Assembly (NCBI GenBank): GCA_030429545.1
Contig: JAUIFF010000001.1
Location: forward strand, 403,599 to 467,598
Direction of reading: 5' to 3'
DNA: 64,000 nt
Source of the DNA: Polyangia bacterium
GTDB lineage: Bacteria > Myxococcota_A > Polyangia > Nannocystales > Nannocystaceae
Part shown: in pieces, positions 1-64,000 of the stretch
Position numbering within the stretch: position 1 is the stretch's first letter
Layout of the letters: each line of letters starts with the position of its first letter
The notes under the pieces: generated by a model
Databases searched by the model: none
Seen by the model: only the letters and a program-made list of their open reading frames with translations
What the model was told of the DNA's origin: nothing
Translations under genes and position numbers: made by a program

Positions 1-3000
1 AGGTCGAGATTTCGTTGTATTCCCGCTCGTATCGCGGAGCGTGCTGCTCGAGAATCGCCAGGGCGGAGGTGACCCGCGTGCGCAAGTGCTTGTAGGTGTC
101 GGTTGGCAACCCACCTGCCTGCCCGCTCGCATGGGCTGCTTTCAAGCGCTCGAAGTCAAACAACACGCGCCTGGGGTCTTGCTCGGAGCGCGTGGCTGCG
201 AACAGGTTGTTTGCGACTTCGAGCAAGGCCACGGCGCGGTCGGGCTCGCCAAGGGCGAGGGCCGTCTTGCCAGCCTCATAGTGGAGGTAGGCATGGACGA
301 GCGGGTTTTTCAGTTTATTTTTTGTAAATACATCAATGCTGCGGTTGGCAGCCACGTTTGCCTCGGTAAGGTTACCACCGCCGCGCAGGGCCATCCCTAG
401 TCGATAATGAGCCAGGGCTTTTTTGGTGGGATTGCCGGCGAGCCCGACAGCGGCTTCGAACGCCTGGACAGCAGTTGTCCAATCCTTGCGTTCCATGGCC
501 GCGTTGCCCAGCTCAATCCACGACTCCACAATGCCTGGATCGTCAGCTTTGACGTTGGCTGTCCGCATGGCCATGGCCTGTTGGTGGAGGGCGAGGGCCT
601 GCTGATGGTCGCCCATGCCGGTGTGGGCCCGTGCGATTGCATGGACAACACTGGCAACGCTCGACGGAGCACCGCCATGGTGTTCAAGGATGTCGCGCGC
701 GCGTTGAAAGATTTTTAGGGCATCCTCAAACCGGCGTTGGTCTTCGGCAATATCGCCTAAACTATCGAGCATGTCCCGAAGCTCTAGGGCCTTGGGTCCC
801 ATCAAGCGTTGATAGTTGGCAAGTGCCTGTTCGATGTAGGGCCGCGCCTGGTCGAGCCGCTCCTGGCGTTGCAGGGCGAGACCGATGTTGTATTGGACCA
901 TCGCCGTGTATGGGTGGTTTGGCCCAAATTGTACAAGCAACAGTTCAAGTGCCTGGCGCTGATAGGCCTCGGCCCGGGCAAACTCCCCCGCGTGCATGCT
1001 GTTGATCCCGAGGTTGACCAGGGTGAATGCATATTGCGGGTGGTCTTCGCCGTAGACCTCGCGCTTGAGCTCGAGTGCTTGGCTACCGGTTTTTTGGGCC
1101 TGCGTGTACTGCCCATCTCGCATCAGCACGGCTGTTTGGTTGTTGAGCAGCAGGGCCCGAAGCTCGCGGTCACCGGTGCGTTTGACCAACGCGTCGATCA
1201 TCGCCATGTCCTCGAGCGCCCGGGCTGACGCCCCGCCACGGAAACCTTGTGTGTACAATTTTTTGGTGAGGGCCTCGGCCGCCACCCGGTCGTGACCGTG
1301 CTCGAGGGCAATCAGCGAAGCCTGTTCGAGTGTTTGCGCGACCTCCTGCGGGTTACCGTGTTCGATTTGCAGACTACCGCGGGTGAGCAACCCTTCGCTT
1401 TTTAGCGGGGGATAGCTCGCGGCTTGGGGACTTTTGAGTACCTCGTCGACAAGTTGCTGGCCCTCGTCGAACTTGGCCAGTTTTTCAAAGCTCTGTGCCC
1501 GCGCGAGGTTGAGGCGCGAAGCCTGCACTGCCTGCGCGAGGTCGTCGCTCTCGGGTAGCGCAACCTCGGCTAGGAGTGCCTCGGTATCGTCGCAACGCGC
1601 AAGGCTCGGTAGGCCGGCAACCGCCTCGATTGCGCGCTGGGCAATCCCGGCATCGGCGTTGGCGAGGGTTTGGACGAGGGTGTCAAAGTGTGCACGCCGC
1701 TGGTTGAGGCAGTTGGACTGAAGGTCGTAGAGCTTGCTCGACAACAGTCCTCGCTGGTGCTGTTGGCACGATTCAGTGCGGGTGTCGAGCCACTGGTCGC
1801 GGTAGCCATCGAGCGTTGGCGAAATCCTTTGCCAGGCATCGGCGGCATAGACTTGGTCGGTCGCGGCGAGTGCCTGCTCGACGGCGGTGGCCCGCTGGGG
1901 GTTCCAAACATCGGCGATTTCGTCGTCGAGGTTGGCACAGGGTTGCTCCGGTGCGGCGACGACTGCCGTGGCCGCATAGGTTGCAAGTGCAACGATCCCG
2001 GCGAGGGCGACCGCCGATGCCAGGCGCCGCCGACGTTTGGCCGGGTCATTGGCCAACGCAGTCAGCAAGCTTGTCATGGAGGCATGACGCCTGTCGGGAT
2101 CGACCGCGAGTCCCTGGAGCACCAAACGATGGATCCAGGGGGGAACTTTGTGGCCAGGCTGCGGCGACGAGATCCGCCCCGAAATCACCGCATCGACCAA
2201 ATGGGCGAGGTTGTCGGTGGGGAAGGGGAGTTGGCCATAGAGCCCCTCATAAAGGGCTACGCAAAAGTTGAACTGATCGGTCCGTGCCGTCACCGGCTCG
2301 CCGAGGTGTTGCTCGGGGGCCATATAGGCGGGTGTGCCCATCACCGCGCCGGTGCTCGTGAGGTGCATGTCGAGCAACCGGTTGGTTGGCAGATCAGTTG
2401 TAGATGCAGATGTATCGTCGGTCGCGGAGGGGTCGGCGGAGGTCCGTGCCAGCCCAAAGTCCATGACTTTGACGGCTCCATCCTCGGCAATCAGGACGTT
2501 ACCGGGTTTGAAGTCGCGGTGGACGAGGCCGGCTGCATGGGCCGCTTCGAGCCCGCGACCTGCCTGAAGAAACACATCGACGACCTGTTGCCAGTTGCGC
2601 TTGTGGTCGCGTAGCCAGCGGTCGAGACTCTGGCCGCGGACAAACTCCATGGCCAAAAACACTTCGCCCTCGTGTTCGCCCGACTCGTGGACGGTGACGA
2701 TATTGGGGTGCGAGAGCCGGGCCATAGCCTGGGCTTCGCGCAACAGTCGGGTCCGCCCGGTCGCATCCACTTTTTTCGTTTGTGGGCGCAGTACTTTAAT
2801 CGCGACCTTGCGGTCGAGGCGGTCGTCGTAGGCGGAATAGACAATCCCCATGCCCCCGGCGCCGAGCCGATCGAGAATGGTGTACCGGCCGATCTTGACG
2901 GGCCCGCGACTCGGAAACAGCCGCGAGAGCACAAGGTTTTTCAGGCCGGCATCGGCCGGTGGGTCGGTGCCCGCCCCGGTCCCGCCAACCGTACGCGTGA

Positions 3001-3193
3001 ACTGGATGGCATCGGGTAACCGGGCCTGTTGCATGCCCGGGTCAGAGGCCATGGTTTGCAAGGTGCCAATGCTGGGGTCACTTTTTTGAGCCTGGCTCGA
3101 ACGACCGAGGTCCGACTCGGCAACCGGTCGAAGTTGGGTGCGAGCCGTGGCGAGGCCGTCGCGTTCGCGGCCTTCTTCGGGGGAGTCAGTCAT
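1..3193 (-). CDS. Ser/Thr protein kinase with long C-terminal TPR-repeat region (start codon at 3193; 3' end runs beyond window start)
   Basis: Minus-strand translation from ATG at 3193 gives MTDSPEEG...[14 protein letters not shown] (Gly loop), VAIKVL (Lys), [12 protein letters not shown] (catalytic loop), [16 protein letters not shown]. Downstream are >700 aa of TPR-like helical repeats. The ORF is absent from the track only because it is not closed within the window. Confidence 0.85.
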   Translation of the reverse strand, partial: [1064 protein letters not shown]

Positions 3194-3410
3194 TGGGAGC
3201 GCGTACATCCTCATCATGCCAAACCGCGTGCCGCGGGCTCACCCTCAGATTCACCGGAACGCACAAATCAATTGGCCGCGGGTAAAAATAATTGCCCACC
3301 ACGCGTTGTCGCCCCTACCGAAGCTTGTTTTTGCGCAAAGTTGCGCGGGGCGGGTGCGCACATGTTGGCTGGGTGCTGAGCTCGGTCGCCGGACTTGGCT
3401 AAGTTTTTGG

Positions 3411-3442
3411 TGTATCAACAACAAAAGGCCGCTGGTGCGGCC
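3411..3442 (-). terminator. Rho-independent terminator downstream of typA
   Basis: GGCCGC-acca-GCGGCC stem-loop followed on the minus strand by TTTTGTTGTTG; also hairpin plus TTTCGTTT on the plus strand. Confidence 0.5.
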
Positions 3443-3467
3443 TTTCGTTTGCTCCGGTCGTTGAGCC

Positions 3468-5351
3468 CTAGCTAGCGGTAGCAGCGGCTTTTTCGGCCCG
3501 CTTGCGGGCGTTGTGATCGAGTAGGCGCTTGCGTAGCCGCAGGTGGTTGGGCGTGACCTCGAGAAGTTCGTCGTCGTTCAAAAACGCCAGCGCCTGCTCG
3601 AGCGACAGTTGCCGGTGCGGGGTCAAAAACAGCTTTTCGTCGGACCCCGCAGCGCGCACGTTGGTGAGTTTCTTGGTGATACAAGGATTGACAATGATGT
3701 CGTTGTCGCGGCTGTGTTCGCCGAGAATCATGCCGGCATACACAGGCGTTTGCGGGCCGACGAACATCGAGCCGCGGTCTTGCAGCCGGTGCAGCGAGTA
3801 GGTGATGGTCTCGCCCGGGTCCATCACGATCATCACGCCACGCGAACGCGACTTGCGAGCGCCCTGGTGCGGGCCGTAGTTGGCAAACACCGACGACAGG
3901 ATCCCCGTGCCGCGGGTATCGGTGAGCAACTCGCTGCGATAGCCAATCAGCCCGCGGGTTGGCATGTAGAACTCCAGGCGAGTACGCCCGGTGTCGTCGG
4001 TGTCCATCGCCCGCAACTCGGCCATCCGCGACGAGAGTTTTTCGATCACCGTGCCGCTGTATTCGCTGTCGCACTGGACCACGACGTTTTCGTAGGGCTC
4101 TAGCAGCGAACCATCTTCGCCGCGCTTGGGAATCACCCGCGGCCGCGAGACACACAACTCGTAGCCCTCGCGGCGCATGGTTTCGATAAGGACCGACAGG
4201 TGCAGCTCACCGCGCCCGGCAACCTCAAACTCATCCGACGACTCGGTTTCGGAGACCTTGAGCGCGACGTTGGATTTGATTTCGCGGGCGAGGCGTTCGG
4301 CGATCTTGCGCGAGGTGACCCATTTGCCATCCTTGCCGGCGAATGGGCTGTCGTTGATGCGAAAGCGGACCGACATGGTCGGCGGGTCGACATCGAGGCT
4401 GGGGAACACCGTGCGCTCGGCGACGTTTTCGCAGGTCAAGGTGTCGCCGACTTGCAGCGTTGTCATACCCGCGACCGCGGCGATATCTCCGGCTTCGACC
4501 TGTTCGCGGGTAAATCGTTGGGTCCCGCGAAAGCCGAGGAGCTTGCGCACGCGAAACACCTCGACACATTCGGCCGGCTCATCTGTGGCGGTCGGGCGCA
4601 TCAGGGCCACGCGGTCTCCCGGTTTCAGTGTACCTGCACGGACCCGGCCAATCGCGACATAGCCGATGTACGAATCGTGGTCGAGGGTCGACACCCACAT
4701 GGCAAGGTTGCCGTCGTCGACCTCGGGGCCGGGCGCGTGGTCGACGATGAAATCGAGGATCGCGTCCATGCCCAACTGGGTCTCGTCGTCAGGGTCGGCC
4801 ATCGCGTAGCGCTCTCGGGCGCTGCAGAAGATGGTCGGGAACTCGAGTTGGTCCTCGCTGGCGTTGAGGTTGACGAGCAAGTCAAAGGTCGAGTCGACGG
4901 TTTTGTGGGGCTCGCAGCCGTCGCGGTCGATCTTGTTGACGACGAGTAGGACCTTGAGACCGAGGGCGATGGCCTTTTCGGTGACAAACCGCGTCTGCGG
5001 CATTGGGCCTTCAAATGCATCGACAACCAACAGCACGGCGTCGACCATATTGAGCACGCGTTCGACCTCGCCACCGAAGTCGGCGTGTCCCGGGGTGTCG
5101 ACGAGGTTGATGCGAATACCCTTGTACTCGACTGCCGTGGGTTTGCTGGTGATGGTGATGCCGCGTTCACGCTCGAGGTCGCCGCTATCCATCGCCCGCT
5201 CGGCGTGCTGCTCGGTCCTCTTGAATGCGCCAGCGGCCGCGAGGAGGCCGTCTACCAGGGTTGTTTTTCCGTGGTCGACATGGGCGATGATCGCTACGTT
5301 GCGGAGTTCACTTCGGCGGGTCATTGATCTTGGGAGCGGTGTTCCAATCAC
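3468..5351 (-). CDS. typA: Translational GTPase TypA/BipA
   Basis: 627 aa; N-terminus NVAIIAHVDHGKTTLVD (G1), DTPGHADF (G3), NKID (G4); full-length collinearity with the BipA family. Confidence 0.95.
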   Translation of the reverse strand: MIGTPLPRSMTRRSELRNVAIIAHVDHGKTTLVDGLLAAAGAFKRTEQHAERAMDSGDLERERGITITSKPTAVEYKGIRINLVDTPGHADFGGEVERVLNMVDAVLLVVDAFEGPMPQTRFVTEKAIALGLKVLLVVNKIDRDGCEPHKTVDSTFDLLVNLNASEDQLEFPTIFCSARERYAMADPDDETQLGMDAILDFIVDHAPGPEVDDGNLAMWVSTLDHDSYIGYVAIGRVRAGTLKPGDRVALMRPTATDEPAECVEVFRVRKLLGFRGTQRFTREQVEAGDIAAVAGMTTLQVGDTLTCENVAERTVFPSLDVDPPTMSVRFRINDSPFAGKDGKWVTSRKIAERLAREIKSNVALKVSETESSDEFEVAGRGELHLSVLIETMRREGYELCVSRPRVIPKRGEDGSLLEPYENVVVQCDSEYSGTVIEKLSSRMAELRAMDTDDTGRTRLEFYMPTRGLIGYRSELLTDTRGTGILSSVFANYGPHQGARKSRSRGVMIVMDPGETITYSLHRLQDRGSMFVGPQTPVYAGMILGEHSRDNDIIVNPCITKKLTNVRAAGSDEKLFLTPHRQLSLEQALAFLNDDELLEVTPNHLRLRKRLLDHNARKRAEKAAATAS

Positions 5352-5619
5352 CGTTCCGGTGCGACCTACCCGGGAACGCTACGGGTCACAAGGGTGCCCT
5401 TCGTGAGCTCACGGTTACGTGACGTTGGCATCACCTGCCTGTGCCTAGCTGTTGTCGGATTTTTCGATGCCGGCTCCCCGGCAGATTTCGCCCGAGGTTG
5501 ACCTTGGTGACAGTTGCAAACACACGAGGCCACAAGCGCGAAGGCGACTCGCCACGAAAACCACCGGTTGCTAGCGCCGGTTTGTCGGCCACAAAAATCG
5601 CGGACGGCGGGGAGAGGGA

Positions 5620-5829
5620 CTATGCCGCGAAGTCATAGCCGCACCTCCCTTCGGTTTCGCTCGGTCGGTTGGTATCGGGTGGTCCGTCCGGTGGCGACTG
5701 GGTTGGATCATCCGGTTGCTCTAGGTTTGGTTTTCCCTTTTCCTCCGCCGGTACCGGCAGGAGTGGGTCGTCCGCCGAGGGCAGCTTGGGGTTGGGCACC
5801 CGCTTGAGCTCGAGGTCCTTTTTGGTCAT
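5620..5829 (-). CDS. Small Pro/Asp-rich hypothetical protein (69 aa) upstream of typA
   Basis: ORF only; low-complexity P-rich sequence; same strand as typA. Could be non-coding leader. Confidence 0.25.
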   Translation of the reverse strand: MTKKDLELKRVPNPKLPSADDPLLPVPAEEKGKPNLEQPDDPTQSPPDGPPDTNRPSETEGRCGYDFAA

Positions 5830-6062
5830 GTCATTAGTTCAGCTGTTTGAGTGTTCAGTGTCAACGGATAGCCGGTAGAATGTGCGAAATTTAGGCGCGA
5901 AATAGCTTATAAACAAAGTTCTGAGGTTCACCACAGCGCGTGTGCGCGGGACTGATCGCGGTTGCGAGATCTCATCGTTTCACAATCCGGCCGGATGGAT
6001 TGGTCGCGTTGTTCAGGCACACTGGGGTGAACCGATGCCCCGATTCGTGCGTCCGGAGTCAC

Positions 6063-6842
6063 ATGTCTGAGGATGTTTGGGTTGTCGGCCTGCGACTACT
6101 GCTCGATTTGCTCGCAGGTCCGTCGCCGAGCTCGCAGCCGGCCGAGCCGACGGGCGCACCGGTGGTTGAGGTCGCGACAGAGCCAACTGCTCCACAAACC
6201 CAAGATCCCCGCGTGGTCGCGGTTTTGCCCGGTATGGACACCTCCGACATCGCCGACCACAACCTCCCGCCGGTGCCGATCGACCGATGCTTTGAACGGC
6301 TTGCCCAGGCTGGGGTGAGCTACAAGGAAAGCGCGATCAAACTGCATCGCAACCGCTCAGGTGAGTTCATCTGCGGGGCCAAACAGGTGGTTCGCTACCA
6401 AAAAGGGCCGGGGGCGATTCGCTACAACTCGCGTCCCAAACTCACCTGCAAGATGGCGGTGGCGATGGCGGACTTTGAGCGGATTGTCCAGGACGAGGCG
6501 GTCCGCCACCTCGGGCGCCGTGTCGTCAAGATCCAACATATTGGTACCTACAACTGTCGTGGGATCGCAGCCTACGAGGGGTGGGTGAGTCAGCACAGTT
6601 TCGGCAACGCGATCGACATCAAGACCTTTACTTTTAAGGGCGGGCGCGAGGTTTCGGTAAAAAAGCACTACGGCCGCGGGCCCGAGGCTCCGGCCCATGC
6701 CGAGGGCAAGTTCTTGCGGGCGGTGGTTCGCCGGCTTGTCGACGAAAAGGTGTTTACCGTGGTCGTGACTCCCAATTTTGACCGGGCCCATCACAATCAT
6801 ATCCACCTCGACCTCGCCCCGTATTCGGTCGATGGCACCTGA
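6063..6842 (+). CDS. Secreted extensin-like C-terminal domain protein (LAS/M15-like metallopeptidase fold)
   Basis: ATG at 6063 followed by hydrophobic signal-like segment. C-terminal YNCRGIAAYEGWVSQHSFGNAIDI and HHNHIHLD resemble the SxHxxGxAxD / HxH zinc motifs of LAS-family peptidases and the extensin-like_C domain. Confidence 0.6.
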   Translation: MSEDVWVVGLRLLLDLLAGPSPSSQPAEPTGAPVVEVATEPTAPQTQDPRVVAVLPGMDTSDIADHNLPPVPIDRCFERLAQAGVSYKESAIKLHRNRSGEFICGAKQVVRYQKGPGAIRYNSRPKLTCKMAVAMADFERIVQDEAVRHLGRRVVKIQHIGTYNCRGIAAYEGWVSQHSFGNAIDIKTFTFKGGREVSVKKHYGRGPEAPAHAEGKFLRAVVRRLVDEKVFTVVVTPNFDRAHHNHIHLDLAPYSVDGT

Positions 6843-7003
6843 TTTGCGGGTTTGTGGCTGGGCGAGATGATGTGCATACATGGATTTCGCGAGCGTTTGA
6901 GTTGAGGTTGGCGAGCTGACAAGCGCGGCAGAACATGCACATACGACGAGTCTGTCGGGGGTGACGCCAGCCGGATTTCTCGCTAGCCTGCGCCCGCCGC
7001 CCT

Positions 7004-8863
7004 ATGAAGTACGTCGCTGGAATCGACCTCGGGACAACCCACACCTGTGTCGCCATTGTCAAAGATGGAGTCGCCCAGGTGATCGCGGATAAGGCAGGGC
7101 TATTGACGACTCCTTCGGTTGTTACCGTGACCCGGGGTGGCAAGCGCTTGGTCGGTCATGTCGCCAAGCGGCAGTCGTTGATCAACCCGACCAACACAGT
7201 CGCCTCGGCCAAGCGCCTGATCGGACAAAAGTGGGGTACCCCAGAGACACGGGCGCTGGCCGAACAATGCCACTTTCGCCTGGTGGAGGGGCGCTACGGC
7301 GATGTCCGGGTGCGTCTGCGCGACCACGTGTACAGCGTGCCCGAGCTCAGTGCCTACCTCCTGCGCGAAATGAAGTTGCTCGCCGAACAATTTGTAGGTG
7401 CACCGGTTGAACACGCGGTTTTGACTGTCCCCGCTCACTTCAACGACAATCAGCGCCAGGCCACCCGCGACGCGGCCCGGATCGCCGGCCTGGGTGTGCT
7501 GCGGATCATCAACGAGCCGACCGCAGCGGCCGTGGCCTTCGGTGCAGGCAAGGAGCTCGAACAGCGGATCGTTGTCTACGACCTCGGTGGCGGCACATTT
7601 GATGTCTCGGTTGTCGAGGTGAGTCGCGGGGTCTTTGAAGTGATTTCAACGGCCGGCGAGACGTTTCTCGGCGGCGACGACCTCGATGCCAGGGTTGTCG
7701 AGTACCTCGTGGACCACGTGCAACAAACCCACGGCGTGGCGATTCGCAGCGAGCAGATTGTGATGCAGCGGATCCGTGACGCAGCCGAGCGGGCGCGTTG
7801 CGAGCTGTCGGTTCGCACGGCAGTCGAGATCAAAATCCCCCACCTCTATGTGTTGCCGTCGGGCGAGAGCTTGCACATCGACGAGACGCTGACGATCGAG
7901 GAGCTCGAGAGCCTGACCGAGGACCTGATCGACCGGACCATTGAGATTTGCAAGCAAACCCTGGAGCGGGCGCAGCTCACGGTCGACGCGATTGACCAGG
8001 TTGTACTCGTTGGCGGGGTCACGCAAATGCCGTTGGTGGTCCGCCGCGTGACCGAGTTGTTTGGCCGCGAACCGGCCACGGGCTACGACCCCTCGCATGT
8101 GGTTGCGCTCGGGGCAGGGATACATGCAGCTGCAACTGTTTCGCCCAACGAGGAGCTGTGCCTTCTCGACGTCGCCAGCCACAGCATTGGCGTGATGGTA
8201 CGCGGCGGCTATTTTATGCGTTTGATCGAACGCAATACCGCGATCCCAACCGAGGCGAGCCATACGTTTACGACCACCCACGACGGCCAAACGTCGGTTA
8301 AAATTCTCGTCTTGCAGGGAGAATATGAGCGGGCCGCCGATAACGAGTTGTTGGGGGAGTTTGTGCTCTCGGGGATTCGACCCGCTGCCCAGGGGAAGGT
8401 TGAGATCGAGGTTGTTGTCTCGATTTCACACGACGGGATTGTCAGTGTGTCTGCCCGCGAGTTGAGAGCCGAGCGTGAGGGGGAGGCTGAGGTCACCAGC
8501 CGGATCGAAGTGACCAACAGCAGCGGTCTGAGCCGCGCCGAGATCGAAGCGCTTGCCCGCGAGTCGCAAAACTACCTGATGCAGGCGCGCACCACCGAGG
8601 AGTTCGAGCTCGAGTGCTCCAAGACCAACCGGATGATCGCCGCTGTTCGGGCGCTGCTGCCCGAGGTCGAAGACATCATGTTCGACAGCCTGTTTGGGCG
8701 TGAAATGTTGAGCAAGACCCAATCGATAATCGACAAAGCGACCCCGGCGATGCAGCGCGGCGACATGCAGCAACTCCGGGACATCCGAGAGTCGCTCGAG
8801 CGGGCGCTAGGTATGTTTTTGCAGGTCGTGACCAAGTCGGGGCGGGGGCCGCAACGCTTGTAA
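7004..8863 (+). CDS. Hsp70-family chaperone (non-canonical DnaK paralog)
   Basis: 619 aa; IDLGTTHTCVA, VYDLGGGTFDVSVVEV, actin-like ATPase fold motifs; divergent substrate-binding domain. Confidence 0.85.
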   Translation: MKYVAGIDLGTTHTCVAIVKDGVAQVIADKAGLLTTPSVVTVTRGGKRLVGHVAKRQSLINPTNTVASAKRLIGQKWGTPETRALAEQCHFRLVEGRYGDVRVRLRDHVYSVPELSAYLLREMKLLAEQFVGAPVEHAVLTVPAHFNDNQRQATRDAARIAGLGVLRIINEPTAAAVAFGAGKELEQRIVVYDLGGGTFDVSVVEVSRGVFEVISTAGETFLGGDDLDARVVEYLVDHVQQTHGVAIRSEQIVMQRIRDAAERARCELSVRTAVEIKIPHLYVLPSGESLHIDETLTIEELESLTEDLIDRTIEICKQTLERAQLTVDAIDQVVLVGGVTQMPLVVRRVTELFGREPATGYDPSHVVALGAGIHAAATVSPNEELCLLDVASHSIGVMVRGGYFMRLIERNTAIPTEASHTFTTTHDGQTSVKILVLQGEYERAADNELLGEFVLSGIRPAAQGKVEIEVVVSISHDGIVSVSARELRAEREGEAEVTSRIEVTNSSGLSRAEIEALARESQNYLMQARTTEEFELECSKTNRMIAAVRALLPEVEDIMFDSLFGREMLSKTQSIIDKATPAMQRGDMQQLRDIRESLERALGMFLQVVTKSGRGPQRL

Positions 8864-9054
8864 GCGTCACGAGTTGACTACTACGCGCCAAGTCGGGTCG
8901 TCTGGCACGCGGGCATTCATTTGTGGATACAACTTTTTGACCGGCGTGGTCGATGGTCGAGCTCATCACGCGGAGAGGTCTTGGTACCGAGTTGTCTAGG
9001 GGTCAGCCCGTTGGGGTCGGTCGTGAGGCACGCGGTCCTCGCTCGCTCACAGAT

Positions 9055-9615
9055 TCACGGGATTTTGCGCAGGCTAGCGCGGTGTGGCCACGAGACGATC
9101 GCGCGACTGCGTAGGCGTTCGAGTATGCGCGGCCCGATGCCGCGAACGTCATCGAGTTCGGCTACGGTGGCAAAGGCCCGCTGCTGGCGAGCTTCGATGA
9201 TACGGCCGGCGAGGGCGGGGCCAATGCCTGGAAAACTAGCGAGCTCGTCGGCACCTGCCTCGTTGAGGTTGACCGGTAGGGCGAGGGCGGCGAGGTCGTC
9301 GGGCGGCATCCGTCGCCACCCTGGTTGTCCGCGGGTCGGATTGTTGTTGTTACAAATAATTTTTGGGACAAGGCTGTCGCCGGGTCGAATCGGTCGCCGG
9401 GGTGCGCCCGGGCAGACTTCGGCGAGTGTCGCAGGGCGCCGCTGGCCGCACACAAGGTTTCCCGCGATCATGACGGCAGACGGGCACTCGACCGGGGAGA
9501 ATGCGACGTTGGAGCCAACTGCCGGAGCTCGCCACAGTCCGACCATGAGCCAGGCAACACCCACGAAAGCGAGTTTGGTGAGGGCTTTGACTTGCCGGTG
9601 TTCGTCTGGGTGCAT
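9055..9615 (-). CDS. comEA: ComEA-like helix-hairpin-helix DNA-binding protein with N-terminal membrane anchor
   Basis: C-terminal VNLNEAGADELASFPGIGPALAGRIIEARQQ...LDDVRGIGPRILERL tandem HhH; TM helix near N-terminus (start at M 9615 preferred over 9681). Confidence 0.7.
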   Translation of the reverse strand: MHPDEHRQVKALTKLAFVGVAWLMVGLWRAPAVGSNVAFSPVECPSAVMIAGNLVCGQRRPATLAEVCPGAPRRPIRPGDSLVPKIICNNNNPTRGQPGWRRMPPDDLAALALPVNLNEAGADELASFPGIGPALAGRIIEARQQRAFATVAELDDVRGIGPRILERLRSRAIVSWPHRASLRKIP

Positions 9616-9733
9616 GGTTCGAATGCGAAAAGCCGAGCCCGTCGATCGGCGAAACGTTGGCGACCCTATAGGCAGGCACAACGTTTACGACCGATGCCAG
9701 GGGCACGGCTGCCATCAGGTATTGGTGATTGGG

Positions 9734-11068
9734 CTAGCTCGCGGCCTGTTGCTCGCCTGCACTTTGGTGCAGGCCAAAGCCCTCGTGCAGGGCACGGACC
9801 GCGAGTTCGCCGTAGCGCTCGTGGACCACCACGGAAACTTTGATCTCGGATGTCGAGACCATTTGGATGTTGATGTTGTCGCGGCCGAGCAGCTCAAAGG
9901 CTTTGGCGGCAACGCCCGCGTGGGTGCGCATGCCGACGCCGACGATCGAGATTTTGCAGATCGCACGGTCGCTGATCAGCTCGCTGGTGCTGCTGATGAG
10001 GTCGAGAGCCTGCAGCCCCTCGATCGAGCGGTCGAGGTCCTGCTCGGGCACGGTAAAGGTGACGTCGGTCGAGCCGTTGCGGCTGGCGTTTTGGATGATC
10101 ATGTCGACCACCACGCCGTCGTTGGCCAGCTTGCCAAAAATCGTGGCGATGCTCCCGGGGATGTCGGCGACGTTGGTCACGGTGATCTTGGCTTCGTTGC
10201 GGTCGAGTGCCACCCCGCGGACGATTGGTGTTTGCAGGTTGATGGCACGACCAGATTGTTGGGGCTGTTCAGACACGATCCAGGTTCCTTCGCCGGTGTG
10301 GAGCGACGAGCGCACATGTACGGGCACGCGGTGTTTCATGGCGATCTCGACGCTGCGGATTTGCAGGACCTTGGCGCCGAGGCTCGAAAGTTCGATCATC
10401 TCTTCGTAGGTGAGGTGGGGCAGCTTTTGTGCCCGCGGCTCGATCCGCGGATCGGTTGTGTAGACCCCGTCGACATCGGTGAGGATTTCACAGGCGTCGG
10501 CCTGCAAAGCAGCGGCGAGGGCCACCGCCGAGGTGTCGGAACCGCCCCGGCCGAGGGTGGTGATGTTGCCCTCGCGGTCGAGCCCCTGAAACCCTGCACA
10601 TACAACGATGTGGCCGGCATCGAGCTCACGGTGGAGCCGCTCGCGGTCGATGGTGGTGATACGCGCGTTGGTAAAGCTGCCGTCGGTCATCATGCCGAGC
10701 TGGTGGCCTACCAGCGAAATGGCCTTGCCGCCGAGCTCCTGAATCGCGATCGCAAGCAGCGAGGCACTCACTTTTTCGCCGGTGCTGACAAGTTGGTCGA
10801 GTTCGCGTTGGTGCGGCCGGTGGCCCACACGCCCACTGACGACATAGGGACCCTTGCCCTCGTCGCTTTGTGTCGTTTGGTCGCCGTGGACCTGGCTTAT
10901 CAGGCGGTTGCTCAGGCTGATGAGCCGGTTGGTTTCGCCGGACATGGCCGACACAACCACGACCAGCCCATGGCCCTGGCGACTGGTGTCGAGGCAGCGT
11001 TTGGCACAGGCATGGATCCGCTCGAGGGTGCCGACCGAGGTGCCTCCGTACTTTTGAACCACAAGCAT
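9734..11068 (-). CDS. lysC: Aspartate kinase (with C-terminal ACT domains)
   Basis: [13 protein letters not shown]...; KFGGTS kinase motif family, 444 aa, two ACT-like regions at C-terminus. Confidence 0.9.
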
Positions 11069-11251
11069 GATGGGGGGCGAAGGTTACCCGGCATCCCGTT
11101 GGTGTAAAGGGCTCGAAGGGCCCGGCGGTGGCGCGTGCTCACATCGCGCGAATGCGATGTGGTCGGTAGTTGCCGCTTTGTTGTGCACACGCGGATGTGT
11201 GCGCGGTTTGTCGGCGACGCGAGAAAAACCACTTCGTCACCGGTCGCAAAC

Positions 11252-11536
11252 ATGGTCTCGCTGGCGGCGATCGGCTATCCCATGCCTGTGGCCGACCTTT
11301 TGCTGTGCCAGTGCAACGCGATCTACGAACGTGAAGTGCTCGTATGTATCCGTCGCGGAGCAAGGACGGTCGATGAAGTTGGCGACGAGTGTGACGCCGG
11401 GACCGGCTGCGGAAGTTGTCGTGGTGCGATCAAGACCATGATCGAAGAGGAACAGCAACGAAAGGGCGAGCACTCGTTGCCACCTGAGCTGTTGGCCCTG
11501 CCGTTATTTGCCCGCAACAAGTCTCCAAAAAAGTAG
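11252..11536 (+). CDS. BFD-like [2Fe-2S]-binding domain protein
   Basis: CQCNAIYEREVLVCIRRGARTVDEVGDECDAGTGCGSCRG matches the C-x-C...C-x2-C BFD-like [2Fe-2S] domain; exact start uncertain (ATG 11252 or 11282). Confidence 0.55.
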   Translation: MVSLAAIGYPMPVADLLLCQCNAIYEREVLVCIRRGARTVDEVGDECDAGTGCGSCRGAIKTMIEEEQQRKGEHSLPPELLALPLFARNKSPKK

Positions 11537-11664
11537 GACACAGACCTTGAGAAGGCCGTGCTCGCAGTGACGAGACTCCTGGACGCTGGCGACCGCCAAG
11601 CGCGGCTGACCAGAGTTCGGGGTGGCGACTAGGTTTGCGAGTCCACCTCGAAGCTGTCGCGCGC

Positions 11665-12348
11665 TCAAGCCGGCGAGAGTTTGGGATTGAGCGAAGGGGC
11701 GACCAGTTGCATAAACCAGCTCATCCGGCTCGGTTGGATCGCAACGGTCGTTGGGTCCGGGATGTTGAACTCGGCGCGAACGTCCGCGAGTGGACGTTCA
11801 AACTGTTCTTCGAGCCGCTCGCCGAGAATCATTGTGGCCCGCCGGCCGATCTCGAGGCCGACTTCGAGGTTGTGGAGCGCGCGTCTGGCCTGCATCGGGG
11901 AGAGGATGATGGTCAGCAACTTGGCAAACCGCAAAACCCAGGGGTTGCTGACGATGCCCTGGGCGTAGGTCACAGCAAACAGGCCAAGTTCACCCGCGAG
12001 CCCGGTATCGAACCCGGTGAGCAGGTGGTGGAGGTCGTGGGTCACGATGTAGCGGACGGTAAACGGATCGTTGGCGAACTCGCGTTTGACCTCGTCACTA
12101 AAGGAAAACGGCTGGATACCGTAGCGATCCATAAACCGGGCATATTCGCGGCCAAGTGTACCTTCGGGCAGGTTGCGTAACTGCTCGAGATCGATGGTTG
12201 GATAGTAGTTTGCGACACCACTGAGCTTGCCGACGACCTCGGCAGACGGCGAGCGGTAGGCTGCGAGTTCGTACAACGCTGCGTCTCCGAGCTTGCCGCT
12301 GCGGTACGCTCGCAGGGATTTGACGATGTACGAGAAAAACCGCATCAC
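11665..12348 (-). CDS. Coq4-family protein, paralog A (divergent)
   Basis: THDLHHLLTGFDTGLAGE = HDxxH-x11-E motif of Coq4 family; 227 aa. Confidence 0.7.
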   Translation of the reverse strand: MMRFFSYIVKSLRAYRSGKLGDAALYELAAYRSPSAEVVGKLSGVANYYPTIDLEQLRNLPEGTLGREYARFMDRYGIQPFSFSDEVKREFANDPFTVRYIVTHDLHHLLTGFDTGLAGELGLFAVTYAQGIVSNPWVLRFAKLLTIILSPMQARRALHNLEVGLEIGRRATMILGERLEEQFERPLADVRAEFNIPDPTTVAIQPSRMSWFMQLVAPSLNPKLSPA

Positions 12349-12631
12349 GACGCTAACTACTTTATGACGAAGCCGTCACGAATGGCAATAGAAAACTGAC
12401 AGTAGGTTGGGGCAAGCGGCCGTGCGAACTGCCACGAGGACATAAGCACACAGGTTGTCGTACATCCACGATGAAGCCTCGTGGTTTTGGTGAGCGGTTT
12501 ACACGTGGTCTGTATCCGGCTACGCGACGTGCTATATCCGTGAGTAAGTGGACGATTTCCCGCTTTTTTGGCTATTGACGTTCGTGACTTCGGAGTCATG
12601 ATTGTTGAGAACTCGAAAAGGAGTTGAGAAC

Positions 12632-13324
12632 ATGCGCTGGAACCTGATGAAAGAAATGTGGCGAAAATTTCGTAGCGGAGGCGCGGTTGCAGACGTCGCG
12701 CTGCTGAAAATCGTTGCCCTCGAACAGCGCCCCAAGAGCAGGGAAGTTCTCGACCACTTAGAGCAGGTGCGTGGCTACATCCCCGAGGCAGACATGCCGG
12801 CGCTGCGCAAACTGCCCGACGGGACGTTTGGCCGCGAGTATGCCCGGTTTTTGGATGCCCAAAACATCGACCCATTTGTCTTTAGCGATGAGCTCAAAGA
12901 GCGGTTTAGCGACGAAACCTTCGCATTTCGGTTTTTGACAACCCACGACCACCACCACGTGTTGGCCGGGTTTGATGCCGGAGCCGCGGGCGAGGCCGGC
13001 GTGCTGGCGTTCAACGTCGCCCAGGGCACATTTGGCTCAAAAGGCATGCTGTGGTTGGCCAAACTGCTCTACCCACTGTTCACTCCGTCGAATGTGTTTC
13101 GCCTGTGGCGAAATGTGCGGGTTGGATTCGCCATGGGCAAGCAGGCTAAGCTGCTGCTGGCCCAAAGGTTGGAAGACCAATACGAGCGTCCGCTGGTCGA
13201 AGTACGGGCCGCGTATGGCATTCCCGAACCGGCGTCTGCCGGCGTTGTCCCGAGCAACAGCTCGTGGATGATCAACCTCGTCTACGGCAGCCGCAAGACC
13301 CCCAAACTGGCACCTGCGTCCTAA
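12632..13324 (+). CDS. Coq4-family protein, paralog B
   Basis: THDHHHVLAGFDAGAAGE motif; AAGGAG Shine-Dalgarno 8 nt before ATG 12632; collinear with paralogs A and C. Confidence 0.7.
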   Translation: MRWNLMKEMWRKFRSGGAVADVALLKIVALEQRPKSREVLDHLEQVRGYIPEADMPALRKLPDGTFGREYARFLDAQNIDPFVFSDELKERFSDETFAFRFLTTHDHHHVLAGFDAGAAGEAGVLAFNVAQGTFGSKGMLWLAKLLYPLFTPSNVFRLWRNVRVGFAMGKQAKLLLAQRLEDQYERPLVEVRAAYGIPEPASAGVVPSNSSWMINLVYGSRKTPKLAPAS

Positions 13325-13339
13325 GCTGGCGTCCTCTCG

Positions 13340-13367
13340 ATGCCCCGGTCACCCCGGGGCATTTTTG
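13340..13367 (+). terminator. Rho-independent terminator after Coq4 paralog B
   Basis: ATGCCCCGG-tcac-CCGGGGCAT hairpin followed by TTTTTGTT. Confidence 0.6.
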
Positions 13368-13542
13368 TTGGTTCTTGTGCTCGCATTTGGCCAACATCGA
13401 TACCGAAAATCGTTGCCATTGCTCGGATTTGCTCGTCTGATTCGTCAGACGATTGTGTGAGATCGAATACATTGTGAATCGGCAAACAACTCTTGTCATT
13501 AAAGACTTGGTGGTCATGTTTGTCGTGTCGAAAGGAACACAC

Positions 13543-14220
13543 ATGAACTGGAAACTCTACCTCGATACGATTCGTGCCTACCGCTCAGGTGCGAGCCTAG
13601 GCGATGTCGCACTCATGAAGATCGCCGCGTTTCAGACGCCAAACCCCGAGGTTCGAGACCAGCTCAAGGGCCTGCGCGGCTACTACCCAGAGCTCGACCT
13701 GGCGGCGATGCGCGAGCTTCCCAACGGGACGCTCGGGCGCGAATATGTACGGTTTTTGGATGCCCAGGGGATCGAGCCGTTTGTGTTCAGCGACGAGGTC
13801 AAGGCCCGGTTCGCAAACCGCCCGTTCGCCGTCCGCTACACCGTGACCCACGATTTTCACCACGTGCTGGCGGGGTTCGATGCAGGGCTGGCTGGCGAAG
13901 CCGGTGTTGTCGCGTTCACAGTCGGGCAGGGGAGCTTCTCGGGGAAATGGCTCCTGACGTTGCAACGCTGCATCTACGCCGTGTTTTCACCCAGCCAGAT
14001 CCGCGAGGTCAGCAACAACATGAAAGTTGGGTACCGAATGGGTCGCCAAGCCAAGCTGCTACTCGGCGAGCGCCTCGAAGAACAACTGCACCGCCCGCTC
14101 GCCGATGTCCGCAAGGACCTAGGCATTCCCAACCCCAAGGTCGCCGGGGTGCGGGCGAGCAAGGAAAGCTGGATGATGCGGTTGTTTTATCCGAGTGTGA
14201 AACCAGCGGCGATCGCCTAA
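13543..14220 (+). CDS. Coq4-family protein, paralog C
   Basis: TVTHDFHHVLAGFDAGLAGE motif; AAAGGA SD before ATG 13543; about 60% identical to paralog B. Confidence 0.7.
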   Translation: MNWKLYLDTIRAYRSGASLGDVALMKIAAFQTPNPEVRDQLKGLRGYYPELDLAAMRELPNGTLGREYVRFLDAQGIEPFVFSDEVKARFANRPFAVRYTVTHDFHHVLAGFDAGLAGEAGVVAFTVGQGSFSGKWLLTLQRCIYAVFSPSQIREVSNNMKVGYRMGRQAKLLLGERLEEQLHRPLADVRKDLGIPNPKVAGVRASKESWMMRLFYPSVKPAAIA

Positions 14221-14246
14221 ATCGTTGCATCACCAATAAATACGAG

Positions 14247-14278
14247 CCCGCGCCGACTGGTGCGGGTTTCTAGGTTTG
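14247..14278 (+). terminator. Putative terminator after Coq4 paralog C
   Basis: CCCGCGCC-gact-GGTGCGGG stem (one G-U) followed by TTTCTAGGTTTG. Confidence 0.45.
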
Positions 14279-14295
14279 CAACAAAAGCCTGCCTG

Positions 14296-14850
14296 TCTTA
14301 GCGGGCCGTCACGCGGTGGTGCGATGCCCGTCCATTCGAGCCGGCGCGGCGGTGTAGCGAGAAACTCGAGCACAGTCCGTCTTATCGGGCCTGTACGGTG
14401 TGCGATACCCGTCTTATCGGGTCGGCGCTGCGGTGTAGCAAGACACTCGAGCGCAGTGATGTGGTCTCATTGGGCCGGCGATGGTGCCCGACTTATCGGG
14501 CCGGCGCGGCGGTGTAGCGAGCAACCGAAACTCGAGCGCAGTGATGCCCGTCTCATTGGGCCGGCGGCGATGGCCGTCCTATCGGGCCGACGCGGCGGTG
14601 TAGCGAGCGCAGTGATGTGTGCCCGTCTTATCGGGTCGGTGCGGCGGTGTAGTGAGCAACCGAAACTCGAGCGCAGTGATGTGTTGCCCCGACCGTCTTA
14701 TCGGGTCGGTGCGGCGGTGTAGCGAGCAACCGAAACACGAGCGCAGTGCCCGGCCTGTACGGTGGTGTAGCGAGTAACCGAAACTCGAGCGCAGTGATGG
14801 TCGGCGCGGTGTTGCGAGCTGCGATGTTGTACCCGTCTTATCGGGCGCCG
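14296..14850. repeat. Irregular tandem repeat (~10 units, 30-80 bp spacing) built from a CCCG-TCTTAT-CGGG mini-hairpin module plus a CGGCGGTGTAGCGAGCAACCGAAACTCGAGCGCAGTGATG module
   Basis: Direct inspection: cccgtcttatcggg recurs at 14377, 14408, 14487 (variant), 14547 (variant), 14575, 14622, 14694, 14832; ggcggtgtagcgag recurs at least 7 times; all unit content is conserved (no unique spacers). Confidence 0.8.
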
Positions 14851-14893
14851 TGAACCCACGAGTGCAGCGCCAGTTTGCTGTGGTGCCCGCCGC

Positions 14894-17800
14894 CTACTTC
14901 TGTGGCTGGGCGGTACCTGGCTGGATGCCTGGCGAAATCGTTGAGCCACGAAACCCGCTGCTGTTACCCGCTGGCGGTTGTGAACCCGACTGCGTGTTTG
15001 AGCTGGAGTTGTTTGGTGTCGAGGTTCCGGACTGTCCGGTTGAGGCGGCGGGAGGTTGTCCGGAAGTGCCGGCCTGTCCGGAAGTGCCGGCCTGTCCCGA
15101 AGTACCGGCCTGTCCCGAAGTACCGGCCTGTCCCGAAGTACCAGGTTGGGTGCTCGTGGGAGGTTGCCCCGTGGGCGTCCCGGTGCTCGGTTGACCCGTG
15201 GACGTCCCGGCGCCAGACTGCGGTGTTTTTCCGGGGATCTTGAGCCCGGGCAGGGGCCGCGACGGTCCGGGGGCATTGGGCTGGACTGTGGGTTTGGGCG
15301 CACCATTTTTGGGACGCAGCTCCGGGGCCTTCTCGGCCTCTTTGGCCTTGACCTTGGCCTTGACCTTGCGGCCCTTGTAGCGGCGCTTCATCACCGGTTT
15401 AGGTTTGAGCTTGATCCGCCCGCCAAACAGGGAGAAGTAGCGGACGCCGTTTTCGTTGCCGCCACCGATTGCGCCAAACAGTGCCCGCCAGTGCAGGCCG
15501 TCGTTGCCGTCCTCGCCCACGCGGCTCCACCACGCGAGGCCCGGACCGACCACATTGGTCGCCTTGTCGCCGTTTTTGTGGCGCACAAACAGGGCCGGAA
15601 TAATCTGGGTCTCGCGGTTTTCACGGCGGAAGTCCCACCACAGCGGGAACCCGACGGTGCGGTTTTTATCGCCGCGTTCGATGTGCCAAACCAGCGGGAA
15701 CTGGACGAAGTCGAGGTTTTCACCCTTGCGTCGTTGCACATACAACGCCGGGAAAATCGAGGTCCAGGCCGTGTCCTTGGCCTTGTGGTTGTCGCGCAGG
15801 TACAGCGGCAACAGCCAGTGTAGGCGGCGCTCGGCATAACTGTGGCTATGCACAAAGATCGGCGGGATGATGGCGGTGGTGACCTTGTGCGGCTTGCGGA
15901 AGTTCCAAACCAGCAGCGCCGCCTGGAACCACCGGGCCTCCTCTTTGCGCTGGCTGATAAATAGCGGGGGGAGCACGACGTTGGTGCTGCGGTCCTCGAC
16001 CCGATGCCGCTTGCGGTAAAACAGCGGGAACACCAGCGTCTCGCGGTATTTTTTGGTGACTGTGTGGCCAAAAAAGCCGGCGTACCAGGTCAGGCGCTCC
16101 TTGGGCTGGTAGTTGTAGCCGCCGAGCCAGGTGTAGAGCTTGCGCCCGCCCTTGCCGTTGCGATCGGCGTAGTACAGGCCGAGGGCGCTGTGGGTGCGAC
16201 GACCCTGGCCGTCCTTGCCGTACATAAACAGCGGGAACGAACCCCAAAGCGTGTACCTGCAACTCGGGTCGTCCTCTTTGCGGAAGTTACATTTTTGGTA
16301 GCGGAACAGCAGCGGAACAACCCCGGTAAACCGGTAGTTTTTGCGCAGCCTGAAGATGTCGAAGTAAAGCGGCGGCGCAATGCTCATGCGCGTGAAGTTG
16401 TGCAGCCGCTTGACGCTAAACACGAACGGGAGGGCGACCCAGGTGCGCGAACCGTTGGCGCGTTGGCGGTCAAACCAGATCGGCAGGGCCAGGGTGTAGT
16501 GCTCTTTCGACCGCTTTTTCTCGTTGTGGATAATCAGCGGCAGGGCGATAAGCCGCCGGTTTTCGACCGAGTCCTTCCACCAATAAAGCGGCGCGACCCC
16601 GGTGTTGAGTTGGGTACGGCTGAGGCGGTGAAAAAACGGCCCGGCGATGAGCGTGTGGGTGCGCCGGTGTTTGTTGCGGCTGTAAAAAAACGGCAGCCCG
16701 GCATCGACATCGACCCCGCCGGGTTGGCGCTGGCGGAAGTAAAACGGGACCACCGCAAAGTTGCGGCGTGGGTGCTCGCCGTCGACCCGACTGCGCCAGA
16801 TAAGTGGCGTGATCATGTCGAGGTCGTCGCCCGGTGTCCGCCGGCGGATATAAAGCGGTGGGACCACGGTGTGCGTCGCCATCCCGCCCTCGGTTGGCCG
16901 TTTGTCGTGGAACAACAGCGGGGCGACACCAAACCCCTTACGCCCGTCGGCACCCTGTTGCCCATACACCGGCCCGGCGACCCAGGTACGTCCCTTGTCC
17001 GACTTGAGACCGCCGCCTAGGGGGGTGAGGGTCAACACCCGCGACTGCCCGTCGACCGTACGCTGGCGCCGGTAGTACAGCGGGAACAGCATGCTGTCGC
17101 GGGAGTCCTTGCGTTTGACATCCCAGGCGATCAGCCCCGCGCCGAGGGTGCGGTGGTCGGGGCCCTTGGAGCGGACAAACAGCGGTGAGATTGTGGTCGA
17201 CTTGTTGGCTTTGACGTCGGTGACGTGCCCGGTCAACAGCGGCAGCACAAGTGCGTAGCGGTGGTTTTCGTCGCGTCCGCTGACAAACACCGGGGGCAGG
17301 CCCGCGTGCCACCCGGTCGGTTTTCGTTGCAGGTACAACGGCGGGATCGCAAACGTATGCTTCTTGGCCTTTTTGTCGTGGACGTGCCAAAACAGCGGGG
17401 TGATGACCTGGTAGGCACGCTCGTCGTTGCGCCCGGTAAACGTCAACAGTGCAGGTACACCAAACCGCCGCTGGTTGGGGTCGCGGGTGCGGTACAAAAG
17501 CGGCGGGGCAACCAACGTGTCGCGTTTTTTGTCGCGGTTGTTGAAGTGCCAAAACAGCGGGGTGACGACCTGGTACGAAAGTCCGGTTTTGCGTTGGCGG
17601 ACAAACGTGAGGGCCGGGAGGACCGAAAACCCAAACCCGTCCTTAGCCCGGGTACCGCCGGCGATCGGGGTAAACACCCGCATCGAGTCGGGCGTTTTGC
17701 GGGTGAACACCAGGGGAAACAGGACATTGCTGGTGACCTGTTTACGGCGGTCGGAAAACCGCCAAAAGATCGGTGCAAATACAGCATTTTGCTGGCGTGG

Positions 17801-19190
17801 ATCGCTGTGGAGCACCAGCGGCCCGGCGACCGTGGTTTTGCTGCCTTCGAGGCGGTTGCGGGCGTGCCAGACAAGCGGCGTGGCCGACCAAAGGTCGCGG
17901 TCGCGGTTGCTCGACTTAAACGTGAGCAGCGGCGGGATGGCCCAGGCTGAGCCCTTGCGGGCCTTGTCGCTGCGCTTGATAAATAACGGCGTCCACAGCT
18001 CGCGGCGATTGCCAAACTCGTTGGATTGCCAGTGAAAAAACGGGAACAGCGTGTGGTGCTTGAGCCCCTTGACCTTGTCGTAGCCGCCGACATACAGCGG
18101 AATACCGACATCGGTCTTGGTGAGGCCCTTGACCCGGCGCACGAAAAACGGTGCAGCTACAAGATATTTACGGTCGCTGAGCGGGTTGCCGTCTTTGAGG
18201 TCCTTGTTGCCGTACCACACCAATACGCCAGACATCGCCCGCAGGCTGTCGGGGGTTTTTTGGTGGTAGTGAAACGGGCCGACAACCAGGTTTTTGACGT
18301 GGCGGTTACCCCAGGCCCACACCAGCGGAAACTGGCCAAAGGTGTATTGCTCGCCAACCCGCTTGTAGCCCATCAGCAGGGGGATCGAGCCCCAGGCCGA
18401 GGTCCGCTCGCTAAACGAACCCATAAACAGGGCGAGCGGGGCGATGTAGCGGCGCTTTTTCTTGGCCTTGCTGTACCAGCCAAACGTCAGGGAGAGGTCG
18501 GCGTGGAACAGTTTCTCCGGGTGCTCTTTGGTGCCCTTGCGATGGATAAAAAGCGGCGGGAGGGTGAGCGCCCGGGTGCGGTGGGTGTTGTATTCCATGT
18601 CCACCCAAAACGGGGGGACGTTGCGCTTTTTGAGCAGCTCCGGGCGGACGTACTCGGGCTCGGGCGTGGTGCCGTCGGGGATCGGCAGGATGTCGTCGGG
18701 GTCCGTTGGCGAACCCATTGTAGATGCATCTTCATCCTCGTCGGGCTCGGTCTCGCGGGGGACGGCGATCGGTTGGGCCGAGGGCACCGGAATGGTCGGG
18801 CTGGGGCCAGTTGCGGGAATCGGTGTCGCCTCGCTCGGAGGTGCCGGATCGCTGCTCGGGACCGTGCCTGCGCCAGCACGCTCGGGTGCACTGGCATCGG
18901 CCCCGGTGCCGGCATTGGGCCCAGGCTCGCTACCTGAGGCGGTGGGAACTTCGGCGCCGGCAGGTGTTGTGCCGGGTGCATAGAGGTTGGCCCAGGTGTC
19001 GACCGGGCCGTGGTGGGCCAACAGTGACGTACCAAAGTAGTCGGGAGTGGCCGCGAGCGAGGTATCGACCTCGACCGCAAACGCGTGGGCTGTGGCGCTC
19101 CAAAGTGCGAGGCTCACCACCGCGACGAGCGGCAGTGGGCGGCGAGCAAAACTGGGAAGGGAGCGTCTCAGGAGCGTGGATTCCCGGAGT
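14894..19190 (-). CDS. Very large secreted repeat protein (~1,430 aa): ~50 tandem ~19-aa repeats with conserved P-[LIF]-[FLYW] core, C-terminal G/T/S/Q-rich low-complexity tail
   Basis: Track ORF 14894..19519; signal-peptide-like [21 protein letters not shown]|FAVEV near 19100-19190, so the true start is probably an alternative codon near 19190 (uncertain). Repeats such as [19 protein letters not shown] / [19 protein letters not shown]; C-terminus [24 protein letters not shown]. Confidence 0.7.
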
Positions 19191-19460
19191 GCGCACCCGG
19201 GATGGAGGAGGAAGTTGCAGCTGCGATGACCGGAAGTCTTGTGCGCGTCGACACCGATTGCTCGGGAGCGTCCACGGGCCGGTGGGAGATAGCGGACGGG
19301 GGTTTGCAGTGTCAACTGTCGAGATGCCTGGAGTTTTTCGGAATAGACCCGCGACCGGAGTTGTTTTTGTCGGCCTGCGCGAGATGCAAGAAGACACACA
19401 CACAGGTGATTGCTCCTGCGTGATTGACACCTCACAGCCACAGCGCTAAAGCCGTGCATT

Positions 19461-20102
19461 GTGGTTGCAGGATCGAAGCGAACCGAATTGGCTCCGGTCG
19501 ACACGTTGCGAGTCGACATCCCCGCACTGATTGGGCGAGGTCCCGGTCCCTATGAAGTAGATGTCGAGGTTGCCCCGGCGTGGGTGAAACAGGCGTTGGC
19601 GGGTACCGATGCCGAGGTCCAACAACTCGCCCAGCTGCGCGGAGAACTCAGCCTCCAGGGCAAGACAGCCCTGTTTCGCGGCCATTTTACCGCGGTCTTT
19701 GAGGTCCCCTGTGCCCGGTGTTTGGAGGGGGCGGCGGTCGATGGAGGCGGCGAGTTGTGTGTCCACTTTGAGCGCGGCGAGAGCAAGCGCCCAAAACTCG
19801 AAGAGGATGACGAAGAAGAGATCGACACCGGCTCACCCGAGCAATTCACGTTCGACGGGATCACACTCGATCTACGACCCATGCTCGTCGAGCACCTGGT
19901 GATGGCCTACCCGATGCGCGCGTTGTGTGAGCGCGGTGAGGATTGTCGGGGGTTGTGTTCGCAGTGTGGCGCCAACCTCAATTCCCAGGGGGAAGGGGGC
20001 CCGTGCTCAGCCTGTGCCGGGCAACAGGCGGCCCAACCTCCCGAGCCCGCGGGCAATGCCAGTTGGCAAGCTGCCCTGCGCAAGATCCGAGACAAGAGCT
20101 GA
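19461..20102 (+). CDS. yceD: YceD/DUF177 family protein (23S rRNA accumulation protein) preceding rpmF
   Basis: CARCLEG...CSQC / CSAC Cys pairs typical of DUF177; conserved position upstream of rpmF-plsX. Confidence 0.8.
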   Translation: MVAGSKRTELAPVDTLRVDIPALIGRGPGPYEVDVEVAPAWVKQALAGTDAEVQQLAQLRGELSLQGKTALFRGHFTAVFEVPCARCLEGAAVDGGGELCVHFERGESKRPKLEEDDEEEIDTGSPEQFTFDGITLDLRPMLVEHLVMAYPMRALCERGEDCRGLCSQCGANLNSQGEGGPCSACAGQQAAQPPEPAGNASWQAALRKIRDKS

Positions 20103-20283
20103 GATCTCCCGTGTACTTGCGGCCAAGTGGGCGAGTTTTCTCAACTTCCTCGCCCACGGACCAGGCGACCTCGCCGTTGCAGCACTCGTGTTGTGAGACG
20201 TCCCGCAAGCGTCAACGCGCGACCGTCCGGGGCGACGTTGACACGGATACCAGCGGACAGTACTACTGCCGCCCCTACGAGCC

Positions 20284-20469
20284 ATGGCAGTTCCAAAGAA
20301 GAAGAAATCAGCATCCCGCCGCGATATGCGTCGCGCCAACCACGACCGCGTCTCGGCTCCAAACCTCAGCGCCTGCTCCAACTGCGGCGAGCTGATGGTG
20401 AGTCACCGCGTGTGCCCGGCCTGCGGTTACTACCGCGGTCGCCAGGTCATCGCAGTCGCCGAAGACTAA
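20284..20469 (+). CDS. rpmF: 50S ribosomal protein L32
   Basis: [20 protein letters not shown]...[20 protein letters not shown]; 61 aa. Confidence 0.95.
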
Positions 20470-20487
20470 TCACCGAACTTCGAGCCG

Positions 20488-21543
20488 ATGCCACCGGTCA
20501 CCATCGCGGTCGACGCGTTTGGCGGAGACCGATGTCCGCAGACCGAAGTCGCGGCAGCTGTCCAGGCTGCCCGCGAAGGTTTGGGGATCCTCCTCGTCGG
20601 TGACGAAGTCCGAGTCCGTGCCGAACTCGACAAAGTCGGTGCACCTACAACCTCAACCCTGGAAATTGTCCACGCGCCCGACATCATTACGATGGAGGAC
20701 TCGCCGTCGAAGGCAATTCGCCAAAAAACCGAGGCCTCGATGCCGGTGTGCTTTGACCTGGTCAAACAGGGCAGAGCCCAGGCCGTGGTCTCGGCCGGCA
20801 ATTCCGGGGCCATGCTCGCCTGCGGGTTGTTCAAGTACCGCCGCCTCAAGGGCGTCGACCGTCCAGCGATCGTCACCAGCTTTCCCAATGCCAAGGATGC
20901 GGTCGTGCTGCTCGACATGGGTGCCAATGTCGATTGCAAGCCGATCAACTTAGTGCAGTTTGCGGTGATGGGGGCCGTCTACGCCTCGGTTTATCACCGC
21001 AAGTCCAAACCGGTGGTCGGGGTGTTGTCCAACGGCAGCGAAGACGGCAAGGGTAGCGAACTCACACGCGTGGTTCACAACGTGCTTAAGCAAGGTGAAC
21101 CACAGGGGTTTGAGTACGCCGGCTACATCGAGGGCAAGGATATTTTTCGCGGCGAGATCGATGTGGTCGTCACCGACGGATTTACCGGCAATATCGTGCT
21201 GAAAACAGCCGAAGGCACGGCCTCGGCGGTTGCCGGGTTTTTGCGCGAAGCGATCGACGAGGCTCCGGTGGTGAGCAAAGTCGGGGCGCTGCTCATGAAG
21301 CCGGCCTTCGCCGCACTCAAACGCCGGATCGATCCCGACACCTACGGCGGGGCACCCCTGCTCGGGGTCAACGGGATCGCCATGATCTGTCACGGCAGCG
21401 CCAGCGAACGGGCGATCCTCAACGGGATCCGCGGGGCCCATCGGTTTGCTCGCGAGGGCCTCACGCCCGGACTTATCGACGCCCTTTCGCTCAACCGCGA
21501 CCTGGCGACGGCTGCCCGCGAACACGAGTCTGCGGCCCGGTAA
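20488..21543 (+). CDS. plsX: Phosphate acyltransferase PlsX
   Basis: MPPVTIAVDAFGGD..., full-length PlsX architecture, 351 aa. Confidence 0.95.
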   Translation: MPPVTIAVDAFGGDRCPQTEVAAAVQAAREGLGILLVGDEVRVRAELDKVGAPTTSTLEIVHAPDIITMEDSPSKAIRQKTEASMPVCFDLVKQGRAQAVVSAGNSGAMLACGLFKYRRLKGVDRPAIVTSFPNAKDAVVLLDMGANVDCKPINLVQFAVMGAVYASVYHRKSKPVVGVLSNGSEDGKGSELTRVVHNVLKQGEPQGFEYAGYIEGKDIFRGEIDVVVTDGFTGNIVLKTAEGTASAVAGFLREAIDEAPVVSKVGALLMKPAFAALKRRIDPDTYGGAPLLGVNGIAMICHGSASERAILNGIRGAHRFAREGLTPGLIDALSLNRDLATAAREHESAAR

Positions 21544-21644
21544 CGTGTAGATACATCCGCTGCATCCGAGCGGTTCGGCGACGCGAGGTTTACCACCTTC
21601 GCTCGTCCACGGCAGTCGGGAAAATTCCGCTACCCTGCAGCGAG

Positions 21645-22598
21645 ATGCAAGCGAACAGCAAAATCGCGTGGATGTTTCCGGGGCAGGGGAGCCAGCAGGT
21701 CGGGATGGGAAAGGCCCTGTCCGAGACCTATGCAGTTGCCCGTGAGACTTTTGCCGAGGCCGACGAGGCCCTTGGTGAGTCGCTGTCGCAGCTGTGCTTT
21801 GCCGGCGATCCGGCCACGCTGGCGCTGACAGCCAATACCCAACCGGCGATCCTGACCTGTAGTGTGGCCGCGCTGCGTGTGTTGCAGGTACAACGACCGG
21901 ATCTACAACCCCAGGTTTGCTTGGGTCATTCACTCGGGGAGTTTTCGGCACTTGTCGCTGCCGGTGCCCTGGGGTTTGCCGATGCTGTCCGCCTTGTTCG
22001 CCTCCGCGGCCAGGCCATGCAAGAGGCGGTCGCCCCGGGTGTTGGGGCGATGGCAGCGATTTTGCGAGTTTCGGCCGACGACCTCGAAAAGCTGTGTGCC
22101 GAGGCGTCGTCGTCCTCTGAGATGGTGGCGATCGCCAACGAAAATGGTGGTGGCCAACTCGTGGTCGCCGGTCACCAAAAGGCCGTCGAGCGGCTGTGCG
22201 AGGCGGTCAAGGTTGCCAAGGGGCGGGCCATCGCACTCGATGTATCTGCACCGTTTCACTGCTCGCTGATGCAACCGGCCGCCGACCGCCTCGCCCAGGC
22301 CCTCGGCGATATCGAGGTCAGCCCGCTCAAGGTCCCGGTGATCGCCAATGTCGACGCCGAACCAAACGCGGCGCATGAGCGGGTCAAGGAATTGCTTGTT
22401 GCCCAGGTGACCGGCCGCGTGCGTTGGGAAGCTTCGGTTCAAAAAGCCGTTGCGATTGGGGTTACCCACGGGATTGAACTCGGTCACGGCAAGGTGCTCG
22501 CCGGGCTGTGTCGGCGGATCGATCGCAGCCTCAAGGTCACGCCGCTGGGCCAGCCAGCCGACGTGCAAACACTCGAGCAGATTTTTCCGCCGGCCTAG
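21645..22598 (+). CDS. fabD: Malonyl-CoA:ACP transacylase
   Basis: [16 protein letters not shown] and [14 protein letters not shown] active-site Ser motif. Confidence 0.95.
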
Positions 22599-22830
22599 CG
22601 AGCGACGTGGCCGCAACTGCGGTGTTGAGAAGCGAGAAGTACGCCCAGTGCGCGTGCATGTAGCGGTCGCCGAAACTCGCAGAGATATTTGTGTCGGTGC
22701 GACGCGAGAATCACCACGCTCTACACAACTGCTAATTCCGTTTCGATCCTGCAATTCAGGACATACCTGATTGCCGCCTGCGGAAATCCCCGGCAGACAA
22801 CTTTATAAAGCTCACGTCGGGAGGGCACCT

Positions 22831-22848
22831 CAGTGCACGCGTGCACTG
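22831..22848. promoter_or_regulatory. Perfect 18-bp palindrome CAGTGCACGCGTGCACTG in the fabD-acpP spacer
   Basis: Seen directly; self-complementary; lies ~310 bp upstream of acpP in a 557 bp non-coding gap. Confidence 0.3.
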
Positions 22849-23156
22849 GCATGCACGGATTTTTTTGCCGCGCTACAAAATCGGTGGAACAGCCACACAG
22901 TTGCCACAAGCGGCAGGTTCGGTGTCGTTCGACATCGGCGTGTGGCGATGGTGAGAAGCGGGTTTTGTGCACGCCGAATGCCCGTGTTCGATCGCAAGGT
23001 CCAATCCCGCGAGCTGTCGCTCCGATCTCACCGTGACCTAGCGGCAACCGCCAACCGTTCCCCCGTCGCCATCGATATGCTATTGGACTGCCCGCTGCGA
23101 GAGGCAGTGTTGTGAGGCCCGCCGCCTTCGGAAGGTGGGGAGGAGAGCAGCCAATC

Positions 23157-23396
23157 ATGTCGACCAACGAAGAAGTAAGAGAGATCATCGCCGAGCAACT
23201 CGACGTCTCGGTTGAAGATGTGACCAAGGACAAATCGTTTACCGACGACCTCGGAGCCGACTCGTTGGCCATTGTCGAGCTGGTCCTGGCTTTCGAAGAG
23301 AAGTTCGATTTCAAGATTCCCGACGACGAAGTCGACAAGCTTCGCACCGTCGGCGACGCGTACAAGTACATCGAAGAACACCGCAAAGACCAATAG
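23157..23396 (+). CDS. acpP: Acyl carrier protein
   Basis: MSTNEEVREIIAEQLDV...DLGADSLAIVELV (phosphopantetheine Ser in DSL); GGAGGAGAG SD upstream of ATG 23157. Confidence 0.95.
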   Translation: MSTNEEVREIIAEQLDVSVEDVTKDKSFTDDLGADSLAIVELVLAFEEKFDFKIPDDEVDKLRTVGDAYKYIEEHRKDQ

Positions 23397-23469
23397 GTCC
23401 CCGCGGCGTCCGTGCCACAATCTCGATATTGTGGCCCCAGTTCTCCCGCAAAAAGCGTGAGGAGACCCA

Positions 23470-24714
23470 ATGTCATCTCGAAGAGTTGTCGTCACGGGCC
23501 TCGGTCTGGTCACCCCACTCGGGGTCGGCACGGACGCAACCTGGAAGAGCCTCCAAGCAGGTTCCTCCGGGATCGGTCCAATCACCCAATTTGATGCCAC
23601 CGACTTTCCGGCCAAAATCGCCGGAGAGGTCGGTGACTTTTATCCGTCTCCGTGGCTGGGTAAACGCGAGCTCCGGCAGATGGACCGGTTTATCCAGTTT
23701 GGGGTCGCCGCCGCGGCAATGGCCTGCGAGGAGGCCGGGATCGTCGAAGGTAGTGTCGAGGCCGAGCGCTTTGGCGTCTACGTCGGTGCCGGTATGGGTG
23801 GCCTTTCGATGATCGAAAAAACGGTCCTCGATATCGAGACCAAGGGGCCGCGACGGGCCGTGAGTCCGTATTTTGTCCCGGCGATCATCATCAACCTGGC
23901 CCCCGGTCAAATTGCGATTCGCCACAACTGTAAGGGGCCAAATCTCTCGCATGTCTCGGCGTGTTCGACAGGTGCCCACTCGGTCGGCGAGGCGTTTCGC
24001 GTGATCGCCCGCGGGGATGCCGATGTCATGATCGCCGGTGGCACCGAATCGGTTGTCAACAAGGCGGCGATCGGTGGGTTTTGTGCGGCACGTGCCCTGT
24101 CCAATCGCAACGACGAGCCGACCAAGGCATCTCGCCCGTTCGACCGCGACCGCGATGGTTTTGTGTTGAGCGAGGGGGCGGGGCTGTTGGTACTCGAAGA
24201 GCTCGAGCACGCCCGCGCCCGCGGTGCCACGATCTTGGCCGAGGTCGCCGGCTACGGGCTCAACTGCGATGCCCACCACATGACCTCGCCCTCCGTCGGT
24301 GGAGAAGGTGCGAGCCGGTGTATGCGACTGGCCCTGGCGGATGCCGGGGTGGCCCCCGAGGCGGTCGGCTATCTCAACGCCCACGGCACCTCGACGGTTG
24401 CAGATACAATCGAAACCCTGGCCATCAAAAATGTGTTTGGCAAGCACGCCCACAACGGGTTGGCAGTGTCGTCGACCAAGTCGATGCATGGGCACCTATT
24501 GGGCGCCGCCGGCGGGCTCGAAGCCGCGATCGCAGTGCTTGCCCTGCATCACGCAGTGTTGCCGCCCACCATCAATCTCGACAATCCCGACGAGGGTTGC
24601 GACCTCGACTACGTGCCCCACACCGCACGCAGCCAACAGGTTGAATATGCAATGTCCAACAGCTTCGGGTTTGGTGGCACCAACGCAACCCTGCTGTTTC
24701 GGAGCGCACCATGA
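23470..24714 (+). CDS. fabF: 3-oxoacyl-ACP synthase II
   Basis: [15 protein letters not shown]; active-site Cys in SACSTGAHS; C-terminal [11 protein letters not shown] / [11 protein letters not shown] His-His motifs; 414 aa. Confidence 0.95.
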
Positions 24715-25145
24715 GCCGATGGATCGTCGGCAGCGACCACGGTGGCGTCGAGCTACGCTCCTTGGTCGCCGACGACCTGCGGGCGCTCGGCCACGAGGTC
24801 GAGGTCATCGGCCCGGCACCAGGAGCCGGCTCAGTCGACTATCCCGATGTCGCCAAACAGGTGTGTGCCGATGTCCTCGACAACGCCGGGAGCTTTGGCG
24901 TGCTGGTGTGTGGCACCGGGCAGGGCATGGCGATCAGCGCCAACAAGGTGCCTGGGATCCGCGCAGCCGTGGTCAGCGATGTGTTTAGCGCCCGGATGGC
25001 GCGGGCCCACAACAACGCCAATGTCCTGTGCCTGGGCCAACGTGTCCTCGGGACCGAGCTCGCTCGCGAATTGCTCAAGGTGTTTGTCGCCAGCGAGTTT
25101 GAGGGCGGACGCCACGCCCGGCGGGTCGGAAAAATCGAGGGCTAA
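24711..25145 (+). CDS. rpiB: Ribose-5-phosphate isomerase B (RpiB/LacAB family)
   Basis: [12 protein letters not shown]...[22 protein letters not shown]; 144 aa. Confidence 0.85.
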
Positions 25146-25322
25146 ACCGCAGTCGCTCGCGTGGTCGCGGCGGGTCGATAAAATCGAGGGCGAAAGCCCT
25201 GCAAAGGTTCGCCGACCGACACGCGCTGTCGCTCGCTTGATCGCAGACGTATGAGCCGTCGTAGATCACGCACCCGTGGTACAACTTCGCAACGGCCCAA
25301 GGGCCGTCTCAGGACCCTCGCC

Positions 25323-25895
25323 GTGCGTTGCCCCGTTTGCCAAGGCCAAAGCACCAAGGTGCTCGACTCCCGCGACAGTGGCGAAGCAATTCGTCGCCGC
25401 CGTCGCTGCCAGGCATGCGGGCATCGGTTCACCACGCGCGAGCGGATCGAGACTTCGGTGCCGGTGGTCACCAAACGCAATGGCAAAAAACAGCCGTTTG
25501 ACCGCAACAAGGTGCTCGCCGGGCTCAAACTCGCCTGTCGCAAACGGCCCATACCCGACGCCAAACTCGAGGAAATCGCCACCCAGGTCGAACACTGGTC
25601 GGCGACCCGGCCCGAGAGCACCGTGACGTCGCAGGCGATAGGGGATCGCATCATGCACCACCTGTACAGCCTCGACCAAGTCGCCTACGTCCGGTTTGCC
25701 TCGGTCTATCGCAGCTTTGACACGGTCGACGGGTTTGAGGTGTTGCTGCGGGAGATCGCCAAGGCCCAGCAGGTTTCGATTGAAGGTCAGCGCACGTTGT
25801 TTGAACCCGAGCCCGCCACAGCCCAGACAGCGGCGACCAAGTCTCAAAGCAAGCGGCGAAAGCCCACGGACAAGGGCGTTCCCAAACCGAGTTGA
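25323..25895 (+). CDS. nrdR: Transcriptional repressor NrdR (Zn-ribbon + ATP-cone)
   Basis: V(M)RCPVCQG...RRRRCQACGHRFTTRE zinc ribbon then ATP-cone. GTG at 25323 gives the canonical MxCPxC N-terminus; the track's ATG at 25251 would add an Arg-rich 24-aa extension. Confidence 0.8.
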   Translation: MRCPVCQGQSTKVLDSRDSGEAIRRRRRCQACGHRFTTRERIETSVPVVTKRNGKKQPFDRNKVLAGLKLACRKRPIPDAKLEEIATQVEHWSATRPESTVTSQAIGDRIMHHLYSLDQVAYVRFASVYRSFDTVDGFEVLLREIAKAQQVSIEGQRTLFEPEPATAQTAATKSQSKRRKPTDKGVPKPS

Positions 25896-25919
25896 GCCGG
25901 GCAAACTGGCGCCGTCGAT

Positions 25920-27017
25920 ATGCACGACACCGACGCAAACTTTATGGGGTTGGCCCTGCGGTTGGCCCGTGGCGGTACCGGGGCGACCTATCCCAACCCT
26001 TGCGTCGGGGCTGTCGTCGTCAAGAACGGGCGCGTGGTTGGCAGTGCGTGCAGCGATCGCACCGGGGGGCCACACGCCGAAGTTCGGGCCTTGCGTGCTG
26101 CCGGTGGCGAGGCCGAGGGCGCGACGGTGTATGTCACCTTGGAGCCGTGCTCCCACACGGGTCGTACTCCGCCGTGTACCGATGCCCTCAAAGCCGCGGG
26201 TGTCCGCGAAGTTGTGTGGGGCGTGGACGATCCGGCCCCCCACGCGAGCGGCCGCGCTGTCGCCCAGTTGCAGGCCGCGGGCATCTCGGTGCGCAACGGG
26301 GTCATGCGCGAGCACTGCGCAAAGGCCCACGAGCACTACATCTTTCACGAGACCACGGGTCGGCCGTTTGTCACCCTCAAGTCGGCGCTGTCGCTCGATG
26401 GCCGGGTCGCCTGTCCGACCGGCGACAGCCGCTGGATCACCGGGATTGAGTCGCGGCGATACGTCCACCAGATGCGTGCCCAGCATCATGCGATCGCCGT
26501 CGGCGTTGGGACTGTGGTGCACGACAACCCGCAACTCACGGTCCGCCATGTCGAGGGCGTCGATCCGATTCCGGTGGTGTTCGACAGCCGACTGCGGATG
26601 CTCGAGTTGGCAAAGCCACCACTGCTGACGCCACGAGCCCTGGTCTTGCACACCGACGCCGCGCCCGGAGCGTTGCGCACAAAGCTCGCAGATTTAGGTG
26701 GTATCGGGATTTGTTGTGCCGCCGACAACGGTGGGCAGGTCAGCATCGACAGTGCCCTGGCCGAGCTCGGCGCCCGCGGGATCCGGTCGCTGATGATCGA
26801 GGGCGGCGGGCAGCTGACCGCGAGTTTTGTGGCCTCGCGTCGCTGGCAACGCTGGTGCCTGTTTCACGCCCCGTTGGTGTTGGGCGAGGGCATGCCGCTA
26901 CTGCCCGGGCTGTCGTGGCCAAGCGTTGAACAAGCGCCGCACTTCACTGTGGTGGGCCGCGAAACCCTCGGGGTCGACTTGCTGTCGATCGTCGAGCCAG
27001 TGCCGACAAAAACCTAG
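25920..27017 (+). CDS. ribD: Bifunctional riboflavin biosynthesis deaminase/reductase RibD
   Basis: FMGLAL...NPCVGAVVV...HAEVRAL...TLEPCSHTGRTPPC deaminase zinc motif; C-terminal reductase domain. Confidence 0.9.
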   Translation: MHDTDANFMGLALRLARGGTGATYPNPCVGAVVVKNGRVVGSACSDRTGGPHAEVRALRAAGGEAEGATVYVTLEPCSHTGRTPPCTDALKAAGVREVVWGVDDPAPHASGRAVAQLQAAGISVRNGVMREHCAKAHEHYIFHETTGRPFVTLKSALSLDGRVACPTGDSRWITGIESRRYVHQMRAQHHAIAVGVGTVVHDNPQLTVRHVEGVDPIPVVFDSRLRMLELAKPPLLTPRALVLHTDAAPGALRTKLADLGGIGICCAADNGGQVSIDSALAELGARGIRSLMIEGGGQLTASFVASRRWQRWCLFHAPLVLGEGMPLLPGLSWPSVEQAPHFTVVGRETLGVDLLSIVEPVPTKT

Positions 27018-27134
27018 CGGTTGCCAGCTCACATCTCGCCCGCCGGCGAAACTCACTTGTGTGGCCGCAGCGGTGTCGGCGACGCGAGAAAAACCACCGA
27101 ATCCGCCAGTCGATCTGTGCCATAACCGCAGCCG

Positions 27135-27800
27135 ATGTTCACCGGATTGGTGCAGCAAGTCGGAACCGTTCGTCAGATTCTCGCCAAGGACGCCTGCAAG
27201 CAGTTTGTCGTGGCCGCCAACCTCGATGCGCGCGACCGAATCCTCGGGGCGAGCGTCGCCATCTCCGGCGTGTGCCTCACGGTCACCGATTCGGACGAGC
27301 AGTCGTTCACGGTCGATGCCGCGTTCGAGACCCTGGCTGTGACCACGCTCGGGCGCTACGCCCCGGGGCGACGGGTCAACTTGGAGCCTGCCCTGCGGGT
27401 TGGCGACGCCCTAGGTGGGCACCTGGTTTCCGGCCATGTCGACGGGATCGGGACCTTGCGCGCATCGATCCCCCGGGGTGACGCGACCGAGTTGTGGTTT
27501 GACACCCCGCGCGAGCTACTCAAGTACATCGCCGCCAAGGGCTCGATCTGCATCGATGGGATCAGCCTGACGGTCAACGGCGTCGACGAGCGTGGGTTTT
27601 GCGTGGGCATCATCCCGCACACGTGGACCGCCACGACCCTCGCCGACCGCCGCGTTGGCGACCCGGTCAACCTCGAAGTCGACCTCCTCGCCCGCTACGT
27701 CGCCCGACTGCTGGAAGTCGGTCAGGACACGCCGGGCATCACCACCGAAGGACTGCTGCGCGCGGGGTTTGTGCCCGCGACCAAGGGAGCCACACCATGA
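27135..27800 (+). CDS. ribE: Riboflavin synthase alpha subunit
   Basis: MFTGLVQQVGTV..., duplicated lumazine-binding halves (GVCLTV / GISLTV). Confidence 0.9.
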   Translation: MFTGLVQQVGTVRQILAKDACKQFVVAANLDARDRILGASVAISGVCLTVTDSDEQSFTVDAAFETLAVTTLGRYAPGRRVNLEPALRVGDALGGHLVSGHVDGIGTLRASIPRGDATELWFDTPRELLKYIAAKGSICIDGISLTVNGVDERGFCVGIIPHTWTATTLADRRVGDPVNLEVDLLARYVARLLEVGQDTPGITTEGLLRAGFVPATKGATP

Positions 27801-28948
27801 TGGACCAACAACGCCAAGAACATGTCGAGCGCTGCATTGCCCGGATCCGCGAGGGCGGCATGTTGATTCTGGTCGACGACGAAGATCGCGAGAACGAGGG
27901 CGACCTGGTGATCGCGGCCGAGCACTGCAACGCTGCCCACGTCAACTTTATGTGCCGCGAGGGCCGGGGCCTGGTGTGCCTCGCACTCACGCCCGAGCGC
28001 GTCGAAGAGCTCGGTTTGCGGATGATGGTCCCGACCGATCGCGGGCACATGGGCACCGCATTTACGGTTTCGATCGAGGCCAAAGAAGGTGTCACCACGG
28101 GTATCTCGGCAGCTGATCGGGCCGAGACCATCCGCGTGGCCTCCGATGAGCGCTACGGTGCCAGCGACATCGTCAGCCCCGGCCACATCTTTCCGCTGCG
28201 GGCCCAACCCGGCGGGGTGTTGGTCCGCTCGGGCCACACCGAAGGCTCGATCGACCTCGCACGCCTGGCCGGTTTGCGCTCGGCCGGCGTGATTTGCGAG
28301 ATCATGCGGGACGACGGCGAGATGGCGCGGATGGACGACTTAGAAAAGTTCGCAGCCACCCACGACATGCCGATCTTGACGATCGCCGACCTCATTCAAT
28401 ACCGGTTGCAACGCGAGAGCCTGGTCGAAAGAGTCTCGAGCCGTCCGTTTGCCTCAACGCGCCTCGGTATCGAAGCTGGTCGCGGTTGGACGCTACACAC
28501 GTTTCGTTCGCGGGTTGAGCCCACGAGTCACTTTGTGATCCTGTGTCTCGGCGATTTGGAGCAGGCCGCAAGCGACGAGCCGATCCTCATCCGCGCCCAA
28601 CGGGCCCAGGTTGTCGGCGACGTGTTTGGCCTCGAAGGCGAGGACACTGGCGCCAGGATCCGGGCGTCGCTTCGCCAGATCGACCGTGCCGGCCGCGGGT
28701 GCTTTTTGTATGTGTTGGGCCACAAGGTCAACTGCTTCGAGGGGCTGTTGACCGACAAAGAAACCGACCCCAAACCCGGACTCAAGCCGGCCGAGGCAGG
28801 GTTTCGCGAGTTTGGCCTCGGAGCCCAGGTGCTCTACCGCCTAGGCCTGCGAAGGATCCGGGTGATGACCAACCATCCGCGCAAGATCGTCGGGCTCGAG
28901 GGTTTTGGCATTGAGACTGTTGGGACTGTGCCGCTGGAGGATGCATGA
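27797..28948 (+). CDS. ribBA: Bifunctional 3,4-dihydroxy-2-butanone-4-phosphate synthase / GTP cyclohydrolase II-like protein (GCHII domain apparently lacks Zn-binding cysteines)
   Basis: ATGATG overlapping ribE stop; DHBP synthase motifs (RENEGDLV, HTEGS); C-terminal domain aligns to RibA but shows no CxxC..C zinc motif. Confidence 0.8.
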   Translation: MMDQQRQEHVERCIARIREGGMLILVDDEDRENEGDLVIAAEHCNAAHVNFMCREGRGLVCLALTPERVEELGLRMMVPTDRGHMGTAFTVSIEAKEGVTTGISAADRAETIRVASDERYGASDIVSPGHIFPLRAQPGGVLVRSGHTEGSIDLARLAGLRSAGVICEIMRDDGEMARMDDLEKFAATHDMPILTIADLIQYRLQRESLVERVSSRPFASTRLGIEAGRGWTLHTFRSRVEPTSHFVILCLGDLEQAASDEPILIRAQRAQVVGDVFGLEGEDTGARIRASLRQIDRAGRGCFLYVLGHKVNCFEGLLTDKETDPKPGLKPAEAGFREFGLGAQVLYRLGLRRIRVMTNHPRKIVGLEGFGIETVGTVPLEDA

Positions 28949-30234
28949 GTCGACCCGCGCGGGTGTTGCTTGTCGTTGCGGGCGGGATTGCGGCCTACAA
29001 GGCGCCGTTTGTCGTCCGCGCACTCAAGGGTGCAGGCCTCGACGTCCGCGTGGTGACAACCCCAGCTGCCCAGGCGTTTGTCACCGAGCTGTCGCTGTCG
29101 AGTGTCTCGGGTTACCCGGTGCGCAGCCAGTTGTTAGACGCCTCGGCCGAGGGGCAAATCGGCCACATCGAACTCGCCGATTGGCCCGACCTGGTACTCG
29201 TTGCACCTGCAACAGCTGACCTGATTGCCCGGGCGGCCCACGGGCGGGCGAACGACCTTGCCAGTTGTGTGTTGTTGGCCACCCGCGCCCCGGTCTTGTG
29301 GGCGCCGGCGATGAACACCAACATGTGGGAGCACCCGGCGACCCAGCAAAACCTGGCGACCCTGCGAACGCGCGGCGCAGCGTTTGTCGGGCCAGATGCC
29401 GGGGAGCTCGCCTGTGGTTGGGTCGGCAAGGGGCGGATGATCGACCCACCGATCATCGTCGCCGCCGCCCAGCGAATACTTGCACAGGCAACAAACCATC
29501 CACTCGCCGGCAAGCGTGTTTTGGTCTCCGCCGGACCAACCCGGACCTACCTCGACCCGGTGCGGTTTTTGTCGAACGCATCGACCGGGGTGATGGGCTT
29601 TGCCCTCGCCGAAGCTGCGGCCCGAGCTGGGGCCGAAGTGACGCTCGTCGCCGGTCCGGTGGCGTTGGCAACTCCCCACGGTGTTTCGCGGGTCGATGTC
29701 GAAACCGCGGCCGAGATGCTCACCGCGATGCAAACTCATCTCGGGCAGCAGACAACCGACTTGGCAACCGATTTGGCAACCGACTTGGTCGCCATGGTCG
29801 CGGCCGTCGGTGACCTCGAGGTGGCCAATCCCTCGCAGGCAAAACACACCAAGGCCGAGCTGGTCGAAGCCATGGGGCGGGCGAGCTGGCAACGGGCCCC
29901 CGATGTGGTCGCCACACTTGCGAGCGAGCACCGCCCGCGGACCAAGTTTTTAGCCTTTGCCGCCCAAACCGTTGGCCCCGAGTGCGAGGATGTCGACGCC
30001 GAACTGATCGCCCTTGGGACTGCCAAAATGCAGCGTAAGGGGGTCGACGCGTTATTTGTCAATCGCGTGGGTGTGCCCGGGCTCGGGTTTGCCAGCCACA
30101 CCAACGCCGGCCACCTGTTGATCGCCCGCGAGTCGATGCAGGTACATCCATCCGGGGAGCCGCGGCCCAAGCCCGAGCTCGCCACCTGGATGCTCGACAA
30201 GCTCTCCGCCGGGTTGTGGGGAGCCGATGCCTGA
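28945..30234 (+). CDS. coaBC: Bifunctional phosphopantothenoylcysteine decarboxylase / phosphopantothenate-cysteine ligase
   Basis: N-terminal flavoprotein domain (VAGGIAAYK) and C-terminal CoaB domain; 429 aa. Confidence 0.9.
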   Translation: MSRPARVLLVVAGGIAAYKAPFVVRALKGAGLDVRVVTTPAAQAFVTELSLSSVSGYPVRSQLLDASAEGQIGHIELADWPDLVLVAPATADLIARAAHGRANDLASCVLLATRAPVLWAPAMNTNMWEHPATQQNLATLRTRGAAFVGPDAGELACGWVGKGRMIDPPIIVAAAQRILAQATNHPLAGKRVLVSAGPTRTYLDPVRFLSNASTGVMGFALAEAAARAGAEVTLVAGPVALATPHGVSRVDVETAAEMLTAMQTHLGQQTTDLATDLATDLVAMVAAVGDLEVANPSQAKHTKAELVEAMGRASWQRAPDVVATLASEHRPRTKFLAFAAQTVGPECEDVDAELIALGTAKMQRKGVDALFVNRVGVPGLGFASHTNAGHLLIARESMQVHPSGEPRPKPELATWMLDKLSAGLWGADA

Positions 30235-31723
30235 GCAGCGTGGCCCTGAGCAGCTGCACGATGCCGCCAGTTTGGCACGCAGCCTGGCCAATCACCTGCG
30301 TCACCTGCAGGAGTTCCACGGGCTTGCCTATGTGTCAGGTGCGGCGATGCCCCGGGTTGGGTTGCCAGCAGGCGCGGCGTCAGAACGTGTGCATCAGCAA
30401 GTTGTTGGCCAAGCTCCAGTTACCACGCCAGCTACTACGCCAGTTGCCAAGCCAGTTGCCAAGCCAGTCGCCAAGCCAGTTACCAAGCCAGTTGCCACGC
30501 GCAGCAAGTCACCAGCCGGCGCGATGCCACAAAGCGTGCATCAGCAAGTGGTTGGCCAAGCTCCAGCCGCTACAGCAACCGCTCCACGCAGCAAGTCGCC
30601 CGCAGGCAGCCATCCTGCGCAGCCGGTTGCCACAACCAGTTTTGCGGCGGACAAACCAGCCGGAGCCGATCCTGTCGCCACCACTTCACGCAGGCGAGCG
30701 GGGGACAAGCGAGCCGAGGTCGACGCGATGGCCCGCCAGCAACACGCTGCGCAGGGAAGCGAGTCGTCGCACGGGCCAGCACAGGGCGGTAAGGTCCCCG
30801 GGAAACATGTGGATACAAGTAATTCCGGGCCCGTGGAGCCTAGGGCTGAGCCACGGCGCTCGGCAGGCGGTCGACAACCTGTCCCTTCAGACCGTCGAGC
30901 TAACGAAATGCCCGGGCGGCAACAATCCCCCCAGCAAGGGCAACAGGCGCAACGCCGTGGACTGCGTGTGGTCGATGGGCAAGGCAAGCCTGCAAAACCT
31001 CCCGAACAGCGAGCCGCTGCGTCGGGCAAGAAAAACGATCCGCGGGGAGGGGCTCCAGCTCCCCAAAAACCCTCGGCCGACGAGGCCCGCAAGTGGCCGC
31101 CAGCACGCAAACTGGAGTACCTGCGCTACCACATCGGCGATTGCCAACGCTGCCGCCTCGCCGGCACGCGCACCACAATCGTGTTTGGCAGCGGCAACCC
31201 CGAGGCCCAGGTCATGTTTGTTGGCGAAGCCCCGGGGGCCGACGAGGATCGCCAGGGGATTCCGTTTGTCGGTGCCGCCGGGCAACGCCTCAACCGGATG
31301 CTGCGTGAGCTCGAGCTAGAGCGTCACCACGTGTATATCGCCAACGTGCTCAAGTGCCGTCCGCCGCGAAACCGCGACCCGCGGCCCGACGAAGTCAATG
31401 TATGTTCAAAGTTTTTGGAGGCCCAAATCCGGGCGATCCAACCCCGGGTTTTGATCGCGCTTGGCCGCCACGCCGGGATGTTGATGTTGCGCAAGTCGGA
31501 GATGACGTTACGCGAGATGCGAGCGGGCAAATGGATCTACGAGCAGCCAGCAGCGCAATTGAAAATCCCTCTTTTTATCACATATCACCCGTCCTATGTG
31601 CTGCGCCGCGAGTCTGATGCGCGACGTCAAGGGGGAAATGCCAACGAGGCACACAGCCTGGTGGTAGACGATCTTCGTAAAGCTTTGAGTGTGATCCGCG
31701 CAAGTTCCAACGCGAATCGGTGA
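30227..31723 (+). CDS. Family 4 uracil-DNA glycosylase ([4Fe-4S]) with ~300-aa low-complexity N-terminal extension
   Basis: C-terminal [52 protein letters not shown] matches the family-4 UDG signature. N-terminal region has [19 protein letters not shown] repeats; start overlaps coaBC stop, so the true start is uncertain. Confidence 0.75.
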
Positions 31724-31866
31724 GTCGGCAATAAACTGCGTATGCCCGCAAAAATTTGCGACTTGTACATACTTGTCCCATTGCGTTGATCGGTTGACGC
31801 TCCGCAACTCGATCCATAAAGTCGACGGTCCGCTGTGGTGAAACCTCCTGCAGCGGGGGGGCACGA

Positions 31867-32457
31867 ATGACAAAGGCCGAACTGATCGAGAAGATTGCAC
31901 GCTCGCGGGACCTTCCACCGGATGTCACCAAAAAGTGTGTGCAGCAGATTCTCGAAGTGGCCTTTGAGGAGCTCGGCCAGTACTTCGTTCGCGCCCGTGT
32001 GACCAAAAACCAAAACCCGCGATTTACCTTTCCCGGGTTCGGTACGTTCACAAAAAAGAAGCGTCGCGCCCGGCGTGGGGTCAATCCACGGACCCTCGAG
32101 CCCATGGAGATCCAGGCGAGTTTTACCCTCGACTTCAAACCGGGCAGCGAACTCCGGCGTCAACTCAATGGTGGCACCAAGGCTCCCGCCAAGTCCAAAC
32201 GCAGGCGGCGTGCGGCTACACCATCGGTCGCGCAACAGCAAGTGCTCCCCAGCACACCGCCGCCCGCTGAGCGCCGGCGCCGGAGGTTGCGAACCCGTGC
32301 CGAGGCCGAACTCGACTGCCTAGACGCCGAGTACGACGCGAGTTTGTTTGCCGGCCAACGGCGTGTATCCCTGCCAGAAGCGCCGCTTCAGCGGGCGAGT
32401 GCAGAGCCACAGGACGAGCCGGCAACCGACAAGGCAGCTGGTCTTCAGAGCAGCTAA
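31867..32457 (+). CDS. HU/IHF-family DNA-binding protein with basic C-terminal tail
   Basis: MTKAELIEKIA...FPGFGTF (HU arm) followed by K/R-rich tail. Confidence 0.8.
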   Translation: MTKAELIEKIARSRDLPPDVTKKCVQQILEVAFEELGQYFVRARVTKNQNPRFTFPGFGTFTKKKRRARRGVNPRTLEPMEIQASFTLDFKPGSELRRQLNGGTKAPAKSKRRRRAATPSVAQQQVLPSTPPPAERRRRRLRTRAEAELDCLDAEYDASLFAGQRRVSLPEAPLQRASAEPQDEPATDKAAGLQSS

Positions 32458-32528
32458 CCCAGGGCGCTGCGAGCAAGTGATCGGTCTCGCAAGCATCTGA
32501 TGTATGGTCGCGCAATGGTTGTAGTAGG

Positions 32529-35255
32529 GTGGCCGCGATGACGGGCCCCAGACAGCATGGCTGGCTCTACGCCGCGATCGCCAAATTCTCGATCCGGCGG
32601 TGGCTATGGGTGATGGCCGGCCTTTTGGCGGTTGTGATCGTCGCCGGACTCGCGGTCCCACAAATTGGGATCACGACCAATCGGTTTGGCATGGTCAGCT
32701 CCGATAATCCCAGCCAGGCCACGCTCGAGGCCTATTTTGAGCGGTTTGGCTACCCGGATCTTCCCGTGGTGGTGGTCCGCGGGGCGGATGCCGAAACCCG
32801 GCAGCAGGTTGTCGACGAGCTGCAGGTTGCCTACGAGGCCATGCCGATCCTCGAGGGTCGGGTGCTTGCCCGGCTCGGGCCCGAGGCGATCGCAGAGTTC
32901 TTGTTTGTACAAGATCCCCACGTCATCGCCGAGCTGCGCGACATGGTTGGCTCGACCGACAAACCACTTCCCGAGCTCATTGAAGGCGGGTTGCCAGCAC
33001 TGATGGATGTGGTTGGCAATCGCCTGCAGGCGGGGCTCGACGGCAACGATGCCGGGCCGGCCCAAACCGAAGCGCAACAAACCGAGGGATTTCGCCAGCT
33101 CGGCAACATCGCCGAGGCCCTGTCACGCAACCTCCAAGACCAGGAAATCGACGAACAACTGCGGGCTTTGTCGGGTATGGACACGGTGCCCGAACGCCGG
33201 GGGATCGACGACCGCGGCTACTTTGTCGGCTGGAAAGGCGAGCATCACCTCGTCGCCCTGTTCCCGGTGTTTGCCAGCGGTGAGGTCGACGACATAGCTC
33301 CGGTGATCAACGAGATTCGGGCGACTTCAAGCGAGGTGCAGCAGCGGTTTGCCGACCAAGGTGTCGAGGTCATGGTCACCGGGCTGCCGGTGTTTTCGAC
33401 CGACGAGATGGCGCTTATCCGCCGCGGGATTTTGGTCAGCAGCGTCCTCACTGGCCTGGCGATCTTCTTGCTGCAGCTGTACGCGTTTCGTTCGTTGCGA
33501 ATGGCGATCTACGTGCAGTTGCCACTGGGGATCGGCCTGGTGTTGACCCTGGGCGCGGTGTGGCTGCTGTACGGCTATCTCACCATCGTGACCTCGAGCT
33601 TTATCGCCATCTTGCTGGGCCTTGGGATCGACTTCTCGATCCACATCCTCGCCCGGGCCAACGAGTTTCGCCGCGAGGGGCTGGAGGCCGGGCCGAGCAT
33701 GGTCGCGGCGATGCAGTCGGCGGGGCCGGGGGTGGTGATCGGGGCCCTGACCACGGTCATCGCGTTCTTGGCCACCATGACAACCGAGTTCACCGCGTTC
33801 GCCGAACTCGGGGTGATCACCTCGATCGGCCTGATCACGATGATGGTGGTGGCGTTGTTTGTGATGCCTGCGCTCGCCGGGCAGGGGTGGGGTGGCAATC
33901 GGTTCTACGAGGCCAAGATCCACGGGGTGTCGCAGTTACCGAGGTTTGTCCGCGCTGCCCCCAAAGTGCTGGTCGGGTTTGGCTTGGTGGCTGCGATCGC
34001 GGGTGCGGTGGCGTTCCCATCGGTCAAGTTCAACGCCCGCTACTTCGACTTCTTGCCCGATGAGTCACCGGCTGCAATCGCCCTCGACCTACTCGAAGAA
34101 GACGGGGCCATGAGCCCGGCGTTTGCCTGTTTTCAGGCGCCCAACTTCGAGGCCGCCCGCGAGAAGGCCGAGCAACTGCGCAAGCTCGACCTGATCGCCG
34201 ATGTCCAAACGCCGACAGATCTCGCACCCAAGTTGACGCCAGACCTGTTGTCGGAGTTGCGTGCCGGGTTTGCTGGCCTACCGCGTCAGCCCGACTTTGA
34301 GCGCCTGGCCAATGCCCCGGTGTCGGCGACTGACATTGCGACCAAGGTGACACGGATCGTCGACCTGTTTGACGAGGTTCGGTTTGAGCTCAAACGCAAC
34401 GACCGCGATACAGCGGCCGTCGATGCCGCGATCAAACAGTTTCGCCAACTCGCCGAGGTGCTGCGTGGCCTGCCTGAAGACGGTCAACCCCGGCTGCGAA
34501 AGATGCATCAGCAAATTTCGCGGATCATGGGACGGGCCTGGACGACCGGGCGGGCGATCGCCGAACGTGGAGAATATGCACCCGAAGACATGCCTGAGCT
34601 GTTCAAAGTGCGGTTTATGGCGGTCGATGGGTCTGGCGCAGTGGCGTTGTTCGCCACCCCCAACATCAATATTTGGGAACTGGAGAACGCCGAGCGGTTC
34701 CACCGGCAGCTCGAGACCGTCGACCCTGATGCGACCGGCTTTGCGGTGACCCTCCACGAGCACCACTCGATGATCTTTCACGGGTTTGGCCGGGCCGTTG
34801 TGGTTGCGGCGATCCTCGTGTTTTTGGTGGTCTTGGCCCAATTCCGCAATCTCAAAGACTCACTGTTGGTCATGTTCCCAGTCGCGTTGGGCTGGTCGTG
34901 GATGATCGGGACGATGGCGCTGTTCAGCATACCGCTCAACGTCGTCAATATTGTTGTATTGCCACTTGTTGTTGGGATCGGTATCGATGCCGCTGTGCAC
35001 GTGATGCACCGTGCACGCCAGTCGGCCGAGACCCATGGCAAGGCCCGACTTTCAGACCTGCTCGAAGGAACAGGAGCTGCTGTCTTGCTATCCTCGCTGA
35101 CGACGATTTTTGCCTTCGCCGGGCTTATCGTCGGGGCCGAGTATGGTGGGATGTTGAGCCTGGGCCTGGCGATGATGATCGGGGTTGGCAGCTGTCTATT
35201 TGCCTGTGTGGTGGTGCTGCCTGCTCTGCTCGTGTGGCTCGGGCGAGCCGAGTAG
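32529..35255 (+). CDS. MMPL/RND-superfamily transporter (12 TM, two periplasmic loops)
   Basis: 908 aa; two SSD/MMPL transmembrane blocks (GLGIDFSIHIL..., GIGIDAAVHVMH...). Confidence 0.8.
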   Translation: MAAMTGPRQHGWLYAAIAKFSIRRWLWVMAGLLAVVIVAGLAVPQIGITTNRFGMVSSDNPSQATLEAYFERFGYPDLPVVVVRGADAETRQQVVDELQVAYEAMPILEGRVLARLGPEAIAEFLFVQDPHVIAELRDMVGSTDKPLPELIEGGLPALMDVVGNRLQAGLDGNDAGPAQTEAQQTEGFRQLGNIAEALSRNLQDQEIDEQLRALSGMDTVPERRGIDDRGYFVGWKGEHHLVALFPVFASGEVDDIAPVINEIRATSSEVQQRFADQGVEVMVTGLPVFSTDEMALIRRGILVSSVLTGLAIFLLQLYAFRSLRMAIYVQLPLGIGLVLTLGAVWLLYGYLTIVTSSFIAILLGLGIDFSIHILARANEFRREGLEAGPSMVAAMQSAGPGVVIGALTTVIAFLATMTTEFTAFAELGVITSIGLITMMVVALFVMPALAGQGWGGNRFYEAKIHGVSQLPRFVRAAPKVLVGFGLVAAIAGAVAFPSVKFNARYFDFLPDESPAAIALDLLEEDGAMSPAFACFQAPNFEAAREKAEQLRKLDLIADVQTPTDLAPKLTPDLLSELRAGFAGLPRQPDFERLANAPVSATDIATKVTRIVDLFDEVRFELKRNDRDTAAVDAAIKQFRQLAEVLRGLPEDGQPRLRKMHQQISRIMGRAWTTGRAIAERGEYAPEDMPELFKVRFMAVDGSGAVALFATPNINIWELENAERFHRQLETVDPDATGFAVTLHEHHSMIFHGFGRAVVVAAILVFLVVLAQFRNLKDSLLVMFPVALGWSWMIGTMALFSIPLNVVNIVVLPLVVGIGIDAAVHVMHRARQSAETHGKARLSDLLEGTGAAVLLSSLTTIFAFAGLIVGAEYGGMLSLGLAMMIGVGSCLFACVVVLPALLVWLGRAE

Positions 35256-35430
35256 GGGGGGCACCTTCAGGCAACCAAAACAAGAGCAGCTGGACAAATC
35301 CTGCTGCCTGGGTTGAGTTGTCGCTGAAGACGAAGTTGTGCCTGTGTCGTGGCTCGGGCGAGCCGAGTAGGGTGCACAACTTTAGGCAACCAACACAAAG
35401 GCAGCTGGACGGATCCAGCTGCCTTGGCTT
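35232..35430 (+). repeat. Tandem duplication (2 units, ~113 bp period) of the MMPL gene 3' end plus its downstream hairpin
   Basis: gtggctcgggcgagccgagtaggg...caaccaa.acaa.gcagctggac..atcc.gctgcc occurs at 35232-35314 and again at 35345-35430; second copy has perfect GCAGCTGG-acggat-CCAGCTGC hairpin. Confidence 0.6.
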
Positions 35431-35451
35431 GGTTGTGAGGTCGATGGTGGC

Positions 35452-35943
35452 TTAGCGCGCTCGCAGGCCCTTTTCTTTGATGGGCTGGTCGGTGTTTGCC
35501 GTTCCTGCGGTTTTGGTGTTGCCGACCCCCTTGGGCTTGGCCGCTGCTTTTTTGGCGCCGAAGGTTGAGTTGCTCGGGTTGCCTGCGTCACCGGATTTTG
35601 CAGTTGAGACGGTCGAGCCGGTGTCCGAAGGTGCGGCTGGACGGTTGCTGCCCGCAGCGGCACCGCCATCGGCGTCGGTGTTGGGTGTCTCGTTAGAACT
35701 CGGAGTGTCGTCGGCGGGAGCTGGTGCCGGGGTTGGGCTTTTGCCCTTATCCATGTCGGGTGTTGCAGCCGGAGCTTTACCAGGTGAGCGGCCGGGGCTT
35801 CGCCCGGTTTTGGGAGTGCGTCCCTCACTCGAGCTCGGAGCCTTGGAGCCTGTCGAAGCAGAGTAGGAGAAGGAGCAACCCGGAAGCCCAAAGCTGGCGA
35901 GTGTAACGGCAAGAATGAAGGAAGCAGAACGGGTTTGTGGCAT
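35452..35943 (-). CDS. Putative lipoprotein, low-complexity S/T/P/A/K-rich
   Basis: N-terminal ILAVTLASFGLPGC lipobox-like signal; GAGGAA SD 5 nt upstream of ATG; rest low complexity. Confidence 0.45.
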   Translation of the reverse strand: MPQTRSASFILAVTLASFGLPGCSFSYSASTGSKAPSSSEGRTPKTGRSPGRSPGKAPAATPDMDKGKSPTPAPAPADDTPSSNETPNTDADGGAAAGSNRPAAPSDTGSTVSTAKSGDAGNPSNSTFGAKKAAAKPKGVGNTKTAGTANTDQPIKEKGLRAR

Positions 35944-36288
35944 AGGTTCCTCGCTTGTCGGGGATGGGGGACGCGGGGTCAGGTGTGATATTCACGCGTG
36001 TTTGCCCGCCGCTGTCAAATCTATCTCGCACGGCCGGGGAAGTTTTTGCCCCCGCACTTGATATTTTCGCTCTGGGTTGAGGTGTGGATCTGAGCGGGCG
36101 CAGCGAGCGATATCAAGATTCTTCCAAACCGGTCCTTGGGGACAGCTTCGAAAGGTGCCTTAAAAAGCCGGCTGGATGGGCCATAACTACTAAATTTTGA
36201 ATCTACTGGACAACTACAGGGGGGCAGGCGCTAGCGTCAATCTAGCTTTTATGGGGCACGTTTCGTGCCGGGAGGGGATGGGATTGAC

Positions 36289-37098
36289 ATGACACGACAG
36301 AAAACCGACGAGCAACGCAAGCGGCAAATCCGGGCCGCCGCCACTCGATGCTTCGTTCGTCGGGGCTTCGCGGCGACGCGACTCCTCGACATTGCGCGAG
36401 AAGCGGGGTTGAGCAAAGGCGGAGTTTATTTTCATTACAGAGCAAAAGAAGCACTGTTCCACGATATTCTCGATGCCCAACTCGACGCCCTCAAACGGCG
36501 ATGGAGTTTTCAGCCAGGAACCGACCAGCCGGCAGACCTGCTGCTTGGGACCCTCGTACGTGCACACGTCCAGGAGTTGGCCAACGAACCCGACGAAACT
36601 CGCTTGTGCAACTTGTTGGTCACGATGGCAGTACAAGAGCCTGACTTCCGCACCAAACTCGATAGCGCCTTTCGCGTGACCCGCAATCTGTATCAAGAGG
36701 TGATTGCCCGTGGATTAGCATCTGGCGTGTTTCATGGCCCCGATGCCGGGCAAATGGCAATAGCCGTGCACGGCTTTGTTCAGGGCCTGGCCGCATGTTC
36801 GGCAACCGACGAGCACGGGAAGTTGCCGATGTCGGCCGACGCCGCGGCCCGTCTTGCGTTGACGATGTGTGGGGCAAATCCCGATTGCCTGCCAGCACCG
36901 GCACCCGTAGTGACAGCGCCAAGTGACACAGACACTGCGGACACTGCGTCGCCTGACGAAGGGACTCCCGACGGGGAGGGTACGCTCGCGGCCGATGCGA
37001 ATGACACAACTGCCGACGCCCCGGAGTCCTCAGACGAACAGGCATCGAATGCGTCGCCGGGTGATGCACCCCCCGATTCGAACGAAGCGGCAAACTAG
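36289..37098 (+). CDS. TetR-family transcriptional regulator with acidic low-complexity C-terminal tail
   Basis: RQIRAAATRCFVRRGFAATRLLDIAREAGLSKGGVYFHY = TetR HTH. Confidence 0.85.
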   Translation: MTRQKTDEQRKRQIRAAATRCFVRRGFAATRLLDIAREAGLSKGGVYFHYRAKEALFHDILDAQLDALKRRWSFQPGTDQPADLLLGTLVRAHVQELANEPDETRLCNLLVTMAVQEPDFRTKLDSAFRVTRNLYQEVIARGLASGVFHGPDAGQMAIAVHGFVQGLAACSATDEHGKLPMSADAAARLALTMCGANPDCLPAPAPVVTAPSDTDTADTASPDEGTPDGEGTLAADANDTTADAPESSDEQASNASPGDAPPDSNEAAN

Positions 37099-37165
37099 TT
37101 CGGCCCCCCAGCCGGGATCGTCAACACCGCGTGACAGCCAAGCGCTGCTTTCGCGGTGTTGTTGT

Positions 37166-38390
37166 TTACGGCGACCAAAGCTTGACGCCGGCGATACCCG
37201 AAACGCCATCGCCACCGGGTGGGGTGAGAAGCTTGTATGAACAAACATCCCCGCGGGTACCGAGTTCGACCAGGTTTGCCAGGGTTGTCAGCACCGCCCC
37301 GCCACTTGGTCGGCCACAGATCGGGTCGTGCTCGCGGCAGCGTTGGCCCAGTTGTTCGGGGCGTCCGCTGACAAGCTCGGCAAGCAGCTGACGATCCCGG
37401 GCCTCGACCGTGTCGTAGTCGGCCGGTGTTGCGCGCCCACCAAACGCAGCACCGGCGTGGCTACACTCGGCCGCACACCAAAACAACACACGTCGTCCGC
37501 TGGTCAGGCGCTCCATCGCCGCGAGAAATTCATCGACCTGCGGTTGCTGGGCCCGACTCAATACCGTTTGCCCGCACAAGACTGGAAGGACAGGTGGACA
37601 TGATGCCCCGTAGATGCGGTGCAACAGCAACACCTGGAACTCGAGACTGGTCGCCTGGCGAAACCGAATCTCTTCGCGGGTGACCCACGGGACATCTTCA
37701 CACAGGGTCTCCACCAACTCGCTGACCGGGCTGGCACCGAGGGGAGATACCAGTTTTTTGGCTGTTGTTACATACGGCAGCAGGCCGGGAGCATGATCGG
37801 TGGCGAGCACAACAATGCAGTCGACAGCCCCGGGCAGTGGCAGCTGATCGAGCGTGGCTCGCAGCGTGTCGGCGACCTGTGTCGGGGGGTGGTGGGGGCA
37901 GACAACAGCGCCGACCGCTGGCGTCCCGAAGTGCTTGTGTGGGGCCGCGAACACATCGTCGAACAGGGCACCGAGTTGCGTGGGGTCGTCCGGGTAGAGC
38001 ATGCCCGCGTGCCGGGGTTGGAGTGTGGGGGATGCTAAAAATTCCCGCAGGATCGTCGCAAACTTGGCCCGAAAAACCTCGTCGTCGAGCATCCCGTTGT
38101 CGCGCAGGTCGGCGACGAGGTCGGCGATTTCCTGTGTAGATACATCGAGCTTGCCGCGCATCAACAACGATTGACGAACCTGGGCGGGTGTGCGCTGACC
38201 GTTGAGCAGGTCGAGGATGTCCACGGCAACCGCCGGCAGGGCAATCGTCTCGCTCACACCCAGCGGATCGCGCAGGACAATGAACTGTTCGTCCCCACGA
38301 CGCAGCTGGTGACGTTCGAGTTTTCGCAACTTGTTGGGCACACTCGCGGGCACGCCCCACTGTGGCACGGCGAGGTCCGGCCGATCAACG
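37166..38390 (-). CDS. Fusion protein: PqqD/RRE-like N-terminal domain + MEMO1-like (AmmeMemoRadiSam system protein B-like) domain
   Basis: N-terminal FIVLRDPLGVSETIALPAVAVDILDLLNGQRTPAQVRQSLL...EIADLVADLRDNGMLDD resembles PqqD-family RiPP recognition elements; central HAGMLYPDDPTQLGALFDDVF matches the Memo1 AGxxYP motif. Start uncertain (in-frame GTG/TTG candidates 38370-38400); the track ORF start 38614 overlaps the upstream gene. Confidence 0.6.
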
Positions 38391-38529
38391 CACCTTGATT
38401 TTTCGCTGGTGTGGACGAGCCGGAGCTTTGCAGCAGTTCTGGGGCCGCATGGAGTTGTCGTGCGGAGGGCCGGAGCTTTGTCGCGGCACGAACTGCCGGG
38501 GGCCGCCGGGAGTTGCGGTTGGCGACCTG

Positions 38530-40089
38530 CTACTCGCAGGTTGGCGACGCGCCGATTCTGACAAGAGCCGCCCGGGCGTCCGCTGCCATCTCGGTGATGT
38601 CGACGGTGTCGCATAGGCTCTCGACGACTGCTGGTGTCGCCAACCCACCACGCCCGAGAACTTGGATCAGTCGCCGGGCGGTGGCGATGTCGGGGGTTTT
38701 ATCGAGGGCCTTGGCGACCTGGTCGGCGCCGCCGTTGCCGAACTGCTTGACGAGTTGCCAGCCAGCGGCGGCCCGCCTGCCATCGTCGAGTTGATCGTTG
38801 TGCAACAGCTTGGTGAGTTGGCGGCGGGCACTATCGTCGCGGCAGCGCCCGAGCGCGAGGATTGCCGCCCGGCCCACGGTTCCATCGTCGTCGCCTTTGC
38901 GCAGTCCGGCGATGCCTGCCAACTTGGAGACATGTCCTGATGTACATGGCGGGAGCACGCGACCGATCGCTGCGGCCCGCACCTGTGGCCAGGGGTGTTG
39001 TTGGCTGATCTCGAGCCAGTCGTCGCCGTGCAAGGTCGCCACGCGAAAGGCCTCCGTGGCGACCCGTGGCTGGGCGGCCCCGGTGAGGTTGAGTGCATCG
39101 GCAACCCGCTGGGCTGCCGACTCGCCGAGACCTTTGAGTGCGAGCCACCCGAGGATTTCACTGGCTTGGATGTTGCGGCGGTTCGCCGCTAAATGTGTAT
39201 GAGCAATTTTTTCGAGGTGGCCCTCGGCCTCCGGATCGGTCGGAGCCAGTGTCGCCAGGCCGCGGATCGCCACCACCTGAATCACAAACTCGGGTCCACC
39301 CGAAGCCGCGGCCGGGGCCAGGGCCACGAGTTTTTGGCGAAACGTCGGGTCCTGCCGCGGGGTCAGTGCGCTGCGTAGGCGAATGAGCGAAGCGAGGCGC
39401 GCGGGGTCGTCGGTTGTGAGTTCGTGGTCGACACCGGCAAGCAGTGCGGCCCGCTCCTGCGCCCGCGAGGCCGCCCGTTTGCGCAGCGCCAAATGCAAGG
39501 TCCGCCGCAGGTTTTGGGAGCCACGTCCGACCAGGGCCAAAAGGCCGCCGATCTGCTCAACCGGATAGACTTCGACGAGGTCGCTGAGCAACAGGCCGCG
39601 GATGGGTTCGTCGAGTTTGCGATCGCCGACCAGCGCTGTCAGGACCGGCAGAGCAGCGGCTCCCTGCTCGCGTAGGAGGGCACGCCAGGGGACGAGGTCT
39701 TCAGGTTTTGCCTGGGGGTCGAGCGCGGTTCGTCGCAGCTGCGTGGCAAAGACTTGTAGATCCTCTGGCCGGCGAAACTGGCCGAGGACCGCGAGCAAGC
39801 GCCCGCGCGCGGCTGGTCCGGGTGGTGGGACGCCTTGCAATCGCGCGATGATGGCCGGGGCCGCAACCAGCGGATGGTCTTCGAGCCGCCGTCTGGCCTC
39901 GAGGTAACTTCGATCGGTTTTGGTCAGCAGCGTGTTGAGGTCGCGCTCGCACTGCTCGGCAGCATACGAGCCCTGAGCGGGCTGGGAAGACTCCGCTGTC
40001 GGGGCCGGCGTCTCCGGAGGGGAGGACACGGTCGTCGTCATCAAAAACGCGGTGAGCAACCACTGAGACACCCCGTGAAGCTGCCACAA
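38530..40089 (-). CDS. Secreted HEAT/PBS-lyase-like repeat protein
   Basis: N-terminal signal-like segment; repeated A-rich helical units (AAAIGRVL, AAILALGRC) typical of HEAT-like repeats; 519 aa. Confidence 0.6.
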   Translation of the reverse strand: MWQLHGVSQWLLTAFLMTTTVSSPPETPAPTAESSQPAQGSYAAEQCERDLNTLLTKTDRSYLEARRRLEDHPLVAAPAIIARLQGVPPPGPAARGRLLAVLGQFRRPEDLQVFATQLRRTALDPQAKPEDLVPWRALLREQGAAALPVLTALVGDRKLDEPIRGLLLSDLVEVYPVEQIGGLLALVGRGSQNLRRTLHLALRKRAASRAQERAALLAGVDHELTTDDPARLASLIRLRSALTPRQDPTFRQKLVALAPAAASGGPEFVIQVVAIRGLATLAPTDPEAEGHLEKIAHTHLAANRRNIQASEILGWLALKGLGESAAQRVADALNLTGAAQPRVATEAFRVATLHGDDWLEISQQHPWPQVRAAAIGRVLPPCTSGHVSKLAGIAGLRKGDDDGTVGRAAILALGRCRDDSARRQLTKLLHNDQLDDGRRAAAGWQLVKQFGNGGADQVAKALDKTPDIATARRLIQVLGRGGLATPAVVESLCDTVDITEMAADARAALVRIGASPTCE

Positions 40090-40201
40090 ACACTGGCAAC
40101 TGCCCAGCCCTGGTCAGGTGCGCACAGCTCTGGCCTCAGGATGCTCTAAAACGGGGCCGACGGCTGCGGATGGTCTTGGACGGTAACAGCGATCCGCCCA
40201 T

Positions 40202-41821
40202 ATGATCGCTTGTGTGGACAGGACACAAACCGATAGCTCACCCGAGAACGGGGCGATCGATGCCTTTGGCGCGACTCGCAATGAGCCGTCGCTGTCCGAT
40301 GCTCGCGCACAATCAACCCGGGTCCCGCGAAAGATCGGCCGGTTTACGATCCTCGAGTCGATTGGTGCGGGCGCCATGGGGGTGGTCTATTCGGCCTACG
40401 ACACTCAGCTCGATCGCAAGGTCGCGATCAAAGTTTTGCGCGAGGACACAAGTGACATCCGCACGCGTCAACGGTTGCTGCGAGAAGCTCAGGCGCTGGC
40501 CCGGGTCACGCACCCCAATGTTGTGACGGTCCACGAGGTCGGCGAGCACGACCAACAACTCTATCTCGCCATGGAGTTTATCCAGGGGCAGACGCTTGGT
40601 GAGTGGGTGGGGGAGCAGGGGCCACAGCTCGCCTGGCAGGACATACTCAAGATGTTTGTATGTGCAGGAAATGGGCTGGTCGCCGCCCATCAGGCCGGCC
40701 TGGTCCATCGCGATTTTAAGCCGCACAACGTGCTTGTACACGGGCAGCGGGCCACGGTTGTCGACTTTGGCCTGGCGCGCCTGGCCTGGGCAGGACCTGC
40801 ACAGGTCGACGAACAACCGACTGATGATCCCGAAATGCCTGATGTCTCGGCCCGCGAGCTCGGCGAGCTACAAACAATTGTGTCTGCAAAAGAAACGGGT
40901 GTCTCGGGCGATGCCGTGGTCGCCGAAATTTCGAGCTCCGGGGGTGCGCTGCACAGCCCGCTCACCCGTGCCGGGGCGGTTCTAGGCACCCCTGCATACA
41001 TGGCAATCGAGCAATTTCGCGGTGAGGAGGCCACGGCTAAGAGCGACCAGTACGCCTTTTGTGTGGCGCTATTTGAGGCCCTCGAAGGTCGTCGCCCGTT
41101 TGTCGGCAACACGATCTACGAGCTTATCGACCGGGTGGGGCGCGGACCAACCAAAGACCTGTGGGCACAGCCGTATCCCCAGTGGCTGCGCGAGGCCATC
41201 AACCGCGGGCTCTCGCCCGATCCCGACGCGCGCTGGCCGACGATGTTGGAGCTGCTACAGGAAATAGATGATCATACAAATGCTCGGGATTCCCATGAGC
41301 AGCGTCGCCAGCTGCGAAAAATCCTCCTCAACCTGGCGATCTTGCCCCCGGCGTTTTGGGTTGTGCTCGAGTTGATCGTCGACCCCGAGCGCGGCCTGCA
41401 ACCGGTCGACACCATCTTTATTTGGCTCACGCTCGCGGTCTTGGTTTGCATCTCCCTGGTGATTTGGCGTCGGGCAGCGTTTCGCCCGGGTACCAACCGC
41501 TGGGTCTCGTTTTTGCTGCTGGTCCTACTCGCGTTTATCGGCATCAACCGGATAGGCTCAACATTTCTCGGACAGGACGTTCACGAGATTCTGTTTTCCG
41601 ACCTCCTCCTGTTTTCGATTGCATTTGCCATAGCCACCGGCAGGGGGGGCCTGTCGATGTTGGGGGCTTCGCTGTTTACGTTACTCGGCGCCGTCCTGAT
41701 CTTGGCGCTGCCACAGCACGCGGACACAATTTACTCGCTGTTTAGCGGGTTGTTGGTCCCGTTTTTGATCGTCGGGTTTGTGCGCAAGACACCCGTGGCT
41801 CGCCCGGACTTGTCAACATGA
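40202..41821 (+). CDS. Ser/Thr protein kinase with C-terminal multi-pass transmembrane region
   Basis: [48 protein letters not shown]; 4-5 hydrophobic helices in last 170 aa. Confidence 0.85.
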   Translation: [539 protein letters not shown]

Positions 41822-41967
41822 CCTCGACCACTGCTTGCAAATACATGAAAAACTTGAATGTGGGCTGCGTTCACGGACAACGCAGCTCGAGTGTTCCTTC
41901 CCCGTGCGTGTGCCCAATGGTTTCGCGTCCGCAGCCCTCGGGTCAAAACCTTGGTGAGCAGTCCGCG

Positions 41968-43368
41968 CTAGCGCTCCATCATGTCCATGATTTGCTTCCT
42001 GGATAGCACGTAGCTCATCAGCAGTGCGCGGCGGTCACTGGCTTGGGCAACGTCGAGCAGGCGCAACAGGTCGTCGTTGCCGTCGTCATCGCTGGCCTCG
42101 TTGGCGATCAGCCGGCGCGACAGCGAGACCAGCATGTCGGCCTTGATCGGGTTGTTGGTGGGCATGCGGATGAACAGGCCGAGGTACTCATGGACCACCC
42201 CGGCCATCTGAATGCCTTCGGGGCGCGGCAAAAACCACTCGGCCAGGCGTCGTCGCGACTTTTTCATGCCGCCAAAGCCGAGGTCACGGACCGCCTGTTC
42301 GGTCCCGGCACCAAAAAAATGGGCGTCCTGGGGGACCTGTCCAAGCAGATTACGCAGCTCGCGGTTCATCGACTTTTTACCCTCGTGACTGCGGGTGACC
42401 ACGCCGCGCAACACATCGGCTGTCCCCAGGGTCAGCTCATCGAGGTCGAGACGCGCGACCAGTACCTGTTGCCCGTTGTGTTGCCATCCGGGGATGGCCC
42501 AAATTTTGTCGCCGGCGGGTTTGAGGTCGCCGCGAGCGGCCGCCTGCTCGAGCTGTTCGTCGAGCCCGGGAATCGCATAAAACGCGATCGCGCGCGCGGG
42601 GTTTTTGTGATTCATGGCAAACGACATACGCCGCCAATTTGCATATTCAACCTGGCCAAAGGCCGCGACGATCTTGCAGGTGCCCTCGACAAACACAGGC
42701 TCGACTTGGGGCGGTTTTTTTTGCTTCGACCTAGCCTCACGCTGCTTGCGACGCTCCTCGGCTTTTTTGCGCTTAGCGAGGTTTTCGCGGTGAATTTTGG
42801 CAATCTCGGTATTGACCGAAAGCCCCGATTTTTTGGCGCGCCGCTGGGCCCGACGCAACAGCCACAGGTCCTTGATTTGGGCCTGGCGGTTTTCGTCGCA
42901 AGTGGTTGCGTATTCAAATAACTCGGGCGGCAACTTACCGGTCAGCGGTGCATCCTTGACCGCGACGATGTCACCTCCGCCGTAGATATCGAAGTCGGCC
43001 GGAAGGTAGCGTGCCGAGTAGGCGAGGTGGCCGTAGTGACTGCGCTTACGGCCGGCCTCCCAAAACACCCGCAGCATCTGTTTGATATCGCTGTCGCGGC
43101 CAGCGGCGGCGTAGAGCTTGACGAGGCGCAGCAGCCCATCGGTCACCAGCGCCCGCTCGTTGGTCGGCTCGTCGATCAGGTCCTCAAAATTCTTGATCGC
43201 GCACTTGGGCCGCTGGGTCGTGTCCATGCACCGAACACCCGCCTTGTGGAGTTTTTGCGCGGTCGTCTCAAATCGCTTGGGTTGTTGCTCGCCCGCGTGC
43301 GCCGGTGTGAGCAGCCCGAGGGCGAGGCTCAAGCCGCAGGTCACAATGGGTAGGCGAGGGGTAGTCAC
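41968..43368 (-). CDS. Secreted hypothetical protein (466 aa) with K/R/E-rich coiled segment
   Basis: Signal peptide LPIVTCGLSLALGLLTPAHA; no recognised catalytic motif. Confidence 0.5.
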   Translation of the reverse strand: MTTPRLPIVTCGLSLALGLLTPAHAGEQQPKRFETTAQKLHKAGVRCMDTTQRPKCAIKNFEDLIDEPTNERALVTDGLLRLVKLYAAAGRDSDIKQMLRVFWEAGRKRSHYGHLAYSARYLPADFDIYGGGDIVAVKDAPLTGKLPPELFEYATTCDENRQAQIKDLWLLRRAQRRAKKSGLSVNTEIAKIHRENLAKRKKAEERRKQREARSKQKKPPQVEPVFVEGTCKIVAAFGQVEYANWRRMSFAMNHKNPARAIAFYAIPGLDEQLEQAAARGDLKPAGDKIWAIPGWQHNGQQVLVARLDLDELTLGTADVLRGVVTRSHEGKKSMNRELRNLLGQVPQDAHFFGAGTEQAVRDLGFGGMKKSRRRLAEWFLPRPEGIQMAGVVHEYLGLFIRMPTNNPIKADMLVSLSRRLIANEASDDDGNDDLLRLLDVAQASDRRALLMSYVLSRKQIMDMMER

Positions 43369-43475
43369 GCCGGAACATCATGACACGAGTTTTTGTCAAC
43401 GCTTCCTGCCCTAGGCGGCCGCCTGTGCGCCCGAATGACGCAAACCGGTTGGCTCCACCGGGGTATGGTGTGGCT

Positions 43476-44174
43476 ATGACCGATGTCTTGCAGCCATTTG
43501 GTGAGGGAATCTGGCTGGTCGATGGCGACCTCCTGCGGATGTTTGGGATTCCGTTTACTACCCGAATGACTGTGGCAAAGCTCGCGGACGGGCTTTGGTT
43601 GCACTCGCCGGTGGTCGCCTCCGAGGCTCGTGTCGCCGCCATCGCCGAACTCGGGGAGATTGCCCACCTTGTGGCTCCTGGGACATTTCACCACCTCTAT
43701 GTCGACCCGTGGAAAACACACGCCGCAGCCGGGGCGCAGGTCTGGGCGGCTCCGGGTCTTCCGGCCAGGTATCCCAAGCGCGACTTCGATGCCGAACTCA
43801 GCGACGAAGCCCCACCGGCCTGGGCCGGCGAAATCGACCAGGTTGTGTTTCGCGGGAGTCGGGTGATGAACGAAGTTGTGTTTTTTCACCGGCGGTCGCG
43901 GACCGTCATTTTTACCGACATCATCCAAAATCACGACCCCGCGTGCGACGGCCTGTTTTGGCGGACCATTAAGCGCTGGAACCGAATTTTAGCGCCGGAT
44001 GGCGGCGTGCCATTTGACTGGCGCCTGACGGTCCGCGACCGCGATGCCGCCCGGCGCTCGCGTGACGCACTTTTGAAGTGGCCGTTTGAGCAGGTCGTCA
44101 TGACCCACGGTGTTTGCATTACAGAGAATGCACATACACATGTCGAGCGTGCCTTCGCCTGGCTTGACAACTGA
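43476..44174 (+). CDS. Conserved hypothetical protein (possibly DUF4336-like)
   Basis: ORF with ATG at 43476 (MTDVLQPFGEGIWLVDGD...); family assignment from memory only, not verified. Confidence 0.45.
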   Translation: MTDVLQPFGEGIWLVDGDLLRMFGIPFTTRMTVAKLADGLWLHSPVVASEARVAAIAELGEIAHLVAPGTFHHLYVDPWKTHAAAGAQVWAAPGLPARYPKRDFDAELSDEAPPAWAGEIDQVVFRGSRVMNEVVFFHRRSRTVIFTDIIQNHDPACDGLFWRTIKRWNRILAPDGGVPFDWRLTVRDRDAARRSRDALLKWPFEQVVMTHGVCITENAHTHVERAFAWLDN

Positions 44175-44182
44175 GCGCCGAG

Positions 44183-44368
44183 CTACAGGCCGCGCTGCAG
44201 GTTGTTGTCATCGCGCAACAGCGAGCGGACAAACAGCAACAGGAGACCGACAAATACCCAGACGAGGGCGAGCACGCCAAACGCGGCAAAGTCGATCACG
44301 CGCACGCCAGGGTTTTCGAGGGAAGTTTCGATGAGCGGGGCGATGCCCAGGATAAGTTGTGTATGCAT
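44183..44368 (-). CDS. Small membrane protein (61 aa) immediately downstream of HTTM gene
   Basis: MHTQLILGIAPLIETSLENPGVRVIDFAAFGVLALVWVFVGLLLLFVRSLL: one strong TM helix; 2-nt gap from upstream gene. Confidence 0.35.
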   Translation of the reverse strand: MHTQLILGIAPLIETSLENPGVRVIDFAAFGVLALVWVFVGLLLLFVRSLLRDDNNLQRGL

Positions 44369-44369
44369 G

Positions 44370-46850
44370 TTACTTTGACTCCCGTTGTTGGGCCCTGCGT
44401 TTGGCCAGGCGCTTTTGCTTGCGTTCCCACTTTTTGTGACGGTGCTTGATCCACGGTTTTTCGGCGCCCTCGGGTAGCAGCGGCAACCCGTAGCGCTCAC
44501 GCATCCAGTTGGGAAGTTGGGCCTCGGGGGCCGTTGCACACTCGGCGGTGTGGATCACCCGTTGTTTGCCAAACTTCGCCAGCTGGATCTCGGGGATGTA
44601 GTAGCCACGGGTCTTGACCTGTTCGGGCGTCGGGATCCGGTAGTTCATCTTGACGATCTCGACTTTTTTAGGTGCCTCGCCGCCGTTTTGCAGGGCCCAC
44701 TCGCGGCAGTGGTAACGCGCATGCCATTTGAGGTACCACGAGTTTTTGCCGTGACGCCGGCCGGTGATCCGGCGGTTCATCTTGCGCATGCGGTCGTTGA
44801 AGATCCATGGGATCGGTCGCTGCTCAGGTGCGTATACATCGGTGTTGAGGTCGTAGACCTCTCCGTCGGTGTCGTGCACCAGCACCCGCAAAAATGTATT
44901 GGAGCGCGGGGGATTGGGCGAAAACATGTTCCACGACTGGGCGGTGTGGGTGTGTACCAGCCACCCGCGAAACGGCTTGGCGGCCTGCGTGCGAAAGGTC
45001 GAGAGGCAATCCTTGACCGGCAGGGTCCACACCGCAACCGCGGTGATGTGGTAGATGATCAGTGTATTGGCAACAAATCGGCCGAGCGGCCCGTAGGCCC
45101 ACGGTAGGCTGTCTGTCGCCAACGGGGCCTGACGCCGGGCCCGAATCGCGGCCACCACAGCGCCGGCGACAAGCGTACCGCCTCCGAGCCACAATAGCGG
45201 CGAGGTCCAGGTTTTTGGCCCGAGAACCTTGGTTGCCACAGCCCCGGCGAGACAGCCAAGCGTCACCACGAGTACCCACCCGGGCACTTGGGCCCGGTCG
45301 CGTGCGAGGCCCGGTGCACTCGGATGTTGGGCCCACACAAACGTGGTGTCGACAACGTTGCGGCCGGCGAGGCGATTGAGCCCACGACCGAGGCGCTGGA
45401 CGATCAGACCAACCTCGTGCCCGTTGAGGAACACGACATAGGTCAGCATCATGATCGGGGCGAACATGCCGATGTTCATCAGCGCCATGATGTGGCCGTG
45501 AAACAGCAGCCCCAGGGTCAAAAACACCCGGCGGCCGAGCACCCAGCTACAAAACCAATCGAGGTCGAGGGTGTAGCGGCGGCCGGCGAGGGTCACGTTA
45601 AACGGCCGGTTGCGCAGGCGGTACAGACCCCAGCCGACAACTGCCATCAGAGCAACCCAGGCGACCCCAAAGATCCATTGTACATGCACCAGCGGTAGGC
45701 TCGCCTTGGCCGGGTAGTGAACCGGCCACGCAACCTCGGCCACCGCCAATGCAAGCAGGCCGAGGACGACCCATAGGCTGCGGCGAAGCACGCGTTGGCC
45801 CAGGGTTGTCGGGGCAAATTTTTGCCGGTGTGCCCAGCGGAGGATCAACCCGACAATCACCAAAAAGAAGCTGATTTGCCAAACGTGGACCGTCCACGTC
45901 ATCACCCGAAACACGTTGGTGCCAAACACCTGCGACAGCAGCTGTGGCGGCACGCGGTAGAAGTGGTCCATGTTGAGGGCGTAGTAAAGCGAGTCGCCAC
46001 GCATCCACACGTGCCCGGTTTTGGCCGAGCCGGTAAACAGGTAGATGGTTGCGACTTGGAGCATCATGAGCAGCCGCGGCCAGGCCGGTATCAGCCGGTA
46101 GATGGGCTGCAGGGCTTGTTTGGCGGTCTCCTGGCCGTCGGGTTTTGCGACCTGCTCACCGGTTTGCAGCAGCCCCTTGCGCCGCAGTTTGCGGCAACGC
46201 AGCCAGTTGTCGATGCTGTAGGCATGGCCTGATTTGGCGAACAGCAGGTAGAAGAACATGCACGAATAGACCGCGTCGGTGCCCTCCATAAACAGCGGGT
46301 TGCGGGCACACAGGCCGTGCCACATGAAAAAGCTCAGGACCCCTGTCACCCGCGCGCGAAAGCCCAGGGCAAATGCCAGGGTCACGGCTTCAAAGATGAT
46401 GAGGTACGTCCAAAACGCGGTGGGCGAGTCCCAAAAAAACAGCGGCGAGAGCTTGTTGCCCTTAAAAAAGTTCCACATCGCCTGCGTGTCGAAAAAGCCT
46501 GCTGGCTCGCCCGCACGGACATCGCCGAAGCCGGCGAACTGCTTCTTGGCGAGGACCTCCCGCGCCGTGTCGGTAAAGAAGATGCCCTCGTCGGTAAACA
46601 GGTAGTGGAAGTGCTCCCACAGACCGTTCACGTTGAGCAAAATGGCGATCGCAAACAAAAACCGAAAGATGCCGATGGTCCGCGGATCTTCGAGGCGCAA
46701 CCACAGGCGGCGCCACTGCTCGCGGTAACTGATCATCAACAGCCCAAACACAATCGCGCAGGTCAGCAACAACCAGCCAATTGTTGGCGACAGGGCGACG
46801 GCCTCGGTATTGACAATGCGGTCGGCAAGAAAACTATGAAAAGCCAACAT
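44370..46850 (-). CDS. HTTM-domain (vitamin K-dependent gamma-carboxylase-like) integral membrane protein, 826 aa
   Basis: N-terminal multi-TM region with IGIFRFLFAIAILLNV... pattern typical of HTTM; large C-terminal soluble region with K/R-rich tail. Confidence 0.55.
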   Translation of the reverse strand: MLAFHSFLADRIVNTEAVALSPTIGWLLLTCAIVFGLLMISYREQWRRLWLRLEDPRTIGIFRFLFAIAILLNVNGLWEHFHYLFTDEGIFFTDTAREVLAKKQFAGFGDVRAGEPAGFFDTQAMWNFFKGNKLSPLFFWDSPTAFWTYLIIFEAVTLAFALGFRARVTGVLSFFMWHGLCARNPLFMEGTDAVYSCMFFYLLFAKSGHAYSIDNWLRCRKLRRKGLLQTGEQVAKPDGQETAKQALQPIYRLIPAWPRLLMMLQVATIYLFTGSAKTGHVWMRGDSLYYALNMDHFYRVPPQLLSQVFGTNVFRVMTWTVHVWQISFFLVIVGLILRWAHRQKFAPTTLGQRVLRRSLWVVLGLLALAVAEVAWPVHYPAKASLPLVHVQWIFGVAWVALMAVVGWGLYRLRNRPFNVTLAGRRYTLDLDWFCSWVLGRRVFLTLGLLFHGHIMALMNIGMFAPIMMLTYVVFLNGHEVGLIVQRLGRGLNRLAGRNVVDTTFVWAQHPSAPGLARDRAQVPGWVLVVTLGCLAGAVATKVLGPKTWTSPLLWLGGGTLVAGAVVAAIRARRQAPLATDSLPWAYGPLGRFVANTLIIYHITAVAVWTLPVKDCLSTFRTQAAKPFRGWLVHTHTAQSWNMFSPNPPRSNTFLRVLVHDTDGEVYDLNTDVYAPEQRPIPWIFNDRMRKMNRRITGRRHGKNSWYLKWHARYHCREWALQNGGEAPKKVEIVKMNYRIPTPEQVKTRGYYIPEIQLAKFGKQRVIHTAECATAPEAQLPNWMRERYGLPLLPEGAEKPWIKHRHKKWERKQKRLAKRRAQQRESK

Positions 46851-47005
46851 CGTGTCGATGCGGCTTTCAAGAATCGGGCCGACTTGGGGCGCCCAAGTTT
46901 CGTGGCGCGAAGTTAGCTAGCTATGAGAAACCTGTGGGGAGACTTCATCACCAGTGGGGATTTCTCCGCAGTCGCCTTTCCGCCCCAAAATCATGTATGC
47001 GCAAG

Positions 47006-47503
47006 TTACTTGCCGCCGGTTGTCTCCGGCAGGTCGTTGGGGAGCGCCTTGAGTTCGTTGTTGAGCCAGGTGCGAAACTCGATCTCCGTGCCATCGGGCA
47101 ACTGCACAATGTAGGCTTTGCCCGAAAAGAACACGCCGCTGCCGATCTCCCGCATCCAGGTTTTGAAGTCGGGGATGTCGCGTCCGAGCCACTTTGTTTT
47201 GAACCGCAACATCTCGGCAAAGTCGAACCCGTTGTAGCGGCGCTCCTTTTCCTTGTCGTTTTTGCGGACGATAAACTTGAAGTCGCTGCGGGCGACGACC
47301 GCGAGCGCAGCCTCAACTTCGGGGGAGACCTCGGGGGTGAGCTGTTTCTCAGCGGCTTTTGCCGCCCAGGCCTCACGCTTTTCCTGGCGCTTGGAAGCCT
47401 CGGTGATCAGGCGTTTGAGCCGTTCGTCGCACCCCGGTGCCATCATCAGCACACACAACCCCCCGACGAGGAAGTGACGATGAGCGATGAGGCGGCGTAG
47501 CAT
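47006..47503 (-). CDS. Lipoprotein of unknown function (165 aa)
   Basis: MLRRLIAHRHFLVGGLCVLMMAPGCD lipobox; C-terminal KAYIVQLPDGTEIEFRTWLNNELK. The rest of track ORF 47006..48352 is antisense to rarA and rejected. Confidence 0.5.
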   Translation of the reverse strand: MLRRLIAHRHFLVGGLCVLMMAPGCDERLKRLITEASKRQEKREAWAAKAAEKQLTPEVSPEVEAALAVVARSDFKFIVRKNDKEKERRYNGFDFAEMLRFKTKWLGRDIPDFKTWMREIGSGVFFSGKAYIVQLPDGTEIEFRTWLNNELKALPNDLPETTGGK

Positions 47504-47633
47504 CGGCACCACGATAACACTCGTCTGACGTGGCCAAAACTCGCCCCAAGTCTCACCGGGGAGTGACCCAACAACCGTGACGACGGGCCCGGGCGGACTT
47601 GCGCCCGTATGCACCTGGTGGTTTGTTTGTGGC

Positions 47634-49019
47634 ATGGGCCTTTTAGACCCCACGCAAGCAGACCTGCTCGAGCACGGCATGCAACAAAGCGGCACCCTTG
47701 CCGCGCCGCCACTCGCACAGCGGATGCGTCCGCGGACGTTGGCCGAGTTTGCCGGCCAAACCCATCTGCTCGGGCCAGGTCGGCCGCTCGCGGCCCTGAT
47801 CGCCAAGCAGTGGTTCCCGAGCATGATTTTGTGGGGGCCGCCCGGTGTTGGCAAAACAACGCTTGCCCAGTTGCTCGCCCGCGAAACGGACCACGCCTTC
47901 GCCGAGCTGTCGGCGACCCAGGCCGGGATCCGCGAGGTTCGCCAGTTGCTCGAGCAGGCCCGACGCCAGCGTCGAAGCGGCCGTGGAACGATTTTGTTTA
48001 TCGACGAGATCCACCGCTGGAGTCGCAGCCAACAGGACGCGCTGCTGCCCCATGTCGAATCGGGGTTGTGCAAGTTGGTCGGGGCGACCACCGAAAACCC
48101 GAGCTTTGAAGTCAATGCCGCGTTGCTGAGCCGGGTGCGGGTGTACGAGCTGCGGGCGTTGAGCATTGCCGAACTCGTGGGGCTGATGCGTCGGGTGCTC
48201 ACGTCTCCAGATGGCCTCGGGGCACTCGAAATCGAGGTTGAGGATGGCCTGCTCGCTGCTCTTGCACATACAACAAATGGCGATGCTCGCCAGGCGCTCG
48301 GGCTGCTCGAAGTCGCCGTGTCGCTGATTCCCGAGGGGAGTCGGCAGCTCACGCCCGAGCTTGCCTCGATGGCCGCAGGTGGTCGGGCCCTGCGACACGA
48401 CCGGGCTGGCGAGGCCCATTACAACATTGTATCTGCACTGATCAAAAGCATGAGGGCCAGCGACCCAGATGCCGCTGTTTATTGGCTGACACGTATGTTG
48501 GAGGCCGGTGAGGACCTCAACTTTATTTCCCGCCGGCTGTTGATTTTTGCCAGCGAGGACATCGGCAATGCCGACCCCCAGGCACTCGTGGTCGCAAGTG
48601 CAGCCGCCCAGGCAGCCCACCAAATTGGCCGCCCCGAGGCTGTGTTGCCGCTGACACAGGCCACGACCTACCTCGCGCTCGCGCCCAAGAGCAACGCCGC
48701 ACTCACCAGCTATGCCAACGCCCGCAAGTTGGTTGCCCGCCACGGGTCGCTCGACGTCCCCCGGGTGGTCCGCAACGCGGTGACCGAGTTGATGAAACAG
48801 GCGCAATACGGGGTGGGCTACCGCTATCCCCACGACTTTGACGGAGGGGTGGTGCCCGGACACACCAGTTATCTACCGAGCCAACTCGCCGGGCAGACCG
48901 TTGTGACAACCGGTTCGCTCGGGTGGGAGGCCGAGGCTGCGGCGCGATTACAACAGGTGCGCACAGGTGCTGAGGTTTCGCCCAACACGCGAGATGACAA
49001 CCCAGGCGAACCCGGCTAA
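47634..49019 (+). CDS. rarA: Replication-associated recombination protein A (AAA+ ATPase)
   Basis: GPPGVGKTTLA Walker A, ILFIDEIHRWS Walker B/sensor, C-terminal MgsA helical domain. Confidence 0.85.
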   Translation: MGLLDPTQADLLEHGMQQSGTLAAPPLAQRMRPRTLAEFAGQTHLLGPGRPLAALIAKQWFPSMILWGPPGVGKTTLAQLLARETDHAFAELSATQAGIREVRQLLEQARRQRRSGRGTILFIDEIHRWSRSQQDALLPHVESGLCKLVGATTENPSFEVNAALLSRVRVYELRALSIAELVGLMRRVLTSPDGLGALEIEVEDGLLAALAHTTNGDARQALGLLEVAVSLIPEGSRQLTPELASMAAGGRALRHDRAGEAHYNIVSALIKSMRASDPDAAVYWLTRMLEAGEDLNFISRRLLIFASEDIGNADPQALVVASAAAQAAHQIGRPEAVLPLTQATTYLALAPKSNAALTSYANARKLVARHGSLDVPRVVRNAVTELMKQAQYGVGYRYPHDFDGGVVPGHTSYLPSQLAGQTVVTTGSLGWEAEAAARLQQVRTGAEVSPNTRDDNPGEPG

Positions 49020-49028
49020 GACACGGGT

Positions 49029-49769
49029 GTGGTGCGACTCAGTGTCAACGTCAACAAAGTAGCCACCCTGCGCAACGCCCGGGGGGGTCGGGTGCCGGAC
49101 ATGATCGAGGCGGTCGATGCCTGCCTGCGCGCCGGCGCTCCGGGGATTACGGTGCACCCACGCGAGGACAGACGGCACATCACCCCGGAGGATGTGGTGG
49201 CGATCGCCAACCGACTCGCCGACCTGCGCGACACGGTTGAGTTCAACATCGAGGGCGACCCGCGGCCCGAACTGATGGACCTCGTGTGCCAGGTGCGGCC
49301 GCATCAATGCACGCTGGTGCCGGTGTTGCCCGGTGAAATCACCAGTCAGGCGGGATGGCCTGCGGGCCAGATGCGCGACCAGCTCGACCCGGTGATCAAA
49401 AGGTTGCATCAGCATGGAGTTCGGGTGTCGCTGTTTGTCGAGCCCAACCCCGAGGCGATTGCATGGGCGGCAGCGCTTGGCGCCGATCGGGTTGAACTCT
49501 ACACAGAGCCCTATGCGAGGGCATTTGCGGCAGATGGGGGAAAAGCCAGTTTTGCAACCTATGTCGCCGCCGCTGAAAAAGCTCACACCTGTGGCCTAGG
49601 GGTCAATGCCGGTCACGACCTCGACCTCGACAACCTCCCGCTGTTTGCGACGCTACCCCATCTCGACGAAGTCTCGATCGGGCATGCCCTGATAAGCCGC
49701 GCGCTGTTTGTCGGGATTGAACGGGTCGTCGGCGAGTACCTCGCCCTAACAACTTGTACAAGCAAGTAA
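49029..49769 (+). CDS. pdxJ: Pyridoxine 5'-phosphate synthase
   Basis: LSVNVNKVATLRNARGG...ITVHPREDRRHI...EFNIEG: PdxJ TIM-barrel motifs. Confidence 0.9.
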   Translation: MVRLSVNVNKVATLRNARGGRVPDMIEAVDACLRAGAPGITVHPREDRRHITPEDVVAIANRLADLRDTVEFNIEGDPRPELMDLVCQVRPHQCTLVPVLPGEITSQAGWPAGQMRDQLDPVIKRLHQHGVRVSLFVEPNPEAIAWAAALGADRVELYTEPYARAFAADGGKASFATYVAAAEKAHTCGLGVNAGHDLDLDNLPLFATLPHLDEVSIGHALISRALFVGIERVVGEYLALTTCTSK

Positions 49770-49840
49770 AAACTTAGCCACAGCACTTGCAATCGCGGGT
49801 TTCCTTCGTTATAAGTCGGGCACAACCAAACGGAGGCACC

Positions 49841-50800
49841 ATGCTCGATCAATCGATCTCGAGTGTGGATACGCGTTGTGTGCGACCGATGGGGTTGACC
49901 CCGTCGGGTACGTCGGCGCGAATCCTTGTCCACGACGATCCCTATTCGGATCGTATCCGCTGCGATCATCCCGAAATTACAGATGGGGCGGCCCTAGGCC
50001 ACGCTTTAATTGAAACTGCCGACAAGTGTACGCGAGGGCGTGTGGTCGTGCTTGCCAGCGCCGATATAGAGCCTGGCCTGTCCGACGTCGGGTTTTCCCG
50101 CGAGGGCCTGTTGCCCGGTTTTTATGGCGGGAAAAAAGCTTGTACAGTCATGGGTTATTACCGTGATGACGACCGCGGACAGCTCGCCCGCCCCGAGAGG
50201 GTTCATCAGGTGCGGGAGCTCGTCGAGCAAAAAGGTGCGCGGCGGGTTGCACCCGAAGTTCGCACCCGGCGGGCCAAGCCGATCGATGCGCCCAGGGTTG
50301 CCAAGCTCATCGGCGAGACCTTTGCCGAGTATCCAACCCCGAGCGAAGATCCGCGCTATGTCGCCCGAGCGATTGCCAGCGGCACACCGTTTCGTGTGGT
50401 CGAGCGCAATGGCGATGTCGTTGCATGTGCAAGTGCGGACCTGGTCCGCGAGGCCAAAACCGCCGAGCTCACCGACTGTGCAACCAAGCCGGCCTATCGT
50501 GGCCAGGGGCTGATGCAGTCGCTGCTCGCCGACTTGATGGACGACCTGCGCGAGCTCAAGTACCCCACGGCATTCACCCTGGCCCGGGCAACCATCCCGG
50601 GGGTCAACCTCGCATTTTCCCACCTCGGCTTTGGCCTGCGCGGCTGTATGCCGAGGTCATGCCGGATCGGGCGTGGGCTCGAAGATATGAACATCTGGAG
50701 CCGCAGCCTCAAGCCCCAGCGTGCATTTTGGAACAAGATCACCAAGGCCGCCCGCAAGCGTCGGGGGGTCTCGCCGCTCACTTCGCGGATGCGCATGTAA
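49841..50800 (+). CDS. Two-domain GNAT-family N-acetyltransferase (beta-lysine N-acetyltransferase AblB-like architecture)
   Basis: C-terminal GNAT core (VVACASADLV...KPAYRGQGLMQSLLADL) preceded by ~150-aa N-domain; no lysine 2,3-aminomutase gene nearby. Confidence 0.55.
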   Translation: MLDQSISSVDTRCVRPMGLTPSGTSARILVHDDPYSDRIRCDHPEITDGAALGHALIETADKCTRGRVVVLASADIEPGLSDVGFSREGLLPGFYGGKKACTVMGYYRDDDRGQLARPERVHQVRELVEQKGARRVAPEVRTRRAKPIDAPRVAKLIGETFAEYPTPSEDPRYVARAIASGTPFRVVERNGDVVACASADLVREAKTAELTDCATKPAYRGQGLMQSLLADLMDDLRELKYPTAFTLARATIPGVNLAFSHLGFGLRGCMPRSCRIGRGLEDMNIWSRSLKPQRAFWNKITKAARKRRGVSPLTSRMRM

Positions 50801-51026
50801 GTACATATAAAGTGCGAGGCAAAATCGGACCTGCGGGCAGTTAGCCCGTGGGTTCGTTTGCGTTTACGCGTGGGAGCGACCGTGGCGAGTCCAGGCGACC
50901 TGCCACTTCGCGAGGTTGCTCACCGGCAGGAATCGGACAGTTATTCGCCGTTCATAAACTCGGTGCCAGCCTCAGGTAGCCGATTTTTGTGCTCTCTCGG
51001 AGGGGCAAGCCGAGATTGGGGGGAGA

Positions 51027-52376
51027 ATGTCGGCAGCCAAGACCTACAATCGTGGCATGTCAACGTTGCCCCCAGGTCCTCGCTCAATGCTGCTCACGAC
51101 GATTCGCGTCGCGCGGACGCCGATCGAGGCGATGACCAAGTACCGCGCTCGCTACGGAGATCCGTTCTTCTTACCGATGGGAAACGGCCCGATCGTCGCC
51201 ACCGCCCAGCCCGCGCTGATCAAGGAGCTGTTCGCTAACCGTGATACCTCGCTGTACGGATCGTTCGGCTTTGAGTCGACCCGCGCTCTCGTCGGAGACC
51301 ACTCGGTACTGATGATGGACGGCGTCGAGCACAAACGCGAGCGCAAGCTGCTCAACCCGCATTTCCGTGGTGAGCGTATGCGGGCGTACGGCGAGGTCAT
51401 GATTGAGGCCACGCGCGAAGCATTCGCTACGCTCTCGGTCGGTGAGGAATTCGTCGCCATCGAGCGCACCACCGAGCTCTCGCTCGAGGCGATCGTGCGA
51501 GCGGTGTTCGGCTTCTCCACGCGGGAGGAAATCACTGTGGTCCAGCGGGCCGTGATGGCGACGCTCCGCGCAGCCAAGCCCTACCTCCTTTTCAGCCCCA
51601 AGACCCAGATAGCCCCCTTCGGCCTCGGACCGTGGGCGACCTTCCAGAAGCACTCTAAGGCGCTCGACGATCTGCTCTACGCACACATCGAGAAGACCCG
51701 CGCCTCTCCCGATGGCCGTGAGGACATCCTCGCAATGCTCGTCGGGGCCCGCTACGACGACGGCAGTGCCATGTCCGACAACGACATCCGGGACGAGCTA
51801 CGCACCCTCCTGATCGCCGGCCACGAAACGACCGCGGTTAGCCTCGCCTGGACTCTCTACGCGCTCCACCGTCATCCAGAGGTGCTCGCGCGAGCTCGGG
51901 CCGAGGTCGATGAGCTCGGCGAGAATCCAGCCCCAGAGACGCTCGCGCGCTTGTCGTACCTCGGTGCGGTGATCGACGAGACACTCCGCCGCTACCCGGT
52001 CGTCGACGTGGCCTTTCGCAAACTCCTCCGTCCGGTGAGTTTCGCCGGCTACGAGCTCCCCGCCGGCGTCACCGTGTGCCCAGCGATCGTCCTGGTTCAC
52101 CAGGACCCAACGATTTACCCCGACCCCGCGCGCTTCGATCCCGAGCGTTTCCTGGGCAAGAAGCCCCGCCCGCACGAGTACCTGCCCTTTGGCGGCGGCA
52201 ACCGCCGCTGCATCGGTGCGGCGTTCAGCCTCTACGAGTCACGCCTCGCGCTCGCAACTCTACTGCGGGAGTTCGAGCTCGAACTCCTCGACACCGACGA
52301 GCTCCCCCCGGTACGGAAGAACATCGTGCTCGCGCCAAAGGGGGGCGTGCGAATGCGCCTGCGAGCACGTCGCTGA
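51027..52376 (+). CDS. Cytochrome P450
   Basis: FGGGNRRCIGAAF heme-thiolate loop; AGHETT I-helix; ETLRRYP K-helix ExxR. Confidence 0.9.
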   Translation: MSAAKTYNRGMSTLPPGPRSMLLTTIRVARTPIEAMTKYRARYGDPFFLPMGNGPIVATAQPALIKELFANRDTSLYGSFGFESTRALVGDHSVLMMDGVEHKRERKLLNPHFRGERMRAYGEVMIEATREAFATLSVGEEFVAIERTTELSLEAIVRAVFGFSTREEITVVQRAVMATLRAAKPYLLFSPKTQIAPFGLGPWATFQKHSKALDDLLYAHIEKTRASPDGREDILAMLVGARYDDGSAMSDNDIRDELRTLLIAGHETTAVSLAWTLYALHRHPEVLARARAEVDELGENPAPETLARLSYLGAVIDETLRRYPVVDVAFRKLLRPVSFAGYELPAGVTVCPAIVLVHQDPTIYPDPARFDPERFLGKKPRPHEYLPFGGGNRRCIGAAFSLYESRLALATLLREFELELLDTDELPPVRKNIVLAPKGGVRMRLRARR

Positions 52377-52424
52377 CCTTGCCATCACAAGGTTGTTTAG
52401 AGCCGGATCCGGCAGTCGCCCACG

Positions 52425-53262
52425 ACAGCTGCGACTCACGAAACCCAACTTCGACAAACTCGGATCGAGACGACACGCGAGAAAACCACGGGGTGCTAGG
52501 GAGGTGCCGAGCTCTTCCATGATTCCGCCGACCCGCTCCTGGTCGCAAAATCCAGCTGGACTCGCGAAACCCAACTTCGACAAACTCCCCGGCTCGAGAC
52601 GACACGCGAGAAAACCACGTGGTGCTAGGGAGGTGCCGAGCTCTTCCATGATTCCGCCGACCCGCTCCTGGTCGCAAAATCCAGCTGGACTTGCGAAACC
52701 CAACTTCGACAAACTCCCCGGCTCGAGACGACACGCGAGAAAACCACGTGGTGCTAGCGAGGCGCCGAGCTCTTCCATGATTCCGCCGACCCGCTCCTGG
52801 TCGCGAAATCCAGCTGGACTCACGAAACCCAACTTCGACAAACTCCCCGGCTCGAGACGACACGCGAGAAAAACACTTCGGCGCGAGGCGGCGCGAGAAA
52901 ACCACGGGGTGCTAGGGGAGAGGGTGCCGAGCTCATCCATCTGCGACTCACGAAACCCAACTTCGACACACTCTTCGGCGCGAGGCGACGCGAGAAAACC
53001 ACGGTGTGCTAGGGGAGAGGGTGCCGAGCTCATTCATCTGCGACTCACGAAACCCAACTTCGACACACTCTTCGGCGCGAGGCGACGCGAGAAAACCACG
53101 GTGTGCTTGGGCTCTTCCATGATTCCGCGGACCCGCTCCTGGTCGCACAATCCAGCTGCGACCTCACGAAACCCAACTTCGACAAACTCCCCGGCGAGAC
53201 GCCACGCGGCTGCTAAGGAGAGGCGCCGAGCTCTTCCATGATTCCGCGGACCCGCTCCTGGT
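52425..53262. repeat. Tandem array (7 units, ~99-128 bp) each reproducing the last ~45 nt of the downstream minus-strand gene plus stop codon plus ~75 nt of 3' flank
   Basis: cgaaacccaacttcgaca recurs at 52438, 52566, 52694, 52822, 52948, 53047, 53166. Each unit carries gagctcttccatgattccgccgacccgctcctggtcgc, the reverse complement of the DQERV(G/R)GIMEELG C-terminal coding sequence, and a cgacgcgagaaaaccacgg motif. Confidence 0.85.
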
Positions 53263-54940
53263 CGCGCAATCGTGCCGGAACCAGTTCGAGGTAGCGCCGG
53301 TAGTGCTCGAGGGCCGCCTCGGGATTGTTGAGCTCGCGCTCGATGTCGCCGAGCAGACGATGCAAACTCCCGATCTCGGGGGCGAGTGTCAGGGCGACCT
53401 GGGCGGCCGTGCGCGCGCGCTCGGGCAGCTGTTGGCCGAGCAGGTCCTTTGCATAGGCAATTGCATGGAGTGCCTGCTCGTAGTCGTTGTAGGCCTCGCT
53501 GTGAAGTAGGCGGTCGGGGGGGATATCGTCGAGTGGGGCAGGGCGATCGCCCTGGCGCATCAGCCAGTAGCGCAGGTCGAACGCGCGAAACTTGCCGAGG
53601 GCCGAGGGCCCCTCGGAGACCCACAGCACCATCGCCGTTGCATCTACAAGTATGGCGTGGCTGCGGGCGAGGTTGTCGAGCGCGTTGGGGTTGCCGAGGC
53701 CGAGGGGATGGCCCTCCTTGCCCTGGCGGTCACGCAAAATAGCGACGGCGCGCTCGGGCGTGACTGTCTCTTGGGTCAGTAGCTCACCGAGCCGTTCGTA
53801 GCGATACCCCGAGGAGGTCGAGCGCCGAAGTCGATCGTTTTCGGCATCCCGTTCAAACGCACCCTCGATCAGGTGGTTGGTGCTCCACACGGTCGAGTCT
53901 TTTTCGCCGCGAACCTTGCGGTTGTCGTCCTTGGCCCGGGGCGCCATTTCGACAATCGCCGACTTACGGGCCATGCCGTCGGCCACCAACACCACCGCCG
54001 AGGTCCGGACATCGGCACCGCTGAGCAGTTCGGTCGCGGCTTCGAGGGTATCGGCTTCTTCGAGTACACGCCGCAGTAACAGCGACACCGGAAGGCCTTC
54101 TTCGCCGGGGTCGTCGGTGCGCGTGGTGTTGAGGGCAACGAAGATCCCGCGCGAGTTCATGCCCGTGACCACGCCCGTCATGCCGGGCCAGCCGATCGAG
54201 ACAAACGGGTATTTGCCGTCGGGGTAGTAAAACGCCACGACCCGGTCGCCTTCGAGCGGACCAAACCCCTCGCCGAGATCGACCGAAAGGCTGCGGCCGA
54301 CGATCAGGTTGCCCGGGGTTTCAGCGCCACGGCCGGCCTTGGCGAGGCTGGCAAACATGTTGCCCTCGATCACGACATCGTCGAGGGTTTCGGACAGCTC
54401 CTGAAAACATTGGTACAGCAACAACCGCTGGTAGCCGGAGAAGTTCGGGCCCGAGGCCTCGGGCAAGCCTTCGGCAAAGGCCGCCAACTCTTCGCGCTCG
54501 TTGGGCGCGAGTGCTTCGTCGACGTCGCGGTAGCGCCAACGCACCATCGACAGGGCCGACCAGGACTCAAAACCTCCGGGGTAACGTTGGCTGACGAGGT
54601 CTTGGATACGGTCGTCGAGCCGGTGAAACAGCTGCCCGCCGAGTGCCCCGTGTGCCCAACCTATCTGGGCTGGCGACCCCTCGAGGTGGAGGTGCCAAAT
54701 CCCGCGCTCGCGGGCGAGCCAGGCGTTGCCGGCCGAGAGCTTGCGCCCGGTGGTGTCGACTTCGATTTCGAGGCGCTCGACCTCGACTTCGGGTGGATTG
54801 ACCTCGGTGTATTCGAGGTAAGCCGAGTAGGCGATGGTGCCGATGATGCCAACGAGGACCAAAAGCACAGCTACCGCCCGCGCGATCGCAAAAAATCCCG
54901 GACCTTCGCCAGGTGTCTGTGGAGGTGCAAATCGCGCCAT
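53213..54940 (-). CDS. Membrane-anchored peptidase C45 / acyl-CoA:6-APA acyltransferase-family protein with C-terminal TPR region
   Basis: N-terminal TM FFAIARAVAVLLVLVGIIG; FVSIGWPGMTGVVTGMNSRGIFVALN resembles C45/NTN-hydrolase core; C-terminal TPR-like helices; start chosen at M 54940. Confidence 0.6.
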   Translation of the reverse strand: MARFAPPQTPGEGPGFFAIARAVAVLLVLVGIIGTIAYSAYLEYTEVNPPEVEVERLEIEVDTTGRKLSAGNAWLARERGIWHLHLEGSPAQIGWAHGALGGQLFHRLDDRIQDLVSQRYPGGFESWSALSMVRWRYRDVDEALAPNEREELAAFAEGLPEASGPNFSGYQRLLLYQCFQELSETLDDVVIEGNMFASLAKAGRGAETPGNLIVGRSLSVDLGEGFGPLEGDRVVAFYYPDGKYPFVSIGWPGMTGVVTGMNSRGIFVALNTTRTDDPGEEGLPVSLLLRRVLEEADTLEAATELLSGADVRTSAVVLVADGMARKSAIVEMAPRAKDDNRKVRGEKDSTVWSTNHLIEGAFERDAENDRLRRSTSSGYRYERLGELLTQETVTPERAVAILRDRQGKEGHPLGLGNPNALDNLARSHAILVDATAMVLWVSEGPSALGKFRAFDLRYWLMRQGDRPAPLDDIPPDRLLHSEAYNDYEQALHAIAYAKDLLGQQLPERARTAAQVALTLAPEIGSLHRLLGDIERELNNPEAALEHYRRYLELVPARLRDQERVRGIMEELGASP

Positions 54941-55053
54941 TGCGGACGTCTCAACAGGTTTTATACCCCACGTGCCGGCGACGTCGAATCCGAGCCGTGG
55001 CAATTGATGTCGCCGCAAAAACTTGGTGATATCTCCGACCGAGAAGGGGCCCC

Positions 55054-55752
55054 ATGCGAACCGACGCAGCACAACCTGTTTGTTCCCTCGCTTTGCTGGC
55101 CGTGGCTCTGTGGAGCTGTGCGCCGGAAAAACCACCGGCACCCGAGCAGGCGCCGCCCAAGGCCGCGGCGCAAGGGCAAGAAGTGGCAGACAAGCCTGCT
55201 GTGTTGGCCAAGGACGAGCAAAATGTGGTGTTGACCTATGCCGGGGAGCGCGGCGTGTTCAAAGACACAAGCAAGGTCGACGAGGTGCCCGAAGAGGCAC
55301 GCGGGATGGTGCGCGTGACCCTGCTCGATGGCCCGCGCCCTGCCCACGACAAGGTCTGGGTGGTCAACTTGCGAGAGGCGCCCGGCGACGATGGCTGGAA
55401 GCTCGGGACGATCGGGCGCACCGAGTTTGAAGAAGCAGCCCTAGGTCAGGGCCTCAGCAGTGATGTCGAGCTGCCCGAGGGCATCGAGCCGCCGCCCAAA
55501 AAGCCACGGGAAGCCGATGTCATTGTCTACAAGACCGAGTGGTGCGGTGTATGTACAAAATTGCTGGCCTACCTCGACCGCAAGGGGGTGGCCTACGTGG
55601 CTAAGGACATCGAAAAAGACCCGGCCGCGGGTGCCGAGTTGCGGCAAAAATCCCAGGAAAAAGGGCTCAAGACCGGGAGTGTGCCGGTTATCGACGTTCG
55701 CGGTGAGTTGCTCGTTGGCTTCAACCGCGCGCGGCTCGAGCAGCTGTTGTAA
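55054..55752 (+). CDS. Lipoprotein with C-terminal glutaredoxin/NrdH-like domain
   Basis: Signal + CAPEK lipobox-like; VIVYKTEWCGVCTKLLAYL...VPVIDVRGELLVGFN = CxxC glutaredoxin fold. Confidence 0.6.
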   Translation: MRTDAAQPVCSLALLAVALWSCAPEKPPAPEQAPPKAAAQGQEVADKPAVLAKDEQNVVLTYAGERGVFKDTSKVDEVPEEARGMVRVTLLDGPRPAHDKVWVVNLREAPGDDGWKLGTIGRTEFEEAALGQGLSSDVELPEGIEPPPKKPREADVIVYKTEWCGVCTKLLAYLDRKGVAYVAKDIEKDPAAGAELRQKSQEKGLKTGSVPVIDVRGELLVGFNRARLEQLL

Positions 55753-55879
55753 CCGCAGTCTACATGTAGATACACCGGGCGTGTGGCGCCGAGGTAGCGA
55801 ATCAGGCAACACCAGTCCTGTTGCAGATACAAAAAACGCCACCGACTTGGGTGGCGCTTTTGGTGGTTGACGGCCGGCC

Positions 55880-57193
55880 CTACTCGACGGCCTGGATCTT
55901 GGGCAAAAACTCGTCGGGCCCGGTGAAGGTGTTGAGCCGAAAGGCCGGGTCGGGGGCCTGGCCCTGGCGAACTGCGTCCATCTGGTCGCTCAGCCGCACA
56001 CCCGAGCCGTAGACGACAACTCCGGGCAGCGAGCCGTTGACAAACGTGTTGAACAACACCTGCTTGTCGGGCGAGTCGTCGACGTTGTCGACCTTGATTT
56101 TGATGAGCTCAAACCGCGACGACAGTTCGAGCTCGACGCGCTCGTCGGCAAACGTGATGAGGTCCATCTCCTTGCACGGGTTGCACCATTCGGCACCGAA
56201 GTCGATGACAAGTGGTTTGCCAAACTCGTCGGCGACAGCCACGGCTTCGCTAAATTCATCGAGCGTTGCCACGGTCTTCCACTCGCCCTCCGACACGTAC
56301 ATGACGTTGTTGAGCGCCACGGTAAATCCGAGGATGGCGATGACCACGGCAAACCCCTTGCGAACTTTCTCGGCGAGTGGGCCATAGAAGCTGAGGTGAA
56401 TCGCACCGGCGATAATGCCGATAGCTCCGAGACCCATGCCGATCCACAAGCCCCACTCGGGATGCAGGACAAACGCCCGCAACTCGGGGCTGATCGGGCG
56501 AATAAACCACAGGGCCATCACCACCAACGCGACCCCAAAGACGCTCTTGATGTACTCCATCCACTTGCCGGGGCGAAACAGGCTGGCCCCGAGGGCGACC
56601 GCAAAAAATAGCGTGCCCATGCCGAGGGCGTAGGTAAACAGCAGCGAGCCGCCGTAGGCGACACTTCCGCCCTGGGCCGAGGATTTGGCGATGTAGGCCA
56701 GCAGCGACAGCAGGACCGGGCCAGTGCACGGGGCCGAGATAAAGCCGCTGACAAGTCCCATTAAAAATGCCCCCAACGGGCCGGCGCCACCCACCGTGTT
56801 GAGTTTGGTTTGGAGGCTGTGGGGGAGTTGTAGGTCGAAGGCGCCAAACATGCTGGCCGCGAGCGCGAGCAATAGGGCAGCGATTGGTAGTACAACGATC
56901 GGGTCGGCCAGCCAGGCGCCAAACTGGGTGCCGGTGAGGGCAACGACGACGCCTAGGGTGGTGTAAAGGACAGCCATGCCGAGGACGTAGGCGGTTGCCA
57001 AAAACAGTGCCTTGCCCCGGGATACACCCTGCGCACCAAACACGGCCACGGTGACCGGGATCAGCGGGTAGACACAGGGGGTGAGGTCAACCAGGACGCC
57101 TTGGCCAAACGCCCACGCGTAGGTGCTCAAGCTGCCAGCTTCAAAGCCGCTGGTGTCAGGCGCGAGGGCGAGGAGGTCGGTGGGTGTGATCAT
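55880..57193 (-). CDS. DsbD/CcdA-family thiol:disulfide interchange membrane protein with C-terminal thioredoxin domain
   Basis: CcdA-like TM core (two conserved Cys: LTPCVYPLIP, ISAPCTGPVL) and C-terminal FGAEWCNPCK thioredoxin motif. Confidence 0.75.
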   Translation of the reverse strand: MITPTDLLALAPDTSGFEAGSLSTYAWAFGQGVLVDLTPCVYPLIPVTVAVFGAQGVSRGKALFLATAYVLGMAVLYTTLGVVVALTGTQFGAWLADPIVVLPIAALLLALAASMFGAFDLQLPHSLQTKLNTVGGAGPLGAFLMGLVSGFISAPCTGPVLLSLLAYIAKSSAQGGSVAYGGSLLFTYALGMGTLFFAVALGASLFRPGKWMEYIKSVFGVALVVMALWFIRPISPELRAFVLHPEWGLWIGMGLGAIGIIAGAIHLSFYGPLAEKVRKGFAVVIAILGFTVALNNVMYVSEGEWKTVATLDEFSEAVAVADEFGKPLVIDFGAEWCNPCKEMDLITFADERVELELSSRFELIKIKVDNVDDSPDKQVLFNTFVNGSLPGVVVYGSGVRLSDQMDAVRQGQAPDPAFRLNTFTGPDEFLPKIQAVE

Positions 57194-57300
57194 CGAAATT
57201 GTCCAGACTGAAAATACACGAGCGGGTATGGCCGGTCGTCAGCACTCAAAACGCATCGGGCCCGCGGATGTCACGGACCAACCGATGTTGGCGATAACCG

Positions 57301-58533
57301 TCACTTCGCAGATCTTGTTTCGTAGGCGGCAAGCCCGGCTCGAAGGATCTCGAGGCAGCGTCTGAGCCGCTGCTCGCCGAGGACGTAGGCTATCCGAACC
57401 TGGTTTTGGCCGGTGTTGGGGGTGGCGTAAAACCCATTGGCGGGGGCCATCATCACGGTTTCGCCGTCGAGGTCGAAGTCGCGGAGGAGAAACACACAAA
57501 AGGCCTCGGCGTCGGTCACCGGAAGATCCGCGATGAGATAAAACGCGCCATCGGGGGTCGGGCAGCTGACACCGGGAATCTCGCGCAGCCCGGCGACCAG
57601 CGTGTCGCGGCGTCGGTGATATTCCTCGACCATCGCCCGCATGTCTGGCTCTGGGGTTTTCAATGCGGCCATTGCCGCGACCTGGTCGACCGTTGGCGGC
57701 GACAACCGGGCCTGGGCAAACTTGAGGCAGGCCGCATAGAGCTCGGGGTTGCGGGTCACCAGGTTGCCAACGCGCGCGCCGCAGGCTGAGTAGCGTTTGG
57801 AGACCGAGTCGATCACGACCGCGTGGTCTGCCATGCCGGGCACTCCGAGGATCGAGGCGGCAACCGTGGGCTCGGGGTTTTGCGCGGTTGGGTACACAAA
57901 CTCGCGGTAGACCTCGTCGACCACCAAGAACACCCCGCGTTCACGACAGACTTCGCCAATGGCGACGAGGTCGTCGTAGCGCAGCACGGCGCCGGTCGGA
58001 TTGCCGGGCGTCGGAATCACAACCGCTCGGGTGCGTGGCCCGATGGCGTCTGCCACCCGCTGGGCCGGGATCGTGAATCCCTCGCTGGCATGGGTTGTCA
58101 GTGGGCGAACGCCGACGTTGAGCAGGTGGGCAAAGCCGCCGTAGTTTGTGTAGTAGGGCTCGGCGACCACGATTTCATCGCCCGGGTCACAGGTCGCGGC
58201 AATCGTAAACAGCAGCGCCTCGGATCCGCCCACGGTCACCAGGATTTGGTCGGGTGTGACTGCGGCCTGGTCGCGAATGATCGCCGGGTTGTTGTAGTAG
58301 CTCGCCAGCGCCTCGCGGTAGTCGGCAAACCCCTGGCTCGGACTGTAGGCGACGGTCGCAACATCGAAGTTGCGATAGGCCGCGAGCATCGGGGCAACCG
58401 TCGGGAGATCTGGTTGTCCGATGTTGAGGTGAAAGACGTGAACACCTCGCGCCCGTGCTTGGTCGGCAAACGGTGTGAGGCGTCGGATCGGAGAGGCAGG
58501 TGCGCTGGCACCTCTGCGAGAAATGTTCGGCAT
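57301..58533 (-). CDS. Class I PLP-dependent aminotransferase (aspartate/aromatic aminotransferase-like)
   Basis: LNIGQPD N-terminal motif; SVSKRYSACGARVG (PLP Lys region); 410 aa from M 58533. Confidence 0.8.
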   Translation of the reverse strand: MPNISRRGASAPASPIRRLTPFADQARARGVHVFHLNIGQPDLPTVAPMLAAYRNFDVATVAYSPSQGFADYREALASYYNNPAIIRDQAAVTPDQILVTVGGSEALLFTIAATCDPGDEIVVAEPYYTNYGGFAHLLNVGVRPLTTHASEGFTIPAQRVADAIGPRTRAVVIPTPGNPTGAVLRYDDLVAIGEVCRERGVFLVVDEVYREFVYPTAQNPEPTVAASILGVPGMADHAVVIDSVSKRYSACGARVGNLVTRNPELYAACLKFAQARLSPPTVDQVAAMAALKTPEPDMRAMVEEYHRRRDTLVAGLREIPGVSCPTPDGAFYLIADLPVTDAEAFCVFLLRDFDLDGETVMMAPANGFYATPNTGQNQVRIAYVLGEQRLRRCLEILRAGLAAYETRSAK

Positions 58534-58647
58534 AGATCCCTCTTGGGCCTGAAACGGTCGCAGCGTGCGTGAATTGATGGGGGACTTCAAGTTGCGAGAA
58601 ACTTTGCGCGAAAAAACGCAACCCGCGCCACGCAGAAGTTAGTATAC

Positions 58648-59865
58648 GTGCGTTCAGTGCCTGGGTGGTTTCGACCGAGTTTGGTGGGAATGGTTCTCAA
58701 CGAGCGTTACACGCTTTCGCACCTTATAGGGCGCGGTGGTTCGGCGACGGTCTATCGCGGTGTCGACCGCAAGCTCGGATCGCCGGTCGCAGTCAAGGTG
58801 TTGCACCCGGAGCTTGCGCGCGACATTACGCGCCGCCGGCGGTTTCAGCAGGAGGCCGTGTTGTCGGCCAGTCTGCACCACGAAAATTTGGTCACGGTGA
58901 CCGATATCGGAGCCGACGACGGGCCGGGTGACGAGCAGCGGATCTACTTTGTGATGCCGCTTATCGATGGCGAAACCCTCCGCGATTTGGTCATGGCGGG
59001 ACCTATCCACTGGCTGCGCTGCGTCGAGCTGACCCGGCAGATCTTTCAGGCCGTCGCCGTGTTGCATCAAAACGGAGCGATTCACCGCGATCTCAAGCTG
59101 ACCAACTGCATGGTCGTGACCCGCAGCGATGGCTCCGACTGGTTGCGCCTCCTCGATTTTGGCCTGGCCAAGGTTGTCCGTGAGTCGTCGTTTGCCCAGC
59201 CTGTCGACACCACGTCCTCGGGGATCATGGGAACCGACACCTATCTCGCTCCCGAGCGGATTGTGACCAAAACTGCGGACGAGCGCGCCGATATCTACTC
59301 GGTTGGGATCATGCTCTACGAGCTCCTGACCCGCCGTCCTCCGTTTGTCGGCAATCAGTATGAAGTGCTCCACGGGCATGTCAGCCAGCCGCCGCCCGAC
59401 CTGCGCAAGCGCTGCAAGGGTCGGGACATTCCCGACTCGCTGGTCGCGTTTGTCCAGCGGTGCTTGGTGAAAAACCCGAACGACCGCTATCAAGATGCGC
59501 ATACATGTATTTCCGAGCTCGACAGGGTGCTCGCCTACGATGGTTTTGGCCAGCGCACGGTCGCCGGTTTCATCCAAGCTGGGGCCCAGGCCGCGCGGGC
59601 TGGGCTGACTGCATTCGTCGGTCGTGACTTCAAACAGGCGGCCGCCTGTGCCTCCGATGCCGCGCGTGCCGACCCGAGTTGGCGCCCCCTCGAGCAGTTG
59701 CTTGCACAGGCAATTTCAGAAGCTTCCGCTGAGTCCCAAACCCCAGTTGCCGGGTCCGGGTCCGAGGCTCAGCCGCACTCGGTTGCGCTGTTCAAAGCGG
59801 GCGAGATGCCGGTGGTGAAGTCCCAACATCAGGGCATCAAAGACGAGCAGGAAGCAGCCCTGTAA
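58648..59865 (+). CDS. Ser/Thr protein kinase
   Basis: IGRGGSATVYRGVD, VAVKVL, IHRDLKLTNCMV, DFGLAK, GTDTYLAPE. Confidence 0.8.
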   Translation: MRSVPGWFRPSLVGMVLNERYTLSHLIGRGGSATVYRGVDRKLGSPVAVKVLHPELARDITRRRRFQQEAVLSASLHHENLVTVTDIGADDGPGDEQRIYFVMPLIDGETLRDLVMAGPIHWLRCVELTRQIFQAVAVLHQNGAIHRDLKLTNCMVVTRSDGSDWLRLLDFGLAKVVRESSFAQPVDTTSSGIMGTDTYLAPERIVTKTADERADIYSVGIMLYELLTRRPPFVGNQYEVLHGHVSQPPPDLRKRCKGRDIPDSLVAFVQRCLVKNPNDRYQDAHTCISELDRVLAYDGFGQRTVAGFIQAGAQAARAGLTAFVGRDFKQAAACASDAARADPSWRPLEQLLAQAISEASAESQTPVAGSGSEAQPHSVALFKAGEMPVVKSQHQGIKDEQEAAL

Positions 59866-60345
59866 AACCACCGCCTGGCCGTAGCCAACCGCCCGCGGGC
59901 TATCCCGCATGAGCCCGATATCCCAGCTCAGCGCCCCGGCCGTGATGTAGCCGAAGTCGAGGGCGAGGTTGACTGCAAACACTGTCTGCGCCGTCTTCGA
60001 TTTTTGGATCGATTTCGCAATCGGTGTACCTGCATGTTGTTCGCGGCTGGCGTTGACCCAGCCGATCACGCCGAGGGTTACGTTGACCGTGTTCCACAGC
60101 GCATTCATCTGGTGGAAGTAGCGATCGGAACGATCGGCTGGCGTGGTCAGCCACAGGCCGGTACCGACACCGATGTTGCCCACGCCCCAGGCCGTGAGGC
60201 TGATCATGCCCGCCTTTTGGATCTGCAGCCGCTTGCGTGTGAACTCCGCGTCCGGGTTTGCCGGTGCAAAGCCCGAGGCGAGTCCCGTCGCGGCAACAAG
60301 TCCCAGAGTGTGCATCCACTTGCGCAGCAACGTCGCTATCGGCAT
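59716..60345 (-). CDS. Signal-peptide-bearing multi-TM membrane protein of unknown function
   Basis: MPIATLLRKWMHTLGLVAATGLASG signal; 4 hydrophobic helices. 3' end overlaps the convergent kinase ORF by 150 bp, so one of the two ends is probably mis-called. Confidence 0.4.
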   Translation of the reverse strand: MPIATLLRKWMHTLGLVAATGLASGFAPANPDAEFTRKRLQIQKAGMISLTAWGVGNIGVGTGLWLTTPADRSDRYFHQMNALWNTVNVTLGVIGWVNASREQHAGTPIAKSIQKSKTAQTVFAVNLALDFGYITAGALSWDIGLMRDSPRAVGYGQAVVLQGCFLLVFDALMLGLHHRHLARFEQRNRVRLSLGPGPGNWGLGLSGSF

Positions 60346-60531
60346 CGGCCCCCCAACCATCTGAACCGATCCTGTGGAGATGTCCACAAGCTGGGCCCAT
60401 CTGCGTCACACCGGGCCCAACGGTTGATCATCTCAGGGGGAAGTACTGCCAACTGCACAGGGCTTGTGCGCCGTTGCGAGGTGGATCACGTGCAATCGCC
60501 GACGGGTGCGGGATGATCTCGATATCGGCAG

Positions 60532-61626
60532 TTGCTGGCGTCCAGCGCCCTTGCGCGATACGCTCGCATGCCGCGAATGTCGGCTCTCGACTCGACGCAC
60601 GGACGACATTCTTCTATCTTCCCCGCCGGTTTCAGGAGCACATTGTCGATCACCAACAACGCCTCAAGTGTGTCAGCCGGCGGCCTGCGTTCGGCCCCGC
60701 TACCTACACGTGAGGCTGTGCGCGAACGGGCGACGCCCTACGAAATCATTGAGCGCATCTGGTTGGTGATTTGGATAGGCTTTACCGCCGCGGCCCTGGT
60801 GCTCTACGCCCAGGGGCGGGGCAGCTTTGAGGTTTTGCGCAACTCCCTCGGGTTGCTGGTTGGAATCATTGTAATTCCAAGGATTACCCGCCCGCTTGGC
60901 CAACGCGCTGTCGACATCGGGCGGACCATCATCAACCCGATTGCCAACATGCTCTCGTACGAGTGGTCGGTGATGGTGATTGCCGCGGTCCTGACCAAGT
61001 CGTACGAGATCGAGATGTTGAAGATCGACGCCTGGCTGTTTGGCGGCAATCCGTCCGAGTGGGTCCAGGCGCTGCATCACCCGTGGCTCACCGAGTATCT
61101 CCAGATCGCCTATGTGAGTTACTTCCCGGTTTTGCTCGGGGTTGCGATCCTCCTGGTGGTCCGCGGCAAGAGCCAAGTGTTGTTGCGCTATTGCCTGGCG
61201 ATGACCCTGGCGATCCTCTCGACCCATTTGCTGTACATTTTGGTGCCCGTGCGCTCGCCGTTTTTGCTGGTCGACCAACAGCCGTGGAGCGACTGGATCG
61301 GCTACGATTTCCCGCTTCAGGGGGTTTGGGTGGCCGAGAGCCTGCGCGAGGGGCTGCTCACCACCACCGCCGGGCGCTACGATTGCTTCCCGAGTGGGCA
61401 CACCATGCACACGATCCTGGCGATGTACTTTTCGTGGTACCTCAGCCGGCCGATTGCCTGGATCGTCACGTTGCTGGGCTGCTCGATCATCTTTTCGACG
61501 CTTTACCTCCGCTACCACTATGGTATCGACCTGCTGGTCGGCGCCCCGTTGGCGGTGCTGTGGATTTACGTCGCAAACCGCTTGGCGCGCGGCAGTTCCA
61601 CGGACCCCGAGCGGGCATCCTCCTAA
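60532..61626 (+). CDS. PAP2-superfamily membrane enzyme of the AUR1 / sphingomyelin-synthase type (phosphosphingolipid head-group transferase-like)
   Basis: DCFPSGHTMH and YLRYHYGIDLLVG reproduce the C-P-S-G-H and H-Y-x-x-D motifs of IPC-synthase/SMS enzymes; 6+ TM helices; exact start uncertain. Confidence 0.6.
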   Translation: MLASSALARYARMPRMSALDSTHGRHSSIFPAGFRSTLSITNNASSVSAGGLRSAPLPTREAVRERATPYEIIERIWLVIWIGFTAAALVLYAQGRGSFEVLRNSLGLLVGIIVIPRITRPLGQRAVDIGRTIINPIANMLSYEWSVMVIAAVLTKSYEIEMLKIDAWLFGGNPSEWVQALHHPWLTEYLQIAYVSYFPVLLGVAILLVVRGKSQVLLRYCLAMTLAILSTHLLYILVPVRSPFLLVDQQPWSDWIGYDFPLQGVWVAESLREGLLTTTAGRYDCFPSGHTMHTILAMYFSWYLSRPIAWIVTLLGCSIIFSTLYLRYHYGIDLLVGAPLAVLWIYVANRLARGSSTDPERASS

Positions 61627-61653
61627 CCCGAGGTCGCCGGCACTGGATCGCAC

Positions 61654-62427
61654 ATGAACGACACACGACCGGCCTCAAACTCTCTGCACCACCAGCTGAT
61701 CCACATCGTCTACACCTTCATTGCGATGTCGGGGTGGCGCCTGCGTCATCTCAACCTGCTTTGGGTTATGGGCGGCGTGGCCTCGTTGGGGATCTACGCC
61801 TACCTGTTTGGCTTTTCGATGTTGGGCGTCGAAGTGCAGGGCGCGGTCGTTGGCAATGCAACAATCCACATCGGGTTCTACCTGTTCACGGTGCTGTTTT
61901 ACTACTTCGGCCTGATCGCGTTTTTTGCGGCCGGGATGCACAAGCGCATGTGCGAGTCGATGGGCGAGGAAAAAGCCTTTCGCACGTTTCAAACCCTGCT
62001 GGCGTTGATGTTTATCAACCAGGGGCTCGGTGTCGGGGCGATGAGCTCGCTGCAGTTTCCCGGGTGGGAGTTTCCGCTGAGCCACGGCCAGGCCCTTGCT
62101 GTCGGCATCGTCCTGACCGCGATTGGCATCATCATCAAGGTCTGGGCCACGGTCCTGACCACCATCGACATCTACTACCTCAAGGACCTGTTTGTCGGTC
62201 ACCCGGTCACCGGATTTGTCGAAAAGGGCCCCTACAAGTTCCTCAGCAACCCGATGTACGGCGTCGGTCAGTTCCACGCCTACGGCATTGCGGTGCTGTT
62301 TGAGTCGACCACGGGCGTGTTGGCGGCCGCCATTTGCCACATCTTGATCTACACCTTCTACTACGTCATTGAACGCCCGTTTGTGGTTCGCACCTACCTC
62401 AGTGGTGGCAACCAAAACGCCGGCTGA
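61654..62427 (+). CDS. PEMT/ICMT-family membrane methyltransferase
   Basis: GPYKFLSNPMYGVGQFHAYGIAVLFES matches the C-terminal SAM-binding motif of phospholipid/isoprenylcysteine methyltransferases; multi-TM. Confidence 0.6.
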   Translation: MNDTRPASNSLHHQLIHIVYTFIAMSGWRLRHLNLLWVMGGVASLGIYAYLFGFSMLGVEVQGAVVGNATIHIGFYLFTVLFYYFGLIAFFAAGMHKRMCESMGEEKAFRTFQTLLALMFINQGLGVGAMSSLQFPGWEFPLSHGQALAVGIVLTAIGIIIKVWATVLTTIDIYYLKDLFVGHPVTGFVEKGPYKFLSNPMYGVGQFHAYGIAVLFESTTGVLAAAICHILIYTFYYVIERPFVVRTYLSGGNQNAG

Positions 62428-62435
62428 CATGGCCG

Positions 62436-64000
62436 ATGGCTGAGTCTGCTCAAACATCTGCTTGGGCCCGCTGGGTGGCGCGTGTGGTGATGCGCCGCCC
62501 CTTTGCAATTGTTGCATTTGCACTGACCGTTGGGCTCATCGCGTTTACGTTTGTCCGCCAGCTGACGATCAACCAGCAGCTGCGGGCACTGCTGCCCGAC
62601 GACTTCCCGAGCGTGGTCCACCTCGCCGAGTTGGAGCAGCGGATCGTCAACCCCACCGATCTTTACCTGACGATTCGCAGTCCCTCGCGTGAGGCTAACG
62701 TCGCCTACGGCGAAAAACTCGCTGCCGAGTTGGGTAAGCGCGAGGATATTCGCTACGTCATCTACCACCAGGACCCGGCGTTTTTCCGCGACAACTCGTT
62801 GCTCTACGCCGACCTCGACGACCTGCTCGACCTACGCAAACGGGTGATCGACGGCATCCAGGAGCAGATTCGCCGCGAGACCAGCATGCTCGGCGACAGC
62901 TCCGATGGGGAGGAGCCTTCGGCGCTCGACGAGCTTAGCGAAGACAAGATCCGCGAGCGCTACAAGCTCGACACCACGTTCAGCGAGTATTTTGAAACCG
63001 ATGGCGGCCAGCTTGTGGTCGTGCGGGCACGACCGACCCGCCCCCACATCGACTTTGCATTTACAACGAAAATCGTTGGCGAAGTCGAAGCGCTGATCCG
63101 CGAGCTCGACCCCGAGAGCTACCACCCCGACATCGAAGTCAAGGTCGCCGGCAGCTATGTCGACCACGCCCACTCGATCGAAAACGGTGTGGTCGGGGGC
63201 ACGGCCGTCAGCATTGGCCTACTCATCCTGATCCTCGCGCTCTACTTTCGCGGTGCCCGGGCGATTCCAATGGTGCTGGTGCCACTTGTGCTGGCCGCCC
63301 TGGTCGCGCTGGCGATCGCCCAGCAGGCCTATGGCGAGCTCAACCTCGTCAGTGCCTTTATGTTTGCCGTGTTGCTGGGCCTGGGGATCGACTTTATGGT
63401 CCATATCCTCGCCCGCTACCGCGACGAACGGATCGGGCGCGGGCTCCCGCAGGAGCAGGCGCTTGCACATGCACTTTCGACGACCGGCATGTCCACCCTC
63501 ACCGGGGCCCTGAGCACCGCGCTGGCGTTTGCCGTGCTCAGTGTCGTCGACTTTCGCGGGATCTCGCAGTTTGGCGTGATCGCCAGCATTGGGGTGTTGC
63601 TGACCTACCTCGGGGCAATCTTTGTGATGCCGGCGATGGCCGTGTTGGTCGAAAAGGTGCGGCCCTGGAAACCCCGTGCAGGTGCAACAAAAACAGCCGA
63701 AGTAGCTGCCACGCCGGCAAGCCCAAAGTCGTTTAAGCCGTGGGTCACCATCACCGGGTTTGTCGTGCTTGTCGGGGTGACAGCCGTCGGTGCCGTGGTG
63801 GGGCAGGGGGTTGAGTTTGAGTATGACCTCAACGAGATCGATGCCCAACCCGACCCGCTCACGCCACAGGAAATGGCGCGCAAGGAGCAATATCGGCGCG
63901 CGGTCGGTTCGGCCTCGACAACCGCCCCGGCGGTCGCGTTGACGGCCGACCTCGAGCAGAGCCGAGAGGTCTATCGCCAGCTGCGAGCGTTGCTCGACAT
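62436..64000 (+). CDS. MMPL/RND-superfamily transporter (second copy; 3' end beyond window)
   Basis: ATG 62436, MAESAQTSAWARW...; GLGIDFMVHILARYRDE SSD/MMPL block; open to window end. Confidence 0.75.
   Translation, partial: MAESAQTSAWARWVARVVMRRPFAIVAFALTVGLIAFTFVRQLTINQQLRALLPDDFPSVVHLAELEQRIVNPTDLYLTIRSPSREANVAYGEKLAAELGKREDIRYVIYHQDPAFFRDNSLLYADLDDLLDLRKRVIDGIQEQIRRETSMLGDSSDGEEPSALDELSEDKIRERYKLDTTFSEYFETDGGQLVVVRARPTRPHIDFAFTTKIVGEVEALIRELDPESYHPDIEVKVAGSYVDHAHSIENGVVGGTAVSIGLLILILALYFRGARAIPMVLVPLVLAALVALAIAQQAYGELNLVSAFMFAVLLGLGIDFMVHILARYRDERIGRGLPQEQALAHALSTTGMSTLTGALSTALAFAVLSVVDFRGISQFGVIASIGVLLTYLGAIFVMPAMAVLVEKVRPWKPRAGATKTAEVAATPASPKSFKPWVTITGFVVLVGVTAVGAVVGQGVEFEYDLNEIDAQPDPLTPQEMARKEQYRRAVGSASTTAPAVALTADLEQSREVYRQLRALLD

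Follow-up and report, generated by a model that had tools for sequence, protein, structure and literature searches.

Our results indicate that three adjacent genes, coq4-A, coq4-B and coq4-C, in a 64-kb window (the window being the whole stretch of DNA that was analysed) encode members of the Coq4 family with an intact metal motif, and that in relatives Coq4 is associated with TetR-family regulators. We lean slightly towards the view that the three genes form a repressor-controlled, ligand-inducible set of paralogous Coq4-type metalloenzymes, duplicated as units and not dedicated to ubiquinone. An initial annotation made from the sequence alone had placed the three reading frames and their motifs correctly. 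It had also given each gene its own SD and hairpin terminator, which is right for B and C and wrong for A, where neither a clear SD nor a convincing terminator was found.

11665-12345, minus strand: coq4-A, 226 aa, motif HDLHHLLTGFDTGLAGE; open reading frame with a Pfam PF05019 match of 59.2 bits; alternative start GTG at 12348
12632-13324, plus strand: coq4-B, 230 aa, motif HDHHHVLAGFDAGAAGE; open reading frame with a PF05019 match of 51.2 bits; SD AAGGAG, 7 nt upstream
13339-13363, plus strand: intrinsic terminator 3' of coq4-B, a 10-bp GC-rich stem and then TTTTTGTTGG, with a U-tract; -20.9 kcal/mol, z = -2.5
13543-14220, plus strand: coq4-C, 225 aa, motif HDFHHVLAGFDAGLAGE; open reading frame with a PF05019 match of 55.0 bits; SD AAGGAA
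14244-14268, plus strand: terminator-like hairpin 3' of coq4-C, 11-bp stem, weak U-tract; -20 kcal/mol, z = -2.3

An Rfam scan of the 11-15 kb part of the window gave no match. The exact coq4-A protein was found in an NCBI assembly, and coq4-B differs from that of a sister strain by 14 synonymous and 4 non-synonymous changes. At least three sequencing runs have the triplet in their Logan assemblies as well: one contig matches the window exactly over 2.1 kb, and two others have an identity of ~99.4-99.5% to it.

The matches of A, B and C to the Coq4 profile are not due to chance, given E-values of 5e-16 to 1e-13. All three scores lie far above the curated gathering cut-off of PF05019 (22.9 bits), which upholds the family placement proposed initially, and the proteins align to the C-terminal two-thirds to three-quarters of the profile (positions 72-220 for A and C, 51-219 for B). 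The HDxxH-x11-E metal motif is kept in all three and aligns residue for residue with THDIWHVVTGCDTDKPGE of 6E12, the cyanobacterial Alr8543 of Nostoc, and with THDIYHVVAGFDTNVFGE of 3MSQ, an Npun protein; it occupies the positions of the metal ligands of Alr8543, as had been expected. In an 18-sequence alignment of relatives, T-H-D-x-x-H...E is invariant. The AlphaFold2 model of coq4-C (pLDDT 89.8) is all-alpha and has the Coq4 fold, and the comparison with Alr8543 that the initial annotation had suggested agrees with this: in a Foldseek search of the PDB, 6E12 and 3MSQ were the only significant matches (E = 5.7e-15 and 7.9e-9, respectively; probability 1.0, TM 0.57-0.65). Identity over the structural alignment is ~21% and the rmsd is 6-7.5 Å, which implies rearranged helices. 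Alr8543 and the Npun protein are stand-alone bacterial proteins with a lipid tunnel, encoded by single genes for which a link to TetR has not been reported. Eukaryotic COQ4 (human COQ4, yeast Coq4) resembles A, B and C in PF05019, HDxxH-x11-E, size and all-helical fold. The window proteins differ from it in the lack of a mitochondrial presequence, in being three, in the lack of COQ or Ubi partner genes, in an apparent repressor operator and in a host lineage that is not known for ubiquinone.

Alr8543 was crystallised with oleic acid in its hydrophobic tunnel (6E12; PMC10680789), and Coq4 was long taken as an organiser of complex Q (PMC10680789, PMC8969065). Both facts would suit non-catalytic proteins that bind polyprenyl or fatty-acyl lipids or act as scaffolds, with triplication providing dosage or partner specificity. 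Pure lipid binding, however, needs no metal ligands, and these are strict in all three copies and intact in 59 of 65 homologues. In addition, metal-site mutants of COQ4 lose catalysis yet retain the structural role (PMC10680789, PMC7615680), and no partner genes conserved with Coq4 were found. A purely structural function is thus quite unlikely.

The statement that bacterial homologues are sparse proved to be overstated. They are reported to be widespread in proteobacteria and cyanobacteria (PMC5714133), and NCBI annotates them as 'Coq4 family protein'. The family itself is small: 1.84 billion proteins yield 2021 clusters of it at 50% identity. Many Myxococcota carry them, Plesiocystis and Enhygromyxa included, in a patchy distribution of 1 to 3 copies; a second organism (locus L056) has two tandem copies. 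To our knowledge, there is no bacterial Coq4 homologue of known function.

Pairwise protein identity is 55% for B/C, estimated initially at about 60%, 53% for A/C and 45% for A/B. Gene A had been described as divergently transcribed and more divergent; it does lie on the minus strand. In the phylogeny, which had been proposed for the three copies, A groups weakly with C (62% bootstrap), and A, B, C and P0002 form a clade with 83% bootstrap. Because paralogues that are 45-55% identical form one clade, the sequences indicate old paralogues whose duplications were lineage-specific and not recent.

Alignment of the three upstream regions shows that the promoters are homologous, and each has a palindrome, GTGAC-N6-GTCAY, that overlaps the spacer and the -10 box. 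The position weight matrix (PWM) for this operator was built only from sites in loci other than the window.

12359-12388, minus strand: promoter-like site of coq4-A, TTGCCA, 18 nt, TAAAGT; consensus scan and homology to the B and C promoters
12364-12379, no strand: candidate operator O-A, gene strand GTGACGGCTTCGTCAT; exact TGAC-N6-GTCA; PWM 10.2 bits
12575-12602, plus strand: promoter-like site of coq4-B, TTGACG, 16 nt, CATGAT; consensus scan
12584-12599, no strand: candidate operator O-B, GTGACTTCGGAGTCAT; exact palindrome; PWM 10.8 bits
13493-13520, plus strand: inferred promoter of coq4-C, TTGTCA, 16 nt, CATGTT; upstream alignment, under the consensus-scan threshold
13502-13517, no strand: candidate operator O-C, AAGACTTGGTGGTCAT; left half-site degenerate; PWM 8.8 bits

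The promoter-like site of coq4-A would give a very short leader without an SD. A 28-nt inverted repeat (12364-12391 / 12572-12599) links the A and B promoters as mirror images, and the position of O-C relative to the -35 box is that of O-A and O-B. Exact TGAC-N6-GTCA occurs at three sites in the 64 kb, two of them O-A and O-B. The lower GC content of the promoter regions, noted initially, was measured at 0.46-0.55 against a window mean of 0.62. The common operator had been missed, and it suggests inducible, co-regulated enzymes: the same repressor-type site at all three genes would fit enzymes that are switched on on demand rather than routine ubiquinone synthesis.

Eight other lineages have this palindrome in front of their Coq4 homologues, in most cases as a doubled site. 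It lies 30-60 nt upstream of Coq4 in L011, L017, L020, L021, L022, L064 and L065, and a weaker match (14.0 bits) lies ~86 nt upstream in L056. Over ~1 Mb, 17 of the 51 sites of at least 8 bits fall within 200 nt upstream of a Coq4 gene. In six of the eight lineages (L017, L020, L021, L022/L066, L064, L065), the gene that adjoins Coq4 encodes a TetR protein (PF00440). Three independently chosen orthologues of this TetR are all encoded directly behind a Coq4 gene. A TetR-like reading frame directly flanks Coq4 in 18 of 53 genome loci, compared with only 3 other such frames in the 850 kb of flanking sequence. Both operator and TetR are absent from the closest relatives with a single copy (L001, L004-L009). 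These arrangements point to a newly recognised two-gene module of Myxococcota, coq4-tetR; a literature search for a TetR-Coq4 link or for studies of PF05019 returned nothing relevant, and the module was not described there. The window shares with the module the Coq4 family, the operator and its promoter position. It differs in that a module locus pairs a single Coq4 gene with a neighbouring TetR gene and two operators in tandem, whereas each of the three Coq4 genes of the window has a single, weaker operator and none has a TetR gene beside it.

A tblastn search of the window with the TetR of the module gave no match at E <= 1e-3. The sole TetR gene of the window (36265-37098) is 22 kb off, beside an MMPL gene; it was rejected as the regulator, as it is not orthologous to the TetR of the module and has no operator nearby. 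No orthologue turned up on the 1.55-Mb source contig, which is a weak negative. These absences, and window sites of ~9-11 bits against 21-23 bits at TetR-linked loci, would also be compatible with a palindrome that is a relic of the duplicated promoter, or is bound by a regulator of another family, so that the genes are not under TetR control here. Nevertheless, the palindromic symmetry has outlasted 45-55% protein divergence, and in O-A both half-sites have changed symmetrically (TGACG...CGTCA vs TGACT...AGTCA). Moreover, L011 has a perfect site at the same promoter position, likewise without an adjacent TetR. We regard a relic or a non-TetR site as unlikely.

The cluster lies, as described initially, between a Bfd-like gene (11252-11536, PF04324) and a giant gene, of 1541 aa and without a Pfam match. 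A Coq4 system coupled to the Bfd ferredoxin was considered and rejected, because Bfd homologues are confined to the same-species loci L057 and L058, with none at the remaining 55+ loci; the adjacency is not conserved in any other Coq4 locus. All-against-all clustering of the reading frames within 5 kb of Coq4 in 54 sources (53 loci and the window) gave only antisense frames, Ser/Thr kinases, histidine kinases and TetR as recurring neighbours, and gene calls on eight contigs revealed no recurring enzyme near Coq4. Recurrence of alpha/beta hydrolases and SRPBCC proteins near Coq4 is only loose, and the neighbourhoods do not hint at a substrate.

The host is a myxobacterium, as had been proposed, and resembles Nannocystaceae: the best named matches of the aspartate kinase of the window are from a Myxococcales MAG (75%) and Nannocystis (70%). 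Myxobacteria are reported to contain menaquinones only, Plesiocystis and Enhygromyxa among them (PMC3035250), in agreement with the initial annotation. It could be argued that the paralogues belong to a cryptic benzoquinone pathway, for ubiquinone or a plastoquinone-like compound, in which they would replace UbiD/UbiX, and possibly UbiH, at C1, with the other ubi genes elsewhere. COQ4 does perform the C1 step in eukaryotes and rescues ubiD and ubiH mutants of E. coli (PMC10680789), UbiD/X is missing in some Pseudomonadota (PMC12998194), and our view of the genome covers 64 kb. On the other hand, bacterial ubiquinone has been reported only from Pseudomonadota and one class of Desulfobacterota (PMC13386864), and Plesiocystis and Enhygromyxa have Coq4 homologues although menaquinones alone are reported from them. 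In the window there are housekeeping genes; ubi and men genes are absent, as are genes for UbiA/Coq2, Coq3/UbiG, Coq5/UbiE and the hydroxylases of a ubiquinone pathway, and no ubi gene was found near the ~60 homologue loci. A core respiratory pathway would not usually be under a TetR operator or have a patchy distribution with several copies, and we hold a hidden benzoquinone pathway to be very unlikely.

One step of the futalosine route is the UbiD-type decarboxylation of a hydroxy-aromatic acid that carries a prenyl group, which counts in favour of a role in the biosynthesis or modification of menaquinone. Here the Coq4 proteins would decarboxylate prenylated 1,4-dihydroxy-6-naphthoate in place of a UbiD-like enzyme, or tailor menaquinone-derived myxoquinones. 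Menaquinone is the quinone of the lineage (PMC3035250), and the former Deltaproteobacteria often switch between the Men and futalosine pathways (PMC13386864). However, no men or mqn genes were found near any homologue, the family is patchy in Myxococcota with a varying copy number, and TetR control speaks against an essential step. Such a role appears highly improbable.

With regard to the inducible three-gene set that we favour, the duplicated unit would comprise promoter, operator and gene, and the old, lineage-specific duplications would include an inverted one, producing the divergent A/B pair. Each gene would be transcribed separately from its own sigma-70-like promoter. The 16-bp palindrome is, in our proposal, the operator of the autoregulated coq4-tetR module of relatives, and for this reason the three genes most likely constitute one regulon. 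Repression would come from a TetR-family dimer with its gene at another place in the genome, and would be lifted by a small ligand, probably a lipophilic one. COQ4 has been characterised as a Zn-dependent C1 decarboxylase (PMC7615680) or an oxidative decarboxylase (PMC10680789). By homology, the ligand of A, B and C may be a 4-hydroxybenzoate-like compound with a lipid tail, from which each enzyme would take the carboxyl group off the ring, possibly along with hydroxylation; their probable activity is the decarboxylation of lipophilic hydroxy-aromatic acids. Menaquinone being the quinone of the host lineage, and expression being apparently inducible, ubiquinone intermediates are less likely substrates than hydroxyaromatic acids with a prenyl or alkyl group, either specialised or exogenous. 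Three diverged copies may widen the substrate range, and the family of prenylated aromatic substrates put forward initially is plausible. TetR repression, inducibility, decarboxylase chemistry and substrate class are all four what we infer.

The PadR-PadC system of Firmicutes is a phenolic acid decarboxylase stress module with a dedicated repressor and induction by the substrate. The proposed system would work like it, with a small, cofactor-light decarboxylase of hydroxy-aromatic acids, although the folds are unrelated, the repressor is of the PadR and not the TetR family, and the substrates are hydrophilic cinnamic acids. In shikonin-producing Boraginales, a radiation of COQ4-like genes is tied to specialised prenylated 4-hydroxybenzoate metabolism and not to ubiquinone; these paralogues are plant nuclear genes, with a role that rests on co-expression only (PMC8969065). 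More tentatively, and with the odds somewhat against it, the Coq4 proteins of Myxococcota and some Binatia may form an undescribed class of metal-dependent and possibly oxidative decarboxylases outside ubiquinone biosynthesis, gated by TetR and induced by their substrates, lipophilic hydroxy-aromatic acids, with the window as a three-enzyme regulon. If this were true, the natural substrate would be revealed by the ligand to which the TetR responds.

The catalytic role of COQ4 dates from 2023-2024 only, and it is disputed whether the enzyme is a plain Zn-dependent decarboxylase or an O2-dependent oxidative one. A stand-alone bacterial Coq4 with a putative dedicated, ligand-sensing repressor would offer tractable access to two things: the natural substrate, by way of the ligand that the TetR binds, and the chemistry of the fold. 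Should the genome carry a full ubiquinone pathway, this would be notable in itself, as it would extend ubiquinone to Myxococcota. Judged from sequence, the Coq4 fold may well have a role outside ubiquinone synthesis, in lineages from which menaquinone alone is reported.

The window carries three intact Coq4-family genes, coq4-A, coq4-B and coq4-C, which are shown to descend from an old, lineage-specific duplication of a unit comprising promoter, operator and gene. The initial annotation had placed them between a Bfd-like gene and a giant gene, and both neighbours are present. The features are as follows (start codons checked in the sequence):

11252-11536, plus strand: Bfd-like [2Fe-2S] gene, 94 aa, convergent with coq4-A
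11665-12345, minus strand: coq4-A, 226 aa; alternative start GTG 12348
12632-13324, plus strand: coq4-B, 230 aa; AAGGAG 7 nt upstream
13543-14220, plus strand: coq4-C, 225 aa; AAGGAA Shine-Dalgarno (SD) sequence
14894-19519, minus strand: ORF of 1541 aa flanking the coq4 cluster; no Pfam match

In public gene calls coq4-C begins at ATG 13516 and encodes 234 aa; this codon falls within the inferred -10 box and operator of the gene. The 225-aa product is more likely, because ATG 13543 has an SD sequence and fits the N-termini of homologues. Both coq4-B and coq4-C have the SD sequences ascribed to them; as to their hairpin terminators, coq4-B is followed by a strong intrinsic one and coq4-C by an 11-bp hairpin whose U-tract is weak, and no convincing terminator was found downstream of coq4-A. 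The two intergenic regions are indeed low in GC (0.46-0.55 vs the window mean of 0.62). The triplet arrangement recurs in Logan assemblies of three or more sequencing runs, on two contigs that match the window at about 99.4-99.5% identity and on a third that is identical over 2.1 kb; the exact Coq4 proteins also occur on a 1.55 Mb contig of an NCBI assembly. Between coq4-C and the 1541-aa gene lies an array (14280-14860) of about 7-10 imperfect direct repeats, with core CCGTCTTATCGGGYCGG plus GGCGGTGTAGCGAGCAACCGAAACTCGAGCGCAGTGATG and irregular spacing of 26-140 nt; it contains no inverted repeats, matches nothing in Rfam and is not copied anywhere else in the window, and three same-species short-read contigs all terminate inside it, at position 14652. 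Short PLF/PLL-W motifs recur many times in the 1541-aa ORF, whose C-terminal tail, rich in Gly, Thr, Ser and Gln, is encoded by an 18-nt tandem repeat (15057-15142, 4.8 copies).

Family membership of the three proteins is secure, on account of their profile scores, motif and predicted fold. All three match Pfam PF05019 (Coq4) at 51-59 bits (gathering score 22.9), no NCBIfam model matched them, and the HDxxH-x11-E motifs quoted for the ORFs are all present. Among PDB sequences, coq4-C matches only 3MSQ, a Nostoc punctiforme 'putative ubiquinone biosynthesis protein' (E = 5.7e-15), and 6E12, Alr8543 (E = 7.9e-9). Its motif THDFHHVLAGFDAGLAGE lines up with THDIYHVVAGFDTNVFGE and THDIWHVVTGCDTDKPGE of these proteins and hence with the metal-ligand positions, the motif Asp and Glu coordinating metal ions in 6E12 (PMC10680789). 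The AlphaFold2 model of the coq4-C product is confident (pLDDT 89.8, pTM 0.85), is all-helical and has 6E12 and 3MSQ as its sole significant fold matches (TM 0.57-0.65, rmsd 6-7.5 Å). Identity to these structures is ~21%; this and the moderate TM show a distant Coq4 branch. T102, H103, D104, H107 and E119 are invariant in an 18-sequence alignment, and HDxxH-x11-E is kept in 59 of 65 collected homologues. A non-catalytic, lipid-binding role for the three proteins fits less well. Genes for small lipid-binding folds, SRPBCC/Polyketide_cyc2 (the Coq10 fold) and SCP2, are found a few kb or less from several Coq4 homologues (L001 1513-2043, L065 305-784 and 2071-2736, and L064 1092-1409); such domains are common in these genomes anyway.

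Pairwise identities are 45% (A-B), 53% (A-C) and 55% (B-C), the last somewhat below the 60% first estimated. A neighbour-joining tree built from 67 homologues unites A, B, C and the metagenomic protein P0002 in a single clade (83% of 500 bootstraps); inside it, B groups with P0002 (83%), and A groups with C (62%). The contig of P0002, L056, has a second, truncated Coq4 gene directly downstream; thus the duplications, for which a recent origin had been considered, are lineage-specific but old, with tandem copies recurring in this clade. All other loci have a single copy, except the same-strain contigs L057, L058 and L063, as well as L056 and L029 (two). Against the sister strain (L057), coq4-B has 14 synonymous and 4 non-synonymous differences, which is consistent with purifying selection; coq4-A (0 and 1) and coq4-C (2 and 1) have too few to judge. 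The 57 differences between the window and L057 are strongly clustered (12758-13282, 8164-8533, 9403-9546), 18 of them falling in coq4-B, 15 in a single part of dnaK and 11 between dnaK and the aspartate kinase gene, a stretch in which L057 carries a call for an HHH-domain gene; such clustering suggests recombination tracts and not uniform divergence.

Alignment of the 125 nt upstream of each start revealed one homologous block common to the three genes, and therefore the duplicated unit included the promoter:

promoter block of coq4-A: CTATTGCCATTCGTGACGGCTTCGTCAT
promoter block of coq4-B: CTATTGACGTTCGTGACTTCGGAGTCAT
promoter block of coq4-C: CTCTTGTCATTAAAGACTTGGTGGTCAT

Each block has a -35 box followed by a palindrome, GTGAC-N6-GTCAT, extending into the -10 box; this putative operator lies within about 60 nt of each start. 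The promoters of coq4-A and coq4-B mirror each other in a 28-nt inverted repeat (12364-12391 / 12572-12599, 75% complementary), which coincides with the two promoter-like sites of a consensus scan. Exact TGAC-N6-GTCA occurs three times in 64 kb (~1 expected), two of these being coq4 promoters. The operators of coq4-A and coq4-B differ symmetrically in both half-sites (TGACG...CGTCA vs TGACT...AGTCA), the pattern that a dimer-read site would show. A weight matrix built only from sites outside the window scores the operators of A, B and C at 10.2, 10.8 and 8.8 bits. That the shared palindrome is a relic operator fits less well than a working one.

In relatives, the palindrome lies 30-60 nt before Coq4 homologues, with one site at L011 and two each at L017, L020, L021 and L022. 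A TetR-family gene (PF00440) follows Coq4 at L017, L021 and L022, with stop and start codons overlapping or abutting, and is divergent from it at L020. Starting from the regulator, the independently chosen TetR orthologues P0351 (L064), P0357 (L065) and P0330 (L066, the same locus as L022) are each encoded directly behind a Coq4 gene with two palindromes at -30 to -56. Sites scoring 8 bits or more number 51 in ~1 Mb, and 17 of them lie no further than 200 nt upstream of a Coq4 gene; these include a 14.0-bit site ~86 nt upstream of the first Coq4 gene of L056. A TetR-like ORF directly flanks Coq4 in 18 of 53 genome loci; three or more TetR subfamilies are represented, in three arrangements, and the 850 kb of flanks contains just three further TetR-like ORFs. 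Read from sequence, these loci show the palindrome in relatives to be the cis-element of an apparently autoregulated coq4-tetR pair. Unlike L017, L020, L021, L022, L064 and L065, the window has no TetR adjoining its coq4 cluster, and a search of the source contig, a weak negative, found no orthologue of the module TetR. The window TetR (36265-37098) is not orthologous to it, has no such site and was rejected as the regulator; an MMPL/RND-like transporter adjoins it (within 32529-37098). We propose that a TetR encoded elsewhere in the genome would repress the whole triplet by covering the promoter spacer and -10 box, and that a lipophilic ligand would induce the genes.

The 53 loci were found by scanning one genome for each GTDB species with patterns as seeds, and their taxonomic picture is biased toward this Coq4 subfamily, from which the patterns were taken. 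Most are Myxococcota (Polyangiaceae, Nannocystaceae, Kofleriaceae, Enhygromyxa salina, Plesiocystis pacifica, Paraliomyxa with two loci, Cystobacter fuscus), with a few Binatia, one cyanobacterium and one Pseudomonadales MAG. The source species is absent from the representatives scanned, since the best match is only 53% identical; the window aspartate kinase is nearest to a 'Myxococcales bacterium' MAG (75%) and Nannocystis species (70%), with Enhygromyxa at 62%. When 1.84 billion representatives at 50% identity were searched exhaustively with an HMM, 2021 proteins passed E <= 1e-3 and 74 reached E <= 1e-30. The description of bacterial homologues as sparse goes too far: the family is small, yet not rare in Myxococcota. 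Public myxobacterial genomes already annotate such proteins, and membership in the family is thus nothing new.

The menaquinone assigned to myxobacteria is borne out by reports of MK-8, with MK-8(H2) in Plesiocystis and MK-7 in Enhygromyxa (PMC3035250), and both genera have a Coq4 homologue in the GTDB scan. A 2026 survey confines bacterial ubiquinone to Pseudomonadota and one Desulfobacterota class (PMC13386864). Besides the triplet, no ubi, coq, men or mqn gene occurs in the 64-kb window, a housekeeping region (TypA/BipA, DnaK, aspartate kinase, YceD, PlsX, ACP, FabF) that also encodes RpiB, NrdR, RibD, RibE, RibBA, CoaBC, MgsA, PdxJ, DsbD, MMPL transporters, a P450 (50958-52376) and others. 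A hidden ubiquinone-like pathway using the three proteins, and a role in menaquinone synthesis or tailoring, both fit less well than action on other substrates. Neither neighbour clustering over 54 sources (the 53 loci and the window) nor gene calls for eight contigs found a recurring metabolic partner. No Bfd homologue lies near Coq4 at any locus outside this species, and a Bfd-Coq4 coupling was rejected because the adjacency is not conserved there; no bacterioferritin gene is in the immediate neighbourhood of the Bfd-like gene. The lipid-related genes of the window include, besides the MMPL/RND-like transporter next to the TetR gene, a run at 60517-63998 of a PAP2 phosphatase, a PEMT-like methyltransferase and another MMPL, which matches a sterol-sensing domain. 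The minus-strand ORF 44370-46916 has a weak, below-threshold match (23 bits) to HTTM, a domain related to vitamin K-dependent gamma-carboxylase, and a confident HTTM gene (L002 5393-6331) lies ~4 kb from an Enhygromyxa Coq4 homologue; HTTM near Coq4 in a menaquinone organism is possibly coincidence.

In vitro, COQ4 has been described as a Zn-dependent C1 decarboxylase acting on prenyl-4-hydroxybenzoates (PMC7615680), and in vivo as an O2-dependent oxidative decarboxylase (PMC10680789). By homology, the window proteins may act like COQ4, on substrates other than ubiquinone intermediates. A parallel to the triplet is found in plants, where COQ4-like paralogues have radiated in association with the synthesis of shikonin from geranyl-4-hydroxybenzoate (PMC8969065). 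New here are the triplicated, probably co-regulated coq4 arrangement and the recurrent partnership of Coq4 with a TetR and its operator, of which no description was found in the searchable literature. New, too, is the implication that bacterial Coq4 homologues of menaquinone lineages may be inducible accessory enzymes.

Follow-up and report, generated by a model that had tools for sequence, protein, structure and literature searches.

The reverse-strand gene, probably at 14894..19120 of the window, the whole 64-kb stretch of DNA that was analysed, encodes a giant repeat protein with some 55 copies of a Pro-Leu-Phe/Trp unit of ~18 residues, modelled as ~57 hairpins, and it belongs to a large, unnamed superfamily that is absent from Pfam. 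The product is tentatively read, with a little under an even chance, as an exported cell-envelope protein of this beta-hairpin-repeat superfamily that forms a long envelope scaffold or tether. We infer its function, location and overall shape; most likely it serves the envelope as an elongated scaffold or tether. The repeat, its conservation, the annotation gap and the edge-polarised composition were all observed directly.

The repeat was exposed by a BLOSUM62 autocorrelation of aa 290-1343, which, against 500 shuffles, peaked at lags 17-19 (z 7.3-9.1), with harmonics at 35-37, 54-55 and 70-73 and troughs in between. The unit is Pro-centred and 17-19 aa long; a regular expression found 46 P-[LIVFA]-[LIVFYWM] motifs, spaced mostly 16-21 residues apart, and an iterated unit HMM found 45 canonical P-L-F/W units. 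The giant repeat protein of the original prediction is thus genuine, as both the z-scores (up to 9.1) and the 45 HMM units attest, and the array of ~50 P-L-F/W units of ~19 residues described there agrees with this periodicity and count, but its length of ~1,200 aa was too generous for a body of ~1,083 aa. Differential composition was observed along the unit: positions -3 to +3 about the proline are 0-3% charged and 55-100% hydrophobic, and from +4 to +12 the residues are polar or basic and show no i/i+2 alternation. The Bacteroidota branch and other distant relatives also keep this edge-polarity pattern. Each hairpin brings a further set of aromatic residues, with a spacing of probably ~1 nm, as derived from strand spacing.

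The mechanical ORF occupies 14894..19519 (-), with at most 1541 aa, reaching an in-frame ATG at 19519, and full-length homologs were found at E=0. The likeliest CDS, judged from the ORF list and its translation, the homologs and the start-codon positions, is 14894..19120 (-), from GTG 19120 to the stop at 14894-14896 (~1408 aa). Local alignment to two ortholog loci (L003 and L016) delimited a conserved promoter-like and leader block, AGTTGACACTGCAAACCCCCGTCCGCTATCTCCCACCGGCCCGTGGACGCTCCCGAG, at 19261..19317 (-), which contains TTGACA at 19315-19310 and, after a spacer of 18 nt, TATCTC at 19291-19286. Of 60 ortholog loci, 17 have the block, in every case upstream of the body and on the same strand as the gene, with no reverse-strand matches; it was not reported by a generic promoter/terminator scan and matched no family in Rfam. 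GTG 19120 and GTG 19117 are the only canonical in-frame starts 3' of this block, and the in-frame scan of the ORF found no ATG, GTG or TTG between 19315 and 19120, so the gene start first placed at 19190 is not a start codon. Because the block lies upstream, the true start is probably GTG 19120, not 19190 or 19519, and annotated orthologs start right at the hydrophobic region. The in-frame extension 19121-19519 seems to be a spurious stretch of GC-rich ORF. The likeness of MSTRNVSTGANSVRF to MSARPVAAPESTVRL in L003 and L016 was considered as a conserved N-terminal peptide backing ATG 19519 and was rejected, because the conserved block in the orthologs opens directly after an in-frame stop codon, ahead of any usable start, and aligns at 19261-19317 in the window.

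The putative CDS encompasses a leader, a linker, the repeat body, a basic segment and a tail, all on the reverse strand. The signal-peptide-like hydrophobic leader, (M)...AHA|FA (19079..19120), was read from the sequence and has equivalents at the N-termini of the orthologs; an h-region and the AHA|FA cleavage motif were seen, with no charged n-region when translation starts at GTG 19120, and 16 more residues would be gained if translation began farther upstream. It is followed by an acidic, Pro/Thr/Ala-rich low-complexity linker (18638..19078; aa 148-294; 19% Pro; net charge -21), and the N-terminal linkers of the 11 orthologs tabulated are likewise acidic, from -2 to -29. The beta-hairpin repeat body (15389..18637; aa 295-1377; ~1,083 aa) carries a net charge of +101, within a range of +52 to +113 across 121 of 121 aligned sequences, and its last residues, aa 1344-1377, bear a conserved terminal motif. 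Its sole two cysteines form the Cys loop C1077-C1087 (16259..16291); 92 of the 121 aligned sequences have both, 29 have neither and none has a single one, and C1077 and C1087 probably form a disulfide. The body is succeeded by a Lys/Arg-rich segment of 23 aa (15320..15388; net charge +8) and by a low-complexity Pro/Thr/Ser/Gly/Gln tail (14897..15319), which includes (GTSGQA)n, coded by an 18-bp x 4.8 tandem DNA repeat at 15057-15142, the gene's only DNA-level tandem repeat in Tandem Repeats Finder, and which ends in ...AQPQK. C-terminal tails are basic, +9 to +21, in the 11 orthologs tabulated. The hydrophobic leader, taken for a signal peptide in the original prediction, and the acidic Pro/Thr linker and K-rich stretch with its GTSGQA tail described there were recovered in these positions. 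The protein is very probably exported, as suggested by the hydrophobic leader with AHA|FA, by the co-varying Cys pair, which supports an oxidising compartment, and by paralogs with clear signal peptides. These Myxococcota-type paralogs also carry Cys-rich N-terminal modules, and such modules are typical of extracellular proteins. No sorting domain in Pfam or NCBIfam matched the window protein, and a lipobox Cys is absent.

More than 115 orthologs were observed in Nannocystaceae (Nannocystis, Enhygromyxa, Plesiocystis, Paraliomyxa and related MAGs), all colinear, covering 98-100% of the body at 44-63% identity, which indicates that repeat number and register are frozen; colinear full-length orthologs occur in 60 genomes, complete Nannocystis chromosomes included. 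Divergently from the gene lies a housekeeping cluster at 19461..24714 (+), recognised by Pfam matches and by synteny in the ortholog loci, with yceD (19461-20102), rpmF (20284-20469), plsX (20488-21543), fabD (21645-22598) and fabF (23470-24714), all on the forward strand. The divergent yceD-rpmF-plsX-fabD arrangement, the site at which the gene had originally been placed, is kept in 51 of 51 ortholog loci with enough upstream sequence. This cluster is given as genomic context for the repeat gene. No second family member was found within the 64-kb window, and the repeat gene behaves as a single-copy, position-frozen core gene in Nannocystales.

A profile built from a subset of shorter orthologs retrieved 831 clusters at 50% identity that share the P-L-F/W unit, 226 of them at E<=1e-30 and Bacteroidota members included; the named members all come from diderm phyla. 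Family members are annotated uniformly as 'hypothetical protein' in every source checked. Pfam gave no family for the whole protein (E<=1), for three segments (E<=10), for four orthologs or for six distant relatives, in keeping with the initial statement that the repeat is not WD40, Kelch, YD, MORN or pentapeptide, and a clean mapping to a known Pfam repeat family was likewise searched for and not found. PDB sequences returned only noise in single-sequence and profile searches (PhaZ7 at E 0.28; MSP1 by low complexity), PF27651 is assigned to 1 of 120 orthologs listed (P0094), and literature searches on LA_1737, PF27651 and bacterial single-layer beta-sheet repeats gave nothing on this family. 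The only curated model that detects the window repeat is NCBIfam NF047486, LA_1737_Cterm (the Leptospira 'LA_1737 family protein'; E 5e-8, aa 591-687), which models the C-terminal domain (158 aa) of one subfamily in Leptospira and says nothing of function. With 32.9 bits, the window protein stays below the cut-off of 60 and is not a member; two relatives (P0131 and P0169) reach 36-39 bits, and a member of the Bacteroidota branch (P0140) passes with 64 bits. The putative relation of the superfamily to the Leptospira LA_1737 family comes from this NCBIfam model. Cluster look-ups, and a search for homologs of the LA_1737-like C-terminus of P0140, yielded nothing but 'hypothetical protein' records, none of them from Leptospira. 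Bacteroidota relatives have K/R-rich C-terminal tails, and some superfamily members are strongly acidic, with net charges down to -141. The yceD-rpmF-plsX-fabD synteny is absent in more distant relatives, and the contig neighbourhoods of four of these (L063, L064, L065 and P0140) share no partner genes and give no functional clue.

The AF2 models exhibit antiparallel hairpin meanders. The whole-body model, with aa 1344-1377 outside it, contains 114 short strands in ~57 hairpins (pLDDT 87.4, pTM 0.41), and the 192-aa segment aa 450-641 reached pLDDT 93.9 and pTM 0.77, with strands of 5-6 residues. The hairpins are predicted with high model confidence to make a single-layer antiparallel beta-sheet. 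The input alignments were shallow (60-121 sequences), and repeats can draw over-confident AF2 predictions. Foldseek over the whole query length matched antiparallel hairpin arrays at E 1e-8 to 1e-10, with TM-scores <= 0.12; the best match was the ApoB100 beta-belt (E 1e-10, TM-score 0.09), and the other matches include full-length ones to teneurin YD shells (E ~1e-8) as well as the propeller proteins DDB1, IFT-A and LRP2 (TM-scores <= 0.12). The structural neighbours of the body are antiparallel sheets.

Among known systems, the closest in predicted architecture are the TCP domain and the MORN arrays. In the TCP domain, ~20 strands with a twist of 13 degrees per strand make up a free-standing sheet that lacks a hydrophobic core; a proline-rich peptide binds at one edge of this sheet, where it lies against aromatic residues, and the domain has been called unique among natural proteins (PMC3776556). 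The CPAP/SAS-4 TCP domain (G-box, Tcp10_C; PDB 4bxp, 4by2) and the window model would share a free-standing, coreless single-layer antiparallel meander, whereas sequence identity is 5-9%, Tcp10_C (PF07202) gave no Pfam or profile match in the window protein, and the strand counts are ~20 and ~116, respectively. The TCP domain is moreover eukaryotic and cytoplasmic (centriolar), in contrast to a bacterial and probably exported protein, and offers no counterpart to the P-L-F/W unit or its basic charge. In MORN arrays (TbMORN1 6t4r, junctophilin-2 7rxe, MORN3/4) each unit is a hairpin of two 6-residue strands (PMC7725318), and they resemble the window model in these short two-strand hairpins and in the elongated single-layer sheet predicted here, but the MORN unit has 23 residues and a GxG/YxGxW consensus, against 17-19 residues and an invariant Pro centre, and the window array is ~3-7 times longer than known MORN arrays. 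MORN (PF02493) was not matched by Pfam in the whole protein (E<=1) or in three segments (E<=10), and no MORN chain was found in PDB sequences by the ortholog profile (E<=10). The repeat is therefore not MORN by sequence and, in the models, MORN/TCP-like in architecture. The central single-layer beta-sheet of OspA, with its engineered PSAM variants (6kk9, 8xwg), forms no repeat family and is short, and is capped at both ends by globular domains (PMC3776556). The YD/RHS shells of teneurins and Tc toxins are, like the window model, very long antiparallel hairpin arrays, and so is the ApoB100 beta-belt, but the YD motif and an RHS Pfam match are missing in the window protein, and ApoB sheets are amphipathic by face where the predicted ribbon is polarised by edge.

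Three alternatives concern the nature of the repeat. An artefact, through mis-assembly, repeat collapse or a fortuitous reading frame, is suggested by the long spurious ORFs that GC-rich DNA yields, of which the extension 19121-19519 looks like an example; for the repeat body it is already refuted, as Tandem Repeats Finder detected no DNA-level tandem repeats in the body and the colinear orthologs recur in 60 genomes, including complete Nannocystis chromosomes. The beta-solenoid or beta-propeller fold of the original prediction, now very improbable, agrees with the regular, short-period, all-beta composition and with the propellers among the Foldseek matches, but those have the low TM-scores given above, at lags 5, 6 and 9 the autocorrelation drops below zero (z -3.0 to -5.9; no 5-, 6- or 9-residue sub-period), the peaks at 18, 36, 54 and 72 are similar in height with no distinct blade-sized (4-strand) period, Pfam gave no WD40, Kelch or pentapeptide match, and AF2 returned hairpin meanders instead. 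A closed body, be it a container or a pore, is also hardly probable, whether as a giant beta-barrel of the outer membrane or as a YD/RHS-like hairpin shell: the teneurin match extends over the full length and some distant superfamily members end in ...LWIPF, resembling an OMP C-terminal signal, but strands of 5-6 residues are too short to span a membrane, the hydrophobic residues are contiguous rather than alternating, the window protein ends in its long low-complexity tail with no aromatic beta-signal, and an RHS/YD match in Pfam is absent.

In the preferred reading, the leader and an acidic Pro-rich spacer of ~150 aa would precede ~57 consecutive units, each forming one beta-hairpin of two 5-6-residue strands with turns of 2-4 residues, and successive hairpins would hydrogen-bond into one continuous free-standing sheet of ~116 strands, a twisted ribbon ~2 nm wide and ~50 nm long by analogy with TCP and MORN sheets. 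The invariant Pro with its flanking hydrophobics and aromatics (h-h-h-x-P-L-F/Y-W) would sit at the inter-hairpin turns, so that one edge becomes a continuous charge-free greasy/aromatic stripe and the remaining hairpin is polar and strongly basic. Such a ribbon could act as a long position-specific scaffold or tether, its cationic part binding anionic surfaces (phospholipid/LPS head groups, peptidoglycan, acidic polysaccharide) and its aromatic edge serving for packing or ligand binding, as the CPAP TCP aromatics hold a polyproline peptide. Against this scaffold stand the absence of a charged n-region on a start at GTG 19120, the whole-body pTM of only 0.41 on shallow alignments, the silent gene neighbourhoods of distant members and the lack of any member with a named function; the acidic members indicate that polyanion binding is not a general superfamily function, and no liposome binding was seen for TbMORN1, which is close to the model in structure (PMC7725318). 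A matrix or surface fibre beyond the outer membrane, binding acidic exopolysaccharide, eDNA, prey or substrate with the tails as flexible, possibly glycosylated spacers, is unlikely but would suit the very high positive charge, the probable ~1-nm aromatic ladder, the mucin-like P/T/S/G/Q tails and the Cys-rich Myxococcota-type paralogs; the lack of a recognised secretion or sorting tag speaks against it, and a core gene that is single-copy and lies among housekeeping genes throughout the order points to a basic envelope function rather than to an accessory adhesin. Quite unlikely, too, is a membrane-edge belt, in which the Pro/aromatic edge (~1 nm deep) would lie in one leaflet of the inner or outer membrane or round a lipid body with the Arg/Lys belt on the head groups, fencing, shaping or shuttling lipid as an apolipoprotein-belt counterpart tied to plsX-fab. 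The hydrophobic block flanked by aromatic and then basic positions recalls an interfacial aromatic girdle with a positive belt, this greasy-block pattern is universal in the superfamily, unlike net charge, and the ApoB100 top match, the 51 of 51 syntenic loci and the diderm origin of the named members accord with it. However, the TM-score of that match is only 0.09, ApoB is amphipathic by face and both faces are alike here, a twisted ribbon (on the TCP twist) probably cannot hold one edge in a flat membrane throughout, the synteny is missing in distant relatives and may reflect inherited gene order, and the MORN analogue did not bind liposomes. A ~50-nm single-chain beta-ribbon with its Pro/aromatic edge in or around envelope lipid, a beta-belt fencing or shaping membrane or carrying lipid between membranes next to phospholipid/fatty-acid synthesis genes in Nannocystales, is regarded as doubtful.

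If this beta-belt reading is true, the 831-cluster superfamily, Myxococcota and Bacteroidota included, would represent an unrecognised class of envelope architecture proteins. Since the family is large, absent from Pfam, hypothetical throughout and a position-frozen core gene in Nannocystales, it probably represents a part of the diderm cell envelope that has gone unstudied. Single-layer beta-sheets that stand free are rare, and the predicted ribbon of >110 strands would test the stability of coreless sheets and provide a naturally occurring template for protein ribbons on the nanometre scale. Orthologs are present in cultured strains, namely Nannocystis exedens DSM 71, N. pusilla, Enhygromyxa salina (DB30_01706) and Plesiocystis pacifica, which makes the question directly tractable.

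The minus-strand open reading frame at 14894..19519 of the window (at most 1541 aa, residues being numbered here from the ATG at 19519) is a real, strongly constrained gene, which encodes a new, unannotated repeat with an edge-polarised composition and belongs to a large superfamily. A motif search recovered 46 P-[LIVFA]-[LIVFYWM] motifs between aa 303 and 1313, spaced mostly 16–21 residues apart. The BLOSUM62 autocorrelation of aa 290–1343 had its maxima at lags 17–19 (z 7.3–9.1 against 500 shuffles), with harmonics at about 36, 54 and 72 and significant troughs in between, and an iterated unit HMM identified 45 copies with the consensus A-P-P-L-F-W-R-R-R-R-K-G-E-R. The giant periodic repeat protein of the original prediction is thus borne out by autocorrelation z values of up to 9.1 and 45 HMM units, with a repeat body (aa 295–1377) of about 1,083 aa rather than the roughly 1,200 aa first claimed. 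The accompanying parts were likewise all found in the sequence, namely a hydrophobic leader with AHA|FA at its end, an acidic linker (aa 148–294, 19% Pro, net charge −21), a K-rich stretch and a P/T/S/G/Q tail containing GTSGQA five times. The GTSGQA stretch is the sole DNA-level tandem repeat in the gene (18 bp × 4.8 copies, 15057–15142, 97% matches), where slippage-driven length variation is likely. No such repeat occurs outside it, which indicates that the body is a protein repeat of old origin that has since diverged, rather than the collapsed assembly that the original prediction had named as a refuting case; an assembly or ORF artefact was excluded for the body.

The gene start originally placed at 19190 does not coincide with a start codon. 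A promoter-like/leader block of 57 nt (19261–19317, minus strand), which reads AGTTGACACTGCAAACCCCCGTCCGCTATCTCCCACCGGCCCGTGGACGCTCCCGAG and aligns to the ortholog loci L003 and L016, was observed in 17 of the 60 ortholog loci (L003 at 5363, L016 at 5384, L057 at 5432, L010 at 5327, and 13 more), in each case upstream of the body and in the orientation of the gene, with no copy on the opposite strand; the consensus is GTTGACAC.GCAAA...GCTAT..CC...CGGCC.GTG...GC..C.GAG. The block includes TTGACA, an 18-nt spacer and TATCTC, so the TTG at 19315 represents a −35 hexamer and not a start codon. Since in the orthologs the block begins directly after an in-frame stop codon, ahead of any usable start, it is conserved as DNA and not as peptide. 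An operator or a 5′-UTR element is suggested by the conservation extending about 30 nt beyond the −10-like element; the Rfam search of the leader and block gave zero family matches. The transcription start implied by the block is predicted at about 19279, and the only canonical in-frame starts downstream of it are GTG 19120 and 19117. Initiation at GTG 19120 would probably yield a protein of about 1408 aa with the hydrophobic leader right at the N-terminus, followed by |FA; annotated orthologs begin alike (e.g., MLTVALLLAPLWALG... and MVAILVVGLVTPTIADA...), and the gap from this GTG to the divergent yceD (19461) is 340 nt, with 343 nt in Enhygromyxa salina. The in-frame upstream extension (19121–19519, minus strand), whose 133 open codons contain the promoter-like block and overlap head-to-head with the start of the yceD ORF, is probably untranslated up to ATG 19519, and mechanical ORF callers would make the giant gene too long at its 5′ end.

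A search with aa 290–1343 retrieved 281 proteins, the best 115 of which cover 98–100% of the query at 44–63% identity and are all labelled "hypothetical protein". The scan of species-representative genomes gave 60 ortholog loci, distributed among Nannocystis exedens, N. pusilla, N. punicea, N. radixulma and N. bainbridge; Enhygromyxa; Plesiocystis pacifica; Paraliomyxa miuraensis; many Nannocystaceae/Nannocystales MAGs; and two Polyangia MAGs at 26% identity. The top identity of 63% indicates that the scanned representatives do not include the window organism's own, related lineage. Judged from the alignment, repeat number and register are frozen throughout the order, and individual hairpins each carry their own conserved signature of invariant columns. 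Wherever the upstream sequence reaches far enough (51 ortholog loci), the gene is flanked by the divergent yceD-rpmF-plsX-fabD cluster. The C-terminal tails of the orthologs vary widely in length and sequence.

As originally predicted, the repeat corresponds to no known Pfam repeat family, with zero Pfam matches for the whole protein, its segments, four orthologs and six distant relatives; PDB sequence searches returned noise only, and NCBIfam gave one sub-threshold match (NF047486 LA_1737_Cterm, 32.9 bits against a cut-off of 60). A superfamily profile built from 31 orthologs and searched against 1.84 billion cluster representatives detected 831 clusters at E ≤ 1e-3, 528 at ≤ 1e-10 and 226 at ≤ 1e-30. 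Only about six are full-length one-to-one matches, the remainder being proteins of 900–2000 aa that match in 3–15 stretches, indicating the P-L-F/W unit in other registers. Among these distant relatives, most show an evident signal peptide and net charges lie between −141 and +200; the unit takes the form h-F-P-L-F/Y-W-x-x-K and recurs most often every 17 residues. One branch belongs to Bacteroidota, and its member P0140 scores 64 bits, above the LA_1737_Cterm cut-off. The paralog-type members P0145, P0147, P0162, P0163, P0167 and P0190 carry a short Cys-rich module just past the signal peptide (e.g., SCRSDDECGSGTYCDGGACAR), which the window protein lacks. The branches also differ in their conserved C-terminal endings (P0155, P0169, P0172, P0178 and P0186; P0156, P0158, P0166, P0175, P0182 and P0187; P0140, P0274, P0275 and P0278). 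One ending, ...Y.F.LLGG.FG.DH........Q.LWIPF, resembles an OMP beta-signal and occurs in net acidic members; a second is ...KWQ.L.GL.G.E......RWRVFYVWTDPS; that of the Bacteroidota branch is ...FYEEER.FW.IR.RSNY...K-rich; and the C-terminal body motif of the window protein looks like an equivalent capping motif. PF27651 was precomputed for the ortholog P0094 alone, one of 120 orthologs listed, and the literature search for PF27651 returned nothing.

The AF2 body model (aa 290–1343, 121 aligned sequences, mean pLDDT 87.4, pTM 0.41) is entirely beta and contains 114 strands, most of them 5–6 residues in length, and a segment model (aa 450–641, 60 aligned sequences) reached a mean pLDDT of 93.9 and a pTM of 0.77. 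In the body model one unit maps to one hairpin, which runs from an x-P-L turn through strand A (starting with aromatics), a short polar turn and strand B (ending with aliphatics) to the next x-P-L turn. Structural neighbours scored as follows: CPAP TCP10 domain (11.2/12.7), SAS-4 TCP (10.7/11.2), TbMORN1 (9.9/11.3), Junctophilin-2 (7.8/10.0) and OspA (9.6–9.8/9.1–9.5), every one a single-layer antiparallel sheet; barrels scored 7–9 and the teneurin-like protein 7.3. The published descriptions agree with the model, the MORN unit being a hairpin of two 6-residue strands (PMC7725318) and the TCP domain a sheet of about 20 strands that lacks a hydrophobic core, exposes both faces to solvent, twists by about 13 degrees from one strand to the next and uses one aromatic edge to bind a proline-rich ligand (PMC3776556). 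A single-layer sheet of hairpin repeats of unprecedented length is the probable fold, and some 116 strands at 0.48 nm would amount to a twisted ribbon with a length of about 50 nm and a width of about 2 nm. The solenoid or propeller-like fold first proposed is highly improbable, since lags 5, 6 and 9 give negative autocorrelation and no separate blade-length period is seen; a closed barrel or shell is just as remote. Foldseek against the PDB gave only low-TM (≤0.12) meander matches, to the ApoB100 belt, teneurin YD shells, propellers and OspA. The single-layer meander of hairpin repeats is itself already known from MORN and TCP domains, where sheets have 20–30 strands compared with the more than 110 predicted here, and Pfam, the PDB and the searchable literature hold no description of this family, its Pro-centred 17–19 residue unit, its edge polarity or its size.

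Position-specific composition over 1,794 units from the window protein and its orthologs revealed a contiguous hydrophobic/aromatic block from −4 to +3 about the invariant Pro, essentially free of charged residues from −3 to +3, and polar and basic residues from +4 to +12, with no i/i+2 alternation. The ribbon is thus polarised by edge, not face, one edge being a greasy Pro/aromatic stripe and the opposite a cationic fringe, a pattern also observed in distant branches. The body carries a net charge of +101 (+52 to +113 across all 121 aligned sequences), and the eleven orthologs tabulated have an acidic N-terminal linker and a basic C-terminal tail. C1077 and C1087, the body's only cysteines, occur together in 92 of the 121 aligned sequences and are jointly missing from the other 29, none having a single Cys; this two-or-none pattern is the signature of a putative C1077–C1087 disulfide and hence of an oxidising extracytoplasmic location. 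Together with the leader and AXA site, the pair makes export likely, and we infer an envelope location. There the protein could act as an extended, position-specific scaffold or tether that binds anionic envelope material through its cationic surface and packs against, or holds, a partner along its aromatic edge. An exported hairpin-ribbon envelope scaffold is, as a whole explanation, plausible if a little short of evenly balanced, and the scaffold role itself is advanced tentatively. The ribbon might instead act in the extracellular matrix or as an adhesin, which seems unlikely, or lie at a membrane edge as a lipid belt. The universal greasy edge, the ApoB100 match and the plsX-fab synteny favour the belt, but the ribbon has no face amphipathicity and is expected to twist, the TM-score is very low and the synteny is lost in distant relatives, so that this role appears rather improbable.

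The downstream flank of the giant gene is not conserved among the ortholog loci. A plus-strand ORF of 728 aa (8921–11107) has no Pfam match. L003, L007 and L016, three of the closer relatives, have a homolog of it (38–51% identity) downstream of the giant gene, and it occurs there in no other locus. Two adjoining plus-strand ORFs (12602–13324 and 13453–14220) match Pfam Coq4, a ubiquinone biosynthesis protein (E 1e-13 and 9e-15), a family known chiefly for its part in eukaryotic CoQ synthesis, and form a tandem pair in the window.

Follow-up and report, generated by a model that had tools for sequence, protein, structure and literature searches.

The gene at positions 37166..38368 on the minus strand of the window (the whole stretch of 64,000 nucleotides analysed here) belongs to a large family of proteins of ~400-410 aa, present in many bacterial phyla and already catalogued, in which an RRE/PqqD-like domain is fused to a Memo domain; the window copy is part of a branch of this RRE-Memo family that is specific to Nannocystaceae. 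The protein is best explained, with chances that I put at about even, as a cytoplasmic RRE-Memo metalloprotein that docks part of a peptide chain encoded elsewhere. By analogy with other RRE-fused enzymes, the winged-helix domain would use strand addition to dock a peptide segment in extended form, the adjoining part of the docked chain would be held in the Memo pocket, and the held chain would be modified, or merely retained, by a His/His/carboxylate metal centre. The pocket of human MEMO1 is known to bind a peptide (PMC7694686).

The start codon, GTG 38368, gives a protein of 400 aa and was placed by means of the open reading frame (ORF) list, a start-codon scan and the database protein P0001 (400 aa), which is 100% identical and begins at the same codon; the stop codon occupies 37166-37168. 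The maximal ORF (37166..38614, minus strand) would encode 482 aa, its first ~82 codons running over the end of the upstream HEAT-repeat gene and the spacer that follows it. The N-termini of homologues in alignment A1 begin two residues ahead of 'KLRK', so that GTG 38341 or GTG 38353 are equally possible starts. The protein is cytoplasmic and has no signal peptide.

Family membership and earlier descriptions

A profile of the N-terminal domain retrieved 776 clusters (defined at 50% identity) at E<=1e-10, a number that rose to 1812 when the threshold was relaxed to E<=1e-3; among the matches listed, almost all were Memo fusions of ~400 aa in which the domain occupies residues 1-103, or truncated pieces, and they came from several phyla. 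A further 897 clusters were found at E<=1e-20, with source names that include Poribacteria, Latescibacteria and Thermodesulfobacteriota. UniRef contains Nannocystis proteins of the family, and the nearest genome locus (68% identity) is that of an uncultured Nannocystaceae MAG; the genome scan for related loci used an alignment of 22 closer sequences.

Memo is conserved from bacteria to humans and has been linked to disease, and to my knowledge it has no agreed biochemical function. Stand-alone Memo proteins are common, eukaryotic MEMO1 being one of them, so that the original prediction was mistaken in regarding an isolated Memo as an undescribed arrangement. The same holds for its view that the fusion was undescribed: Memo-like proteins (PF01875) appear among the new RRE fusions of Bregman et al. 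(mSystems, Nov 2025; PMC12710340, section 6 and Table S1), who supply the HMM RREFam044 'Memo_RRE'. Judged by its description, RREFam044 has the same architecture as the window protein, and the fusion is listed there without substrate, context or chemistry. The prediction had also named an outcome that would count against it, namely a domain universal among bacterial Memo proteins and devoid of peptide partners; the domain is not universal, though a very large Memo subfamily spanning several phyla carries it at the N-terminus, and no peptide partner was seen in 118 loci.

The database name of the window protein, AmmeMemoRadiSam system protein B, is an over-annotation. The protein does score above the TIGR04336 cut-off, but it departs from the AmmeMemoRadiSam system (TIGR04335/04336/04337) in its extra N-terminal region of 115 aa and in the lack of AMMECR1 and radical-SAM activase genes near its own. 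Pfam matches to AMMECR1 or Radical_SAM were found neither within +-10 kb nor in the 27 large ORFs of the window, in line with the isolation first noticed, and the two genes were likewise not found in related loci. A literature search on the function of AmmeMemoRadiSam found nothing functional.

A large bacterial Memo subfamily with a built-in peptide-recognition domain offers a contextual hint, of which there are few, that Memo may act on peptide chains, and this domain would make bacterial RRE-Memo proteins tractable models for finding the Memo substrate.

The N-terminal domain

Residues ~13-96 (38081..38332, minus strand) form a winged-helix domain with strands at 18-24, 27-33 and 42-45 and helices at 48-53, 61-70 and 78-90, and with two family-specific invariant motifs, L-R-D-P (R33, D34, P35) and D-G (G57). 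On its own, the window protein stays below the threshold of PF05402, the PqqD family (E=0.003-0.008, 17-18.4 bits against a cut-off of 23.4). Within the family, 25 of 36 N-domains match PF05402, the best of them at E=7.9e-9, and the family profile of the domain matches the RRE of PaaA (5ff5, E=1.7e-5) and PqqD (5sxy, E=4e-3). Despite the weak single-protein score, these matches make the assignment solid as far as sequence comparison reaches, and the homology to PqqD/RRE families that had been proposed from the residue pattern is borne out. From fold and sequence homology only, I infer that the domain binds peptides.

The best structural matches of the domain are leader-binding RREs. The winged helices of PKMT2 and MINA53 score nearly as high, and PF21782 is matched by 14 of the 36 family N-domains, as would be expected if the winged helix were an appendage with a role in structure, dimerisation or regulation and Memo acted on a small molecule (isoprenoid, sterol) or on a nucleotide base. 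Such a role would also suit the AlphaFold2 model of the full-length protein (pLDDT 95, pTM 0.91), according to which the two domains form one rigid protein, the N-domain being fixed and not flexibly tethered. They are joined by a linker helix (residues 97-112; 38033..38080, minus strand) modelled at pLDDT >90, which bears the conserved alignment columns 'F-R...W...H..F'. Burroughs and colleagues reportedly proposed, in J Biol Chem in 2019, nucleotide bases or isoprenoids as substrates of Memo; were Memo to act on these, the N-domain would have a different role. The appendage explanation is nonetheless rather unlikely, for the sequence homology points specifically to PqqD/RRE families and it is the leader-binding RREs that head the structural matches.

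The Memo domain and its metal site

The Memo/LigB-fold domain (residues 117-400; 37169..38020, minus strand), of the LigB/PCAD superfamily, opens with the motif A-G-x-x-Y-P (A121, G122, Y125). It matches PF01875 at E=6.1e-17 (62.1 bits against a cut-off of 27, with positions 1-250 of the 269 in the profile covered) and TIGR04336 AmmeMemoSam_B at 52 bits (cut-off 26). A Foldseek search with the AlphaFold2 model, a structural check of the kind originally suggested, placed MEMO1 first (7l5c, E=4e-14, TM 0.74), with aminophenol and LigAB dioxygenases next; the Memo core recognised at the outset is thereby confirmed. With human MEMO1 (3bcz, 7l5c, 7kq8) the window protein shares the fold, the A-G-x-x-Y motif and the histidines His49, His81 and His192, as also seen in an HMM alignment (E=9e-16), whereas identity is 17%, MEMO1 has no N-terminal winged helix, and its Cys244 and Asp189 are replaced by Ser and Glu.

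The equivalents of the metal-site residues are H159, H192, E243, E301 (Asp189 in MEMO1), H304 (His192 in MEMO1) and S355 (Cys244 in MEMO1). The three histidines of MEMO1 are kept as H159, H192 and H304, and the five-residue MEMO1 site, which includes Asp189 and Cys244, is thus matched in part. Among the 50 sequences compared from the Nannocystaceae clade, Cys244 is replaced by Ser in 50/50 and Asp189 by Glu in 50/50, and the E-H-S motif has lost its Glu-His pair. Of 40 members from the wider RRE-Memo family, by contrast, 38-40 keep the canonical metal-site residues; with respect to the catalogued family, the window branch is set apart by Ser in place of the metal-site Cys, by Glu in place of Asp and by the missing E-H dyad. 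As read from the aligned sequences, this remodelling across the Nannocystaceae branch is a new detail.

Given the Ser-for-Cys change, the Nannocystaceae branch may be a poor metal binder and not an enzyme at all. Along the same line, the C244S variant of MEMO1 is deposited in the PDB as a 'metal binding site mutant' (7m8h, seen via Foldseek). A pseudoenzyme or adaptor limited to binding a peptide or protein, in the manner of MEMO1 as an adaptor, and to scaffolding another process would account for a clade-wide loss of residues that the wider family retains. It is, however, an unlikely account, since the residues that remain are strongly conserved: His159 (44/50), His192 (47/50) and Glu243, Glu301 and His304 (50/50 each) are enough for a His/His/carboxylate metal site, and mean column identity stays at 45-54% across the whole domain. 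The clade-wide Cys replacement could guide comparative biochemistry between the canonical and the Ser branch.

Genomic surroundings and possible clients

PqqD, TfuB1/TbiB1 (lasso peptides), PaaA, LynD and PbtF are found in biosynthetic clusters beside precursor genes, unlike the window gene. The 161-nt spacer between the HEAT-repeat and RRE-Memo genes (38369..38529, minus strand) was analysed with small-ORF lists, RNA folding and Rfam: it yielded no RNA element (fold z=-1.4, no Rfam match), and neither the spacer nor the flanks held a conserved small ORF in the window and 21-33 Nannocystaceae loci. Searches for ORFs of at least 18-25 aa, clustered by blastp, likewise revealed no conserved small ORF within 400-500 nt of RRE-Memo, whether in 33 Nannocystaceae or in 85 metagenome loci. 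The survey of homologous loci that had been put forward as a check of the peptide hypothesis hence came out negative across 118 loci. The small-ORF clusters that did recur were, every one, alternative-frame shadows of neighbouring conserved genes.

These results bear on the possibility of a RiPP-type maturase, in which the RRE recruits a dedicated precursor, Memo modifies it and neighbouring genes mature or export the product. The homology of the N-domain to bona fide RREs is compatible with it, and the authors of RRE-Finder regard the Memo fusion as a lead to new RiPP chemistry (PMC12710340). Also in its favour, a 39-aa ORF in one distant member (L008/L009) ends 1 nt ahead of the RRE-Memo start; this ORF has no relatives and was treated as chance. 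A maturase of this type is quite improbable, for besides the missing small ORF there is no recurrent protease, exporter or transporter, or second tailoring enzyme beside the gene in the 33 and 85 loci, and the gene is single and vertically inherited, amid housekeeping genes whose order is conserved across Nannocystaceae (queA-tgt-yajC-secDF on one side, HU-UDG-coaBC-rib on the other). A gene set among housekeeping genes does not resemble a RiPP cluster. In the wider family, too, RRE-Memo is usually a lone gene in such surroundings: the 85 metagenome loci have no universal neighbour, none occurring in more than 12/85, and Lon protease is the most frequent (11/85). In none of the lineages is the gene accompanied by a precursor gene, a protease or an exporter. 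For the docking protein preferred here, a protein tail or a peptide encoded at another locus is therefore a likelier client than a dedicated RiPP precursor.

The gene directly upstream on the same strand encodes a HEAT-repeat protein (38530..40041 from the annotated start, 503 aa, or 38530..40089 from TTG 40089, 519 aa; HEAT_2 E=2e-6). As originally described, the protein is predicted to be exported; in its homologues a Pro/Ala-rich stretch comes after a hydrophobic N-terminus, and a pair of C-terminal Cys is conserved. Further upstream lies S466 (41968..43368, minus strand), a 466-aa protein with a signal peptide, predicted to be secreted, for which no match was found in Pfam, NCBIfam, PADLOC or PDB sequences; its homologues are 43-71% identical and lie upstream of HEAT in 19/32 loci. 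The co-oriented order S466-HEAT-RRE-Memo recurs in these 19 of the 32 Nannocystaceae genome loci, with protein identities of 36-73%, and in 5 more HEAT keeps this strand but lies 5-7 kb upstream of RRE-Memo.

Such conservation might indicate that S466, HEAT and RRE-Memo, perhaps together with the kinase described below, form one module in which RRE-Memo modifies or chaperones both exported proteins before export. The notion is highly doubtful. In 10 loci DIV401, a divergent 400-aa gene detected by tblastn, lies directly upstream of RRE-Memo, so that HEAT is not adjacent, and in 5 of these HEAT is missing from the available sequence, three of the five contigs being short. The gaps measure 70-250 nt, too wide for translational coupling; the compartments differ, RRE-Memo being cytoplasmic and the other two exported; and HEAT, S466 and the kinase were not seen as companions of the wider family in the metagenome contexts. 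The conservation of HEAT and S466 as neighbours is confined to Nannocystaceae, some members of which do not show it. The association with HEAT on which the original prediction built holds inside this family, although HEAT is separated or missing in about a quarter of the loci; it is a lineage-specific neighbour whose relevance to RRE-Memo function is unproven. A peptide- or protein-modifying activity, as then proposed, is reasonable from the RRE fold, while the idea of a new type of module is unsupported.

A further variant combines the remodelled metal centre with these neighbours: a neofunctionalised Nannocystaceae enzyme would modify a protein client and not a RiPP, the likeliest clients being S466 and HEAT before export, through a linear motif read by the RRE. 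This is a long shot. If true, an RRE would here serve the modification of proteins, and a Memo domain would have its first assigned chemistry.

The Ser/Thr protein kinase that had been noted as divergently transcribed upstream is indeed present (40202..41821, plus strand; Pkinase E=5e-37), carries a hydrophobic region at its C-terminal end and runs divergently from the HEAT gene. In the window it is inserted between S466 and HEAT, and it is not found at the corresponding position in the 32 related loci, save that the closest relative (L015) retains a 64-aa remnant. The kinase is incidental to RRE-Memo, and its proposed part in a module falls with this distribution. A second Ser/Thr kinase is encoded elsewhere in the window. 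In a PADLOC search for defence systems, Memo, HEAT, S466 and the lipoprotein mentioned below had no match, and the matches of the kinase were to generic kinase domains. With the fusion already catalogued, no local substrate gene, and kinase and HEAT not being general partners, the value of the window itself is modest.

On the other side, a TetR-family regulator (36265..37098, plus strand; TetR_N E=3e-14) is convergent with RRE-Memo and neighbours it in 28/32 Nannocystaceae loci. It probably belongs with the lipoprotein (35452..35943) and the MMPL transporter (32529..35255) beyond. Homologues of the latter give weak Pfam matches to Patched and sterol-sensing domains, and its place three genes from RRE-Memo might favour a Memo domain acting on a sterol or another small molecule; yet it is on the other strand, behind the TetR gene, and is missing from the contexts of the wider family. 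A scan for promoters and terminators gave nothing above chance except a terminator-like hairpin at 37141-37160 (plus strand), downstream of the TetR gene.

Architecture of the RRE-Memo protein

The minus-strand open reading frame ending at 37166 comprises 482 codons at most, of which codons 1 to about 82 cross the 3' end of the neighbouring HEAT-repeat gene (HEAT; 38530..40089, minus strand) and the following spacer, and are non-coding in appearance. A start-codon scan past the HEAT stop gives in-frame GTG codons at 38368, 38353 and 38341, a 400-aa database protein (P0001) is identical to the version beginning at GTG 38368, and aligned homologues start two residues ahead of a conserved K-L-R-K; the gene, here RRE-Memo, is therefore best placed at 37166..38368, its true start probably lying within 38341-38368. 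The protein begins M-D-R-P-K-L-R-K and is without a signal peptide. Residues ~13-96 form an RRE-like winged helix, residues 97-112 the helix that links it to the next part, and residues 117-400 a Memo domain, all encoded on the minus strand.

Taken singly, the N-terminal domain matches PF05402 (PqqD) weakly (17-18 bits vs a cut-off of 23.4; E 0.003-0.008). The RRE-like identity put forward in the original prediction is settled instead by family-level matches: PF05402 is matched by 25 of 36 homologous N-domains (best E 7.9e-9), and the N-domain family profile finds in the PDB the PaaA RRE (5ff5, E=1.7e-5) and PqqD (5sxy, E=4e-3; 3g2b, E=0.098). Modelled separately, residues 10-111 (pLDDT 93) form three strands and then three helices. 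The predicted Memo core is confirmed too, both PF01875 (E=6e-17; 62 bits vs 27) and TIGR04336 (52 bits vs 26) exceeding their cut-offs, and HAGMLYP, proposed as the Memo signature, falls at the beginning of the Memo profile, opposite HAGSWYT of MEMO1. In an AlphaFold2 model built from 54 homologues (pLDDT 95, pTM 0.91) the C-terminal 285 residues resemble human MEMO1 (7l5c; TM 0.74, E=4e-14), LigB-type extradiol dioxygenases being more distant matches. RRE-Memo is a rigid fusion of an RRE-like winged helix and a Memo domain.

Size and earlier description of the family

Searching 1.84 billion cluster representatives with the N-domain profile returned 1812 proteins at E<=1e-3 (776 at E<=1e-10); among the 150 matches listed, most have 371-463 aa, with the domain spanning residues 1-103. 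The 12 shorter matches inspected all enter the Memo domain or end at or before its start, and so appear to be fragments, truncated or frameshifted, of RRE-Memo genes. With a profile of more distant members, another 897 clusters (90% identity) were retrieved at E<=1e-20; their sources, where named, are Poribacteria, Latescibacteria and Thermodesulfobacteriota. The N-domain thus marks out a large Memo subfamily that spans several phyla; bacterial Memo proteins do not all carry it, since the usual form of ~270 aa is without it.

Neither novelty claimed originally stands: the fusion has its own model, RREFam044 'Memo_RRE', in Table S1 of the RRE-Finder survey of Bregman et al. (mSystems 2025; PMC12710340), as a catalogue entry only, with neither substrate nor chemistry given, and a lone Memo without AMMECR1 and radical-SAM partners is not unusual, eukaryotic MEMO1 being an example. 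The RRE-Memo of the window belongs to a known family, one that is catalogued but uncharacterised.

Among database proteins, P0123 (2076 aa, lysine-rich) carries 16 tandem repeats ('LLALLDGTKTISQVKETI'), each matching alpha1-alpha3 of the N-domain profile (overall E=5e-26). In the metagenomic fragment P0110 the RRE-Memo N-domain follows without a break on an APH/choline-kinase-like C-terminus ('HGDLRLDHFYI'), and in P0233 (986 aa) the RRE and Memo's first ~40 residues are followed by a long TPR-like region; whether as rare fusions or as artefacts of assembly or annotation, either origin is possible for both.

A remodelled metal site in Nannocystaceae

Active-site positions were aligned for MEMO1, 50 proteins of the Nannocystaceae clade and 40 of the wider family. 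Histidine prevails at MEMO1 His49 (wider family 40/40, clade 44/50; H159 in the window), His81 (40/40, 47/50; H192) and His192 (40/40, 50/50; H304), as does glutamate at the end of E-H-S-x-E (40/40, 50/50; E243). The Glu-His of that motif (wider family Glu 39/40, His 40/40) is lost from the clade, where Ala or variable residues stand (A239 and T240); MEMO1 Asp189 (Asp in 40/40) is Glu in all 50 clade proteins (E301), and Cys244 (Cys in 38/40) is Ser in all 50 (S355). The clade is otherwise strongly conserved (mean column identity 54%); this clade-specific change of the active site looks like a fixed one rather than decay, and it is apparently new to the literature. A rival reading is that RRE-Memo of this clade may serve as a pseudoenzyme or adaptor.

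Genomic neighbourhood and possible client

The closest genome locus comes from an uncultured Nannocystaceae MAG (68% identity), and synteny was compared at 32 Nannocystaceae genome loci. Matches with a name include Nannocystis exedens, N. pusilla, N. punicea, N. radixulma, N. bainbridge, Paraliomyxa and Enhygromyxa. A convergent TetR gene lies downstream of RRE-Memo at 28/32. HEAT, a suggested partner, fares unevenly: the co-oriented order S466 (a 466-aa signal-peptide protein without known domain; 41968..43368, minus strand), HEAT, RRE-Memo occurs at 19/32 loci, and at 10/32 a divergent 400-aa gene lies directly upstream of RRE-Memo instead, with HEAT on the same strand 5-7 kb off in five and not found in the available sequence in the other five, three of these contigs being short. 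A rival reading, in which S466, HEAT and RRE-Memo would form one functional module, is favoured by the first arrangement and weakened by the second.

The Ser/Thr kinase (40202..41821, plus strand), noted originally as flanking the pair, sits between S466 and HEAT in the window only, among the 32 loci and the window itself. At its place the closest relative (L015) has a 64-aa kinase-like remnant (6000-6191, minus strand), a sign that the gene was either gained recently in the lineage of the window or lost in the relative. The window holds a second Ser/Thr kinase (58648..59865); in this group a kinase nearby is therefore to be expected by chance. The kinase and, largely, HEAT are not part of the RRE-Memo finding.

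HEAT homologues have hydrophobic N-termini, with Pro/Ala-rich stretches behind them, and close with two conserved cysteines ('A-L-C ... C' in the last 1-20 residues; window 38530-38610; L013-L041); both features are consistent with export, and the pair with a disulfide of an exported protein. Housekeeping genes surround the locus (queA-tgt-yajC-secDF on one side, MMPL-HU-UDG-coaBC-rib on the other), and neither an AMMECR1 nor a radical-SAM gene was found within 10 kb on either side of RRE-Memo or among the 27 large ORFs of the window that were scanned.

Across 85 metagenome or MAG loci of the wider family, any one neighbour family is found in 12 at most, and the most frequent are lineage-specific: ABC-transporter ATPases (12/85, varying distance and orientation), Lon protease (11/85, same strand; directly upstream in 10, gap 18-138 nt), Mrp/ApbC with a 99-aa DUF59 protein (7/85, upstream), a 96-aa membrane protein (7/85, downstream), a 79-aa coiled-coil protein (7/85, downstream, opposite strand) and a radical-SAM gene (6/85, variable distance). 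Four further long-contig loci have unrelated neighbours (opp transporter genes, ferritin, LigD, lpxB, his genes).

Open reading frames of at least 18-25 aa were collected from spacers and flanks of Nannocystaceae and wider-family loci and clustered. No conserved small ORF emerged, since every recurring cluster could be traced to a genuine neighbouring gene read in another frame, and the 161-nt HEAT-Memo spacer showed neither a significant RNA fold (z=-1.4) nor an Rfam match. The outcome that the original prediction itself named as counting against it, an N-domain universal in bacterial Memo proteins and lacking a peptide partner, largely holds: no partner was found and the domain is common at Memo N-termini, universality alone failing. 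No RiPP-like context surrounds RRE-Memo, and its neighbours are lineage-specific. A 39-aa ORF (MEILHQFMKTPLYSNVSDLRAHMRPEEIIAAYRLDRMSA; L008 1888-2007, L009 868-987), ending 1 nt before a distant RRE-Memo start, was rejected as precursor, being without relatives beside other family members.

Two analogies, one with RRE-fused enzymes and one with the peptide binding of MEMO1 in its corresponding pocket (PMC7694686), lead us to infer that the RRE-like domain would dock an extended peptide segment and hand it to the Memo pocket. As no precursor gene travels with RRE-Memo, a protein tail, or a peptide whose gene lies elsewhere, is the likelier client; the rival reading, a true RiPP maturase, requires a precursor that escaped detection in the ORF survey. 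On another rival reading, the winged helix would be structural and non-recruiting, on a small-molecule enzyme. Taken as a whole, the family still offers a sensible route to the unsolved function of Memo.

Lon lies directly upstream in one branch (L049-L052, L057, L061-L063, L066, L093; at 836 nt in L074), and this operon-like pairing might be a pointer to a protein client. In another branch (L102, L105, L112-L115, L125) RRE-Memo is directly preceded, on its own strand, by the genes for Mrp/ApbC (366 aa) and the 99-aa DUF59/SufT-like protein; PMC12710340 names DUF59 as the other 'unprecedented' RRE fusion partner. L045 and L046 have ferritin-like and FeoA genes close to RRE-Memo, and Ku and LigD (non-homologous end-joining) genes occur in two unrelated lineages (L010-L012, L045), directly downstream or about 3 kb off (3994-7361 in L010, 11167-12686 in L045).

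Elsewhere in the window, ORFs 14894-19519 (minus), 8921-11107 (plus) and 44370-46850 (minus), of 1541, 728 and 826 aa, have no Pfam match at E<=1e-4; the last, hydrophobic, is possibly multi-membrane-spanning. An MMPL/RND transporter gene (32529-35255, plus), whose homologues show weak Patched and sterol-sensing-domain Pfam matches, adjoins the TetR regulator, and a cytochrome P450 gene (51027-52376, plus) lies about 13 kb from RRE-Memo; some members of this bacterial family are known to make sterols.

Follow-up and report, generated by a model that had tools for sequence, protein, structure and literature searches.

The window analysed in this study, a continuous stretch of 64,000 nucleotides, belongs to a marine-type myxobacterium of the family Nannocystaceae (Myxococcota). 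In it, a gene encoding a protein with C45 (acyl-CoA:6-APA acyltransferase-like) and TPR regions, henceforth the C45/TPR gene, faces a cytochrome P450 gene in convergent orientation. The C45/TPR product is identical to the 575-aa protein P0001, and its named homologues are found in Nannocystaceae, Enhygromyxa or Myxococcales. The coding sequence ends with ...RDQERVRGIMEELGASP, followed by a TAG stop codon at 53213. Besides P450, the genes that surround the locus are of the housekeeping kind (GNAT, PdxJ, glutaredoxin, DsbD, aminotransferase and kinase genes), and a Pfam and gene survey of the neighbourhood (~10 kb) detected no integrase, transposase or reverse transcriptase.

The 836-nt spacer between the two convergent genes consists almost entirely of a tandem array. 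The last ~48 nt of the C45/TPR gene, the stop codon and ~65-80 nt of 3' flank are followed by six further head-to-tail copies, so that the array and 49 unique nt (52377-52425) together occupy the whole gap between the genes, as a preliminary description of the locus had proposed. Tandem Repeats Finder (TRF) detects two segments, one at 52426-52876 (period 129, 3.5 copies, 95% matches, score 809) and another at 52876-53111 (period 97, 2.4 copies, 97% matches). In addition, an 18-mer anchor, TGTCGAAGTTGGGTTTCG in gene sense, has seven exact occurrences in the window, all of them inside the array, against 0.06 expected by chance. The start-to-start spacings of the anchor in gene sense are 119, 97, 128, 129, 129 and 126 nt, the latter being the anchor-to-anchor spacing of U6. 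The existence of the array is thus confirmed; the periods given for it in the preliminary description (128, 128, 128, 126, 99 and 119) were slightly off, the plus-strand values being 126, 129, 129, 128, 97 and 119. The units, named U0 to U6 from the gene outwards, are listed in Table 1 together with the genes and with other duplicated gene ends of the window.

Table 1. Genes, array units and other duplicated gene ends, with positions counted from the first nucleotide of the window.
Feature	Position	Strand	Description	Basis
rpiB gene	24711-25145	+		
rpiB gene end (third case)	25119..25195	+	Last 25 nt and TAA, copied 49 nt downstream; 25/28 identical	
MMPL gene end (second case)	35234..35436	+	Last codons, TAG and hairpin-bearing flank, duplicated once; period 115; convergent spacer	
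Cytochrome P450 gene	51027..52376	+	Convergent with the C45/TPR gene	Pfam
Unique distal spacer	52377..52425	.	49 nt; short hairpins GTCGC..GCGAC, GCCGGATCCGGC and CCTTG..CAAGG	Sequence; last-unit fold
U6	52426..52546	-	Last copy, ~121 nt; full tail; flank runs on into the unique distal sequence	
U4 and U5	52547..52804	-	129 nt each; full 15-codon tail; type-A flank	TRF; unit alignment
U3	52805..52932	-	128 nt; like U2, ~9 tail codons and TAG; hybrid of type-B and type-A flank	
U2	52933..53029	-	97 nt; ~9 tail codons and TAG remain; type-B flank	TRF; unit alignment
U1	53030..53148	-	119 nt; 12 tail codons, CDQERVRGIMEE, identical to the gene; type-B flank	Unit alignment
U0 flank	53149..53212	-	Genuine 3' flank straight after TAG; shortened type A; contains the anchor TGTCGAAGTTGGGTTTCG	Unit dissection and alignment
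Source of the repeated coding piece	53213-53262	-	Last ~48 nt of the C45/TPR gene	
C45/TPR gene	53213..54940	-	C45 (acyl-CoA:6-APA acyltransferase-like) and TPR; 575 aa	ORF; Pfam AAT/TPR matches

The units are far from uniform. A tail of ~15 codons closed by TAG had been ascribed to every one of them, and this holds for U4-U6 only: U1 has lost the stop codon through a deletion that removed the ELG..stop part, and the coding remnants of U2 and U3 are shorter still. Even in U4-U6 the tail carries one nonsynonymous change (Arg to Gly), and a loss of 2 nt puts TAG out of frame. With their deletions, their amino-acid change and their out-of-frame stops, the copies are pseudo-fragments of the gene end. 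Two flank types can be distinguished, type A in U0 and U4-U6 and type B in U1-U3. The two sub-arrays meet in U3, which harbors an internal re-duplication of ~31 nt. Distal units are near-identical (U4 and U5 share 96-98% identity), while proximal units are more degraded. Nested and partly homogenised units of this sort form a pattern typical of minisatellites that have undergone several rounds of duplication, decay and re-amplification.

Beyond U6, the repeat unit breaks off within the loop of the first distal hairpin (GTCGC...GCGAC). The unique sequence that lies there is probably the original 3' region shared by the two convergent genes, and its hairpins make it a putative terminator.

The direction of copying can be established from the protein. 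The tail motif RDQERVRG(I/L)(M/L)EELG is the C-terminus of over 100 C45 homologues, with identities as low as 53%; hence the gene is the source of the repeats, and its end is not a captured repeat. Serial duplication of the 3' end of a gene together with its flank, as originally suggested, is therefore the correct description. The idea that the flank might itself be a degraded older copy of upstream coding sequence, as in the related locus L002, was discarded, as the local alignment was equalled by 254 of 1000 shuffles.

Duplicated gene ends in the window and in related genomes

The C45/TPR gene is not alone in the window in having a duplicated end. The two-copy duplication reported downstream of the MMPL gene was verified (35234-35321 versus 35349-35436, 83% identity over 88 nt), and a search for other genes with duplicated 3' ends added rpiB. 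Each of the MMPL copies forms a long hairpin (z = -2.5 and -3.9), and these are the only duplicated tails in the window with a convincing one. No significant motif is common to the flanks of different duplicated tails; for C45 and rpiB, the pair with the highest similarity, 9 of 300 shuffles did as well, a count uncorrected for six comparisons. When the non-coding repeat regions of the window were examined, three of the four were found to span a stop codon and none a start codon. Three of the four also lie in convergent spacers, which make up approximately 12 of the 50 spacers, a figure that is indicative only because genes were called heuristically. The remaining three repeat regions of the window are in-frame repeats within genes.

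Similar structures were detected in other members of the family. In L002 and L017, two loci whose C45 protein is 80% identical to that of the window, the last ~60 nt of the glutaredoxin gene have been copied ~100 nt downstream. L048 harbors a 79-nt unit, present three times, that contains a stop codon and a terminator-like hairpin. L031 carries four copies of a 14-nt unit that contains the TAG of the glutaredoxin gene. In L041 an exact 24-nt repeat flanks a terminator-like hairpin; this repeat begins directly after the stop codon and excludes it. The view that the array is one instance of a recurrent phenomenon rather than a single chance event is thus upheld by the further stop-spanning duplications found in the window and in its relatives.

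The C45 gene itself provides a further case. In L002 the end of the resident C45 gene is present several times, with flank and boundaries that differ from those of the window; this is a tail duplication independent of the window array, at the orthologous gene. No array is found at C45 in L001 (85% identical) nor in L016, whose protein is at least 90% identical to that of L002. The region downstream of C45 is variable in the clade. In L001, L002 and L016, the three relatives with a recovered downstream flank, no P450 gene lies at this position; L001 has a GGACT gene there, and L002 and L016 have neither gene. Among 50 more distant orthologous C45 loci (50-69% identity), none has a tail copy downstream, an observation that rules out the C45 tail as a general hotspot. 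The occurrence of independent C45 tail duplications in two lineages that are ~80% identical in protein, set against none in 50, hints at a local hotspot or at a lineage-specific process beyond generic neutrality.

To compare repeat frequencies, direct repeats were extracted by self-BLAST (E < 1e-5), with identical settings in all sets; they had to be 24 nt or longer, 80% or more identical, and separated by no more than 1.5 kb. The window contains 6 repeat regions in 64 kb (9.4 per 100 kb), and four close relatives contain 4 in 33 kb (12.1 per 100 kb). The 50 distant Nannocystaceae loci have 23 in 455 kb (5.1 per 100 kb). In 18 loci from unrelated bacteria the count is 0 in 169 kb (0 per 100 kb), a control set whose small size makes the enrichment indicative only.

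Comparison of L002 and L017 sheds light on how one of these duplications may have arisen. Apart from mosaic patches, the two loci share 99-100% identity over 3.2 kb. One such patch covers the final 144 nt of the C45 gene, where they differ at 14 sites, each of them a third codon position. Displaced copy 2 of L002 is identical to the functional gene end of L017 at 62 of 62 positions, and to the functional end of L002 itself at 57 of 62. For displaced copy 3 the scores are 81 of 88 and 75 of 88, respectively. Copies that fit the allele of another strain are not predicted by simple intragenomic duplication. The simplest reading of the alignments is that in L002 the end of a diverged allele may have recombined in ahead of the resident end, which would have been left behind. 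At least some tail duplications in the clade may thus be by-products of imprecise homologous exchange and not of intragenomic slippage.

Origin of the array

Altogether, these observations lead us to propose that the array is probably a non-coding minisatellite of the VNTR type, seeded by a short tandem duplication that spanned the C45/TPR stop codon, enlarged by recombination or slippage, and devoid of a function of its own. The founding event would be a duplication of ~130 nt that happened to include the stop codon. In the proposed scenario, short tandem duplications would arise often in Nannocystaceae, either because their rate is high or because their retention is high. Those that fall within genes or across start codons would mostly be purged by selection, and the survivors would be those located in promoter-free spacers or across stop codons. 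A stop-spanning duplication would do no harm, since the gene survives whole in the first copy and a dead tail and flank are left downstream; harmlessness would be greatest in a promoter-free spacer between convergent genes, such as the one considered here. Once two copies are present, unequal homologous recombination or replication slippage could add and reshuffle units, and point mutations and small deletions would degrade them, yielding type B units (U1-U3) nested within type A units (U0 and U4-U6). The effect of the array would be to lengthen the 3' untranslated region and the spacer from ~120 nt to 836 nt.

Slippage, which the preliminary description had considered, or unequal recombination is likely to be the engine of expansion, and no special element need be invoked. 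Likewise, the array is probably neutral. For the founding event, classical direct-repeat slippage is less certain, as only 1-2 nt of clear microhomology can be discerned at the U0/U1 junction. The junction maps to the loop of a small hairpin, GTCGC...GCGAC, of which an intact version is preserved at the distal array end alone. Such a location would fit a template switch at a stalled replication fork or an end-joining event.

Published data on other bacteria fit each step of this account. Across prokaryotes, the sequence just downstream of stop codons is enriched in tandem repeats (PMC12418385). Of 88 VNTRs in Yersinia pestis, 10 overlap stop codons, and changes in their copy number were judged to have little effect on the ORF (PMC3689786). 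In mutation-accumulation lines of Myxococcus xanthus, gains of repeat units outnumber losses by 21 to 6 (PMC11069108).

The main rival explanation extends to the window what L002 suggests. DNA from a diverged strain would have entered the gene by a crossover within the coding sequence and would have joined the chromosome downstream in an out-of-register or illegitimate manner, thereby placing the incoming end before the resident end; unequal crossing-over would have operated later. The L002/L017 mosaic, with its 14 differences in the gene end, the closer fit of the displaced copies of L002 to the end of L017, and the variability of the C45 3' flank across the clade are all compatible with such an event. 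The contig of L017 ends, however, 11 nt past the C45 stop codon, and the copies of the window tell a different story: their best match is the resident gene (with which U1 shares 36 identical nt, and from which U4-U6 differ by a single nonsynonymous change), and every unit has the same flank, as plain tandem duplication predicts. Because of these two features we keep plain tandem duplication as the main explanation, and we consider an origin by exchange with a diverged strain unlikely for this array, albeit worth keeping in mind.

A broader hypothesis is that a process peculiar to the Nannocystaceae lineage favours the re-copying of gene 3' ends, so that the duplications would not be generic and neutral. 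Candidates for such a process would be out-of-register recombination that imports diverged alleles, at which the comparison of L002 with L017 hints, or template switching at 3'-terminal hairpins. We view this hypothesis as rather improbable. If it were true, gene conversion could subsequently move sequence between arrays of displaced tails and the functional C-terminus.

Structure, coding capacity and dispersal of the repeats

A functional array can be imagined in two ways: the units might form a repeated RNA or a protein-binding module in the 3' untranslated region, or the open reading frame that traverses them might encode a real repeat protein. As regards the first, the CTCGCG...CGCGAG inverted repeat attributed to the units proved to be weak, and it is missing from some of them. 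The array RNA folds worse than its own shuffles (z = +4.5), and single units fold like shuffles (z = -0.08 to +1.4). Rfam gave no match at E <= 1 in the interval 52300-53350, nor any at gathering score across the window, and a consensus scan of the array found neither promoters nor intrinsic terminators. Given that the Rfam search, the folds of array and units, and the consensus scan were all negative, a structured RNA or terminator was rejected for the array, and the structured 3' element of the preliminary description finds no support.

As regards the second, the period of U4-U6 is a multiple of three and an accidental ORF of 257 aa (52260-53033, minus strand) runs through U2-U6, a read-through explained by the fact that 129 nt equal 43 codons. 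The source annotation calls a 226-aa protein, P0124, at this ORF. The ORF begins, however, in a degraded unit and extends 117 nt into the P450 gene in antisense direction. It has no Pfam match, and in a search against 5.8 billion proteins the sole match was its own gene call, P0124; a real repeat protein was therefore discarded. Furthermore, the units are decaying by deletions of differing size, and the closest relatives lack the array. We thus regard a function of the array, be it at the RNA or at the protein level, as very unlikely.

Assemblers are known to err at tandem repeats, and one may ask if a shorter repeat was mis-expanded by the assembler. The units differ, however, by unit-specific substitutions and indels (with lengths of 97, 119, 126, 128 and 129 nt) that artefactual expansion does not make, the array sits in a contig of 1.55 Mb, and comparable structures are present in independent assemblies of relatives. 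An artefact is, in consequence, as hard to defend as a function.

The explanation to which we give the least credit is a mobile element or an integration scar, either a terminator-like cassette or MITE, as suggested in the preliminary description, or a set of att-site copies with the P450 gene as cargo. Integrative elements with a gene 3' end as their target bring a surrogate 3' end with them, and the P450 gene is lineage-specific at the array site. However, no mobility gene lies nearby, the repeats abut without any cargo between them, and no terminal inverted repeats were seen on the units. A single inverted-repeat pair was seen (25 nt, 72% complementary, 388 nt apart); it links the array to coding sequence and does not coincide with unit ends. 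Dispersal was not detected either. The motif is absent elsewhere in the window and from 72 fetched loci, from which a second flank motif is also absent. In 596 Gb of species-representative genomes, a collection that does not include the source genome, the 18-mer anchor gave 13 single matches in unrelated taxa; around 17 would be expected by chance, a value that is our own rough estimate and not the output of a tool. A 23-mer flank motif had no matches in metagenome contigs (again a collection without the source genome), and the flank motif had none in viral contigs. Lastly, the flanks of the other duplicated tails are unrelated. A dispersed or mobile element was hence rejected for the sequence searched, namely the window as the covered part of the source genome, the 72 loci, and the genome, metagenome and viral collections, in which no matches beyond chance were found.

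Comparison with known systems and significance

The array is a new example of a known and ordinary kind of repeat, the intergenic minisatellite that overlaps a stop codon. Its copies lie head to tail at one locus (seven anchors, with spacings of 97-129 nt), and the unit contains 3' codons and the stop, with a functional first copy, as indicated by the unit alignment and by the conserved tail. A search for a second assembly of the locus found none; in the strict sense, which requires copy number to vary among strains, the array is a candidate VNTR. The closest counterparts are the stop-overlapping VNTRs of Y. pestis (PMC3689786), which are also head-to-tail copies at a single locus, include the last codons and the stop codon in the unit, and keep the gene intact; they are likewise non-coding spacer sequences, the presumed products of slippage or unequal recombination. 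Differences are found in size, as Y. pestis units are mostly 7-45 nt long and those of the C45 array 97-129 nt, and in uniformity, as the C45 units are strongly heterogeneous and fall into two sub-families with internal deletions.

Mycobacterial interspersed repetitive units (MIRU-VNTRs) resemble the array in having intergenic tandem units of 50-130 nt that abut gene ends, with small ORFs running through the units. However, MIRUs constitute one sequence family found at many loci, and the unit of the C45 array derives from the local gene and shows no dispersal: the anchor is confined to the array in the 64-kb window, does not occur in the 72 loci, and does not exceed chance in the collections. 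MIRUs sit between co-directional genes of an operon and are coupled to the downstream start codon (PMC12548453), whereas the spacer studied here is convergent, with P450 on the plus strand and C45 on the minus strand.

Other systems bear a more distant likeness. Just downstream of its variable gene, so to speak, a diversity-generating retroelement has a near-copy of the gene 3' end. The array differs in having multiple decaying copies and neither reverse transcriptase nor accessory genes; a TR/VR arrangement was accordingly rejected, the differences among copies being C->G, G->A and indels and not adenine-specific. The rhs and cdiA toxin genes have displaced 'orphan' C-terminal cassettes downstream. 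There too, 3' gene fragments pile up downstream of an intact gene, and the displaced fragment of L002 has the sequence of an older or foreign allele, in keeping with the displacement model. The C45 array, however, lacks variable toxin domains and immunity genes, and is made of fragments of 30-175 nt from a housekeeping-type tail. Further candidates were considered and rejected: a REP, BIME or MITE-like element (no stable palindrome, no terminal inverted repeats, no dispersal found), a CRISPR array (the units are contiguous and homologous throughout, with no unique spacers), an att scar (no recombinase within ~10 kb, no cargo between repeats) and an integron (the defining features are absent). 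A literature search for accounts of intergenic tandem arrays or gene-tail duplication in myxobacteria returned nothing specific.

In itself, the C45 array is decaying, apparently functionless and of little importance. It does carry a warning for annotation, as the 226-aa 'protein' of the source record is called through the array. Such repeats also break short-read assemblies, as exemplified by L017, whose contig breaks off 11 nt past the stop codon.

Short tandem duplications appear to be roughly an order of magnitude commoner in Nannocystaceae than in the few other bacteria sampled here, and most of those that survive appear to lie in convergent spacers or across stop codons. For large myxobacterial genomes, the family-wide pattern thus offers a natural view of the duplication spectrum and of how selection acts on gene boundaries, and the L002/L017 pair offers a rare snapshot of gene-end replacement with the old end left behind. 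Both the frequency of such duplications in the family and this snapshot are of modest side interest for work on genome evolution.

The interval between the C45-peptidase/TPR gene and pdxJ

Comparison of the window with the relatives L001, L002 and L016 identifies the interval between the C45-peptidase/TPR (C45) gene and pdxJ as a variable region in the clade (Table). In the source annotation of the window, a 226-aa hypothetical protein (P0124) runs through the repeat array, and its open reading frame (52260-53033, minus strand) has a 117-nt antisense overlap with the P450 gene. Almost certainly, the annotation of P0124 as a gene is spurious and results from the stop-free repeats.

The C45 gene end was also compared between two related strains (L002:3058-3330 versus L017:4358-4513), which are near-identical (99-100%) but mosaic, with patches of around 90%. 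The C45 gene end in L002 is a diverged allele with 14 synonymous differences. The L017-type end is present in L002 as an exact copy, a pseudo-fragment located 97 nt downstream. The L017 contig breaks 11 nt past the C45 stop codon.

Table. Coordinates of the C45-pdxJ interval and of the genes bordering the second intergenic array
Feature	Sequence	Coordinates	Strand	Remarks
C45-pdxJ interval	window	50801-53212		GNAT, P450 and array
C45-pdxJ interval	L001	3355-3793		GGACT and GNAT
C45-pdxJ interval	L002	3203-3602		repeats only
C45-pdxJ interval	L016	2330-2372		43 nt only
Coq4-like gene	window	13453-14220	+	one side of convergent spacer with array 14321-14845
1541-aa repeat protein	window	14894-19519	-	other side of the same spacer

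Duplicated ends of other genes

Gene-end duplications were detected at additional loci. Next to C45, a glutaredoxin-domain gene has its last ~60 nt, stop codon included, duplicated ~100 nt downstream in two relatives (L002:500-670 and L017:1806-1965), and in L031 (477-534) the end of a gene from this family consists of four 14-nt units in tandem, each with a TAG. A cleaner case of triplication of a gene end plus terminator is found in a distant Nannocystaceae contig (L048:5425-5650). Here, three near-identical (98%) tandem units of 79 nt lie at the end of a 538-aa gene, and each includes the last codons of the gene, a TGA and a GC-rich, terminator-like hairpin.

The C-terminal thioredoxin domain of a DsbD-thioredoxin gene recurs downstream of that gene as a copy that has diverged to 72% (L045:6100-6950; also L046:8294-8826). 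The copy harbors a WCLPCKE motif, and an open reading frame (5053-6945) passes through a Pro/Thr-rich stretch and into it. This copy may be a larger-scale, possibly functional, form of 3'-end duplication.

In the window, the last 25 nt of rpiB (24711-25145) plus its TAA recur 49 nt downstream, upstream of nrdR (25119-25195; 25 of 28 positions identical). Another short direct repeat, GTCGCTCGC.TG.TCG, is found nearby, at 25153 and 25229.

Other arrays and coding repeats

A second large intergenic array (window 14321-14845) is built on the unit CCCGTCTTATCGGGCCGGCGCGGCGGTGTAGCGAGCAACCGAAACTCGAGCGCAGTGATG, ~50-86 nt in length, which occurs at least seven times and carries a small CCCG..CGGG hairpin in every copy. 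Its units show no kinship to either adjoining gene end, and no Rfam match was obtained for the array.

Two tandem repeats of the window are coding and in frame: an 18-nt unit repeated 4.8 times (15057-15142), which yields (GQAGTS)n close to the C-terminus of the 1541-aa protein, and a 12-nt unit repeated 6.8 times (30416-30497) within open reading frame 30216-31319, flanked by a 55-nt repeat whose copies are 147 nt apart. In L001, the relative at 85% identity, an intergenic array of ~52-nt units, 90% identical, occupies a divergent promoter spacer (11320-11560); hence, arrays in the clade are not restricted to 3' spacers.
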